Under the pieces are notes generated by a model. It saw nothing but the letters and a program-made list of their open reading frames with translations. It was not told the origin of the DNA and made no database searches. Position numbers and translations under genes: made by a program. This document shows positions 1 to 64,000 of a DNA stretch of 64,000 nt, one piece after another (position 1 is the stretch's first letter; every line of letters begins with the position of its first letter). Source of the stretch: Octopus sinensis (Eukaryota); NCBI RefSeq assembly GCF_006345805.1, contig NC_043002.1:99944001-100008000 (forward strand). The letters are read 5' to 3'.

Positions 1-402
1 GCTACGAACTCATCTTACTTCTGCAAACACTTAACTAAATGTGGCAACGCCACCACAGCGATAAGCACTTCCAGACTGGCCTCAGCGAGGAACACAAGAA
101 ATCCTCGTATGAAGAAAGCTTTACTGATCCACTGTCTTAACCTGAAAATCAGCTGTCGATGGTAGTTGAGCCAGTGGCTTCTGTAAATATACTACCGAAC
201 ACTTCTTACATCACTGCGAGTGCGATCAACACCTTTGTCACTATGACGGACACTAACGCTCTTATTCGCCGCCACCACACACCCAGCCACCACTTTTACC
301 TATGACAAGATCATATAGCACCAACAGCATCACCAACTACTACAACGACATACACAACTGCCACTATCACCAACTACGCCGACTTAGACAACACCATCCC
401 CG

Positions 403-800
403 GTGGAGGCGCAATGGCCCAGCGGTTATAGCGGCGGACTTGCTGTGAGTGTTTATTTCTCTCACTCTTTCTTCCTACTTCTGCCACAAAGTAGATGAAT
501 CATGGTGTAACCCACTATGGTGTGGTAAACTTTCAGACCCTAGTCTAGATTGCGAATCTTCTGTACCCCTTGATGGTTCAGCTCTCCACCCGTTAAAAGT
601 AACCGTTTACGGAATGAGGATAACAACCCAGCTTTCGCGCCCGTGTAACTGCCAGTCTATAACGTGTGGTGGGTGGATCTTCAAGTTGCCGCTGGCTTTC
701 TTAGTAGCTTAGAGTAGGCTCCAATTAGAGATTATTCTTTGTGGTGGCTAATGGCGTGAGTCCTGATTGGAAGAAGAAGTAGAACAAGAACAAGAAGAAG
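403..800 (+). mobile_element. tRNA-headed SINE (family B, OR-like head) with a distinct 3' module and (AAG)n-like tail
   Basis: Head GTGGAGGCGCAATGGCCCAGCGGTTA matches copies at 22149, 51421 and 57202. 10-bp TSD ACCATCCCCG at 393-402 and 801-810. The 3' module recurs at ~44420-44725 on the minus strand. Confidence 0.85.
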
Positions 801-973
801 ACCATCCCCGACTGCCGCCACTACCACAGCATTCACCACCGCTGCTGCCAACCTACAGTCAGTCTTCACCATCCGCAATGTGACGCCTACAGCACCAACT
901 ACACCAGCGTTTGAGGAGCTGCCGCTACTAGCACAACCACCGAACGACCCAAAATAGCAGGATCTATGTAGAT

Positions 974-1345
974 CAGGGGTTCTCAAATAAATTTTATCAA
1001 CAGTCCTTTCTTACTATGATTTTATTCTGGTGGACCCCCTTAGCTACGGCCCTCTTTGACTATGATTTTGATCTGGTGGACTCGCATAGATGTTTAAAAA
1101 TTAATTTTATAGAATCTTCATTCAACATTTCTGTTTTGTATTTCACACATTAGCTTGTTGAGGTTGAACTATCTTAAATGTTAGAGAAAGAATCGTAGAT
1201 GCCTCTGGCAATACATATCAATGCATACATCTAAAACAAAAATGTTTAGAAACCCCTAAAATACTATTGTGGATCGTGGATCACCCCTTATCACAATCTC
1301 ATATGAGCCCTTGGGGGCAACAAGGACTCCTGTTGAGAATCACTG
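974..1345. mobile_element. Non-autonomous hAT-type DNA transposon (MITE)
   Basis: TIRs CAGGGGTTCTCAA ... TTGAGAATCACTG. 8-bp TSD ATGTAGAT (966-973) / ATGTAAAT (1346-1353), the length typical of hAT. Confidence 0.85.
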
Positions 1346-2008
1346 ATGTAAATACTCATTTCTTCTGAGGACAGACCTTTGCTCCCGAAATATAAAGGTT
1401 CTCCGAACTTGCTGCATTCGCAGAAACTTTCCTTCTTTCTAACTTCATTTATTGTTCTGCGAAAAGAAATTCTGATGATATATCAAACGCTGTGCATTCT
1501 GATAGTAAATCTCCTAGCGCTTGACTAAGTCAACGCCACTCTTTTCATATTATGGCTTTATTTATTACAAAAAAACTCGCCTAGTTAGTATAGCCACAGT
1601 ATAATTATATTTATTACATTATATGATGACATCTTAATATGTTTCAGCGACTTGTGAAATTGTTTTATAGTCCCTGCAACGAGAATGACGCAGCCATTGT
1701 CTCGAAAAATGGCGTGTTAGTTGGCAATGTTTTCCCCATTCAGATAGGGTATAGAATTAGTTCAGGCGCGCAAGATACTTTGAAAAGTAAGTTGTCAAAG
1801 TTTTGTGGATCTCAAATTGACAAATATGAGTATATTCACCTAAACGAATTTGCTTTTGTTGCTTAATACTACATTATATTTTGCAGCTTCGGTTTTGCGT
1901 GCTTTTGGAATACTTACTATTTTCACTTCTATCAAGACATTTTTATTTGCTTGGAATTCTGAAAAATATAAAAATTTCAGTGACTTTCTTTCTAAGTCAT
2001 TCATTCGT

Positions 2009-2010
<2 letters not shown>

Positions 2011-2072
<62 letters not shown>

Positions 2073-2095
2073 CTATATATACATACACGTACACA
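2011..2095. repeat. Compound (CA)n(TA)n microsatellite
   Basis: Directly visible. Confidence 0.95.
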
Positions 2096-5000
2096 CAAAT
2101 ACATTCTTTTTTTCTTGCACCACTTGATGATTAGCCTTTCGACTTTGTGTTAATGCCAGGTCGAATTTACAATATTTTACATAAGAACAGAAAAATATGA
2201 AATGCGACTAAATGAGCTGAATTTCTAATTCAAAATATTTTTTTGTGGTTCGTTATGAGAAAATTACGTTACGTATTTCGGAAACTACGTTATATTCCGA
2301 AAAGCTACGCTTGAACAAGATATTTTTTTTTATGTTCAAAATGCATATAAAGGGATAATTTCTTTATCTTATAAAAATTTCTGAAACAAAATTGCCAATT
2401 GCCATTTTTAACTTTCTAATGTATTGCATAAGGTGAGTAAACAGAATTTTGTTTTGTTTCCAAGCATCTTTAACCTTTGCATTGATCATTTGAAAAGCAG
2501 ATAAAATATAAACTCAAAATGCATTATTCAAAGTGATTTGAAAGACGTTGTGTCTTAATGGAGAGAGTGATACTGTTTGTTCTTATTTCTCGGAACAATT
2601 GTACATAAATTATCTGACAGGTAGAGAAAAAAAAGAAACTTATTGTGTGTGAAAATACATTGACCTATCTGAATATAAAAGGGAAGTAGTACTGTTTATA
2701 TAATTTCTTAAATTTCTCTCAAAATACTCAATATTTTCAACGTGTCTGAACACTTCTTAGTGTAGCTGAAATATGATTTACTTCAGTTATCAATTTAACT
2801 CACATTTACATATTAACCTTCAAACTTGTGGTATGACATTGAAGAAAAGGTTCCATTCCTTTTCAAGGTCCCCATAATTCGAAAATTAATCAACCTAGTT
2901 TTCATATGTGGCATTCTCTTTCAATTCACGTTTGCCCCAATGTATTTGTCTGTACAAGCTTCATTATAAAATATATAGAGCTACTGGGTACTATGCGTCA
3001 TACCATCTTGAGCGGATTTTATAAATTTATGCATTTTCGAAAGAAATCAACATCAACATATTGCCTTTTATTTGATATGGTTGTAAAACAAGGCGTTGGT
3101 AGATGAGAGGACGTGATCAGCCAGCTTGAAAATGTTCCATACTTCTTCGGCCATTTTATTCATCATTGTCACAACACTACACACTATGGGAAATGAGCGA
3201 AGTAAATTTTATCAGTCCTAACACATAACTGGCCCTCATATTATGGAACCTCGAGGTAAAGAAAAGAGAAATCTGTTGGATTTAACCACAGAATATGGAG
3301 CGACGTAACAAAATGCCAACTGGCATTTTATGTCATTCATCACTCTCGTATCTTTTAGTGATGTTAATTCTAGGAAACGTGAAAAAGGTAGGAGGACCAC
3401 GTAGTATGTACATACATAGATGTGTGTGGGAGGTTCAAAGAGGGAGTTGTATAGATAAATAAATTCCCGATATATATACGTGTGTGCGTGTGTGTGCGTA
3501 TTCATGTGGATTTACCACAGGAATTTATCTTTTGTTTTAGATACATTAATTTAATAACCTTTCTCTAAATTAGTTTAGGGTATTACCATCTGTAAAATAT
3601 GTAATTTCTTGCAGTTTATATCTATATCTGTTCGCACTGCTATTAATATTCAATCCAGTGTTACCGGGTAGTAATAACATTAACTCATTCTGAAATAATC
3701 CACATCTTCTTGACATGTTCTAGTATTATTTTTATGGTTCCTTAAAAATCTACATCTATTATTTTTAAAAGAGTATGATTTCAACGCGAAAATGGCAACT
3801 ACGTGCGCCAGATATTTCTGTCTTTGCATGACGTACTCCTCTGCAACTTAAAGGTTTTATTGATGTGAAATAATTACCAAGGATTTTACGCGAAATATTC
3901 GTCGTGGACCGTATATAATTCTCAAAGGCGTTACTAACATGAATGGTATTAACAACAAAATTCGAACGCCGTGTTCGTATGATGATATAATTCAATATAG
4001 TACTGAGTGCGCCAACGGAGGGAGAAACCGCCCACAATTTTAACTCCAATTAGATGAGATGATGATATTTTGTATACAGCTTCAACTGCTGCAATCCTTA
4101 GTTTGTGACAGGCGAGTTGCCTATATTAGTGACGGGTATAGTTATATTACACTGGAGTGCGAGACTTTTCTGTGAATAGACTAAAATAAAAGAATTGGTT
4201 TCTGGTTTTCTCAGGTCAAATTTAAATGAATGATTGTATAAACTGCATCTCCTGCATCAATGACATAAAATGGCAGCATTTTAAAGTGTTCTAAAAACAT
4301 TTGTATTGTGATTAAATTATTTTGAATGAATTGTAGATTTTCTAGTATTTAAGATAAATCGGAAAATAATCGGTAAATACACTAATATGCAGCAATGTGG
4401 ATTATAATTTTGAATAATACTGTAATAAAAGATAGAATATTTAACCCATAAATAACATTTACACTGACAGTTCTTAAAGTGAAAATTCTATTTTTAATCT
4501 TAATTCTTATATTTTTAGACTTACGTTTTTATTAAGCTATTTTATATTGAACAAAGATTTCTCAACACGGATTTCTATTATTACTCGTTCAGCTCTGATA
4601 TCAAAGAACTGATATTAATATTCAGTAAATTCATTTTTCAGCCACGTTGATATTTTTTGTAGATGTAAAAATATTTACACCATGCTTCGGTAAAAGTCAC
4701 AGGAGAACGGGAATCAAGCATGCTATAAGTACTCCTGAAAATTCTTTGCTTCGTTTGAGATCTAGTGAAGCAGTCTCACCAAATATTCATTATTACGTAT
4801 TCAGAGCTGAAAACGTTTCTTGTTTTCTACACAGGAATTGTTTAATTTTATAGAAATCCGAGCGATTTGGAGTTTATAAACAATAGGTTCAACAACCTCG
4901 GTCTATACTCCATATCATAATGATACTGTTAAGAAGTCCGCTTCGTAAACACGAGGCTACTGGTTCAGTTCCACTGCACGGTAACTTGGGCCTTGGCTGC

Positions 5001-5614
5001 CTAAGACTTTGTGATGTAATTTGGTAAAAATAATCCGTGCGGAAACTTTAGTGTGTGCGCACGTGCGCATGTCTGTGATTGACTTCCAACACATTTTACA
5101 CCTTGTCAAACTCATGGATTGAAACATAGGCATCTACTGAACAAAAAATAAAGAAAAGAAACAAGAAAGAATTGGGTCCTGTGTTATACTGGAAGAAACT
5201 CGTCCAACGTGCTGCAAAGTGAGACTGAACTCGAGAGCAAAAATGTTTGGGAAAACAGCTTCTAACGACACAGCCTTAGCTTGAGATCATGCAAAACCTG
5301 AAGTAAATTAAGATAATTCTGTTTATCAGTTTTGTTAAAGCATCTAAGCAACTGTAATACCGATACACGCTATTTTTCGAGATATCACTTAGTGAAGTGT
5401 TTAACCTGAGGCTGTTGACAATGGATATTTGCAAATAGGATTATTAAACAACTGTATGCTAGTCTTTGGGCTTTAGTAGATAATGTAGTGACTATTGATG
5501 AGGATGGTTTTCTTGTTACTGGTATCGTTACAGTATTGATTGCTAAAGTTAAAATTACACAGAAGTTCAACCTGAAACTAAATCATTCTATAAATTAGCG
5601 AGACAGAGGTAGTT

Positions 5615-5645
<31 letters not shown>

Positions 5646-5701
5646 ATATGTATGTATGTATATATAAAAATATATATATATAAATATATGTGTGTGTGTG
5701 A

Positions 5702-5752
<51 letters not shown>

Positions 5753-5778
5753 TAAATATATGTGTGTGTGTGAGTACA

Positions 5779-5821
<43 letters not shown>

Positions 5822-5857
5822 GTGTGTGTATATATATATATATATGTGTGTGTGTGA

Positions 5858-5893
<36 letters not shown>

Positions 5894-5918
5894 ATATATA
5901 TATATATATATGTGTGTG

Positions 5919-5950
<32 letters not shown>

Positions 5951-6122
5951 AGTACATATATATATATACATATATATATTATATACATATATATATACAT
6001 ATATATATACATATATATATATACACACATATATATATATATATACAATATATATATACATATATATATAATACATATATATATACATATATATAATACA
6101 TATATATATACATATATATATA

Positions 6123-6157
<35 letters not shown>

Positions 6158-6176
6158 CATATATATATATATATTA

Positions 6177-6226
<50 letters not shown>

Positions 6227-6314
6227 CACATATATATATACATATATATATACATATATATATATATACATATATATATATACATATATATATTATATAC
6301 ATATATATATACAC

Positions 6315-6361
<47 letters not shown>

Positions 6362-6498
6362 CATATATATATACATATATATATATACATATATAATATA
6401 TACATATATATATCTATATATATATACATATATACATACATATATATATACATATATATATATATATACAATATATACATATATACATATATATATAC

Positions 6499-6529
<31 letters not shown>

Positions 6530-6595
6530 CATACCTATATATATACATACATATATATACATACAATATATACATATATATATATACATATATAC

Positions 6596-6630
<35 letters not shown>

Positions 6631-6905
6631 CATATATATATACATATATATATATACTATATATATATATATATACATATATATATACATATATATATAT
6701 TACATATATATATATATACATATATATATACATATATACATATATAATATATACATATATATATATATACATATATATATACATATATATATACATATAT
6801 ATATACATATATACATATATATATACATATATACATATATATATACATATTATATACATATATATATCATATATATATACATATACATATATATATATAT
6901 ATATA
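5615..6905. repeat. ~1.3 kb compound (TA)n/(TG)n/(CA)n satellite
   Basis: Directly visible. Includes about four units of (GT)nGAGTACA(TA)n at ~5690-5965. Confidence 0.97.
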
Positions 6906-8210
6906 TCGTTATTGTATTTCAAATATTTGCTGTAAGGTAATATGAAAGCCCAGCCAGATCAAAACAACTTACATTATTTGCATCGCTTTTTCCGTTTGTT
7001 CTCTCTTACACAGTTTCGAATCTACATACCCATACACATGTATTTCTCTCTCTCTCTCTCACTCTCTGTGCATGTGCGTGTTTGTGTGTGTATGTGTGTG
7101 TGTATGTGTAAGCAATGAAGCTGAACAACATCAAGAATACTATTCTGTCCATCGCATAATATTAGTTGCGTACGTGTCCAATCTTTCTAGAGATAAATTT
7201 CTAACCAAATCACAAACAATATCGAAATACTGATGCCAAGCCATTTAGCCAGTCTCCCAATTATCGATTCTTAAAGGTAATATCGATCCTTCAATATACG
7301 GAAACCAGTTACATAAATATCGGTATGTTCGTTCATACATTCCGATTTTGACAACCGCACCCATCCTACCTTCGTTAGCGATCTTCGTTAAAGAAGCGTA
7401 TCACTCCTGTCATTGTAGTTGCCTTTTGTTTGTTTGTTTCTGATTGAATTCTATAGTTTTATTTATAGGCTACTCTAATGAAACATAAATCCTTGCTTTT
7501 TTTTACTCTCTTCTAATAAGGAACTGTCAGTCCCATTGCTTGGAGACGTTTCTTTTTACCATACAGTTTGGATGGTTAGTTAACGCTAGTTGTTTTCCAT
7601 TTGCCATTTATATATTTCATTTAAGTATTTTTAGAGACCTGATATTAAGATATACTGTTCACATTTTGTCTTTGTATATCTACTATGGTTTCTATTTATG
7701 ATATTTTAGAAACTCTATATATGAAATAAAACACTTGTACTTTGTTTCTAATAAGTAATTTATTCTGTAGTTGTTTGTCTTCCACGTGAAGGTAAGTTTA
7801 AACGTTTGAAACGCATTGGGTATTTTTATCAGAATTGTACTTGGTTACACCACACACGCGCATACAGACACACATACATACATACATACACACATACACA
7901 GTTTCACGCACACACACATCATCTATGTTTTTTCGGCCCCACTGATACAGTGCTAGTGATAAATCTAAATCGACTGCCAAAAACCGTTTTCGGAACTGTG
8001 CAGCACTACATTCCAGCTCTTAAACCTACAAGAATGTTGAGCGTCTTTACGTATTCCTAATCTGATCTCTTGAGGATGATTCAGTGAAAAAAAGTTCGTT
8101 TTTTTTTTTCACTGGTAAATTCATTTTCTATTTGTTTCATATAAATTATATTACATAAACTCTGTTGAAATTCTAACATTTCAAAGATATTTATATTTGA
8201 AAATATCTAT

Positions 8211-8740
8211 TTTACTCTTTTGCACGTTTCAGTCATTTGACTGTGGCCATGCTGGAGCACCACATTTAGTCGAAGAAATCAACCCCAGGACTTATTCATT
8301 GTAAGCCTAGTACTTACTCTATCGTTCTCTTTTTGCCGAACCGCTAAGTTTCGGGGACGTAAAAACACCAACATCGAATATCAGGTGATGGGGGAGGGGA
8401 GGATAAACACAGACAGAAAGACACATACGTACAATAAATAAGTTAATTGCATTGCAATTAAAAACAATTATGTATTAAGAATTTGGGTACTTTACCAATA
8501 GTATATTGGATAAATACTATCCCTTAGTGGGTTGCACACATAGCCCCTAACTTACTTTGTATATATATATATATATATACACCACGGGCTTCTTTCAGTT
8601 TTCGGCTTCCAAATCCACTCTCAAGGCTTCGATCGGCCCGAGGCTATAGTAGAAGTCACTAGCCCAAGTTGCCCCGCAGTGGGACTGAACCCGGAATTAT
8701 GTGGTTGGAAAGCAAGCTTCTTACCATACAGCCACGCCTT
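8211..8740 (-). mobile_element. SINE family A (OK-like; tRNA-derived head, internal (TA)n)
   Basis: Reverse complement reads GGCGTGGCTGTATGGTAAGAAGCTTGCTTTCCAACCACAT...GGGTTCAGTCCCACTGCG, and the tail ...CAGTCAAATGACTGAAAC matches the copy at 49648-50080. Confidence 0.9.
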
Positions 8741-10544
8741 CGCCTATATGTCTCTAATGTTTTAAGTATTTGCTTAATGCGAGAAAACAAAATGAAGACA
8801 ACTTCGAATCAACAAGGGACACAATCAAATTCTGGTCTCATGGAAAGAACAAATTTTTCATCACCGTGACGCGTTAAAAACGGAATGTCACTTGGGATAG
8901 TGCTAATCCTGAGTACACCACGCATGTAACGAAAATTGAATGATCAGGACTGAAATGTTTGCTATCGCATAGCCGATATGAAACTGAATCACGACAGGGC
9001 TGCAAAATGATATATTAAAGAGATTTCTCCGTCTTTGTTACTACCACATAAACAACATCAGCAAAGATGCTGCAAATAAATCTAAATAGTATGATATATA
9101 TGAAATGCTTTAGCTACAATATCTTACCTCTAAGTTTACAATCATTTCTGATATAGGATGGCATGTGTGATAATTTCCAAAATTTTATTTAAAACAATAT
9201 GCAGTCGGAATTAAATCAGAACTTTGGTAAGGGAACAAAACGGAAAGAGTTTCTCCTGTATTAGAACTCATCAATTAATATTAGTTTCCTAAAAATCAAA
9301 CGTATATAACCGCAAATTTACATAATTTTAATAGTTGTATAATAATCAATTCTTAAATTTACACATTAATATATAATATATAGATTACGGGAAAGGAATT
9401 ATGAAAAGAAATTTCTGAAAACGAAGATTCGTACATGATGTTCAATATATAGAATAGTTTAATAAATCACAGAATTTTCAGAAATACGTATCTGTTCGAG
9501 ACGATTGTGAAGCGCAAGACGCAGTTTTAAGTAGATCTACAGAGTATTGCAGATATATAAATGATATTATAGATATTTATAATTCAATTTTGTGATAATT
9601 ATGTCGATGTCAAATATTAGATAGAAGTAAACTGGAAAATCAAATTATAAATCACTTCGTTATGTTAGCATCTGAACAAACTTCGTTTGAGAAAGGATTA
9701 AATGAACTTTGAAAATCTGGCTATAATTAATGCTTTTCATTTTCGTTCAAAGACGCAATTAAATGCAACCATAAGAATGGCAAATAAAGTCAACCCTTGA
9801 AATGTTATTAATCTGTAAATCTGTCATTACGCACAAGTTATTATTTAGCCCTGAGATAACAATGACCAATCAAAACATTAATCAAAGGCATTCCGAATTT
9901 GTTTATCCAGTTTGTATTCGAACGATATTTCTAAGACAGTTTTCCCGACATGAAGAATAATAAAAAAAAAATGGGATGTAAGATTTGACTCACCAACAAA
10001 TATAGTCTATTGTTGTGATGTAGTAAATGAACTAATTAATTTGCCAGCTTATATAAAATGCGATAAATCAAGAATGTCTTAGAAAGTTACACAGCCGTAT
10101 GAAAGACACTCAATTCGTTCGAATATCACTATGATAGATAATGAATCTATCAAGAAAAACTTCATGAAGATGCTTTTTAATTCCCGGAAAGGTCTTTTTT
10201 ATGAACAGCTCAAAAATCATTTGCAACAGTCAGCTCATGGAGTATGGGTGTTTCTCCCCGAGTTCTCTAGGTATTGATTTCGTCATTATAAACTCCTATC
10301 ATTTCTCATATCACAGAAACTTCGAGTGGTCTCCCACCTCTCGATAACAGTGGAACCACTCGCTCGGGTATTCAATGGTTTATACCGGTCCTACAGCATT
10401 CGCCTCCTTCTTGCAGTTTTGGCTTAATGTAATCACGGACAGCAGCTTATAGTATATAGCGTACACTATTTCTGTTGATAATTCAAATTTCTGTTACTGG
10501 TAGAGCTTTGTACGCACAGCAGTTCTTCATTGGCATCGACCCCC

Positions 10545-10925
10545 AGTACTCAATTGGTACTTATTACATCGAGCCCTGAAAGGATGAAAGGCAAAGTTGA
10601 GCTCAGCGGAATTTGAACTCAGAACGTCTTTATAACGGACGAAATGCCGTTAAGCATTTTGCCCGGCGTGCAAACAATTTTGCCAGGTTACCGCCTTACA
10701 CCCGATTAATAATCCTTTCTACTACACGGGGTCTGAAAATGTGGGGGAGGGGTTGGCTAGTCGATTACATCGATCCCAGGCTTCAACAGGTACTATTCTA
10801 TCGACCACGAAAGGATAAAAGGCAAAGTCGACCTCGGCGGAATTTGAACTCAGAATGTAAAGACGGACGAAATGCCGCTAAGCCTTTTACCCAGCGTGCT
10901 AACGATTCCACCAGCTCGCCGCCTA
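10545..10925 (-). mobile_element. Two adjacent copies of SINE family C (CORE-like, OR-type)
   Basis: Motifs GAAAGGATGAAAGGCAAAGTCGACCTCGGCGGAATTTGAACTCAGAACGT and CCAGCTCGCCGCC, shared with 59950-60548 and 62824-63052. Confidence 0.85.
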
Positions 10926-11159
10926 ACACCATGTTCATGATGACAAATATATTTTACTAAAGTCTTCAGCAATTTAAACGTTAGAAATAAAGGCAATGCG
11001 TTTGAACAGAAATATGGTAACAAAGCGGTTACTGCTATACCGGACCGCTTAGGGCTGGGTTACATAAAGAAAGAACAAGCCCTAGATAAGGAGGAAAAAA
11101 ACTGATGAGAAAACAAAAATCAAGTGCCCTAATGGTAGAATTGTTATGGGAAAGAAGTA

Positions 11160-11517
11160 ATCTTTTACTTGTTTCAGTCATTTGACTGCGGCCATGCTGG
11201 AGCACCGCCTTTTGTCGAGCAAATCAACCCCAGGACTTATTCTTTGTAAGCCTAGTACTTATTCTATCTGTCTCTTTTGCCGAACCGTTAAGTTACGGGG
11301 ACGTAAACACACCAGCATCGGTTGTCAAGCGATGTTGGGGGGACAAACACACACATACATATATATATACATATATACGACGGGCTTCTTTCAGTTTCCG
11401 TCTACCAAATCTACCCACAAGGCTTTGGTCGGCCCGACGCTATAGTAGAAGACACTCTCCCAAAGTGCCACGCAGTGGGACTGAACCAGAACCATGTGGT
11501 TGGTAAGCAAGCTACTT
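11160..11517 (-). mobile_element. SINE family A, body and 3' part; its head is split by the 2 kb insertion, with the remainder at 13525-13555
   Basis: Matches family A up to ...CCATGTGGTTGGTAAGCAAGCTACTT. The expected continuation ACCACACAGCCAC resumes at 13542. Confidence 0.92.
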
Positions 11518-13524
11518 TATTTCAATAATTTGCCACTAGGGCATCACACAGAGGTAGCAGTAGCTCCGGGCTGGACACAGACATTAAAGGATGATGGTGG
11601 TGGTGGATGAAGATGGTGATGGGAGAAGTCAGAAAGCGCCCGTCGACTTTTGCTTCTCTAAAACAATGTTCATTTTTCAGTAATTTTACAGAGTTCAAAG
11701 ATTTCAAAAAATTCAAAAAATTTCGAAAAATTACAAAATGTTCACATTACATATTTTAGAGGAGGCAATGAACCTCCTCTTCCATATGTTACAAGTATGT
11801 TACATCGCCTAAGTGACCCGGCCGACCATTGCTCTTGCCTCATTGAGGCAATACTCGCTGGTCAGGCCGGAGTCCAGTGGTATGGTCTGGAAAGAGTCCA
11901 CCGGGTAGGAACTCACGATCCCGTGTAGATCAACCCTTCCCACGACCCCCGCAGCTAACTGCGAAGGCCACTCGGGGTTTTCCACACAAGACCGGATTAC
12001 CTCCCAATGTCCTCTCTTTCTCACTTTTCTGACGGCGTCTTCCACCTTTTTTCCCTCGAAAAAGAGGAGCACAAAATCTTCTACAAATAGTCCCTCAGGC
12101 GGCACACCCGCCTGAGAGGACCGGAGATACTCGGGAACCGCCGTCTGCGTGTAGCAATCCGCCGGCGGGGCTCCGTTTCTCTTTTCTTTTCTTTTCTTCT
12201 GGCCCTGGGCCACGGGAGGCTGAGGTCCGGAGCTGTGCGCACCGGGTTCTCCTCTCCCGGAGCTTTCGGGTCCTTTGGTGGGTCGCCATTGCTCCCCACC
12301 TTTCTCTTTCTTTTGGAGGAGGATTTGTCCCCCTCCTCACTTTGTTTCTCTCCCTCCACTGGTGGGGCAGGGAGAGGCTCTGATATCAGCCGCTCCAGGA
12401 TCCTACTCTGGTCCCTGGGGCAGCTCTTCTTGATGTGACCGGTCTTCGAACACCGGTGACACTTGGGGGCGCGTCCCTCAAGCATCACCGGATACTTGGA
12501 TCCGGCCATCTTCAAGAAGTCTGGCAAAACCCTTCCCAGTTAGCCGCAGGCTGCATTTTGACGTTGAGGATCTTTGCGTCCCTGTCACCCAGACCCCGGC
12601 GGATAGAGTCTTCTAGCCACTCGGGCTCAAAGCCGGGCGGCAGGCCACAGACCCATAAACGTAACAATTTCCCCCCTTGTAACTGGGGAGAAACAGAATC
12701 TCATCGCCCTCAATGGGCTGGCTTGCAAATTTGCAAGCTGCTTTAGCGGAGTCAAATAGCAACCATACCGTTGCGTATTTGACTCCCCGTTGAATATGTT
12801 TAACGGCTGGCATATAGTCTGCCAGCTCGTTCACAATGGTGTCTCTCGGAAAAACCATTATGGTGTCGAGTGACTTTGAATATGTCCTCAGCACCACGGT
12901 CTTTTCCTCGAGTTCGTGCAAATATTTTTTGGGAGGTGTTAATTCCCACACAGTGAAATTCTTTGCCTTTGCCATAACGTAAGAAAAATACAGTTCAAAA
13001 TGATAAACTAAAATTAGACACAGAAAGGAGGAAAAAAATGCAACAGAAGAGAAGAAATAAATTAAAAATGGCAGTTCAAAAAAGTTTTTACAAATAAATA
13101 ATAGACAGAGAAAGAGAGTTCAATTCAGACAAAGGAATTCAGTTCTTTTTTTTTTTTTTCACTTCTTCGGCCAAAAATTGTAATCCAGGCCAAATGCACT
13201 GTTGGTAAAACCCTTGGTAAATAATCCTTGGTAATCCGTGGACAACACAACGACAATTTCAACAATAATTTTTTCAGACGGACTATGTCGCTTCAAAAAT
13301 ACAATTTCTTTTCACTCGACACAGGCAGAAAAATTATATCTGGAGCAAAGTGGAGCCTTATTATTTGCTAAAAAATATTAAATGCTAAAAAACATTCATG
13401 CAAGCAATAAAACTTCACTAAACTCGGAAAAACATAAAACGCCTACCCGTAGTCGATTCAAAAGTTCAACAATTCACGTTGAAACAACGCGACATTTGCC
13501 GGAGCAAAAAACAACACGTCTGTC
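11518..13524 (-). mobile_element. 2007-bp ORF1(Gag)-only non-LTR-type element, copy 1
   Basis: Perfect 17-bp TSD TGGTAAGCAAGCTACTT at 11501-11517 and 13525-13541. ~550-bp T-rich 5' UTR, one frameshifted ORF, ~290-bp 3' UTR, AATAAA at the 3' junction, and no EN or RT. Confidence 0.9.
11809..12975 (-). pseudogene. Frameshifted Tx1/L1-type ORF1p/Gag-like protein: RRM-like regions, CCHC knuckle, KRKRK motif, C-terminal domain
   Basis: MAKAKNFTVWELTPPKK...YATVWLLFDSAKAACKFA...LFLPSYKG, then a shift to KLLRLWVCGLPPGFEPEWLEDSIRRGLG, a shift to PDFLKMAGSKYPVMLEGRAPKCHRCSKTGHIKKSCP (CX2CX4HX4C)...SSKRKRK, and a shift to EDFVLLFFEGKKV...CVENPEWPSQLAAGVV...VT*. The RRM call is inferred from the sequence pattern. 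Confidence 0.82.
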
Positions 13525-15114
13525 TGGTAAGCAAGCTACTTACCACACAGCCACCACGAGTAACTTCGGTGTATTTAGGAACGTTCCAGTGTGTTCTTGT
13601 TTTTCTAAGACACGGGGCTGTGATTTGGTGAAGATTTTGTTGCTAATCAGAGAGCATCGAGGTTCCATAGTTATTCTGTTGGGTCAGGAGAATTATATAA
13701 TGTGTTTGTGAGTAAGTTTTTCGCAACCAATCAAATGTTTTAGCCATTTTTTAATTTAATTTTTCTTTTTTTACAATTTTTGTTTTGTTCCTTAATTTTT
13801 TTGTGTGTAGCAGATGGAGAAGTTGTTCGGGCGTGGAATCTATAATCCAACACAAACAGCAATATTTTCGTCATCACCTTAGCCGGAATCTTTTGCTCCC
13901 ATAACCCCAATATTACGTAAGTAGGTAGGCCTATAAACTGGATATTTCTATTACGTCCCAACCTTCATTGTTCCCGTCCTTTCTCAATAATCTGAGTCTT
14001 CCCCCCCTCTCTCTCTTCTTTGGTTTGTTCTTATAACTGAAAACAGGCTAAGGTTTAAAAAAAGGTTATCCATTTTTCTTCACTTTTTGAGGGTGGATGA
14101 GAGTCTTATGTTCTTCGAAAATTGTGCCTTTAGTTATACTAAGGATTTTGCTACAATCGGAATTTAATCACAATCATTATTTGTACGGCACAGACCGATT
14201 TTAGCTCCCTATACGTTACACGGTTTATCCGGTGCGTATGGCCAGTTTTGATGGCAGCACAGTAAATTCTGAGAGAGTAAGAAAAAGAAAAAGAGACAGT
14301 GTGCGTGTATATGTGTATGTGTCTGTGTGAGAGAGAAATGGAAGAACAAAATATCGACTGCAATATTGGCTGATATGTAATTCATCGACTTCCAAGAAAT
14401 AAAGCCAATGTTTATCTCCGGTGGATCTGAGCAAAGGTTGCCAGAAGAAATACTGCGAGCGTTTGGTCCTATGTTCTAATTACTTTGATATTTTTTCTTG
14501 ACTTGTATTAGTCGTAAAACATGATTACCTTACCTTTATAGGGGTATCCTAAACAGATGGTAGTGTGATTTCTGATGTATACTTCCTAACTATTTCTAGT
14601 AGGAAGTGTGATAAAGTTTCCCGTTTTCAATTGAGTTTAAAAGTTTGTGATTTTTCATTAAAAACCATTAAATATTCTAGTAGATAAAAACAGTTTGGGA
14701 TTGTCTCTAGAAAACAATTTGCTATTTATATTGAATAGAAATGTTTTCAACACTTTATTCATGAAACATCAATCATCAAGGTCGGTATTGAAATACACGT
14801 AATGTTGACCTTGTATTTTGATAAACAGTTCTCAACATTTTTGAGAAAGATGTCTGTCACTAAGTTAAATTTCATGATTTATATCAGTAGAGAGAAAAAA
14901 GTAATTAATAGTTCACAAAATAGTAATTTTGTTGCTATTGTGGTGAGATGGTAAAACCGTTAGAGAGTCGTAAAAAGTGCTTTATGATAATTGTTCCGAA
15001 TCTTCAAGTTCTGAATTCAAATCCGTGTAAAGCCAATTTGGCCTTTCATCCAGTAAGAGATAAATTATAGTACTAGTCAGTTACTATAATTATTATCATC
15101 ATCATCATCATCAA

Positions 15115-15300
15115 CCCAACGAGTTGACAGAACCATTAGCACGCCCAGTAGAATGCTTAGCGTCATTCTTCACGTCTTGAGTTCAAGTTCTGCAAAGCTC
15201 ACATTTTTCCTTTAAATACCAGATGAGCACTGGGGTCGATGTAATCGACTTATCACTTCGCCCGAACTTGCTGGCATTGTGCCAAAATTTGAAATCAGTA
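15115..15300 (+). mobile_element. Decayed SINE family C
   Basis: GAGTTGACAGAACCATTAGCACGCCC...GAGTTCAAGTTC...CACTGGGGTCGATGTAATCGAC...GCCAAAATTTGAAATC. Confidence 0.7.
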
Positions 15301-15304
15301 TTAT

Positions 15305-18300
15305 TCAGTAGTCTTATTTTTATCTAGTGCTTTCACTGCATTACCCAGCGCAGCTCTGTGTACCTTGAGTATGTGATGTAGTTTGTTGTGGTGCTCTTAA
15401 TTTCACTATATTGAAGGTATTTTTTACGTAGGATGTGTGCATTGCCAGGTTCTGCTCATGTTGTATATACTTGTAAGTCCTGGTGTTTTTGTTATGTATT
15501 TATCTAAATGTTTTTAGCATACCTATTCCGCCTACTATGATAGGAATTGTTCGTTTTTAGGCTCCACATTCGAGTTATCTCTATTTCCAGATCTTTGTAT
15601 TTTGAAAGTTTCTCCACTTCTTTTAGAGGAACATTTTCCTCTATTTGTTTTGATTAGAAAACATTTTTTTCTTGGTGATGTCGACAACTATATCCGGCGC
15701 ATTGGCCGTAATTTCTGTATCCCAGAATCTGGTTGCTTTCTCATTTTCTGTGACGTTTTCTGGCATGTCGCTATACCATTTTTTTCTGCTGTTATTCCAT
15801 AGTGTTGGTATAGCTTCCAGAGTATATAGGTCCCAACTCTGTCGTGTCTGTGAATGCATTTCCTCCTAGTCAAGACTGAGCAGAGAATTATGATTTTTGT
15901 TCCTTCTCCATCACCACATATTCTGCGGTTACTCGTATTTCTTTTCATCACGTATTTTTTGGTGATTTCTGGTGGGAAGGCTTGTGCTGCAATTAAACTT
16001 CCTTCAGTTTCTTCTTAGAGTCCTGAGCTTCTCAGCCATTTTGGGGATTATTGGTTTGCTCTATTTTTTTATGTTTAGTTTAACCCAATATTTGCTATGA
16101 AGGGGCATTTCTCGCTATCGTTTTATCATTATTCGTTGCCATTCCAGTTTTAGTTTGGATTTCACTTGTTTTACAGCTTTTGTTGTTTCTTCTTTTTCTT
16201 CATACTTGTTAGACACTATGACTTCTTTTTTGTATTTGTCAGCTTCCTAAAAGACAGAAAACAGGTTTTTTTTTGTTTTATTCGTGTCTTGTGATTATTT
16301 ATATTAGTTTTCTTTGCTTCTGAAGAAGGCATTTTTGCAGTCCTGTGGTGGTTATTGTGTAATAGTTTTCTAGCTGTATAAGGTCTTTACCACCTTCGAT
16401 ACGTTGTATATATAGCCTTTCTATGTTAGATTTTGGGTGGGGCATCTTAAATCCTGTGATTATTTTTCTTATTTTCCTGTCTCTGTAACTTATAACCTGT
16501 GACGCCTAGAATGTCGATAATTGCTATCTTGTTTTTCGCATTGAGATCTGTTTTCAGTTTTAATCTAACTCGACTATAGTATTCCTTTTTTATCTTCTCT
16601 TTCATCTGTGTGTTATATCGTATCCTGTTCATTGATTCCTAAGTATTTGTATGCCTGGATTTGGTTTAATTCTCTTACTTCATTTGCTTTATCTGGTGTG
16701 ATTTTGCTACTCTTAACTAGTTATACTCTTTTCAAGGTTGCTTTGGCAAATTTTTCTAAGCCTAATTTCAAGTTTATTTCTTTGGTGAATCATTGTACCG
16801 TCTATAGTAATGTTTGCAGCTGTTTATCATTTCTAACGTACAGTTTGGGATCATCTGTATACAAGAGATGGCTGATTGATTTGCCGTAAGAGATGTATCC
16901 AGTTCTGTCTAGCATGTCAGATAAAGATGTCAGTGTCACGCAGAAAAGAAGTGGAGAGAGTGTGTCGCCCTGGAATACTCCTCTTCTGATGGGGATGGCT
17001 TTGTCTGGAGTCGTACCACTGTCTGCAATTTATTCATGGAATGCTTTATACATTTTATGATTACTGGTGCTACTTTGTTCATGGCTAATGCTTCTAGGAT
17101 CCATGTGTGGGGAATACTATGAAAAGTCTTTCAGTAATCGATCCAGACCATACTTAGACTCGACTTCTTTCTGCGACTCTCCTCAATTATGGATCTATCG
17201 ATCAGTAGCTGATCTTTACACCCGTAGGGGCCCTTGCAGCCTCCCTTCTACTCTTCTGGAAACAGGTTGTTTTCTTTCAGATGTTAGCCCATTCTCTGCG
17301 ATATTATTGCAGTTAAGGCTTTGTAAATTTTAGGTGGACAAGTTATCGGTCTGTAATTTTGTGGTTTTGCCGTTTCAGCGGATTTGGGAATTAGGATAGT
17401 TTTTTTCCCTTCCATGAGCCATGTGGGTATTGCCTTTGGGTCTGCTGGCATTTCATGAAATTTCTCAGCCAGCTTTTATGTGTTCATATAAGATATTTTA
17501 ACCTGTAGTTGGAGATCTTGTCGTGTCCGGATAACTTCCAATTGCTTAGTTTTTACAGTACTTCGGTGACCTGTTTACTTGTTATAGAGGTCCAGAGTTG
17601 TTCAGGTGCTGTGTTCATTGTTTTTATAGATTTTTTTCTGAGGTTGTTCCTTCGCCGACCATATATGTTTCCAAAATTCTTCCACTTCTTCTGCTGTTGG
17701 TGGTGCTGCATTGATTACTATTTTATTTTTGCCGAGATCTTGATTGAATATTTTGGAGTTGGATTGAACTGTTTGTTTTGTTCAAAGAAACGTTGGCGTT
17801 TCTCTTACCGGCGGATTCTTTGTGCTTTGGCGAGGATGTCTTACTTCAGCTGTTCTTTTTAATTTTTATTTCAGACATCTCTTGTTCTGTAATTTTGTAA
17901 TTATGGAGTATTTTCCTTCTCTTTTTGTTGCTTAGTAGTGTTGATTGTCTACTAGTTTCATTAATGATTAACAGATCCTTTCACTTATTTTCCATTTTAT
18001 CTGGATATTATTTATCTCAAGTTTTGTTTGGCTGGATATATTCTTGTTTGAATGGGTTTTAGAGGGTATCCAACTACCTTTGTGACCACAGAGGCTGTTG
18101 AATATATCATATAATTTAATCTGGTCATATTGACATTTGTTTCTGTTTCTATTAGTTCTGTGACGGCCAGGTTCATACTATTTACAATTGATGTTGTTCT
18201 ATTATCAATTTCAATTTTTGGGAGGTACAATCAGTGGTCCATACTGAGATCTGTGGCTTTCGATTGTTTTATTATTCTCATTTTTAGAGTATCGTAATAA

Positions 18301-18655
18301 TTACTTTCACCTTCATTGTTTCCAGGTTTTAGAATTATTTCGTTTTCCCTCCCGTTCATATTTTGCCTTTGGTGTTCTGGTTTGCTGCATTTTGTTTAAT
18401 GTTGTACATCTCTACGGTCTGGGCTTTCTACATTATACATTTCTGCGGTCTTTCGTTGCTTATTTTGTTTTTGCTGGACATGTTATGTCTGTCTTTGTAT
18501 TTTACAGCCCCAGTGCTTATAATATTATTTGGCATTCTTTTGTGGTTACTATTTACGTTTTCCTGATGTATTTTTCCTTTTAAGTGTTCTATATCTATTT
18601 CTGATATTTTTTAAAGAATATATCTTCGTATGTTATCTAGTTTATTAGGGTTCAA
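15305..18655 (-). mobile_element. Decayed near-full-length REL-type non-LTR retrotransposon, R4/Dong-like (fragment A)
   Basis: Minus-strand RT motifs VWIDY*KTFHSIPHTWI (~17100-17150), RRGVFQGDTLSPLLFC (~16945-16990) and SHLLYTDDPKLY (~16838-16873). Also KEKIKKEYYSRVR..KTDLNAKNKI, and the REL region WYSDMPENVTENEKA..FWD...ANAPDIVV. Many stops and frameshifts. Confidence 0.85.
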
Positions 18656-18656
18656 T

Positions 18657-19115
18657 GCTGTATCCAAATCGAGTGATCGCACTGAATTATTGCATCCCAC
18701 AGGATTTTGCAATTCTATTTTCGGTGACTCATTCTAAAGTTTACTCATACTAAATTTTTGTAGGACGCGGTTTCCACAGACTCCCATTGGATGAGTCTTG
18801 CCACATTGTCATGGAATCGTTTGCATATGCGTTGTGCCAATTTCGAACATTCGCTAACGATGTTCCATACCGTTTCACCCCTCTCACCACACATTCTGCA
18901 TTTGTCGCTATCGGTAGTGTTGTCTATACCGCACTTCATATAGTTGGTCCTTAACGCTTCTTCCTGAGCTGCGCATACGAGTGTTTTTGTCTCTATCTTC
19001 AGACCACCCATCCTCATCCATAGCCACTGGTCCTCCGTATCCATCTTGGCGTTCAGATCTCTTGCAAACTGACTGTACGTCCTCTTTCCCTTCCATGCTT
19101 TTTCTTTTTTCTTTA
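18657..19115 (-). mobile_element. R4/Dong-like LINE fragment B (CCHC finger to start of REL)
   Basis: WKGKRTYSQF..QWLWMRMGGLKIETKTLVCAAQEEALRTN..KCRMCGERGETVWNIVSECSKLAQ..HDNVAR..KILWDAIIQCDH. The 5' end abuts a (TAA)n tract. Confidence 0.85.
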
Positions 19116-19191
19116 TTATTTTTTTTTAAAATTATTATTATTACCATAATTATTATTGTTGTTGTTATTATCATTATTATTGTTACTATTA

Positions 19192-19655
19192 TTGAGTGAG
19201 AGAGCAGTGCATGACATCAAAGTGACACTGGGGTAAAATATACGAAGCCCAGTATACCCATAATGACTACCCGTCTGATAAGGGTATACCAGGCGCATGC
19301 ATCACAACCATGTGCGTGACATGGTGATCTCATATCAAGATAAAAAAGCGCATGACCTTGCGGGTGAAGCCCAGTTAGAATTTTCTTCTGGTCGAGTATC
19401 CCATCCCGCTCAAAAGGTCCATGAATATGGATTGTTTAAGGATGTTGAACGAACCACCCATGTTTTCAAAGGTGAATTATTCAAACCCCAATGAATTCCT
19501 TTCAACACATGGCTATGATGCTCTCCCACTACTTCTGCTTGTGATCAGAGTTGTACATATCGTCAGCCACTAAGGGACATGCTCAAATGGTTAAGGTCAA
19601 ACAACTGACAAGCAAATCTGTGGTATTGAGCAGAATATTTGCTATAGCTCAACTT
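19192..19655. mobile_element. Unclassified interspersed repeat
   Basis: A GC-richer 460-bp block between two (TAA)n tracts, resembling a common Octopus repeat (recalled, not searched). No ORF. Confidence 0.4.
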
Positions 19656-19691
19656 TATTTTCATTATCATTATTATTGTTATTATTATTAT

Positions 19692-20841
19692 ATGTTAGTC
19701 TCTTGCGTTGTATTTGTGTAAGTTGACTCCAAGTCTCACCCAGAGACCTCGAGTGGAAACCATATATTTGGTTTTGCATAGAATATTTTTCTAGAGTATG
19801 TCTATCAGAACAAATAATTTAAAAGTTTGTTTTAAAAGTAATTTGGTTATATGATGATAGTCTGATGTTAAGATGACAGTAAAAAGGTGCTTACTATTAT
19901 GTACACTTAAAAGTACTTTTGACGCTGTTTACGGATTGAAATTTCTTGGGAATTACATAGACAATATTTTACGTAGGATAAATGGCCGTTCCCATGAATA
20001 CTATTTTTTAAAATTTCTTCTATTTTTGGAATTCCTGGAATCCGAGCTAGGTAGCAATCAGTCCTTATTGCTATCATTCCTCGGGTACATATGGTATTAT
20101 TCTAATCTTGAGGTTCCACATCTTGCCAATTTCTATTTCATGATCTTAATACTAGCTCAGTTTTTGGTAGATACATTTATTTCGATTGGGATAGTCATAT
20201 CGATGAGGAGGCATGATTTTGTTTGAAGCCCTTCAATATAATGTCCGGTATATTTTCCTCTATCTTTCTGTCAGTTTGAAGGGTGAAATTCCAAAGGAGT
20301 AAGATGTGACCATTTTCAAGCACTTGTGGTAGTTTGTGTTCCCACTAGTTTTTATCATGGAGCAGGTTCAAGTTTTTTCAAATTACCCAGTGAATATACT
20401 GTGCTGATCTATCAAGCCTGTTGAGATACTTTGTAGGCGCAAAATGACTGCACACGGACATAACATGATCAATGATTTCATTTTGATGTTTACATGAACG
20501 ACATGTTGGGCTACTGTCGTTCTTTAAGATGGATTGGTAGTTTCGTATGGGTAGGCATTGATTTTGGGCTGCTATGACAGACACTTCTGTCGCTGATTTT
20601 AAGCCAGAAGACACTAACCTTTGATGGGTACAGGCTTTGTCAACATCGGCATTATTAGCTCTCTTTAGGTATTTACCATTGAGAGGGTTTTCTTGTCATT
20701 TATCAGTAAGAATATCTAAAGCAGATTTAGCGCGAGTTTTCATACGCTTAGCTTTTTCTGGGCTTTATTCCAGTACATCCAATTCTGGGATTTGTTGTAT
20801 TCGGAATTCACTTAGACATTTCTTTACCTGCTTTATTACTG

Positions 20842-20845
<4 letters not shown>
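19692..20845 (-). mobile_element. 5'-truncated R4/Dong-like LINE (fragment C) with 3' UTR and (TAA)n tail
   Basis: SSGLKSATEVSVIAAQNQCL..TCRSCKHQNEIIDHVMSVC..YLNRLDRSAQYIHW, then EIEIGKMWNLK, then GTA.ILRKILSM*. Flanked by (TAA)n on both sides. Confidence 0.85.
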
Positions 20846-20879
<34 letters not shown>

Positions 20880-20880
20880 T

Positions 20881-22594
20881 TCTTTTTATCACAGGTTTCG
20901 TTGGAACTCCTGTAGACTTGCATGCGTAGGGGGCTTACTGCCTGCAGCCTACGGTACCATGCTATCCGTTCTTTTAAGCTACCTAATACTACCTCTTTAT
21001 TCTGGCCGTTGCAAGGAATCAAAGCTTTTGTAAAAGTTTTACTAGGCACTCTATTCTAATTTTCTTTATATTCTCCTTGATCCCTTATGATACTGTTCCC
21101 AACGACCCAACAATAATTGGCACTATCATCACCTTTTTCATTTTCCATAGCCGGGTTATTTCGTGCGTAAGAAAGTTGTATTTATCTATCTTTTCGACAT
21201 CCTTCTTGGGCAAAACGGGCATGCAACATCATCTACATAGCATACGTGCTGCACCCTGTCCACCACCACTAGATCCGGTCCGTTATGCTCTAGCACCAGA
21301 TCTGTTTGGATTGGGAAAACCAAGAGGATCTTGCAAGCCTCCCAATCCACCACCATCTGCGATTTGTGCTCATACCACGACTTGCTTTTCGCTATCTCTC
21401 ACTTTCCAATGTAGCACTTTCGCTACCTGATCGTGTCGCCACAACGTGTAGTGCTTTTGGGTAAATCTAGGGCACTTGTTCGTGATATGGGAGATGGTTT
21501 CATTCACTCTATTGCAGGTGCGACACAGCGGAGACACTTGCTCATTCCTAAGCTTGACCTTCCAGCTCGTGGCAAAAGCTTGGTCTTGAGCAGCAAGTAT
21601 AGTACTCTCGGGTCTCTTTTTTACGTTCCTTTCATCAGCTAATTTCACCTATTGTTTCTAGCAATTTATGTTGTGGCTATATGGAATTGATTGTGTAGTT
21701 TGTTATTGAGTAATTATTCCCCATGTCCTTTTCGTACTTCTTCCTTTGTTTTTTCATTTGGGATGGAAGCACTCCGTCGGTTACGACGACGAGGGTTCCG
21801 GTTGATCCGAATCAACGGAACAGCCTGCTCGTGAAATTAACGTTTAAGTGGCTGAGCACTCCACAGACACGTGTACCCTTAACGTAGTTCTCGGGGATAT
21901 TCAGCGTGACACAGAGAGTGACAAGGCCGGTCCTTTGAAATACAGGTACAACAGAAATAGGAAGTAAGAGTGAGAGAAAGTTGTGGTGAAATAGTACAGC
22001 AGGGATCACCACCATCCCCTGCCGGAGCCTCGTGGAGCTTTTAGGTGTTTTCGCTCAATAAACACTCACAACGCCCGGTCTGGGAATCGAAACCGCGACC
22101 CTATGACCGCGAGTCCGCTGCCCTAACCACTGGGCCATTGCGCCTCCACGTTTTATTCTCTGCTTTCAATACTCACTCGTTCCTAACTGTCACTAGCAAG
22201 GTTTCCTTACTTTGGGCTAGGTATCTCATTACGCTCTTGATACGCACGCAGTCTTCCACACTTTTCAGTCGTCTTCCTCCATTTGCTCCCTTCATGTATA
22301 AGCGCTCAGTGTCTGCATATGGATGATGTGCTCCATGCATCATTAGGAGCTTTCTTCCCGTTCTTTCCATTATATTTAAGTTATCCTCCGTATACTTCAG
22401 TATTGAAGAGCCATACCGGACTGCGTGCGAGTTTATTGCCGAAATTATGTTTCTGGCATTCAGGTTTGAAGCCAATAATTTCTTACTCGCCGCAGGTACT
22501 CTCATTTTCTCTTTTCCTTCACGTCGTTGTATTTGACTCCATCTGCCTCAAGTATGCCCATGTAATAATAGGTTAATCGTGGCTGAATAGCCTT

Positions 22595-22595
<1 letters not shown>
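20881..22595 (-). mobile_element. 5'-truncated R4/Dong-like LINE (fragment D), interrupted by a SINE at 21764-22149
   Basis: YMGILEADGVKYNDVKEK, RKLLMMHGAHHPYADTERLYM..GGRRLKSVEDCV, ESTILAAQDQA..LCRTCNRVNETISHITNKC..HDQVAKVLHWK, WYEHK..PIQTDLVLEHNGPDLVVVD, EKIDKY..EITRLWKMKKV.IVPIIVGSLG. Confidence 0.87.
21764..22149 (-). mobile_element. Full-length SINE family B (tRNA-derived head)
   Basis: Reverse complement head GTGGAGGCGCAATGGCCCAGTGGTTAGGGCAGCGGACTCGCGG...GGTTTCGATTCCC carries A and B boxes. Nearly identical to 51038-51421. Confidence 0.93.
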
Positions 22596-22689
<94 letters not shown>

Positions 22690-22728
22690 TTATTATTATT
22701 ATTATCATTATTATTATTATTATTAGTT

Positions 22729-22795
<67 letters not shown>

Positions 22796-22797
22796 AA
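22596..22797. repeat. (CTA)n-(TTA)n-(GTA)n compound microsatellite
   Basis: Directly visible. Confidence 0.95.
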
Positions 22798-22799
22798 TA

Positions 22800-22960
22800 T
22801 AAGGCACGTATATATTAGATGGAAAGTAACTTCCTGAGAATGTGGAAGGATGATGTCAACACAAATTTATGAGTCTCATCGATTGTTTGTTTCCCAGGGT
22901 TCTGGTCAAAAAATTTGTCACTAGCTTTCTTGATCATTGCCAGGCACCTAGAACAACAAA
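22800..22960 (-). mobile_element. R4/Dong-like LINE 3' stub (fragment E)
   Basis: CLAMIKKASDKFFDQNPG...HKFVLTSSFHILRKLLSI* matches the C-termini of fragments C and D. Confidence 0.7.
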
Positions 22961-23113
22961 GAAGGTTTTGGTTTTTATAACGCATGATTTCTCCGCGGAC
23001 GTTGGCTAATTTCTTTGCAGCCTGGAGGTGTCTGTCCACCCTAATCTGGATGCGTTGTGCTGCACTGTATTGCGCTGATCATCAAGGAAGTATTCATGGC
23101 CCTGCAGCAGCGA

Positions 23114-23147
<34 letters not shown>

Positions 23148-23148
<1 letters not shown>

Positions 23149-23505
23149 AAAGGCAGCGAGCTGATAAAGTCATTAGCACGTTGGACGAAATGCTTAGCGA
23201 TGTTTCGCCCGTCACTTCGTTCTGAGTTCAAATTCCGTCGAAGTCGACTTCACTTTTCATACTTTCGGGGATGATAAATTGAGTACCAGTCAAGCAGTGG
23301 GGTCAATGTGATCGACTGTTCCCCACCCCACCAAAAGCCAGGCCTTGTGCCTATACTATAAAGGATTATTATGTTTAGGAAGGCGGCGAGCTTGCAGAAA
23401 CGTTTCATCACTTCGTGGTCGATAAATTAAGTACCAGGTAAACACTGGGGTTGATATAATCGTCTAGTCCCCTCCTTCAAAGTTCAGGCCTTGTGCCTTT
23501 AGCAG
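23148..23505 (+). mobile_element. Two SINE family C copies
   Basis: GGCAGCGAGCTG...GTTCTGAGTTCAAATTCC...GTCGACTT... and GGCGGCGAGCTTGCAGAAACG, each ending ...GGCCTTGTGCCT. Confidence 0.8.
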
Positions 23506-23507
23506 AA

Positions 23508-23647
23508 TGGAGTGACGATTTCAAGAGGACGATTGGAATCACGTGGATGAGAAAGGCGCGATCCAGAGAGGAGTGGACAGCGTGCTGTGACCAGCGGTGT
23601 CAAATGGACGCCTGACGGACTGGTCGGTCAAAGTGAAGTGAAAGTGA
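23508..23647 (+). mobile_element. Probable RTE-type LINE 3' stub
   Basis: Translates as ...RTIGITWMRKARSREEWTACCDQR, like the RTE C-terminal W..A..R..W motif, followed by an (AAGTG)n tail. Confidence 0.5.
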
Positions 23648-24130
23648 TTATTATTATTATTATATGAAGAACATGAAAAATATCAAGGGATTGCATCACA
23701 TTAAGAACGCATGAGATACACGTTGGTTGACTGAAAAAAATAAAGCGTAGCTATCGAATATTTATATTGTTCATTGATGTACTCGGATACACTTATCAAA
23801 TGTATGTAAATAGAAACTGCTTTCGTGAAAGTAACGGTGTCATCTAATATTAATAGAAAAAAACAAATCACGAATAGTATTAACATGTGTGGGAATAAAT
23901 AGATATGCATGATGCGGATATAAAGATGATAAACGTTTTAATAGACACTTTGAAATATATAATTCTATATGTTCTGTGAAACACACACATAGACGTCTTT
24001 GTATCATCGTTTGTACGTATATGTGTGTATGCCTGTTTATAAGAAGGTTTTTTTTTCTTTTCTTTTCTTCACGTATCACACCTAGGATTATTTATAGTAA
24101 TGTTTCAGAATGTTTCTTATTTTTGTTCAG

Positions 24131-24139
24131 TTATATACA

Positions 24140-24215
<76 letters not shown>

Positions 24216-24332
24216 ATATATATCTGTGTGTGTGTGTGTGTGTGTATGTGTATATATATATATATATATATGTGTGTATATATGTATATATATATATCTA
24301 TGTGTGTGTATATATGTATATATATATATAAG

Positions 24333-24370
<38 letters not shown>
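24131..24370. repeat. (TACA)n/(TA)n/(TG)n microsatellite
   Basis: Directly visible. Confidence 0.95.
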
Positions 24371-24690
24371 GTGGGAGTATTCACAAAAAACAAAAGGCGA
24401 AGACAGGTGGTGTAGATAACAGACAGATGTATTATTTTAATGCTCGGAAAGTCAAAACCATTTCAAACATCCGTGCACTGGTGTGTTTAACTGCATTGAA
24501 ATTAGTTCATGATACTTTCGAAATGTTCGTACTTCTTTAACTCTTAATTTGCATTTCAGAAAAAATTCAGTAAAGGGTTCTTCAGACGTTTTTTTCTTCT
24601 CATTTAAGTGTATATATCACACAAATTACATTCATAATTAGTGTTTACATACTGAATATCGTGCCAAGTATTTAAATAGTAGAGATATAT

Positions 24691-24978
24691 CCCCGTGATC
24701 ATCGTGACCGACCAGGCTATCAGAGGTTGCTACACATCGCTGGTCACAATGTGCTTCGCATTGTTTTAGCCTTCAAATGACGCCACCCCGCTGGCTAAGC
24801 GAGCAGGAGAACAGAAGAAAGTGTAAGAGAAAGTTGTGGCGAAAGAATACAGCAGGGATCGACACCACCCCCTGCCGGAGCCGTGTAGGGCTTTAGGTGT
24901 TTTCGCTCAATAAACGCTCAGAACGCCCGGTCTGGGAATTGAAACCGCGAGTCCTAACAACTGGGCCATTGTGCCTCC
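24691..24978 (-). mobile_element. SINE family B with an alternative 3' tail
   Basis: Family B head and body. 13-bp TSD AGTAGAGATATAT at 24678-24690 and 24979-24991. Confidence 0.87.
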
Positions 24979-25734
24979 AGTAGAGATATATATTTACAAA
25001 TAAATAGCCATAGCATAAAGCTAAAATAAATAACATAGGTCAATGAAATTGGAAAATAAATATAAAAAATATATTTCCAACTGCAATGTAACAGTAATCC
25101 AACAGAAGCTGTCCAGCTTTAGGTTTGTTATTCTACAGTTATATTATTTTCTGAATTAAAATTGTACTCATATTGAGATCACTTCAGCAGAAAATTATGT
25201 AGGACCTCTAGAAATTTGTCATTTTGAACAGGCAAAATGTCTTAATATACTAGCAGAAAATATAAAAGAATATAATGAAGAGTCATAAATTCTTTCAGTT
25301 GATGGAAAAAGTATTCAAACACTGATGTTTGATTTTCATGTAGTTTTTAGATTGTAACGTTATGGAGATCGTTGAAAGTTTCATGTAGTGTTTTGTAAAA
25401 CCATTAACCTACGCTAGAGTAGAAATTAATTTCAACAATTGCATTTGGCAGGTGCGCTCTATAGCATCATATTCATCAAAGAAACTAAATTAATAATTAC
25501 ATATCTCCACTTTTCATTCAATAGAGTGTGCGTGCGTGCGGATGCGTGTATGTGTGTACCCACAGTAGAAAGAAAAGAGGAGATAGGTTTACGATCCACA
25601 CTTTTAGCTTAACAGTTGACTGCTATGTCTTTGGATCAATGTCCTTTTCGGAATAGATTGTAGAGAAAGAGAAGTGGAAATGAGAGGATGTAGCGGGATA
25701 AGTGCAACTTCGGCGAAATAGCTCCGTGGATATC

Positions 25735-25812
25735 TGTCTGTCTGTCTGTCCGTCCGTCCGTCCGTCCGTCTGTCTGTCTGTCTGTCTGTATGTACGTATG
25801 TCTGTCTGTCTG
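25735..25812. repeat. (GTCT)n/(GTCC)n tetranucleotide repeat
   Basis: Directly visible. Confidence 0.95.
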
Positions 25813-26029
25813 TTTCTATATTTGGTAAGGAAAGTTTCACTTGGGTGGATTTGCATTAAAATATAATCGCTTCATTTCCTGTAGCGTATTCTTTGATCTA
25901 TTTTTAAAAATTCGTTTAAGTGATTCTACTTCAGTCATACTTCAGCACCTCCCTAAAGAATTTTAGTAAAAGATAATGGACCCTAGTACTCTTTTCAATC
26001 TTTTACTTACCTATCAATCTCTTTTACTG

Positions 26030-26270
26030 AATCACCATGTTTCAAGGACATTACCACAACACCAGTTATCAAATGGGACAAACACAGACAAAAATATATA
26101 CACACATGGATACATATACGATGAGCTTTCTTCAACTATCCTCTACCAAATCCGCTCACAAGGCTTTGATCGGTCTGTAGAAAATACTTGAACAAGGTTC
26201 CACGCGGGAGGACAGAACCCGAAACCATATGGTTGGGAATAAAACTTCTGATTAGACACTCATGCCCAAT
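26030..26270 (-). mobile_element. Decayed SINE family A
   Basis: CCAAATCCGCTCACAAGGCTTTG...GAACCCGAAACCATATGGTTGGG. Confidence 0.7.
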
Positions 26271-26768
26271 CAAGATATATTTTTCACCATACGTCATAAA
26301 ATTTCTAGGGATTTCGTTGTAAAATACAGGTTATAAAGTGAATATGAAATATCTTGGTATATTTCAATCATATTGAGTGTTAAGTGCTTAAGCAAGAGAC
26401 ATTAAAAAACCTTACACGTATGGAGACATTATGATATTAAAAGTTTATGTGATAAATCTAACGCAGGAAAAATGTAAGTGTAATGCGGTGGGCTACGTGT
26501 GTGTGTTTGTGTGTGTGTATGTGGGAAAACTGAATGATATTACTTGATAATTACTTGATCAGAAAAACATTTTGGTATGCAAGGAAGTAATTGATATGAC
26601 ATACTGATGTATTTATTTGGTACTAGATTAGGAACCTCCGAGTAGTATGCACAAAGCGATTGTGGCTGATTCGCCGCTCCCGAAAGCGTTCGCCGTTGGA
26701 ACGAAATAAAACAGCTTCGAGTTCAAAATTCTGATAACTCGAGCTTATAGCTTATATTTTGTTTTATA

Positions 26769-27684
26769 AGAGGTGGTATCAAAACTTTCTCGGATTAGTT
26801 ATGTTTAAGAAAAAATAACTTATTTAGCTAATTTTTAGCAGCATCTCTTCCGGATTAGTCAGATTGCGCAGCAATATACCGGTCCTGGCGTTCCTGACAC
26901 TTTTGGAATCCAACCTGGAAGTCGTTTTTCGCAAGCGAGTCGAGAGCCTTCTGCGACTCACTCTTGATCTCGACAATGGCGACTTTGGGCTGCATTATTT
27001 TGGGTAAGAGATAGAAGTCCGCAGGTTCTAAATCTGGCAATCAGGGTGGGCGCGGATGCCACACCACGTTTTTGGTGACAAAATCACGAGTGAGGAAAGC
27101 TCAGTGACAGAGAGCATTTTGAAGAGTCCAATTCTTCGCGCTCCACAAATCCAGTCGGTTTCGCCAAATGCCCTTCCACAAACTCTCCCTCAAACTGCCC
27201 TTGCTCAAAATGTCATTGATTGTTCTCGTACGAGGCATACACTTATGAATTTTCCCCACATTGCCACAGTTGGCGCTCGTGGCAAGTCATCTAGAAGACT
27301 CATAATCTTCCAAGGACGTTCTTCTGCATTTGAACTGCCCGTACCACTCGAATTATTGTGTACAACCTAGTGTCTCGTCACCGTAAGCTTTCCGATGCAT
27401 ACTCAATGTCTCTGTGGCAGGTTTACCAAGTTTAGCGCAAAATTTTACGATGGCCCTTTGTTCAAATTTCCTGTCCATGACGGAAATTTCCCTACAAAAA
27501 TTGACTGTAGCATACACGTGATCACAATATGACAATTTTCACAACTTACTAAGTAAACACAGCGATATCAATCAGCACACTGCCTCATGAGGATCACTGC
27601 TAGCTATCACTGCGCATGCACCTGTATGCTACCATCTGTTGGCGCACTGCAGAACTTGTCTGGGAACATTTTGATACCATCTCG
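26769..27684 (-). mobile_element. Internally deleted mariner (Tc1/mariner) element
   Basis: Imperfect ~32-bp TIRs (AGAGGTGGTATCAAAA.. / ..TTTTGATACCATCTCG) flanked by TA. N-terminus MDRKFEQRAIVKFCAKLGKPATETL and C-terminus PDLEPADFYLLPK..FQKCQER are present, but most of the catalytic core is missing. Confidence 0.9.
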
Positions 27685-29837
27685 TACAGTTCAATTGAAA
27701 TATTAATCTATATAAAAGCATTTCAAGCATGTGTTTAATAAATGTAATCTTGAAGCTTCAATTTAGAATGTCAAGTTAGACAAATGATACATTACTCAAT
27801 ACAGTTTATGAATATTTATAGCAAAATTTCAAAGCAATAGTCCTATCATGAAAGAATGAAATATGGATGTATTTCTAACATTGTGATCAAGAGCGGGTTC
27901 GAATGGCTTTTATACTAACAAGATTAATGCAAATTACATTACATCAAATTATATATAGAAAAAAAGAAAATAAAGCTAATTGTTATGAAGTAAACAATTA
28001 ACGTTTTCTTTTTGATATTTTCTATTTTCGTTAGTCTATTAAGATTCAGCTTTTGTTTGATTATTTATTAGTTTAATACAATACGAAGTGCAAGGGAAAA
28101 TTAAGTAATAGCCACGATGTTGTTTCAACATTTCAAAGTTTCTTTCTCAAACCTCTTTTATCATATTAGTGCTATGAATAAAAGATTCGTTTTCACTTGA
28201 AGGGTATGAGTTATTAATTAGATTTGCATATTTACATGACAACTGTTTTCTGTAGAATGTGAGGTTCCCTTGATGTGCTTTTATATATGGTACTTTTCAG
28301 ATTAAAGAGACGTAACGAATACTCATTCGGTCATTCAGAGGGTTTTGAACTCACAGCATAGACGAACGTAACAGCTCTAATGCATAATAATTTTACCGAC
28401 TTTAATATCAAATATCATTGATTTTTTTTTTATCCTGGGGCCGCAACCTACTTTTAGAAGAAACTGAGGAACAAACTGAATTGGCTGAATTATGTTACTT
28501 ACTACCACTTAAAATATTCAAGCTAGAGAGTACATGCCACCTGTCTAGCCCTTTTCTGCTATTCATCTTTATATATGCTACTGATTCATGCCCTTATTTA
28601 AAGTTTTCTGTTGTTCTTGTGTTTTTCTTTAGTGGTGTTCAGCGTCAATCCTGAAGCGATGTTGTCTATTCGTTCATTATCAATACATTTCAAAAATATT
28701 GGCAACGTGCGATAGGGTCTGAGAAAGATATTAAATCAGAGCTGACCTGCGGCTAAACAACAGCATTAACCACCAAGAAGCCTTCTAGAAAGTTTGTACA
28801 TCAGCTAGAGATAGCATTCCATATTACCTCAAATTAACTTTGCAGACTTGAAGAAAATGCTATTGTCTCCTATCATGTAGGTTAACACATTTAATGTTAC
28901 ATATTAATTATGTAGGTGTCGCATTAGTCTGTAAATATTCTGAGTAATTTGCTATTTTTGATGAAACCTTATATCAAACGCAGAATTAATCGAGGCATTC
29001 ATTACTTTTTAATTTGGAGTGTAAATTGCGGTTTATCAATTGATTTTCATCACCCAGATTTTGCATTCATTCACGAGAGAGGAATATATATTGGATTCGA
29101 AAATAAGGAGTTTCTTTTACGTGACACAAGTTCATAAATACAACAGTTTATGCTATGTATTTATTTCCCCCCGGGAAATGCAGCCGCCATTATTATAGAT
29201 AAACTGAAGCATACGTATATGCATGCATAAGCTTCAATGTTAGTCATTAGACCACATTGCTTTCAATGAATTTGATACCTCATGAAATTGTTTGTTTCAC
29301 TGGGGATTTGATATTAATTCGTATATCATAAATCATCAATGTTCTAATAAATTTCGTATATTACTTATATTTATATTATAGTCACAAACGAAAACTAAAC
29401 CCGAAACGGCCATTTCTGAATTCAAAATTCAAACAACGAAATTAAAATATTCAGGCAAAATAACGTGTAATAAATTTGTTATCCATAATAAAACACATTG
29501 GGTATCCCATAGAGATTTATTTCCTTTACGTTTTTTTTAATTTTCGTTCATTTTTATACATAATTAAATCCACGGGGCTTTTTTCCTTCCAACTTAAAGC
29601 GATTTCCATTCGTTTATGCCACTAAAGTATTTGGGAAATAAAATAAACAACCTTTTCTTTGGTTCTGTATTCTAAACTATAGAACCTTCTTACTTCCAGT
29701 TGCGTTACATAATCTTTTATTTGCTGCATTCTGTTGTTAATTTTAGAATACATACATACGTATATATATATATATATATACTGCCATGCGCAATGGGTTA
29801 CCATTTTATATATACACATACATACATACATATGTAT

Positions 29838-29883
<46 letters not shown>

Positions 29884-30052
29884 CACATATATATATATGT
29901 GTGTGTATACAGAGAGAGAGTAAGAGAAAAGTTTTAATCGTCACTACGTATGACTATCACCTTGAGTGTAGGTGATTCTGCACCCTTAGTCACACTTGGT
30001 AGCGATTAAGTTTTTCTTTTATGGCATTACATAGCGCCTAGTTGTTTATATT

Positions 30053-30834
30053 AATATTGTTGTATTTCAGGATGGTCATTTTTTTTTATTTTGGCCAAAT
30101 ACGAACTAACCATACATTTTTATTCACTCGTTTATTACTGTACTTATTTTATTATTTTAACTCATGCCCACTGTCTGGAAATATTTCGTCACACATTTGT
30201 GACCTCCTCAGCGACACTTTTCGTTCTTGTGTGTTTTTTGCTCCACGTCCTCCATTCTGTCTTCTAAGATGCGTATCCTTATGTGCAGAGACGTTTGTGT
30301 CCCCTGTGTGTGCGTGTGTGTGTTTGTATATGTGTGTATGCTAGTGTGTGTGTATCATAGCCGTTGTTAATCGTGTTGCTGATAACAACACGATGAACAG
30401 CGGCAGCAGCATCGGTGGTGACAGCAATACCACGATGGCAACACCATGGGCGAACATACTTCTACAGAGGAATACAGGAAATGTATCATATTTTCGGGTC
30501 ATAGCAGCAGTACAACGAGGTGAGTGGATGTGGTTGCTGTGCAGAAGGTCACACTGCTACTATAAACTATGACACACACGCAAGTATACACGCACACACA
30601 TACAAGTGCACAAACGTGTGTACACATAAGGATACACACCTTAAAAGAAAAGAATGGTGCAATTGGATCAAGGACACACACGAAAACAAAAAGTGTCGCT
30701 GAAGAGGTCACAGATGTGTGACGAAAGATTTTCGGACAATGGACATGAGTTAAAAATAATAAAATCAGGACACTAATAAACGAGTAAAGAAAAACATAGT
30801 TCGTGTGTTTATTTGTCAAAACTACAACAATATT
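30053..30834. repeat. Old inverted repeat with ~270-290-bp arms (30053-~30345 and ~30572-30834) and a ~225-bp spacer
   Basis: For example ACTCATGCCCACTGTCTGGAAATATTTCGTCACACATTTGTGACCTCCTCAGCGACACTTTT versus the reverse complement ACTCATGTCCATTGTCCGAAAATCTTTCGTCACACATCTGTGACCTCTTCAGCGACACTTTT. Confidence 0.88.
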
Positions 30835-30915
30835 GGTTTCAACACATGCTTTCGCATCAGGAATCTTGCAAGACAATTCGATAACTGTAATGTTTATATT
30901 AATTTACACACACAC

Positions 30916-30980
<65 letters not shown>

Positions 30981-31419
30981 GGACAAGCAAACTCATTGAG
31001 AGAGGATGTGCACCAGGTTTTCGAAGTCATCGTTGCAAATATGATCGAGCATTTTAACAATCCATAGAATTAACATACAACGAAATGACTGTTTCGTTAG
31101 TTCTAACGAAATAAATTTATATATTGTGTCTGAAGCTGAGATAGATGAAAACATCTGCTTATAGAGTTGTAAGCAGTATCTTTTAAACGCTATATCACTA
31201 TGACGTATATGGCTGTTTCTGAGCAACGAACACTCATTTAATTAATTGTATAGCTGTGTATGTTCTACTTTTCATTTCATACTCTTCGACGAATTCGATG
31301 CTGTATACTTATGAATTTGTTTTCAGTATCAATAAGCGTGGATAATTGGACATCCCAATGTTGCTATCTAACCAGCAGCATTTTATGTTGAAGTAGTAGC
31401 AGCAGTAGTAGTAATAATA

Positions 31420-31672
31420 AAGTAAAGTTTTTTCTCAAGTCATAAAGACTCATAAGGGCTGGTTATCTGGTTTCCATGGTGTATACATTCACCATCTGGA
31501 GAGGAGACAGATCCGTTGCAGGATTTCTCATTTTTGCTAGCCGAGTTGACTGGAGCAACGTGAAATGAAATGATTTGCTCAAGAACAAAACGCGTAGCCC
31601 AGTACATGGATCGAAACCACAATCTTGCGATCATGAGTCTAAAACCCTAAAAACTAAGCCACGGGCCCCCAC
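31420..31672 (-). mobile_element. Decayed tRNA-headed SINE of a further family
   Basis: Reverse complement CCGTGGCTTAG..AGGGT..GACTCATGATCGCAAGATTGTGGTTTCGATCC...TTGAGCAA..TTCACGTTGCTCCAGTC. Confidence 0.65.
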
Positions 31673-32725
31673 TCATATGTAGGAAAGTGTCATTATTAAA
31701 GACTGGAAGTGGCGCCTACGTCTCTTCTTGTAAACTTCCAGTTAGGTTCCACGCGTTTGTTGTTCTTAACCGTGGAATACCGGGATAAATTCCTTATACA
31801 CACACGTGCACGTGCGCGCGCACAACACTCATACATATACATCCACACACAGACACATACACACCTAAAATTACAGACAGAATTGTCTTTTAGTCGGAAA
31901 GGGTGGTAAAGCTCACGCTTTATCAGGAGCGCCGACAGGGAGAAATGTATATTTAAACTGAAATCCTTGGCCGAATATCTCTAACATGTTAAAGACAGTC
32001 AAGATATCAAATAATGCTAAACAGACAAATCGATTGAATATATCATACACGTAGTTCCTAACAGGAATTGAAAAAAAAAAAGCATAAAAGTGGCAAAATG
32101 TATTGTACGGAATCCGATAATCCATTACCCTGTTTTCATGAGCCCTGAAAATGTAGATTTCAAATGTTGACAAGAGGCCAGCAATTGCAGGGGAGGTGGT
32201 CTAGTCAATTAATGCGACCCGATGCTCAACTTTCCTCCGTGCCAATGCGTGCTAACGTCTCTGCCAGCTCGCCGCCATAGACTCAGAAAATATTAAAAGC
32301 AAAACTGATCACTGAAGGATTTGAACTCATTGCAGAGATCGAAAGTAATATCAAGAGAACCGTTTGGACACATATTTGCTCAGTCTTCTCGTAATTCACC
32401 GCCCGATATAGTTATGCAGATGTTATTCCCTCATAGAATTTTATCCCTCGAGGCGACAATATAGTCTAAAACATGTGTCATTCTTATAAAATATAAACTT
32501 GTCTTAATATCTCTTTAAATAATATTTGTATTGAATTAAAACTTCCGAGAAACGACAGCGATGCCTGTTTCCGAGCTTTTTCACATCGTTAACTTTCCCC
32601 TGGGCAAAATATGCCATATGAGTGCATAATGATACACGAATATACTTACATTAACACACATCCTTTTTTTCTACCTGGACTACCCGGAATACACATAGAA
32701 AACCCTGTGTGTGTGTGTGCGTCTG

Positions 32726-32793
<68 letters not shown>

Positions 32794-32969
32794 ATATATA
32801 TATATTTAAATAATGAGGGGGATAAATTAATATTAATTTTAATATCAATTTAAAACCAGTAGTCTAGCATACAAAAAATCTGAGAAGTCAGAGAAAATTC
32901 TAATATATGTGTATAATGGCAGGGCTTGACATATTTATACACCCGCGGATAAATATTCTCTTTCGTATG

Positions 32970-33000
<31 letters not shown>

Positions 33001-33823
33001 GTATCAAACAGATGCTTGTTCTTATACACCAATTCGTTTTTTCACATATATTTCCCTTTCATTTTGCTTCTTCACTTTTCAAGGGTTATTATTCAAATCT
33101 CTATATCTTGGACGCCTCTTAATTTTATTGCATCAGCGTTTTTTGTAACAAACGGCTTCCTTCATAAATTTACATATTCTTCATTCCTTTTGTCTTTGTA
33201 AATGTGTAAGAATTATTTTCTCTTTAATGGTTCTAAAATAATTCTGTAAATATTCAAATAAAGGAAAAATACAATACTTTCAATATTCATTTGTAGAGAT
33301 ATATTTTTGTGGGCAATAATTTTCTTCGTAATTATAAACTGTAAATTACATCAGTAATTACAAAGTATTACATACTTTGACGTGTAAAGTAATATTCTTT
33401 ATGCATTCCTTGAGAAAAGCGAGGCGGGAAAATCCACGTGGATTCATGATCCGCTACAAGTTTTATCCTACCATTTTGCGAAAGAAAGGATGCATTGATC
33501 AAAGATGTGTCTCATAGAGAAACGCAAACAGGTTTATCTTGTTTGCAATGTCCCTTGATATATTTCTGTTCAATCAGGGTTAACTTAGTGTTAAACAAAT
33601 ACAGCAGCATTGGCGGCAACAACTGACAAGTATGCTTATTGTAAGATTCGGGATCTATCATCAACCAATCTTGGGTTTTCATAACTGCTCAATTAGATAA
33701 TTCTTCAGTATTTTTCCATTCGGGCTAACCTTCCTTTCCGCAAGAGATAGTCCACAACGGAACAGATGCTGTACATGCAACAGAGACCAATCCACTTACC
33801 CCACATGAATGATTCTATCTTTC

Positions 33824-34215
33824 AAGGCGGCGAGCTGGCAGAAACTTTAGCACGCCGGGCGAAATGCGTTGCCGTATTTCGTCTGCCGTTACGTTGTGAG
33901 TTCAAATTCCGCCGAGGTCGACTTTGCCTTTCATCCTTTCGGGGTCGATAAATTAAGTACTAGTTACGTACTGGGGTCGATGTAATCGACTTAATGCCTA
34001 TGTCTGTCCTTGTTTGTCCCCTCTATGTTTAGCCCCTTGTGGGTAGTAAAGAAATAGGTATTTCATCTGTCTTTACTTCTGAGTTCAAATTCTGTCGAGG
34101 TCGACTTTACCTTTCATCCTTTCGAGGTCAATAAGTTAAGTACCTGTTCCGTGCTGAGGTCGGTCTAATCACCGCCCCTAAAATTTTGGGCCTTGTGCCT
34201 AGAGTAGAAAAGACT
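33824..34215 (+). mobile_element. SINE family C with two tandem body units
   Basis: One head, then two GAGTTCAAATTC..GAGGTCGACTTT..CATCCTTTCG units. Confidence 0.88.
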
Positions 34216-34429
34216 ATCCATTCCTATCTTCCGTTAAATTAGTAAAATAGGTCTCTATTAACTTGTCAAATGTATTACTTTCACAAATCTCTTTCAATAT
34301 AAGTATTTAAATTTTTTTTTTTGCTTTTTCTTAAGTGGCTTGTCTCTGTTATAGTTAACTTTTTGAAAGCATGTCCAATGAGAATTTGAAGTAATTTATT
34401 TTACTCTGTGAGTCTCCATTACATAATCA

Positions 34430-34680
34430 TCAAGTTCCGGAGTCGTAACTTCACAAACACCGGTTGTCAAGCATTGGTAGGCGTTGAGCACAGACGTACA
34501 GACAACCACAGATGCAAAAGCACACACGCGCTCAAGCGCGCACACACACAACTACGACAGGTTTCTTTCAGTTACCGTCTACCATAAACCCTCACAAGAC
34601 TTTGGTCGGCCCGACGCTTTGGTAGAAAACACTTGTTCAAGGTGCCACACAGTGCGCCTGAACTCGGAACCATGAAGCTG
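34430..34680 (-). mobile_element. Decayed SINE family A
   Basis: GGTTGTCAAGC..CTCACAAGACTTTGGTCGGCCCG..CAAGGTGCCACACAGTG. Confidence 0.7.
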
Positions 34681-37600
34681 GAAAATCTGTTAGCATTGAC
34701 ATAGCAATTATGTCGTGCTCGTTGATTTGATTGCTTCACATTTCTCGTTAGTTCACTTAAATTTGTATTTTATTTCGTATTTGTTCTTAGTCAGAAATCT
34801 ATAACTACCCTATACATATAATATTATTTGTTAGTGGTGAAATATATAATAAAATATATTATAATACAAGTTACATTTAGAAACATTAAAAAAATGCTAC
34901 CGACTGCGAGATATTTCAATACAATAACTTAGGTACCTTGGATTTTTTTAAAAGAATTTCTTTTGATTTTATTTTGCATTTGTAACGTGTTAGTTAATCC
35001 CTTTAGTTCAGTTTTGTTTCATAGATGAAGCGGGTTTCTGCTTTCCACGAGGTTACAAATTTTGAAAATATTTTCAAGAAAAATATAATCTTCTTTAAGA
35101 AATGTCATCTTCCATTTTTACATCAGGTGAAAAATCTTCAACTTTGCAATCAAATAACATTGCTAAATATGTACAAAAATAACTACTACCACCACCATTA
35201 CTATTACTACTACTACTAATACTAATACTACTACTACATGGTTTTTGTGTTACCAATTTCATTATTTTTTCTGGCAATGTTTTAATTGATTGAAATAATT
35301 GACTAGTACTTATTTTAGTTAACCAAAGAGATACGAAATGCAGCGTCGATGGCATTTGCTTTTGATCACTTAGTATAAGTGGACAAAATTAAATATTCTC
35401 AAGCGTTTAAACAAATACTTAATGTTTCTAGCGCAACATCCGATAATATCTAGGCACACTTCAGTGACCGCTCGTCAGCTATTGAATATTTTCTGCACAC
35501 TATGTTATTGTTGTGTTCGATGTCTTTAAATACTAGAGTGCTGTTCTAAGTCATAGGATGTGAGCATCGACATAATGTTGTAGAGACAGCTCTTAAAGCA
35601 AATCACCTGAAGTAGTCGGCTGATGTCGTCTTTAAATTGTTATTGATTTTTGTTTTTTGTTAGCAAACAAGTCATTCCACTCTTAATAGCTCAGTGAATC
35701 ATGTCATACAAATGTATTGCAGTCGCCGTTATACTGCGCAGCGGAATGGGCAATGACCTTCAGTGTGTGACCATCCCATCCTTTCATATCCTTCTCTTTC
35801 TTAGACAGTAGAGAGAAATATAGAAGAAGCATTTTCTAGTTTGACAGTAGATTTGTTGAGCAATCACAAAGAGACATCCACATGATATTCTGGTATATGT
35901 AATGGTGCAATCAAATTGATGAGTGTCTCGTTAATGTTAAGTAATCGATTCATTCAAACCACGGGGTTCTCTCTCCTTTGTACACAGGAATATTTCTCTC
36001 CGACACCGCAATTACTCACCTGTACTAAGTATCATTTAATTCAGAAATATTGACCTAGTTTATAAGTTTTTTAAGCAATTAGGATTTCTTGTTCCAATCA
36101 AGTAGGTAATGGCATTTGATAAGCTAATTGTGTGTCAGCCGTTGAGCTCCCACAAAAAATAGAATGATATTTTTATGGCGCATAGTATCGCTTCCTACAA
36201 ATCATATAGCTCTGGCACAATGTTGTTTGTAAATTATTTTCCTTACGCAATAATTTATCCTCTTAAACAGATGCAATGATAGGTATAATGAAATTAGATT
36301 AGTGACTGCAGTAATTTAATAAGGGATTTTATTGCATCATTTTAATCTAATATATTTGCAAGGTCGAGTGGTAGGGACAACAACATTTAACGGTCTCTTT
36401 CAGCGGTATGATTGATAATGTTAATGCTCTTCTTAACCCTTTGTGAGGTTACTGCTAGTCAAAGACATAAGTAGGTAAGTGTTCTAGAGGGTAGCTATAA
36501 GTGAAACAAGATTTGCAGAAGGGTTTTGTCGAATATATTTTCTTGCGCCATTGCAACTTCTGGAACGTTAGTGTTAGAACTTTATTATAAATAGATTTCT
36601 TTTTATCAAGGAGGCAGATGTTCAGCTGTTTATACCAAAATGGTAAGGTGGTCATTTATACTTATATTCATAGACCCAAGTTTAATATAATAAGATTAAA
36701 TGCAGTTCATTGTGTTATGCATTATTAGATTTTACATAATTTTATGGAATTAAATGCAAATGTATTTCAAACGTCGCAACGCGGAATTAATTTTCATAAG
36801 TTACTGGTATGTACGATGGTACCACTTAGAGTTGAATTATATTTCGTGTCGGTAATGTTAATGTAATATATTTCTAAACGAAATTGTTGTATTATTACGT
36901 TATATTAGAGTAATTGAGATAGTGGTGAGTGTAAAGAGTTGAATTAGATAAACGGCAGTAAATGCTTTTGTTCCGATTACTTGCCAATATTAAATTTTAT
37001 CGAAGTGTATTAGATTTTCATCGACCTGTGTTTTCGATCAAATGATTAGCTGTAATATTTAAGGAACATTTAATGAAATGTACCACATTTCTTATAAATG
37101 TACCGCATTTCTTATAAAATGCACCGCAGATTTGCTCTAAATAGATATCTAAAAATATCTTGGTAACTGTACCAACATAGAAATTAGTAAATATTGAAAA
37201 TTAGAGTATATAATATTTATATTTTTGTTTCAAATTGGGACGAATTCTCTCCGTAATTTTTGAAATCTCTACACGTATTATACTGGGGTCAATTCTGTTA
37301 ATATTTCTTTTGTTCTTACAAATTTTCCCCTATACCTTTAATCGCTATATATATTATATTGACATGGTATATTCCCACTATAATTACCTCATTTTCGGAT
37401 GGCATGGTGTCATCGAAGGGAAACGAAAAGGCAGCCTCAATTGGATGATTTGGTCTCATAAGGTAAAGAGACATAACCAAAACCTACAAAGTATTTATCC
37501 GATGCTGCACAGACTCTACCATTCTCCACCTATCCAGGTTATAAGCACAGGTTTTGTCAATCACGAAAAAATACAATGGTAGTAACGGGGTGGGGGTTAT

Positions 37601-38011
37601 TATAGCTCACAAGGTAACATATTTGCAACAATGATACTGACCTTCTCCAACAGACACCTGGCATGCCAGTAATCAGTTATAATGTGATGAAAGCTATTCA
37701 CTTTCTTTCAATACCTTTCTGATGGAAAGAAAACTATATCAGTTTATGAGAGTATATTCTGGATGCTTTTAAGTATCTTCTGTTATGACTTGTTTAATCA
37801 AGTTTCTCGCTGATTCTCTAAAGAGATTTACGTCCGGTTGCCACAGAAATATATATTTATTTCTTCTGTGGGTTAATTTCATTACTCTTGGAATCTTTTT
37901 AATCGACGTTATATTTCAGTTTTTGATAAGTTTCCTTTTTAAATTTTCACTATTTTGAATACTTCATCCTGTGATTACTTTCATAGTATAATTAAGAAAT
38001 TATTAATTTAA

Positions 38012-38044
<33 letters not shown>

Positions 38045-39309
38045 TAAATTTTAATAATAGTATTATCGCTGCGATTCATCAAAAAGACGCGAATTTGACA
38101 TAAGGTAATGCGAAATTATCAGATAATATTAAAAGCTTTTCAGCTGTTTCCATAAATTATTTATTTTAATTAATTCAATAGATTATAAATCGAAGCGATT
38201 CATTAATTGCGAAGAAAAGATTTTTACCAGTGTAAGTTCATTACAATTGTCGTGGCCGTCATCATCATCGTGATTATTGCATCAGATTCTGAAATAGGAA
38301 AGTAAATAAAAATTCTAGAGAAATCTCGGCCTCCCAACTCATATTACGCTACTAATATATTATATTGTTACAATTTGGATTGTATTTGTTCTTTTATATA
38401 ATTATCAACTTTCGTCGATACACATGTATCTGTTAATTTATATATAAATGCATGTAATATATGTATATATAACATTCATGGATATGTATGTGTGTGAGTG
38501 ATTGTGTATACAACACTATGTATGTGTTTATGATAAATTAGCACTTTTCTGTATTTTTTAATGATCAATTATTATACTCTTATTTTTAATTAGCAATCAG
38601 TTGTAGTTCTAAATTACCAGACTAATGTTATAGAAATTGATGCTTTCTTTTTAAAAATAATCGTGAAAATTACATGCCACAATTAAATTTCTATTCTCGT
38701 TCTCCAAATTCATGTAGCCCAATTAAAAGTACATTTCTAAATTTCACAGAATCTGGTTCATAGAGATAGTAAAAAAAAAAAGATTGAGAGGTCGGAGAGT
38801 TAGATAATGGAGAAAAGAAAAGGAGCAAAATATTTAAAGAAGGAAGATTGACACTTTTTTACTCTTTCAGTTTTTCAATTTAAATTCCAATGGAACCAAA
38901 TTTAAAATAGTATTGCACTATAATTGATGATGACTGATGCCAGTATAGTGGGATACTCGAAGTCTTTCCTAACACAGTAAGAAGCTGTGAATAAGGGACG
39001 ATATAATGAAAGGGATTTCTCATTCTCGGTCGATAGGCTAAAAAATAGCAGTCGTAGTTCTTGCAAAACTCACTCTAAAACCTTATATGTAAATGACATT
39101 CATATTTGATACTGTAGTATAAAATAAACACCATTAAGAGTGTAGTCGCATAAAGAGACACCAGCTCTTCTTTTATTTAAGACTGATACTTATTCTGTCG
39201 GTCTCTTTTGTCGCCCCGAAATTCTTAAATGGACGTAAACAAATTAATACTTGGGTTGTCAACCAAAGTGAGAGGAAAACACTCAGACGCAAAGACACAT
39301 CATAAATAA

Positions 39310-39560
39310 GGCTAGGCTTTTCAAGCCTAGCCAAGCTCATGGGCTTGGTTCCCCGGTTTCTGTAGCGTATGTGTTCCCCCCAGCTAGACGGGACGCCAGT
39401 CCATCGCAGCGTTACTCAATAAACAGGAAGAGAGAGTGAGACAAAGTTGTGGCGAAAAAGTAAAACAGGGGTCACCAACACCCCCTGCCCGAGTCTCGTG
39501 GAGCTTTTAGGTGTTTTCGCTCAATAAACACACACAATCCCCGGTCTGGGAATCGAAACC
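39310..39560 (-). mobile_element. SINE family B with a third tail type; tRNA head truncated
   Basis: Family B body. The sequence stops at GGGAATCGAAACC and runs straight into mariner sequence. Confidence 0.82.
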
Positions 39561-40683
39561 AATTTGGCATTTAATTTCCTTCAAATTAATCACCTTCGGA
39601 AGCCGCGAACTAAATACAACACTGTTTTCGCTAAAGGAAGCATTCCGGGAACTCGTTTTCTGGGATAATCAGCAGCTACCTCGTCGCATTCAATTTGATT
39701 TCCTCACACGTCCTACAATCTTCCTTTCAAGCAGGATTTGCTTTTTGGAAATAGGAAAACGTCGTAAGGGATTAGATCTGGAGAATAAGGTAGCTGTCGG
39801 ATCTGGGGATTGCTGTGCCCAGCCAAAAACTGCAGCGCAAGCTGCGCTGAGTAGGCAGATCCGTTGTCATGGTGCGATTGCTACTCAGCGGACGGAGGCA
39901 ACTGTGGACTTTTCTGGAAAATACCATCCCACAAACGCCGCAAAACGTCACAGTAGTACTCCTTGTTTTCTGTCTAACCGGGTGGAGCATACTCATGATG
40001 AAAAATCCTCGTGTGGTCGAAGAAAACGGTGAACAGTGCCTTCAAATTGCTTCAGTGTCGGAGAGGTCTTCCACTACGAAGACTGAGTCTCTGTTTCGGG
40101 GTCATAGCCCTAGACCCACGATTCCCTACCTGTTATCACCGTTTTCAAAATGTTTTCGTCGTTCTCGACACAATCAAGACCTTGTGCAACTGAAACCCGA
40201 GTGTCCTTTTGGCACAAACTTGACAGACGCGCGTCTCATACCCAAATCTTCAGTGATATTAAACTGAACTGCAGCGTAAATAATCTGCACATCTGATAAC
40301 ACACGGATGATGATTCGACGAATTCCCCTCACAGCTGCATGCACCTCTGAGATGTCAATCTCATTTGTGATGGTTGCGGGTCTCTCAGAACGTTCATCAA
40401 TATCGATATTATATTTTGGCCGCCTTGGAAACGTCTGAACTATTAGTATACTTTTGTGCGGCTCATATACTCCTCTGCATATACTTTCTGCAACTTTGCA
40501 TAGGCCGCTCTCAGCAGGTATTTCCAAGCGTTTGACAAAATTTGATGCAGATTCTCTGCTCAACTTTCCCTGACCTGGTCAATGCGACGATCAATGATAC
40601 ACACGTTACTTCCAAGCACTGCTGTAAACAGCCAGGTAAGCTAGAACGTTAAAACTTTATACTTTACGTTTGAGCATGCGTCA
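39561..40683 (-). mobile_element. Decayed mariner transposase gene and element, lacking one TIR
   Basis: Reverse complement EQRICIKFCQ-like N-terminus, DIDERSERPAT, ITEDLGMRRASVKFVPK, and a C-terminal ..ASEGD*FEGN. Putative 5' TIR TA|TGACGCATGCTCAAA at 40683. Confidence 0.85.
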
Positions 40684-43600
40684 TACATAATTTTCATTTG
40701 AATCCAATGTGCCAAATTCGTTTTAGTGCTGGATATCATACTTAGTGTTGCTAACCCTAGAAAGTCCCTCTATAGAAAATCATTAATGACAAACTTATGA
40801 CAATGGCAAGGGAGATGACTGTGATGTTTAAATCTATTAAAAATTAGATTTTTTTATCTAATGGGGAGTGAGTTTGATATTTTATTCACTTATCGGTGAT
40901 ATTCACTTATCGGTATTGAGATATAGTAATTATTATTTAAATGTGTTACTTAATTTGACGATTGCAACAATAGCATTCTTTGAAAGATAAGTGTTTATAT
41001 TCTGAATATTTACAGTGAGTAATAGTAGCGATCATAGTGATGAGAGCAAAACTGAACTGTTTATTGTTTATTTAAAATTATCTGATAGAATAAAATGTCG
41101 TATTGAGATGCAACGTTCGTTAAAATCCAACGAAAGAGTGCGTTCTAGATATAGCAGCTGAATTAATTCAAACCGCATCACATCGTTTTAAAACAGGATA
41201 AACACATTGGAGAATATACTTACTCTTAGATATACATACAGAAAATGTGATGGTCGAAGTTGGAATTATATTATATCAGATCTCTGCTTAATCAGGGCTG
41301 ATCTAGGGCTAACAAATTGCAGTCATTATTATTGATAGATACTATTTTCTTTATAAAGATATTTTTTCTTTACTCCTACTTTACTTCTTGGTCAGACATC
41401 ATAATAGTAGCTGTATTTAGCTGCAGCTGAAATCTTTTGTGGTATTGTTATAATTGGAACGGTATTACCTGCAATATTTGACATTAGACGTTGTGGTAGT
41501 AATATAAACAGCGCTAGTGACAGGTGTTTTAGCTATAATAGTTGTAATGTTAGTGCAATTATGTTGGATGATGACGTCAGTAGGAGATGTTAGGAACGTA
41601 TTTAGAAGTCGTGGCCGACCACACACTCAGTTGTTTGAACAGACATATTTCAGTATAACTAAAATCATTTCGAGTTTCTTTTAGATATTACATTTGAGCA
41701 TGAATCCAATTTTTCAAATAAGATATATCCAGTTATGATATTCAGATGAGCCAACGCGTGGTTTCCTCAAAGTGATACATTTCTTTCTGACGTGCAATTA
41801 TACTTACAAAACATTTCCTTTTGCAGTATTCATTCATTCTAATCCACAGACAAGTCTATCGCATCAAGAGATTTCATTAACAAACTTCAACTAATTATTA
41901 TTGGTCTTATTCACAAGAGATTCCAAATCACGTTTATTATAATTAAGATTTGTGTCTACACCTTTAATATAGATATATAGTTTCAGTGTTATCTAAGACA
42001 CACCCACACACAAGACAAACAAGCGCTCTCCGTCCCCCAAGCTCGAGCGCGTGTGTGCCTATGAATTGTTTTTTAAACGCTTGTCTTTAAAAATGTATTA
42101 CTCCCAGAAAATATACACGGCTAACTATATGATCTTCAGTTCTGTTAGATTTTGGACATCGCTAAGATATGAGCAGCTGAAGGTATAAAAAGTTTACGCG
42201 AGAATGCGGGGGTAAATTTCAGAGAATAGCAATCCAAGGTGAAAGAAATGGGTCGTTTAATGTGCGGAATATAAAGAGTATGATTGGTGAAAGGAAAATA
42301 GGTGAGAGTGTGTCAAAGGATTGAGTGGAGTGGATACGTATCGAATTAACTATGAAGAACAGAGATTGTTCCAGCAGAAAATACAAAATAAAATCTCGTC
42401 TTTTCTATGAGATAGATGAAGTATATGAATGAGTATATCTAATCTAGTCTTTGTGAGACTATGATTGACACGCATGTTCGTAATGACATGCACCATGTTC
42501 TGGGTGAAACGAGGCGGACACAGAATAATATTTCCTTGTAATATCACGCTCTAAAATGTATTTTTACAGAAAATTGAATCACATATGTATATTTCAAATT
42601 ATTTAACAGGATAATCTGAAAAAATGCAACCCTCCTGGCTATAATATCTTCTGGTCATTGATTCATATAAATCAGTCGAGGATGATTGTGTCCGTCCGAG
42701 ATGCACAACACATCTCATTCTACCAAACACGCTTCCCAATTATGCCCGATCCTTCAAATCTAAGGAAAACTATTAGTGAAAACCATCAAGTTATTAAGCT
42801 TCAAATTGATATTGAAGACATGTGATTTCACTGAACTGAGTAAAATCAAAATAAGGAACAATTCAAAGTTAATCCATGAACTGCAAAGAAAATTACTAAT
42901 TTACTGCAAAACATGTCCGCAGCATAATGAGAAATATAACTTTCAAGCAAGAAAAAAAATGTTAATGTGACTAGTCGGAGCACATAAATAGCATAGAAGC
43001 TTGTGTGAATGGAAAATTTAAAATATTAGAAGTTAGGCAAATAAAAAATAAAAGAAGAATATGAGTATTTGCGAAAGTAAAAGAATACTAAATTAGATCA
43101 ATATAGTTAGATACTTGCAATAGTTCTGTTGATAGAACAGATGGCTTGAGTAAGATTTAAATCGAAATATATATGTAACATACTTCTCCGAAGCTCAACA
43201 GACCTACTTTGCCTTAATGATTATGAGTATAGCACATAATTTTCAGCATTTCGTTGACACGTATGAAACACGTTGAATGCCACATTGTAAATTAGTATCT
43301 ATGACAGTTATAATGGCATTTTAATTTACTATTACTACTCTGTTTCATCTATTTTTAAAATATTATTCTGCAAAGATAATATCCCTAATTTACTAACACA
43401 GAAATAATTTAATGGAGTCTTAATTGAACGCCAGTAGCCACTAGTGTGGCATTCGATTCCTTTAAAATACAATTAATACATATTGTTGTAAATATCTTTA
43501 GTTTTCTTTTCATATAAATTCTATTTAATACGGCTTAACAACTTAGCCTGATCCCGAATAATGGGGTCAAAAATTCAAAAAGGTTAATTAAAGAGGTATT

Positions 43601-44419
43601 AGATATAAAAGGGATGATGATGAATGACTGAAGTAAGTTCATTACAAATAATGATACAAGATTCCATTCTTAAGGAGGCTGAGATTAATATTGTCTCCTG
43701 TTCCATATGTACTATCATCCCCAAAGAATGAAATTTTCGATCTCTTTAATATTTCCAGTGAGTTGATTATTTACTGGAAGTTTATGGAGATTGTGATTTA
43801 AGCGCTTATTTTTCTACAGTGTATGCCAGCTGAACTTTCACCGAATTAACCCTGATTCATATGAGAAGTTTGATACTGTTATGCTCTAGCAGTGGCAGAT
43901 ATATGGATATGACCAAGATTATGATAAGCTAAGTTGAAAATCGATTGATTTGTGTAGTGTCTCATAGTTAAATGTTATACTAGGATATTCTGGCCAAAGT
44001 GGACAAGCTACTGTGCAAAATTTCCCGAAAGGTGGTAGATTTCCTTCTTCAGAACCCATTTCTTTCCAAGAATATAAACCTTTCTCTCTGCTGATATTCA
44101 GGTATCCACTTAAAGTGTACTATTTGCAAATATTCGAGTATCTGAGATGCCAATTTTGATGGTCCATAAAAGGTAAAAGCATGGAGTTATTTAACTACAT
44201 CGCTTGTAAACGAGTGTAAGGTTAACTGAATACGAAAATGTAATGCAAGTTCAACTTCCCCAAGACAGAGCGACAAGCTCGCTTCCCCTTGAATGCAAGT
44301 TACTGTGGTTTGAAACAGTATTCTGATCTGCGGCAAGAACTATTGATTTTTTTTTATCCCTCTCTGCAACGTTTCTATGTACGATTATTACCGGTAACAG
44401 ATGATGTTTTTATTGCTAT

Positions 44420-44725
44420 TACTCTTCCTGTTTTCTTCTTGTTCTTGTTCTTCTTCGAATTAGGAGTCATGCCATTAGCCACAAAGAATAATCTCTAATT
44501 CGAGCCTACTCTAAGCTTCTAAGAATGAGTGTAGCAACTTGAAAATCCCCCCACCACACGCGATAGACTGGCGGTTCATGGGCGCGAAACCTACGTTATC
44601 CTCATTTCGTAAACGGTGTCTTTTAACGTGTGGAGAGCTGAACCATCCAGGGATACAGAAGATTCGCAATCTAGACTAGGGTCTGGAAAGTTTACCACAC
44701 CATAGTAGGTTACACCATGTTTCCT
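44420..44725 (-). mobile_element. 5'-truncated copy of the SINE 3' module found at ~500-800
   Basis: The reverse complement matches GGTGTAACC..TATGGTGTGGTAAACTTTC..GACCCTAGTCTAGATTGCGAATCTTCTGTA..AGAGTAGGCTC.AATTAGAGATTATTCTTTGTGG. Confidence 0.88.
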
Positions 44726-45796
44726 CTGCTTTGTCTATATTAAGAGGGTAAATTTTGATTCGAGTGAGAGTTCGCTACTATTTGAAAAAGCTCGAGAAAG
44801 GACGATGAGGCTTCCTCGTTGGCTCTCCATGGAATTCGTTTCAAATAGACGGAGTCTACAACAAATTTAATTACTTTGGGTTAAACATCATACAAATCAA
44901 ACTCTTTTTTTTCTTGCACAGGCATGAATGTGTGCTTACGAACTTCATCGTTTTCTCTGTGTAAGACTATAGGGTTCGATTTGAGGAATATTTAGGAGGT
45001 ATTTCTTGGAGGCAGTGCCATATTGTAGGCTTCCTCTCTGGACTTCAACGGGGATTGACGAAAGAAATTATTTCCTAGATTCATCAAGGTGTATAGGCAC
45101 AGACAATCTATAATCTCTATAGTAACACGTTTGATTGACCAAAACATGTTTAGGCTGCAAAGTCAAAATGGTTTCGGTGAGATTTAAACTTAATAACTTA
45201 ACACAGCAACGTATTCCGTACGAAGTCTGATTGTTTTAGTAATAAAGATGATGTTGACTTGCATTTGAGCAAGTCAATGGTGTGTTTGGCGAAAACAGAA
45301 TGTGAAAGGCCTCTCCGAAAAGTTATAAAAGATATGCGGGCCATATGACATCAGGGCAGTATTCAAGAGTACTACAACACTTTGCAAATATTTCCTTCGA
45401 GCAAAACCACCAATAGAAGAGAATATGACCAAAGACAGCGTGTACTGCATCCCATGAAACTGTGATAGGTTATATAAAGGCGAAATATGCCGCCCCTTCA
45501 AAATAAGGGTAGGTGAACATCACAAAGCTGGAACGCGTGGAGATGTTCATAAATCGGGTAGAGCTGATCATGTATGGAAAAATGGAGACTACCTCCCCCT
45601 GTGGGATGAAGCTAAAATATTAGACAGAGAACACCACTGAGAAATGCGAAAACTAAAAAAGCAGCAATATGCCAGGCCACAACAACCTCCTAAGCAGACC
45701 GAGTACAGATATGAACAGCATATGGGAAATGGTATTAAGAAAGGATAGGAGAATATTAGATTTATAAGTCCTAAAATTGACTCCATAATTGCCCAC

Positions 45797-45868
45797 GGAC
45801 ATGTAGCGTAGTGGTTAAGAGCGCGGGATAATAACCCCAATATTCCGAGTTTTATTCCAGGCAGTGAC
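45797..45868 (+). pseudogene. tRNA-like (Ile-AAT-like) degenerate segment
   Basis: GGACATGTAGCGTAGTGGTTAAGAGCGCGGGATAATAACCCCAATATTCCGAGTTTATTCCAGGCAGTGACC. A box present, loop ATAATAA, damaged B box. Confidence 0.55.
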
Positions 45869-45940
45869 CTGAATAGTAATAATAATAATAACATTGAAAA
45901 ATACCTTAGGAGTGAGAACCCAGGTTCGAAATTTCCCCAA

Positions 45941-45986
45941 AACACCTAATGAAGGCTGAAGGGTATATCAGCCGAAATGTTGTATT
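45941..45986 (+). ncRNA. Degenerate minimal type I hammerhead ribozyme motif
   Basis: AACAC-CT(A)ATGA-A-GGCTG/CAGCC-GAAA-(T)GT-T-GT(A)TT. The core carries a G5>A change and is probably inactive. Confidence 0.55.
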
Positions 45987-46658
45987 AACAGCAAACAAGA
46001 TGAAGACAAATACCCGTCAAATGTACATAATATACATAATTCTTCATCTCTTAAATATAGAACTCTAAAACAGAATAGTTTGTTATAGAGGTTCTGAACG
46101 ATTTGTAGTTTAACATTACCATTAACAAATTGTCACTTTAAAAATTACCCATCAGCACATTGTGGCAAAAAAATTGTATTCTAATGAAACAGAAACTCAT
46201 TTTGCCCAGTGGATATTCAGGATTCCTAGTGCTATTCCATCTAACCTGTACCACTTTTGGATGGAATATCTATATGAACTAGAGCTATCTACATGAACTA
46301 GTGACCGTCTTCCTTCGTCATATTCTTATGGAAATAACTAAATAACGTGAATGGAATTACGTATTAGACTTTGATATATTGTAAATGGAATTACACATTA
46401 GACTTTGATGTATTGCCTTTCAAGTATCTGTGTAGTGATAACACATTCTAATCATAAGTTAGACATAACAAGCATTATTCGTATATATTCTATATATTTT
46501 TAACTGTGTTTTAAATATAATTATTGTAACTGGTTAAAATATTTTCACCTCTAAGAAAAATCAAACCCTTCAAAAATACAGCGATCCTGAATCATCCTCT
46601 TGACAGTTATTACTCTCTTGGGAGCTGACAACGCCACGAAGTGTGTACTGCTAATGCT

Positions 46659-46732
46659 GTTAATGTCCAATGGTTTATTACCAGTTATAGTTTCGTTAAT
46701 GTCCAATGGTTTATTACCAGTTATAGTTTCGT
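46659..46732. repeat. Perfect 36-bp tandem duplication
   Basis: TTAATGTCCAATGGTTTATTACCAGTTATAGTTTCG twice. Confidence 0.97.
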
Positions 46733-48147
46733 AACGTAGGTGCTTCATTGATTAAATTCAGTCTAAGGTGTTTAATTTACACACAAAGCCAGCAAGTTTG
46801 AGAGTAGTGAGATGTCGACCCAGAAGGAATGAACAAAAAGTTGACACCTGTGGGGATTTGAACACATAGTGTATGCACCCGGAAGAAATATTGCAAAGTA
46901 TTACTTCCAGAATTGTAACCCGTCTGCCAGTCAACGATGTTTGACATAGAAAGAATATAACTGGTAATTATTTTTCTCACCCACACAGTACTTTTTTCTA
47001 ATTAAAATAGTTTCAGGCTCAAACAATTATTTACTCATGAAGTGCTAGCAAGAAATCTGTATAGTGTTCTATTGTGAAATGTTACAATTCTGCGATGTCG
47101 ATATCTCATTATAAGTTCCCATATTTCACCTTGAATATGATAGTTACAGGCTTATTCATTATGTTCCAAATTAAAGCCATATAGATGTTTGAATACTTTT
47201 TAATTTAACAAAGAAGAAAACGAAAACCGGTGACCTATATACTTTTACCATACTTTAAATTTAATTGACTGTTCTTCAATGTAAGACATCTCATTTTTCA
47301 AATATTTTTACATCTTTTTTTTTAATTTCTTTTCTCTATATCTTTATATCTTTTTAAAAAATTTACCACAGCAAGATATGTTGTATAGAATCATGTAAAG
47401 AATGAATGTTTCCTTGCCTTTTGGGGTTTTTTTTCATTTATGGAAGCCTATGCATGTGAAGTGTTTCTGTGCAGACAGAAGAGATTTGGTGTAACAATTC
47501 TTGATTGTTACTTTGCAAGTTCAAATTTACTTCTGTGACGATTTTATCGTCGTTTGTTTCGTGTCAATGTAAGGATTTCCAAAAATAAAAATAAATAAAT
47601 AGATTAAAATGTGCTGGGCAACATAGCTAGTTGTTTCCAGTAATTTTAATTTTACTGAATCCCAGAAAGATAAGATAGAAAGTTGACCCTGTGGAAATTC
47701 AAACACAAGACATAAAGACCTGTAATAATATGCAACTATTTCGAGGTCGACTTTGCCTTTCATCCTTTCGGGATTGATTAATTAAGTACCAGTTGCCTAC
47801 TGGAGTAGATCTAATCACTAGCCCTTGTGCCTATATTAGAGAAGAATAAGCAACTATTTTTTTCTTCTATTATTTGTCATTCACATTCTCTGAGTCAATG
47901 GATATAAACTAATTACTCTTTTTATTTCAAACATCGTTAACTGGCAGACGGGTTACAATTCTGGAAGTAATACTTTGCAATATTTCTTCCAGCTGCATAC
48001 ATTTTGTGTTCAAATCCCCACAGGTGTCAACTTTTTGTTCATTCCTTCTGGGTTGACATCTCACTACTCTCAAACTTGCTGGCTTTGTGTGTAAATTAAA
48101 CACCTTAGACTGAATTTAATCAATGAAGCACCTTCGCTACGAAAGTA
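46724..48147. repeat. Recent ~220-bp inverted duplication (arms 46724-46944 and 47928-48147, 983-bp spacer)
   Basis: The arms are reverse complements with about 9 mismatches counted by eye. The arm itself is a heavily decayed family C SINE. Confidence 0.95.
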
Positions 48148-49647
48148 CAGCCTTTCAGCATTGTTAGAAATCTTAATGTACAGAAAATTAGGGCGGATGA
48201 ATCACAGAAATGAAAGAGTGTTAAAAAGAATCGGTTTGTAATATCAGGTTTTGTTCTTGTAGTCTCTAAAACCAATTCTTAAGGAGTTGACATTACGTTT
48301 CAGCATACAAGGCTTGAGAAAATAAGTACTGTTATTGAGCAGTTATACTTTAATTAAATGCCACATATTTCACCCCGGAAATGTGTCGCATTGGTTAAAA
48401 TATTTTTAATAAACGGTGCGTTATAAAAGAAATGAAGGGTCAGTGTGTTGTAAAAGTGATGCAATGACCTCGGTTTTTTCCCGGGCTCAATGAGGAGGTG
48501 GTGAAGTGCTGGAGTCTGTTTAATGAAATCACACGACTCATTCTCTCTCTATCTGCATGTGTGTGTGTCTCTCTCTCTCCCCCTTTCTCTCTCTTTCATA
48601 TATATATATGTGTGTGTTCCATGTATATATAATTCCTACATAATGTATGTTTCAGCCTAAAAACAAATTCTCTCAAAGCGATAATCCACACCAACAAAAT
48701 GCTAAGTATATACTGAGAGAAGCCTGTTGTATACATACATACATATGTGTGCGTCTGTCTTTGTGTCCGTCTTTCTCTTCCACCATGACTTGACAACTGT
48801 TGGTTTGTTTACGTCCCTGTAACTTCCTTGTTCGGCAAAAGAAACCAATAGAATAAGTACTAGAAACAATAAATCTTGCGCTCTATTTCTTTGACTAAAA
48901 GCCTTTAATGTATAAAAGAATAGATGAATATAAAGTAGATATATTTATTAAAGTAATTACAATTATAAAACTAGTCCAGCTTTCGTGATTTAAAAATTTG
49001 TCCAAGTTTATTAGAATAAATGTGTTCTGGAAATATGTTGGTATATGCATGTAACAGTTTGAGGAGTGGTTGAGGAACTGTGGTGATCATACTTGTAGGA
49101 TTGAGTGTGAATTTGCAAGTAACAAAATTTCGATATATATATATATATATAGTAATATAAAGCTATGTGATGTGGTGCTAAATGTATAGCAGTATTAGGG
49201 AAGCAAAAAATGCGGTTAGCCTCGAACAAGACAAAGAAAGAGGACAGTGTTGTTTGCGATGAAGCAGAACAACATCTACACGTAATTCATTAATTGAGAG
49301 CCGCTTTCAAGAATTGGTGAGAAGAAATCTACGCGTGCCACTAGATTCCTACACTATATCAGGAACTATAATGCATTTGTTACCTAACCTCCAATCATCA
49401 GAGCACCGAACTAGTGTAACTATTTCAATGTAGATGATGACACTATTTTTTAGACACGGAAAAAATATGGTGTATCACTTTCCAAGATGAATTACACTTC
49501 CAACCACTTCCTTCTGTGGTGGCGCAATGTCCAATACATGAAATTGATAACAACGACCTTATCGGCCTCTACATGTTACCTTCTCTCAAACTTGTTTTTG
49601 TTGGTGTGAAATAAATTGAATGGATACCGATGGAGCGATTCCGCATA

Positions 49648-49818
49648 GGCGCAGGAGTGGCTGTGTGGTAAGTAGCTTGCTAACCAACCACATGGTTGCG
49701 GGTTCAGTCCCACTGCGTGGCATCTTGGGCAAGTGTCTTCTGCTATAGCCCCGGGCCGACCAATGCCTTGTGAGTGGATTTGGTAGACGGAAACTGAAAG
49801 AAGCCTGTCGTATATATG

Positions 49819-49884
<66 letters not shown>

Positions 49885-50080
49885 TGTCTGTCCCCTAGCA
49901 TTGCTTGACAACCGATGCTGGTGTGTTTACGTCACTTAGCGGTTCGGCAAAAGAGACCGATAGAATAAGTACTGGGCTTACAAAGAATAAGTCCTGGGGT
50001 CGACTTGCTCGACTAAAGGTGGTGCTCCAGCATGGCCGCAGTCAAATGACTGAAACAAGTAAAAGAGAGTAAAGAGAGTA
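49648..50080 (+). mobile_element. Full-length, uninterrupted SINE family A (empty target site reference)
   Basis: GGCGCAGGAGTGGCTGTGTGGTAAGTAGCTTGCTAACCAACCACATGGTTGCGGGTTCAGTCCCACTG...(TA)n(TG)n...CAGTCAAATGACTGAAACAAGTAAAAGAG. Confidence 0.95.
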
Positions 50081-50819
50081 TATGTGTTTATGTTATTTCA
50101 CCTATAATGCATTCCTCTTTTGTTTGCTATTCGTAACATTGTATACACCGAACCTGTAGTTGAACAGCAGGGGACTTCTCTAGTCAAGAGTTATCATAGA
50201 TCCCTCTCTCTCTCTCTCCACACATACACACTGTGTGTGTATGGAGAGTGTTTGTTTGTGTGTGTGTAATTATTTGCAACAGAAAGGGCAATATTTGTTC
50301 CCACTTTCAAGTGGACGTTGTGCTAAAACACGGAATACTACGATAGTTACTATGAGATAACCTTTATATGGGCATTTTCGTGCATATAAACACCCTTATT
50401 TACATCGCTAGCGGGAGATAAATCACCTGCTGTCGCCACTGCCGGACCATCACCAGAGTACATGATTTCGGCCCTCTCTGGCGTTGTCAATGGTAGACGC
50501 TCGACCGCTAGAAATAACTTATAGTAATTCTTCAGAAACCCACTGGCTACTCGCGACATCAGTACTTGATTAGGCACTGAGGTTCTATGTATATCACTAG
50601 TGAAGATATCACTGCTAATTCCAGCCGTCGAGTGTCTAATATTGACAAGTCCAGCGAAGACTGAAATAACGTGATCTGGTAGTCTCAGCGGTGGCAATGA
50701 TTGATAATTGATCTTCTGCCAACGATGTAAACAAAGGTGCTTATATTCACCATAGTGCCCATATGAATTACTTTCTCATAGCAATTACCGCGGTATTCTA
50801 TTCTAAAACAACAACTATT

Positions 50820-51030
50820 TTTAAGTGGCAATAAATATGTGTTCCTTCATTGCCCACAGGGAGCTAAACACAGAGGGAACAAAGAATGACAGGCAAAGGG
50901 ATCAAGTCGATTATATCGACCCCCAGTGCGTTACTGTTACTTATTAATCGACCCCGTAAGTGTGAAAGGCAAAGTCAACCTCGGTGTAATTTGAACACAG
51001 AACATAACGGCAGACGAAATACCGCTAAAG
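50820..51030 (-). mobile_element. SINE family C, head truncated
   Basis: TGCCCACAGGGAGCTAAACACAGAGGG...GAAAGGCAAAGTCAACCTCGG..ATTTGAACACAGAAC. Confidence 0.8.
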
Positions 51031-51037
51031 TGGTAAT

Positions 51038-51421
51038 GTGGAAGCACTCCGTCGGTTACGACGATGAGGGTTCCGGTTGATCCGATCAACGGAACAGCCT
51101 GCTCGTGAAATTAACGTGTAAGTGGCTGAGCACTCCACAGACACGTGTACCCTTAACGTAGTTCTCGGGGATATTCAGCGTGACACAGAGAGTGACAAGG
51201 CCGGCCCTTTGAAATACAGGTACAACAGAAACAGGAAGTAAGAGTGAGAGAAAGTTGTGGTGAAAGAGTACAGCAGGGATCACCACCATCCCTGCCGGAG
51301 CCTCGTTGAGCTTTAGGTGTTTTCGCTCAATAAACACTCAAAACGCCCAGTCTGGGAATCGAAATCGCGATCCCACGACCGCGAGTCCGCTGCCCTAACC
51401 ACTGGGCCATTGCGCCTCCAC
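51038..51421 (-). mobile_element. Full-length SINE family B
   Basis: 11-bp TSD AAAGTGGTAAT at 51027-51037 and 51422-51432. Nearly identical to 21764-22149. Confidence 0.93.
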
Positions 51422-52304
51422 AAAGTGGTAATAATATTACCTGATATATGTGTGTGTGAGCATACACTAAATACTTTTTACAATACCTCCAGCTGTATTT
51501 TGAAGTGAACGATACAAGACCATTGTTGCAACGCTCGTTATATTAATTCATGTTTTACACGCGCATACTGTACATAAAGCATACAGTCACATATAGTGAT
51601 ATGAGAACAGATAAATAGATAACTATGTGGCTGTTTATTTGTTCCATGCTTCAATCCTGGGTAAAAAATATTTCTATGAAAATTCATTCCTGCTCACAAA
51701 TTTCAACATCATTTCTAATTACGCAAAACTCAATGTACTACACTTGATGAACCTTGTACAGTAGGAAGTCCACAACCGATTTATACTCATTGTCTTTCTT
51801 CCCTTGATTACAACACCATTTTTAGAAAATTAGATATCAAAGCAGTTAATTTCGCAACATAAAAACGTGTCATAGATTTTAGTTTTCTGCATTCTTAATT
51901 AATCTACACATATGCTTTTTAAAATATAGGGGGAAAACAACTATCCTTTTCACATGTTTCTCATAAAGTTTAAGATTACATTAATACTTAAACAATGAAT
52001 TAGAATTAATTAGAGTAAACATCGAAAGGCATTGGAATTTTAATTTTCCCAGTTTTTAAAATTTTAAACTATATCATTGCTGCAATATCCAACTGATAAC
52101 TAATATAAATTCCAGTTTTAGAAAAAAAGCATACAATATTAAATAAAATGAATTGATTTTTAACAAATTTAATTAAAATACACTGCACAATGAGAAAAAA
52201 AAGGAAAGCTAGAAAAACATCCAAGTTAAATTGTATAGAAAGTAATAGGATATTTAAGGAAGATTCCTTGAAGGAGTAACATTTATATTTGATCTAAAAC
52301 AATG

Positions 52305-52842
52305 ACAGCGAACTGGCAGAAACGTTAGCACGCCGGGCGAAATGTATAACGGTATTTCGTCTGTCGTCATGTTCTGAATTCAAATTCCACCGAGGTCGAC
52401 TTTGCCTTTCATAGTTTCGGGATCGATTAAATAAGTACCAGTTACGCAGTGGGGTAGATATAATCGATTTAATCGGTTTGTCTGTCCTTGTTTGTCCTCT
52501 CTGTGTTTAGCCCCTTGTGGGTAGTAAAGAAATGGGTATTTCGTCCGACATCACGTTCTGTGTTCAAACGTCACCAGGGTCGACTTTGCCTTTCGGGGTC
52601 GATAAATTGAGTATCAGTTACGCTCTGGGGGTCGCTGTAATTTACTGCCCCCCCCCCAAAGGTGGCGAGCAGGCAGAATCGTTATCACGTTCTGAATTCA
52701 AATTCCACCGAGGTCGACTTTGCCTTTCATCGTTACGGGGGTCGATAAATTAAGTACCAGTTGCGTACTGGGGTCGATCTAATCGACTTCACCCCGCTCC
52801 GCAAAAATTTCGGGCCTTGTGCCTAGAATAGAAAAGAATAAT
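52305..52842 (+). mobile_element. Multimeric SINE family C (three body units)
   Basis: 15-bp TSD TGATC(T/G)AAAACAATG at 52290-52304 and 52843-52857. Confidence 0.88.
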
Positions 52843-53420
52843 TGATCGAAAACAATGTGTTAGGTCCACGATCGCTGAACTAACTAGAAGTAGGCGACAA
52901 CCCCCGCTCAAACGTGATCCGGACGTCAATCTTTACGGCGATGTGATCCTCTAAACGAAATTCGAGAGCAGAATGATGCTTGTTGGAATATTTTTTATAT
53001 ATAATTTCGTTAGACCAGACTGAGCTGAGGCACGATTTTATGGTAAGATATGTGATCCCTTAAATTCTCATTGACGCGATTATTTTTTTTTATTTCATTA
53101 TTTGCCTGATGAATGTGTAAATTATACTTCTTTTCTCGGTCTATTTTAAGTTCATTGATTGCAATCATAGCAGGAAAAAGCATACAAAATCCATTCATCT
53201 ATATTCTTTTGTCACTACATGCAAAATTAATTATAGGTTTTAAGTTTCTATATTCATAATACGTCCATTATTTTTTTTTATATGAGGAGGCATTTTCTGT
53301 AGTATCTCTAGTCTGAGTGGATTTTGTAGGTAGCAAATGTGCGCAAGCCTCGCACGCGCGCATGTGTTTGTATAATGTATATGTGATATATAATGTATAT
53401 GTGATATACGTGATGTATAT

Positions 53421-53452
53421 GCGCATGGCTCTGTGGTAAGAAGCTTGCTTCC
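53421..53452 (+). mobile_element. Isolated 5' part of a SINE family A head, directly fused to Gag-only element copy 2
   Basis: GCGCATGGCTCTGTGGTAAGAAGCTTGCTTCC. Confidence 0.8.
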
Positions 53453-55290
53453 TCACATGCACGTTGAGTTGACTTGACTTCTTGACATTGAACAGTGAGG
53501 ACGTGAGCTTTGAGCTCCGTCCTAAAAAGAAGAAAAGTAAGACCAAAGGAAGTCCGTCGAAGTAAGTGATTTTGTTTGTTTTGAACTGGGCATAATTTAT
53601 TGTGTGAATTATTTTTTCAGTAATTGTGCCCAGCTCTGGGACAATTTCGCCTGCTCTCGGCGGCTATTGTGTTATTTTTGCTTGTTTAGCAAAAGAAAAA
53701 GCGTTGGGGGCGTATCCGCCCGAAGACATAAAATTTTGTTCCAGTTGCTGTTGCTGTCAGCTGTGGCCCGTATTCGTGGTTTTTTACCATTTAAAAGTTC
53801 CTGTCACGAAGTTCCAGTTGGACTGGTGTACTTGTTGGTCAGGATTGTCGTTTTTGCTGTGTAGAATTGTTTTCTTCTATATTTTTTGCTCCAACTTTTC
53901 TTTTGTTTTTGGACTTTCTTAGACTGTTTTTGTTTTTCTTTGAACATTTGTGAACTTTTAACACATGGCAAAAAAGAATGAAGCCACTGTCTTGGAGTGG
54001 GTGATTTTCCCGCCCAAGGAGTGGTTAAAAGACTTTAATAATAGAACGGTGGTGCTTTGTACCTATTCTAGGTCACTCGGCGCCCATCGTTCAATTTGAT
54101 AAAGAAACTATAAAAAAAGAGTGGGCAGAATATCTGCCATCTGTAAAATTCATCGGTCGGGGGACCAAATTTGCAACGGTCTGGTTGCTGCTTGGTACCT
54201 CCGAGGAAGCTGGTACATTTGCCAGCAAGGCCCCTGAGGGGAACAAGATTTTGTTCCTCCCCACTTACTGTGGGAGGAAGATAAGGAGAGCCTGGGTGTG
54301 CGGGTTGCCCATGGACACGGAGGTGAGATGGATCGAAGATACCATCCGGCAAGACCTGAGGGATAGCGGACTCAAGCTATTGAGTATGAATATATCTCCT
54401 GTGGTCGACTGGGAGGGGTCAAAGGCAACATTGACCCGGTGGCCGTGAGAAATATGATATTCCCAGACTTCCTAAAAGTGGCCAGGTACAAGTACCCGCT
54501 GATACTTAAGGGACGCCCCTCTTCCAATGTCATCTGTGCCTGGAGCCTAGCCATATCAGGAAGAACTGTCCCAAGGGCCGTGGTAAAGCCCTGGAGCACA
54601 AAAAAAAGAAAAAGTGCCTGCCGCCCTCTCTTTGGAGAGGGAGACGGTGGAAGTCGTGGAGGAAGATGCCTCCAAGAAAAGAAAAAGAAAGATGAGCAAC
54701 AATGGTTGCTCCCCAAAAATGTACAGGCTGCGGAGGATGGTAGCGACCGCCTTCGTCTGCCGACGCAGCCCCCTGCGCCCGCATCCACAAAAAAAAAGAG
54801 GAAAAAGAGGAGCAGGGGACGGTCGGCTGATGTTCCTGGGCCGCCGACAGAACCGCAAGTGGGATGTGTGCCACCAGCGGATGAGGCACCATCAGTGGGA
54901 AGTGTGCCTCTGAGAGAGCTGTTAGAGATCTCTTCCCGTGAGGAGGAGGAGGTGTTTGTCCTCCTTTAGCACGTGGGAGGGACTGTGAGTGAATTTTTGG
55001 ACGGTCTGGCCGACCGAGGCCGTGCGTACTCGGGCTGCACAAGTAGTCCAATATGGCCTCCGCATGTGGCTGCGGAGGTAATAACATAAATTGTCAAAGC
55101 GACCTTTGACAAGAAAGATTTGTCTTCCTCTTCGCAGGCCCCGACCTGTCGATGCAGCATTGGGAGAGACACAGTAAAACTAAAACTCAGCTCTGCCACT
55201 CTGCATCTAGTGGGGCTTCGTGAATGTGACTGCAGAAATGGAACTTACAGTTGTGAGCCCAACACCGCTAGGCTACGCTCTTGACACAAC
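53453..55290 (+). mobile_element. ORF1(Gag)-only element, copy 2 (3' end uncertain)
   Basis: ~510-bp T-rich 5' UTR, then an ORF homologous to copy 1 along its whole length. No EN or RT. No right-hand TSD found. Confidence 0.8.
53965..55284 (+). pseudogene. Frameshifted Gag/ORF1-like protein homologous to 11809-12975
   Basis: MAKKNEATVLEWVIFPPKEWLKDFNNRTVVLCTYSRSL / IVQFDKETIKKEWAEYLPSVKFIGRGTKFATVWLLLGTSEEAGTFAS..ILFLPTYCGRKIRRAWVCGLP / PDFLKVARYKYPLILKGRP / CHLCLEPSHIRKNCP (CCHC) / SKKRKRKMSNNG / FVLL*HVGGTV..RG..CTSSPIWPPHVAAEV. Confidence 0.85.
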
Positions 55291-55361
55291 TATTTTCTAG
55301 TAATAACAAATAGATTAATGATGTATATAACAGATGAATTATAGTTATGTATCTAGCAGTA

Positions 55362-55760
55362 AGGAGGTGAGCTGACAAAACCGTTAGCACGTCAGACAAG
55401 ATGTTTAACGGCATTTCATTTGCCATCACGTACTAAGTTCAAATTTTTCCAGGGCTGACATTGCCTTTCATCTTTTCAGAGTCGATAGAATATGTATCAA
55501 TTGAACATTGGCGTCGATGTAATCCTCTAAAATTACTCGTCTTGTACCAAAATTTGAGACCAATATATCTAGCAGTTTCAACTTCCAGTCACATAAATTA
55601 GCAGCAATTTGGCAGAATCATTAGTGAATCAAATGGAATAACCATTCGGTATTTGTTCACCCTCATTGAATCCAAAGCTCAAATCCTGCCGAGGTAAACT
55701 TACAGCATTCGTAGTCGAGTAATTAAATACCAGTTCGGAGCAGTCGCTACACAGAATGGG
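55362..55760 (+). mobile_element. Two decayed SINE family C copies
   Basis: AAGGAGGTGAGCTGACAAAACCGTTAGCAC..AAGTTCAAATT..TTGCCTTTCATC and GGCAGAATCATTAG..CTCAAATCCTGCCGAGGT. Confidence 0.65.
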
Positions 55761-56764
55761 TAAAATGTTGAAGGAGGTCTTTTCTTGTATCCCTTTCAGT
55801 ACAAATTGCTCCGTGGCTACGGTTAATACACCAACCATAAGCCTACATCTAATTATGAAAGCTAGTATGAAGTGAAGGATTATGCCTACCTGCCACTAAT
55901 CTCAAACCCTGGTAATAGCATAGGTGTTGTAATTTCAAAATGCATTTAAGTATGCACATGTGTAATAAATCTTCCTTATTTCAAATGGGACGTTGTAGCA
56001 GTTCGTATATATTCATACATTTGCTTTTATTTCTAATCCATCTCCGTTGTGGAATAGCATGATATTATTAATATTCAGTAGATAGCAGTCATCGAATATA
56101 TTTCACTTATCAATGTAGTATTTGCATTCTGTACAGGCAAATACTAAGAGTGAATGTGTGTGTTCTGATGAATTCTTTGTATGCATGCATACATTCATTG
56201 TTCGCAACATATTGTAATTCTTTTCCGTTGGTTTCAAACTGTGAAATAATTCATACAGGAATAGTAGCTGACCCCATTATTTCAGATTTGTGCCTGTCAC
56301 CTAACGAAATTATACCGCTGTTTCCATTCACCCTTCAGATAATGGTACTCTCTGTTTAGAATAACTCAAGAAATACATATTAAACAATATTTTTCACAGC
56401 CGAATGTATAAACCGTATACTTGTTTATATGTTAAGGTAGCTTTATTAATAAGGTTATATTTAAAAAGAAAAGAAACGTCCTTTTAAAGTACTCTTAATC
56501 AAAAATTCTGAATTACTATTAAAAATATGTATCTATAACTGATAACCGATAGTATATTCGATGTGATAGTTCGGCATTATTTTTGTTACTTCTATCTTTA
56601 ATAACTACTATATAATTTCGTTTGAACCGAAACGTAACAGAAACTCTTTATTTGGGAAATTGTTGCATTGGACGACATTTGCTTGCTTTTTGTTTTAATA
56701 TACATTGTGATTGTAACCAACTTCGGTCATGAATGACCATGGAATTGCACCTAGAAATTTACCC

Positions 56765-57202
56765 TCCGAGGTACAAGTCTAGGCAAGGTTGTTTATGGAA
56801 GACCAGCAGTCGCCCACGCATACCAGCCTCCCCTGTCCACGCCACCGATGTTATGCAAGTGAAAGGCAAAGGCGGATACAGCTTGGCACCATTGACGTCG
56901 CAGCTCATTTTATTAACGTGCAAGTGGCTGAGCACTCCACAGACACGTAGTTCTCGCGGAGATTCAGCGCGACACAGAGTCTGGCCCTTTAAAATACAGG
57001 TACAACAGAAACAGGAAGAAAGAGTGAGAGAATAGTGTGGTGAAAGAGTACAATAGGGTTCACCACCATCCCCTGTGGGAGCCTCGTGGAGCTTTAGGTG
57101 TTTTCCCTCAATAAACACTCGCAATGCCCGGTGTGGGAATCGAAATCGCGATCCTACGACCGCGAGTCCGCTGCCCTAACCACTGGGCCATTGCGCCTCC
57201 AC
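56765..57202 (-). mobile_element. SINE family B with a fourth tail type
   Basis: Head and body as at 51038, but diverging after CACTTGCACGTTAAT into ..GGTGCCAAGCTGTATC..CTTCCATAAACAACCTTGCC. Confidence 0.88.
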
Positions 57203-57895
57203 TTTAATATACATATGAATTAGTAAACAATAACGTCTTGGTCACAGATTTCCAATGCTTAGTCTCTGGTTCGCAACATTTTGCTGTGATTGACTTAAAA
57301 TGTGTTCAGTAGATAGCTACAGATACCAACAACATAAAGGACATTCAAGTCTTGACGAACAAAAAATATTGGTGAATTACACGCACGTGTGCACACACAC
57401 ACACACACATACATAATTTCAAGGTTTTCACGTCTTTTTTTTGTGTGCTGGTGTCTTTGGAGGATTGCTTTGCAGCGGTTTTTTTTTTATTTAACGAGAG
57501 TTAAATAGTTGGAAAATGTTTTATTCAGACCTAAGTGGTTCTGAGTTGTCCTCTTCGGAGGAGAAACCGGTAATGGCTGAGGATAGAATGAACAAATGCT
57601 TGGAAACGAAAAGTTTTGCAGAAGTGACAGAAGTTAAATGGAAAGAGGTAGAGTTGTCGAACATGAAAAGATATCAAAAGATATCAAAAGATGGCTCGTA
57701 GAGTTGGTGGTGACATGAAGCTCTCACCACCACAAAAGGTAATGGATGACATGGTTAAGAGGGCCATTGGGTACAAAGTCTACTCGGTAGAAGAAAGAAA
57801 AAGATTGAACACTTGGAAGCCGAAATAATTGAGAAGGCGTTGTGGGCGTTGTGGAGGAATATAGCGTTTTGTGCAAGATGAAACATGTACGGTAC

Positions 57896-58252
57896 TTAGT
57901 TAGTTAGTTAGTTAATTTGGCTCAAAAGCAAATAGCAAGGCCATGTAGGGGGACATGGAGTTAAGTACAGGGTGGTGTTCATGTAAAGAGTTCAGGCCAC
58001 TTGAGGTCCAGGGAGGCTTTGAACAAAGCGGTCGTCGGCATCTTCACCATCTCGTCTGGCAGCTTGTTCCACGGATCCGCAACCCGGACGGAGAAAGCTC
58101 CGCTCCTTCGATTGAGATGAAATCGTCGCAGGTAGAGCTTTTCGGAATGACCCCGCAGCCGACGCTCTGGAGCAGGAGTGAAGAACAGCTCTTTCGAGAG
58201 GTTACACTTTCCGCTTGTGATGTTGTGGGCGAGAATGAGATCACCACGGCGG
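57896..58252 (-). mobile_element. CR1-clade LINE 3' stub with (CTAA)n tail
   Basis: RRRGDLILAHNI..FF..RLRGHSEKLY..FSVRVADPWNKLPDEMV..FKASLD is the typical CR1 ORF2 C-terminus. The tail appears as TTAGTTAGTTAGTTAG on the plus strand. Confidence 0.88.
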
Positions 58253-58919
58253 CGGTGGTACAATTCAGAACGGAGGAAGCAGCGAAGAGAATTGCCGTAA
58301 ACGCGGTGAAGTCAAACAAAGTGATCCTTCTACTTACTTATAACTGTAGAAGTACTTCCAAGATTAAGGTAGAAGGAATCCCTCCGCATATAGATGTGGA
58401 TTGGGTTGCGGCGGCTGTCCTCCTAGCAAGTAAGGAGGAAGTAGCCGTCCTTGAGGCCACAGAAAGAGAAGGGTCAACGTTGAAGGGTAAAACGTTAGAC
58501 CTCATTATACAGGCCGAGTTAGAAACCAACCCTGGAATGTTTGGCAGTGACATCATTTTCAGAGTGTGGGTAGAGGGCAGAACACCTCGTTGTTTTAAAT
58601 GTGTCCAAAAGGCCACATTAGAGCATACTGCCCCCTCTACAAAAGCAAAATCTAGAAAAAGCTGAAAAGGGGTTAGAGAAGAAGAAAGAGGTGATGCAGG
58701 AGGAAGAAAAGAAAAAGGATGAACTGTTGACAGTGGCTGAGGGAAGAAGGGACACTGTGAAGTAGGACCCCAAACCACACCCACACCCTGTCAGACCCAC
58801 GCTCTTCATACATACACCGAACCCACACATTTCTTCCCTACACAATCTAAAACAAGAAAAAACAAATACAACAAAACACACAAAATTCCCATCCCCATGA
58901 AACTAGTGACGTATGTTTA

Positions 58920-59267
58920 TTGAGGGATAAGGAGAACAAGGAACTGATTTGTAAGACAACAGAATGGAAAACAGGAAAATTTGTGAACGTTGAAGGATAT
59001 ACAAATATAGTAGGTGGCACCATGTGTGTGCCATTTTCGGAGAAACAAAATGGAAGAAGTAAAGAAATATTAAAAAAAATAAGATACACATATTGGAAAA
59101 TTTATGCAGACTTAAAAAGGACAACGGACAATATGGGTTATAAGGAACTGTTAAGAAAACATGGCCTGGACGTGTTAAAAGGACTCCCAGGAAAAAAGGA
59201 AGTGATGCTGTATGAGGTGGGGCAAGCAGCTCATTTTCATTATTCATTTTCATATCATTCATGTTAA
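58920..59267 (+). other. Open 115-codon frame, the probable C-terminal domain of the copy 3 ORF; function unknown
   Basis: Stop-free frame LRDKENKELICKTTEW...GLDVLKGLPGKKEVMLYEV inside element copy 3, after a T/P-rich linker. No true ATG. Confidence 0.45.
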
Positions 59268-59949
59268 CATACGTTTAATTTTTATTTTACAGTTTTATCT
59301 ATTTTCTCGTGTTATGTGTCCCCACATGTATTTGTATTGTCCCCTCTATATATTTGTCCTTTGTGGACAATAAAGAAACACACACAGATATTGACAATTG
59401 TTTTTATGTCTCGTTATATAAAAAAAAAAACAAGCCACAATCCTCTTTATATATGATTTGCAAAATCACATCTAGATATTTATTTTCACAAGCGATCGGG
59501 AGGTTTTGAAACTGAGACGCAACTACAAAGTCACTAATAACATTATCTGTTAAAATAATATATGTTTCTGAATTTGCATTTTTTTCTGCTTCTGTTTCAT
59601 TGAAACCTACACAGAGTTCTTGTACGAAAATTATTCTTGTTATATCAAGATAATATTTATGTTTTTATGCTCGTAGGCATCTTACGTCATTTGTGTTGTA
59701 TATCGAAATGTGTGTGTACAGTGAAGGGTTATACAGGCTTCTGAGTACGCGCGTGTGAGTAAATATGCTGTTGTGTATGTCAATGCTTATAGGGTGTTCT
59801 AAGTCTTTTTGATTTCGTTACATAATGGAAATCAAATAAAAAGTTTTTGGAGGCCTTCGCATGGCAAGTATAAAAGCCTTTATCAAAAATTCAGACAAAA
59901 TGTTTGAGAAAACTCAGGGACTCTGTTTTATTAACCGTATTTGAATATA

Positions 59950-60548
59950 TATTTCTTTATTGCCCACAAGGGGCTAAATACAGAGGGGACAAACAAGGAC
60001 AGGCAAACGGATTAAGTCGATTATATCGACCCCAGTGCGTAACTGGTACTTAATTTATCAACCCCGAAAGGATGAAAGGCAAAGTCGACCTCGGTGGAAT
60101 TTGAACTCAGAACATGAAGACAGACGAAATACCTATTTCTTTACTACCCACAAGGGGATAAACACAGAGGGGACAAACAAGGACAGACAAACGGATTAAG
60201 TCGATTATATCGACCCCAGTGCGTAACTGGTACATATTTAATCGAGCCCAAAAGGATAAAAGGCATAGTCGACCTCGGCGGAATTTGAACTCAGAACGTA
60301 GCGGCAGACGAAATACTTATTTCTTTACTACCCACAAGGGAATAAACACACAGGGCTAAACAAGGACAGGCAAACGGATTAAGTCGATTATATCGACCCC
60401 CAGTGCGTAACTGGTACTTAATTTATCAACCCCGAAAGGATGAAAGGCAAAGTCGACCTCGGCGGAATTTGAACTCAGAACGTAACGGTAGACGAAATAC
60501 GGCTAAGCATTTCACCCGGCGTGCGAACGTTTCTGCCAGCTCACCGCC
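59950..60548 (-). mobile_element. Multimeric SINE family C: one head plus three ~180-bp tandem units
   Basis: Perfect 23-bp TSD TTTATTAACCGTATTTGAATATA at 59927-59949 and 60549-60571. Confidence 0.93.
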
Positions 60549-61353
60549 TTTATTAACCGTATTTGAATATAACGAAATCACGAATAACAGTTTTAAAAAA
60601 TATATTCTCGAAGCATTAGCATAGGTTTTCTGAAATCTTAAATTATACTCTTAAAATACCACGGTACACCTAGATCTCACTTTTCATGCGCGGCTTTTCG
60701 ACCGCTGATATTGTTTAGCCCCATGTCAATCAAAATCCAAAATCCAGCCGAGTTATTACCAAGTCATTCAAATTCCTGTCCGTTTTCGTACGCTTTTTCT
60801 TGGCTACTACTACTTTTAGTAATCAGAGCGACCTCGAGAGCAAATCTTATGCAATTTCCAGCGCGTGTTTGTGTGTGTGCGTGTACACAAGAGTGTGCGT
60901 GTGTGGTTATGTTAGCTCCGATTTAACAGATTTATTGCCAAAAACAAGACCAACATATTTCCTCTTCGAGTTGTAGGCTGCCATTATCCAAAGTAACCTT
61001 CCTGTTTAAGACAGTGATGTCTAAATTGAGATATGCTGGTACTTTTTTTCTAGCGGGTTGGAAATATAGAATGTCCGATATCAGATCACAGTATCATATG
61101 ATCATATATCCATGTTCCTCATTGTGTAAGCCGTTGTTTGCTTTTCCTTTGGGTTCTATTCTATTCTCATTCACACACATGTATATATGTAGGATAAGAG
61201 AAGTTAGAGAAGGAACGTATCTAGACAATCAATACAAATTCCAAAGCATAATTTAAAGCACACAGCGAAATAAATATACAAATAAATATAAATAAAATAA
61301 TTTAAAGCACATTTAATTATATAAGAAAATTTAACTTTATACATGTATGCATA

Positions 61354-61405
<52 letters not shown>

Positions 61406-61970
61406 CGCTCACACACACATACATTCATAAGCTCAATATATATGTATGTAGGTGTTCACTCCCGTATGCATAGGTATTCAGAAACGTGCATGTGTATGCA
61501 CGTTTATTACGTATATATCGGTGTTGAAAATCGTTTTTGTGTGATTACTGCTATATATATGGACGGAACTGCAATACAACGAGGTGGCCAAATGAATAGT
61601 GATCTATCTTCATTGTTTAACATCGTTGAAACCAAGTATATGAACGCAATATTTTGCGAGTAGTACAATTTTAAGGGATTTCTTTCTCCGAATAGTCCAG
61701 TTTGCAGCATGCCAGGTTAAGATAGTGATTTTGCCAACAATCTGTCCGGTAGTGCTATTCACTGCCATATTCGACTATCCAGGTCGACTATACCAAGTCG
61801 ACAATTTCTACAACAAATTGTCATTTCACTCTGCTCAGATACTTTCAGTCTTGCTCCATTCCACTATCGCTTTCACACCCAGTATTCACCACGACTAGCG
61901 TGCATGCACACAAATATACACATTAGATACATACATATGTGGATAAACGAGTATACGCACTCGTCTTAGC

Positions 61971-62006
<36 letters not shown>

Positions 62007-62010
<4 letters not shown>

Positions 62011-62196
62011 AACGAAAAAGACAACGCGAGGACATGGTACATGCAAAGTATTAACAGTCGCTCAGGGAAGGAAAGAAAGCGTATCTTACGTTTCGAGCAA
62101 AGACCTTCTTCAGAAACAGGAGACAGAAGAAAGTGCCAGAGAAAAGCATGACGAAGGAAAAGAATCGCCAACAATCTACATGTAGTTACATTTTGT

Positions 62197-62200
<4 letters not shown>
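62007..62200 (-). mobile_element. Short Penelope-type pseudo-LTR-like element between (TA)n tracts, with a minimal hammerhead motif
   Basis: Reverse complement of 62082-62118: TGTTT-CTGAAGA-A-GGTCTTTGCTC-GAAA-CGTA-AGATA. Confidence 0.55.
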
Positions 62201-62244
<44 letters not shown>

Positions 62245-62823
62245 ATCGTTTCCGTCACAATACATCACAGTGAATGGTATTATTTGATCAACAAAATACC
62301 TTCCTCTTGGATTAGTGTGCAAGTGGCTGACTATTCTACAGGCACATGTAATTCTTAGCGTAATCTTCAGACAGAATCAACGTTACGTCGTGTGACGAGG
62401 CCGGATCTTATGTGTTTGCAGGTACAGTCTATTAGAAGACCTTCTGCACAGTTTTCGTCAGCCTATTTTTTCATTTAGAGGGCTTGGGTCGACGCAACAT
62501 TATGACATTTGTACAATATGGGACGAAGCTGTTACCTCGTGATTTCGATGAGAATTTAACTATCCAACCATTTATACGTACTTTTAGATACATATACATG
62601 AATCGTAGCACATACAGTTTATATACCTTGTATGCATATAGTGTATAAGTGAAGGAGTGTAAAACTCATAATCATAAGTTCGCGGTTTCGATCTTTGTAT
62701 CAAGTTGCGTGTCGTCTTTTTAAGCAATGTACTATTTTTCCTGTTGCACCATAGTAGTCAACTAAAATGAAGTACTAACCGATTACTCCTACGATACTCT
62801 ATTTCTCCAGCTGTTATAATACC

Positions 62824-63052
62824 TATTTCTTTATTACCCACAAGGGGCTAAACACAGAGGGGACAAACAAGGACAGACATAGGTATTAAGTTGATTACAT
62901 CGACCCCAGTGCGTAACTGGTACTTAATTTATCGACCCCGAAAGGATGAAAGGCAAAGTCGACCTCGGCGGAATTTGAACTCACAACGTAACGCAGACGA
63001 AATACCGCTAAGCATTTCGTTTGGCGTGCTAACGTTTCTGCCAGCTCGCCGC
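62824..63052 (-). mobile_element. Monomeric SINE family C
   Basis: 13-bp TSD CTGTTATAATACC at 62811-62823 and 63053-63065. Confidence 0.92.
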
Positions 63053-64000
63053 CTGTTATAATACCGATATCTCGCTGGCTCAGTAGTTGGTTGTTTTAAG
63101 GATTCCTTCGCTCGACTACATCTTAAATGATAAGCAAATGCGTGGTACAATCTGCTAGATCTTACTAGCTTATAAGCATATGAGCTGCGTGCGTTTGTGT
63201 ATAAATATATGTACGAAAATCACGATTATTCATATGATGATAACCACTGTTTTCACCTAATTACATTGTCCTAAATGTTGGATAATTGAGGATTTTCCTT
63301 GGGTAGGTTCGATAATTTTAACTTTATTCATAAGGCACTAATATTCACATAAATTCTCAGTTATCAACAAAATTGAGTTATTTGAACACTCGTTGGCGTA
63401 GCACATATCTGCACACGCAAACAGACGTATAAATACGTGTATATAACATCATACACATGCGCAGTGTGGCACGCTCGCGAAAATTTCGAGCTGTAAAACC
63501 AAGCGCACACATAAATAGATACAACACGCTTGCAACATATACACCTACACACAGTCTACTGGAGCTTACATGTACAACGTCACAATATATACGTACATAC
63601 ACGCCCACTTGTATATCTTTCCCACATGCTCAAATATTCCTTGACTTATATTGAAACGTAACCTCCTACACGAGTTAGGTAATAGAAAAATAATGGCGTG
63701 TAGGCGTTTATACGTTTTTACACAAACCCATTCGTAAAACCTGACATATAATATATTCTCTAAAGGAAAGATCCTGGTGTCTTCTTGGAAACTATTCATT
63801 GTAAATAAATGACATTACACACCTTTCTAATAACGTTACTATAAATCAAGTGCTTTAGAGCTACGAGCAAGTAACAGATAAGTGATATATATATATGTCT
63901 TAACTATTGAAATAAACATTTCCTCAAATACTCTATTATTGCTAATATTTGTTACAGTAATTGGATAGCAGCCATCCTGATACACTTACCTTATCATATA

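What the first reader, a model, noticed from the sequence alone, without database searches (positions are those of the whole stretch)
53421..55290. Second, diverged Gag-only copy starts at the same nucleotide of the same SINE head: candidate SINE-targeting system
Seen: copy 1 reads (minus strand) GTGGCTGTGTGGTAAGTAGCTTGCTTACCA|element, and copy 2 reads TGGCTCTGTGGTAAGAAGCTTGCTTCC|element. Both are family A SINE heads, with junctions within a few nt and the same orientation. The empty site is visible at 49660-49695. The two proteins are clearly homologous but far apart in sequence, so these look like independent insertions rather than a duplication. Established: several Tx1-clade families are sequence-specific for multicopy small RNA genes or microsatellites (for example Dewa, Keno, Mutsu). 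Inference: a lineage of non-autonomous elements uses a high-copy SINE head as a safe-harbour target, giving layered parasitism. Caveat: n=2, and copy 2 lacks the downstream SINE half and the right TSD.
Basis: partly seen in the sequence, partly recalled or inferred. Interest (0 to 1): 0.88.

Follow-up and report, generated by a model that had tools for sequence, protein, structure and literature searches.

The report
Octopus Gag-only retroelement wearing a SINE head
A small family of octopus retroelements that kept only the Gag-like gene of a LINE is always joined to the first ~40 bases of a common SINE: one copy really did insert into a SINE, but copy 2 and its closest relatives seem to carry that SINE piece with them as their own 5' leader.

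Summary
Both window copies, plus two more that I found in Octopus sinensis, abut the head of the same tRNA-derived SINE. All four are in the same orientation and end within 1-4 nt of the same SINE position. Chance cannot explain this (about 2e-4 per event).

The element is an about 2-kb derivative of an APE/RT LINE group that keeps only ORF1 (two RRM-like domains plus a CCHC knuckle), comparable to mammalian HAL1.

Copy 1 is a true nested insertion. It has a 15-17-nt target duplication inside the SINE, and the rest of the SINE follows it.

Copy 2 is different, and so are both O. sinensis copies:
- None has the SINE 3' half.
- All three share an identical junction lacking one base (GCTTGCTT-CC), seen in 0 of 9 empty SINEs.
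- The best tree groups them, with moderate support.
- Copy 2 is bracketed by a 10-nt direct repeat lying outside head plus element.

So in that lineage the head most likely travels with the element, captured from an ancestral insertion like copy 1.

That leaves two independent hits on one SINE site, not four. SINE targeting stays plausible but unproven. Tx1 membership is untested. The sample is four copies.

The parts
11516..13524 (-). Copy 1. An ORF1-only LINE derivative of about 2009 nt: 5' UTR 13524-12976, frameshifted ORF1 12975-11809, 3' UTR 11808-11516 ending ...TTGAAATAAA.
   Evidence: Bounded on both sides by the duplicated SINE segment. The protein has a CCHC knuckle and is 53% identical to O. 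sinensis LOC115225585.
13525..13554 (-). SINE-A head (consensus positions 13-42) upstream of copy 1. Its last 15 nt (13539-13525, GTAGCTTGCTTACCA) are the 5' copy of the target duplication.
   Evidence: 100% identity to the SINE consensus over 30 nt.
11162..11515 (-). Rest of the same SINE-A (consensus position 26/27 to the tail) downstream of copy 1. 11515-11501 is the 3' copy of the target duplication.
53421..53452 (+). SINE-A head fragment fused to copy 2 (GCGCATGGCTCTGTGGTAAGAAGCTTGCTTCC). It has a 4-nt gap relative to the consensus, and the junction variant lacks one base.
53453..55318 (+). Copy 2 body. 5' UTR 53453-53965, ATG at 53966, heavily frameshifted ORF1 with protein homology traceable to about 55080. 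The 3' end is uncertain; 55318 is proposed from the flanking direct repeat, and it cannot lie beyond 55358, where a family-B SINE starts.
53411..53420 (+). TGATGTATAT, the upstream copy of the candidate 10-nt target duplication that encloses head plus copy 2.
   Evidence: This 10-mer occurs only twice on this strand of the window, at these two places.
55319..55328 (+). TGATGTATAT, the downstream copy of the candidate target duplication.
49645..50075 (+). Intact SINE-A copy. This is a paralogous empty site, not an orthologous one.
8276..8747 (-). Second uninterrupted SINE-A copy, of the subfamily with GGCGTGG / AAGAAG / GCTTGCTTTCC. It carries an unrelated internal insertion.

Best explanation
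**What it is.** The element is a non-autonomous, ORF1-only derivative (5' UTR, Gag-like ORF1, 3' UTR, about 2 kb) of an octopus LINE group. Complete members of that group encode an APE endonuclease, a reverse transcriptase and a zf-RVT domain. The element must be mobilised in trans by an ORF2-bearing partner. That last step is inferred.

**Association with the SINE.** The family is tied to one spot in the tRNA-derived SINE-A: the 3' foot of a hairpin, GGTAAGTAG-CUU-GCUUACC, at consensus positions about 22-42.

**Copy 1.** It shows the primary event. Target-primed insertion nicked the SINE at position 26/27 and joined the 5' end at position 41/42, giving a 15-17-nt duplication with the SINE intact on both sides. 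This is shown.

**Copy 2 lineage.** In the lineage leading to copy 2 and the two O. sinensis copies, an ancestral insertion of this kind was transcribed from the SINE's first base. The first about 38 nt of the SINE thereby became a heritable 5' leader (a 5' transduction that became fixed). Head plus element has since been copied as one unit to sites that are not SINEs. This is inferred from four things: the shared junction, the missing 3' halves, copy 2's outer direct repeat, and the best tree.

**Consequence.** There are two independent events at the same SINE position, not four. Two events still imply a real preference of the family, or of its partner's endonuclease, for that site.

**Open question.** The leader is kept far better than the adjacent 5' UTR, so it probably does something, such as setting the transcript start or acting as a promoter element. 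What it does is not known.
For: **Kind of element.**
- The ORF1 relatives are cephalopod proteins.
- In L005 and L003 the homologous ORF1 is followed by an ORF2 with Exo_endo_phos, RVT_1 and zf-RVT.
- The AF2 model (pLDDT 77) matches tandem-RRM proteins, and a CCHC knuckle is present.
- Copy 1 is 2.0 kb between its duplications and has no RT.
- 48 nt of its 3' UTR are 83% identical to the 3' UTR of the full LINE in L005.

**Copy 1 is nested in a SINE.**

**All four family members abut the head.**

**Four other Gag-like families do not abut the head.**

**Head-only state.** No SINE remainder is found downstream of copy 2 (8.7 kb available), L002 (29 kb) or L001.

**Shared junction.** GCTTGCTT-CC is present in 3 of 3 head-only copies and in 0 of 9 empty SINEs. 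Fisher's exact test gives 1/220.

**Copy 2's outer repeat.** TGATGTATAT directly abuts the head and recurs at 55319. This 10-mer occurs about 1e-5 per position in the data.

**Tree.** In the best ML tree copy 1 is sister to (L002,(copy 2,L001)), with support 92/81.

**Homologous 5' ends.** All four elements start at homologous 5' UTR positions, and the SINE similarity stops at the junction.
Against: - The sample is only four copies, and two of them were found through gene models.
- The leader is too well kept for a passively inherited sequence. There are 0-4 mismatches in 25 nt between copies, although the ORFs differ by roughly a quarter to a third of bases. Independent capture from the SINE pool would explain this more simply.
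- No flanking duplication was found for L001 or L002.
- Copy 2's repeat is an AT-rich 10-mer in a low-complexity flank. I estimate p of about 0.01-0.05, and 0.18 for the generic TATAT-rich class.
- Alternative rootings of the family are not rejected (p-AU 0.10-0.17). The translations used for the tree were frameshift-corrected by hand.
- The true 3' ends of copy 2 and L002 could not be defined by homology, so later deletion of a SINE 3' half cannot be excluded.
- The SINE head alone has no B box, and the element is full of T-runs. Pol III from the SINE promoter therefore cannot make the full RNA, and the promoter is unknown.
Confidence: 0.5

Rival explanations
1. Pure SINE targeting. All four copies are independent site-specific insertions into SINE-A heads. 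Copy 2, L001 and L002 later lost their 3' ends together with the SINE remainder, through deletion or nested insertions.
For: - Copy 1 has both junctions in a SINE.
- The heads look like ordinary SINE copies, with 0-4 mismatches in 25 nt to the consensus, while the adjoining 5' UTR is barely alignable.
- The heads begin at the SINE's own 5' end.
- L001 is demonstrably cut at about 10975 by another repeat, with an LTR pair next to it.
- Target-specific Tx1-group LINEs that hit other transposons, together with their non-autonomous riders, are documented (PMC4494074).
Against: - Three of three would have to lose the 3' half.
- The identical one-base-short junction occurs in all three and in none of 9 empty SINEs.
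- Copy 2's direct repeat lies outside the head and directly after the element, with no SINE tail detectable before it.
- L002 keeps an ORF that reads to the family's C-terminus, yet no SINE sequence follows within 29 kb.
Confidence: 0.17
2. Template-switch chimeras. The partner's reverse transcriptase, on reaching the 5' end of the element RNA, jumps onto a SINE RNA (or a 5' fragment of it cut near the anticodon-loop equivalent). It copies that to its 5' end, which adds the head without any DNA-level targeting. Copy 1 would need a double switch on a SINE RNA template.
For: - The head always runs to the SINE's first bases and always stops at the foot of the strongest hairpin of the SINE head.
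- 5' addition of small-RNA sequence by template switching is known for L1/U6 and is described as common for SINEU (PMC4494074).
- Copy 2's outer repeat fits a chimera inserted at a random site.
Against: - Known jumps go to the 3' end of the acceptor RNA and copy it whole. Here only the first about 40 nt are present, with the same end point each time.
- Copy 1's 15-17-nt duplication with the whole SINE around it is explained much more simply as a target duplication.
- The shared junction and the best tree point to one event in the copy 2 lineage rather than repeated chimeras.
Confidence: 0.12
3. There is no biological link. The two window copies lie next to SINE heads by chance, given SINE density, or they arose by segmental duplication of one locus.
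For: SINE-A is common, at about one head per 15 kb in the DNA examined.
Against: - Four of four copies abut the head at one position and in one orientation, at about 1.6e-4 per event.
- The flanks of the four loci are unrelated and the elements are about 30% diverged.
- Four other Gag-like families lack the head.
Confidence: 0.01

Closest known systems
HAL1 (half-L1) of mammals
   Same: A non-autonomous LINE derivative that encodes only ORF1p and depends on a full LINE for ORF2p. HAL1s arose several times in mammals (PMC5753468).
   Different: The ORF1 here is the two-RRM plus CCHC type, not the L1 coiled-coil/RRM/CTD type. The host is a cephalopod. The element is joined to a SINE head, which is not described for HAL1.
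Target-specific Tx1-group LINEs and their riders (Tx1L into Tx1D; Tx1-Mar and SINEU-3 into Mariner-N4_AMi; Keno, Mutsu, Dewa)
   Same: A LINE lineage, plus a non-autonomous element using it, that inserts into one position of another multicopy element or small-RNA gene (PMC4494074, PMC3706591). Copy 1 has exactly that look.
   Different: - The target here would be a SINE head.
- Only one copy has both junctions in the target.
- No ORF2 is available to place the family in Tx1.
- Most copies carry the target's 5' part without the 3' part.
5' transduction and 5' UTR replacement in L1 and SVA
   Same: Upstream flanking sequence is transcribed with the element, carried to new loci, and can become the lineage's standard 5' end. 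L1 5' UTRs were repeatedly replaced by unrelated sequence (PMC5753468). 5'-transducing SVA groups are cited in PMC4494074.
   Different: - The captured piece is the first about 38 nt of a Pol III SINE.
- It is better conserved than the rest of the 5' UTR.
- A sister lineage is found inserted at the very position where the captured piece ends.
R2-type co-transcripts carrying upstream target sequence
   Same: Site-specific elements can be transcribed together with the upstream part of their target. R2 needs a ribozyme to remove it (Eickbush and Eickbush 2010, cited in PMC4494074).
   Different: No ribozyme or co-transcription was tested here. The SINE's Pol III promoter cannot read through the T-runs of the element.

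Membership tests
ORF1-only non-autonomous LINE derivative (HAL1-like) | The protein is homologous to the ORF1 of LINEs that also encode APE and RT. | tested here: met
   P0001-type ORF1 has 47 representative relatives, and every one of the ten looked up that carries an organism name is cephalopod. In L005 and L003 such an ORF1 is followed by an ORF2 with Exo_endo_phos, RVT_1 and zf-RVT.
ORF1-only non-autonomous LINE derivative (HAL1-like) | There is no ORF2 or reverse transcriptase inside the element's boundaries. | tested here: met
   Copy 1 is 2009 nt between its target duplications and contains only the ORF1 frames. No RT-like ORF lies in or next to copy 2.
ORF1-only non-autonomous LINE derivative (HAL1-like) | The 3' end is shared with an autonomous partner. 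| tested here: inconclusive
   A T-rich 48-nt stretch of copy 1's 3' UTR is 83% identical to the 3' UTR of the L005 LINE. The terminal 30 nt have no significant match in copy 2, L001 or L002, and no partner of the same family was found.
Type I LINE ORF1p (RRM domain(s) followed by a CCHC knuckle) | RRM fold(s) plus a C-terminal CCHC zinc knuckle. | tested here: met
   The AF2 model has two beta-alpha-beta-beta-alpha-beta units. The best PDB matches are tandem-RRM proteins (SFPQ/NONO, hnRNP A1 UP1), with E down to 9e-6 but low TM because of domain orientation. For the CCHC knuckle, the sequence profile matches known zinc-knuckle proteins in the PDB at E=6e-6; the Pfam zf-CCHC match of copy 1's own protein is below that family's curated cut-off (16.9 bits against 20.8), though relatives P0003 and P0006 pass it. 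The naming of the ORF1p type is from my own knowledge.
[quoted passage not shown] | The reverse transcriptase groups with Tx1 in a phylogeny. | not testable with these tools
   The family has no ORF2. The ORF2 of distant relatives (L005) has APE, RT and zf-RVT, and its named hits are uninformative.
[quoted passage not shown] | Most copies sit in the same target sequence, with both junctions in it. | tested here: not met
   The 5' junction is in the SINE head in 4 of 4 copies. The 3' junction is in the SINE in only 1 of 4.
[quoted passage not shown] | The endonuclease cleaves the target sequence specifically. | not testable with these tools
   This needs the partner's ORF2 and an in vitro assay.
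5'-transducing retroelement lineage | Related copies at unrelated loci carry the same foreign 5' segment with the same junction. | tested here: met
   Copy 2, L001 and L002 share ...GCTTGCTT-CC followed by homologous 5' UTR starts. Their flanks are unrelated.
5'-transducing retroelement lineage | Target duplications enclose the foreign segment plus the element. | tested here: inconclusive
   Seen in copy 2 only: TGATGTATAT at 53411-53420 and 55319-55328, with estimated p of 0.01-0.05. None was found for L001 or L002.
5'-transducing retroelement lineage | A source-type locus exists in which the element lies downstream of the full foreign sequence. | tested here: met
   Copy 1 has this arrangement, although it belongs to a different sub-lineage.

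The most novel reading that the evidence does not exclude
The family, or the endonuclease of its unknown ORF2 partner, truly homes to the hairpin of a high-copy SINE, and it has recruited the SINE's first about 38 nt as a conserved functional leader. That leader might act as a transcript start or promoter element, or as a homology guide that helps join the 5' end at the next SINE. This would be three layers of parasitism: a Gag-only rider on a LINE that lands in a SINE, which itself rides a LINE.
Probability: 0.3. Interest if true: 0.75.

Novelty: new variant of a known kind. Interest (0 to 1): 0.5.

Why it matters
Target-specific LINEs are valued as models of safe-harbour integration. Known targets are rRNA, snRNA and tRNA loci, microsatellites and a few DNA or LTR transposons. 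A SINE head as target would add the most abundant class of repeat to that list.

The case would also show an intermediate in how retroelements acquire new 5' ends. A nested copy (copy 1) and a lineage that has fixed the captured piece (copy 2) occur in the same family. The unusually strong conservation of the 38-nt leader suggests a function that could be tested directly.

If the association turns out to be only an old 5' transduction, it is a modest annotation point for cephalopod repeat libraries. In that case head plus element should be treated as one consensus.

Tried and rejected
**Looking for more copies (all failed):**
- Word-indexed protein searches with copy 1's read-through ORF1 and with P0001 returned only P0001.
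- The exhaustive representative search gave only P0001 and the chimeric gene model P0015 as close relatives.
- An exact look-up of a copy 1 ORF found nothing.
- A metagenome scan for the junction pattern gave four unrelated chance hits.

**Defining the 3' ends of copy 2 and L002 by homology (failed):** multiple alignment, local alignment to copy 1's 3' UTR, to the SINE, and to copy 1's last 30 nt were all at shuffle level.

**Does the SINE continue, diverged, past the junction into the elements?** No, the similarity is at shuffle level.

**Do other Gag-like or LINE families in the same genomes have the head?** None does. I checked window 57430-59400, L003, L004 and L005.

**Other SINE copies cut at the same place by a possible ORF2 partner:** the three candidates are just old, diverged SINEs.

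**Parent tRNA:** ARAGORN finds no tRNA in the window. Rfam finds nothing in L003-L005.

**Rooting of the family:** the best tree fits the leader-capture model, but alternatives are not rejected.

**Rejected idea for copy 1:** that its 3' SINE half is a separate 5'-truncated SINE which happened to land on the element's A-rich end. This would need a second coincidence producing a perfect 15-nt overlap.
Full report
**What is at the coordinates**

The window is octopus-like DNA. The only close protein match to the element's ORF is Octopus sinensis LOC115225585 (P0001). All named relatives are from O. sinensis, O. vulgaris, O. bimaculoides or Argonauta.

At 53421-53452 (+) there is a 32-nt piece, GCGCATGGCTCTGTGGTAAGAAGCTTGCTTCC.

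Directly after the head comes a 5' UTR, an ATG at 53966 and a frameshifted Gag-like ORF.

Copy 1 lies on the minus strand. Its SINE head is at 13554->13525 and the element at 13524->11516. Next comes GTAGCTTGCTTACCA again, followed by the rest of the SINE to about 11162. The 15 nt (17 nt with two preceding A) occur on both sides, which is a classic target duplication.

Uninterrupted SINE copies lie at 49645 (+) and 8747 (-). One amendment is needed: the two junctions differ, being ...TTACCA| in copy 1 and ...TT-CC| in copy 2.

**More than chance**

The head motif occurs 4 times in the window against 0.09 expected.

I recovered two further members of the family from O. sinensis:
- L001 (CM016886): head ATAGGCTGAGGCATGGCTGTGTGGTAAGTAGCTTGCTTCC|TGTGCATGCG, with the ORF at 10001-10846.
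- L002 (CM016865): head TAGGCGCAGGCGTTGCCGTGTGGTAAGAAGTTTGCTTCC|ACTGCGCATG, with the ORF from 16438.

All four known copies therefore abut the head in the same orientation.

A random insertion would reproduce the arrangement with a probability of about 1.6e-4.

Four other Gag-like or LINE families in the same data have no such head.

**What the element is**

Pfam sees only a weak zinc-knuckle match in copy 1's protein, below the family's curated cut-off; a profile of the family matches known CCHC knuckles in the PDB at E=6e-6, and two relatives pass the Pfam threshold. An exhaustive search with P0001 finds 47 representative relatives at 22-36% identity. These share an RG.KYGTVEVRF...LLP.Y.GRR...IPPE...W..AA ... 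VEGR.P.C..CG..GH...C pattern.

In O. vulgaris locus L005 such an ORF1 is followed by a 1132-aa ORF2 with Exo_endo_phos, RVT_1 and zf-RVT. In L003 it is followed by a decayed ORF2. The protein is therefore the ORF1 of an APE-type LINE group.

An AlphaFold model (pLDDT 77) shows two RRM-like units, and the best PDB matches are tandem-RRM proteins.

Copy 1 is 2009 nt between its duplications and has no ORF2. It is thus an ORF1-only derivative, comparable to mammalian HAL1 (PMC5753468). A 48-nt stretch of its 3' UTR resembles the 3' UTR of the full L005 LINE.

The four elements are 50-70% identical in protein. Their 5' UTR starts are weakly but detectably homologous. All are therefore full length at the 5' end, and the head joins at the same element position.

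**Target or baggage?**

Copy 1 is a nested insertion, and I see no simpler reading of it. The other three copies differ in four ways.

1. **No SINE 3' half.** None has SINE sequence downstream: 8.7 kb are available after copy 2 and 29 kb after L002, while L001 is cut at about 10975 by another repeat.
2. **Shared junction.** All three have GCTTGCTT-CC at the junction. Nine uninterrupted SINE copies have TTACC (5 copies), TAACC (2), TTTCC (1) or TTCTC (1). That is 3 of 3 against 0 of 9, and Fisher's exact test gives 1/220.
3. **Outer repeat around copy 2.** The 10-mer TGATGTATAT lies immediately before the head and again at 55319-55328, just before a family-B SINE begins at 55359. It occurs only at these two places on that strand of the window, and about 1e-5 per position overall. 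Allowing for the AT-rich context, I put the chance of this at 0.01-0.05.
4. **Tree.** The best ML tree makes copy 1 sister to (L002,(copy 2,L001)), with support 92/81. Other rootings are not rejected (p-AU 0.10-0.17).

Together these say that in the copy 2 lineage the head, the junction and the element were copied as one unit to unrelated loci.

**What speaks the other way**

The head is remarkably well kept. There are 0-4 mismatches in 25 nt between any two copies, although the ORFs differ by roughly a quarter to a third of bases. The first 150 nt of 5' UTR are only just alignable.

Either the leader is under selection, or the heads were taken independently from the SINE pool.

No outer duplication was found for L001 or L002. 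The 3' ends of copy 2 and L002 could not be fixed by homology. Similarity to the SINE does stop at the junction.

**Most likely mechanism**

1. Shown: an ORF1-only LINE derivative inserted by target-primed reverse transcription into the SINE-A head. The first nick was at consensus position 26/27 and the 5' join at 41/42. This is across the 3' two-thirds of the head's strongest hairpin.
2. Inferred: an ancestor of the copy 2 lineage sat in the same place, was transcribed from the SINE's first base, and fixed the first about 38 nt as its leader. Its descendants then landed outside SINEs.
3. Inferred: two separate events at one SINE position imply a site preference, which would belong to the endonuclease of an unidentified ORF2 partner.
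4. Inferred: the SINE's Pol III promoter cannot be responsible for full-length RNA. The B box lies beyond the junction and the element has T-runs within about 20-130 nt.

**Comparison with known systems**

Keno targets U2, Mutsu targets 5S and Dewa targets the tRNA-Leu spacer (PMC3706591). Tx1L inserts into Tx1D, and Tx1-Mar inserts into Mariner-N4_AMi together with its rider SINEU-3 (PMC4494074).

The present case works like a rider on such a system in copy 1. In copy 2 it works like a 5'-transducing lineage or a 5' UTR replacement (PMC5753468).

Membership in Tx1 cannot be tested without an ORF2. The criterion that most copies have both junctions in the target is not met.

**Verdict**

The finding is real and non-random. 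It is a new variant of known kinds. A genome-wide census and orthologous empty sites would settle it.

Noticed in passing
window 57430-59400 (+): A third Gag-like element from a different family, with an ORF at 57955-58665 and a CFKC knuckle. It is 42% identical to P0017 over the best-matching stretch. Its 3' end (...GTATTGTCCCCTCT...TTTGTGGACAATAAAG) resembles the 3' end of the full LINE in L005. It has no SINE-A head upstream, and its N-terminal part appears disrupted.
   Followed up: partly
L005 4441-~19200 (O. vulgaris OX597840): Three head-to-tail copies of a full-length LINE (ORF1 = P0004, ORF2 with APE, RT and zf-RVT), with a 5278-5286-nt period and 98-100% identity. The 3' end ...AAATAAAACACTGATAA is joined directly to the next 5' end GGACGTTACTTTGAC. 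An assembly gap (a run of N) lies at the right edge. Tandem LINE arrays suggest self-targeting or recent unequal exchange.
   Followed up: partly
L001 11503-11917 and 13662-14067: A pair of about 415-nt direct repeats, 94% identical, starting TGTAGTGATGC. They look like the LTRs of a small LTR retroelement inserted just downstream of the truncated Gag element.
   Followed up: no
L002 10001-36638: The O. sinensis gene model for 'uncharacterized protein K02A2.6-like' (P0015) splices the first 45 codons of the Gag-only element (about 16402-16590) onto an integrase (rve) exon 19 kb away. It is probably an annotation chimera of two transposon fragments.
   Followed up: partly
window 55359-55525 and more than 10 other places (e.g. 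10534-10927, 33824-33987, 60386-60550, 62893-63054): A second SINE family (GGCGAGCTGG...GTTCAAATTCCGCCGAGGTCGACTTTGCC), far more frequent in the window than family A. One copy lies directly after copy 2's candidate target duplication.
   Followed up: no
window 56700-57200: Another repeat with a tRNA-like end on the minus strand (...GGCCCAGTGGTTAGGGCAGCGGACTCGCGGTCGTAGGATCGCGATTTCGATTCCCACACCGGGC). It is 90% identical to L002 6247-6436. ARAGORN does not call it a tRNA.
   Followed up: no
window 5588-6940: About 1.3 kb of TA/TG-rich low-complexity sequence, which produces long spurious ORFs on both strands.
   Followed up: no
window 13560-13575 and 11148-11162: A possible target duplication of the host SINE itself around copy 1: AAGTTACTC upstream and AAGATTACTTC after the SINE tail. 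If real, the SINE was an ordinary 5'-truncated insertion before copy 1 landed in it.
   Followed up: no
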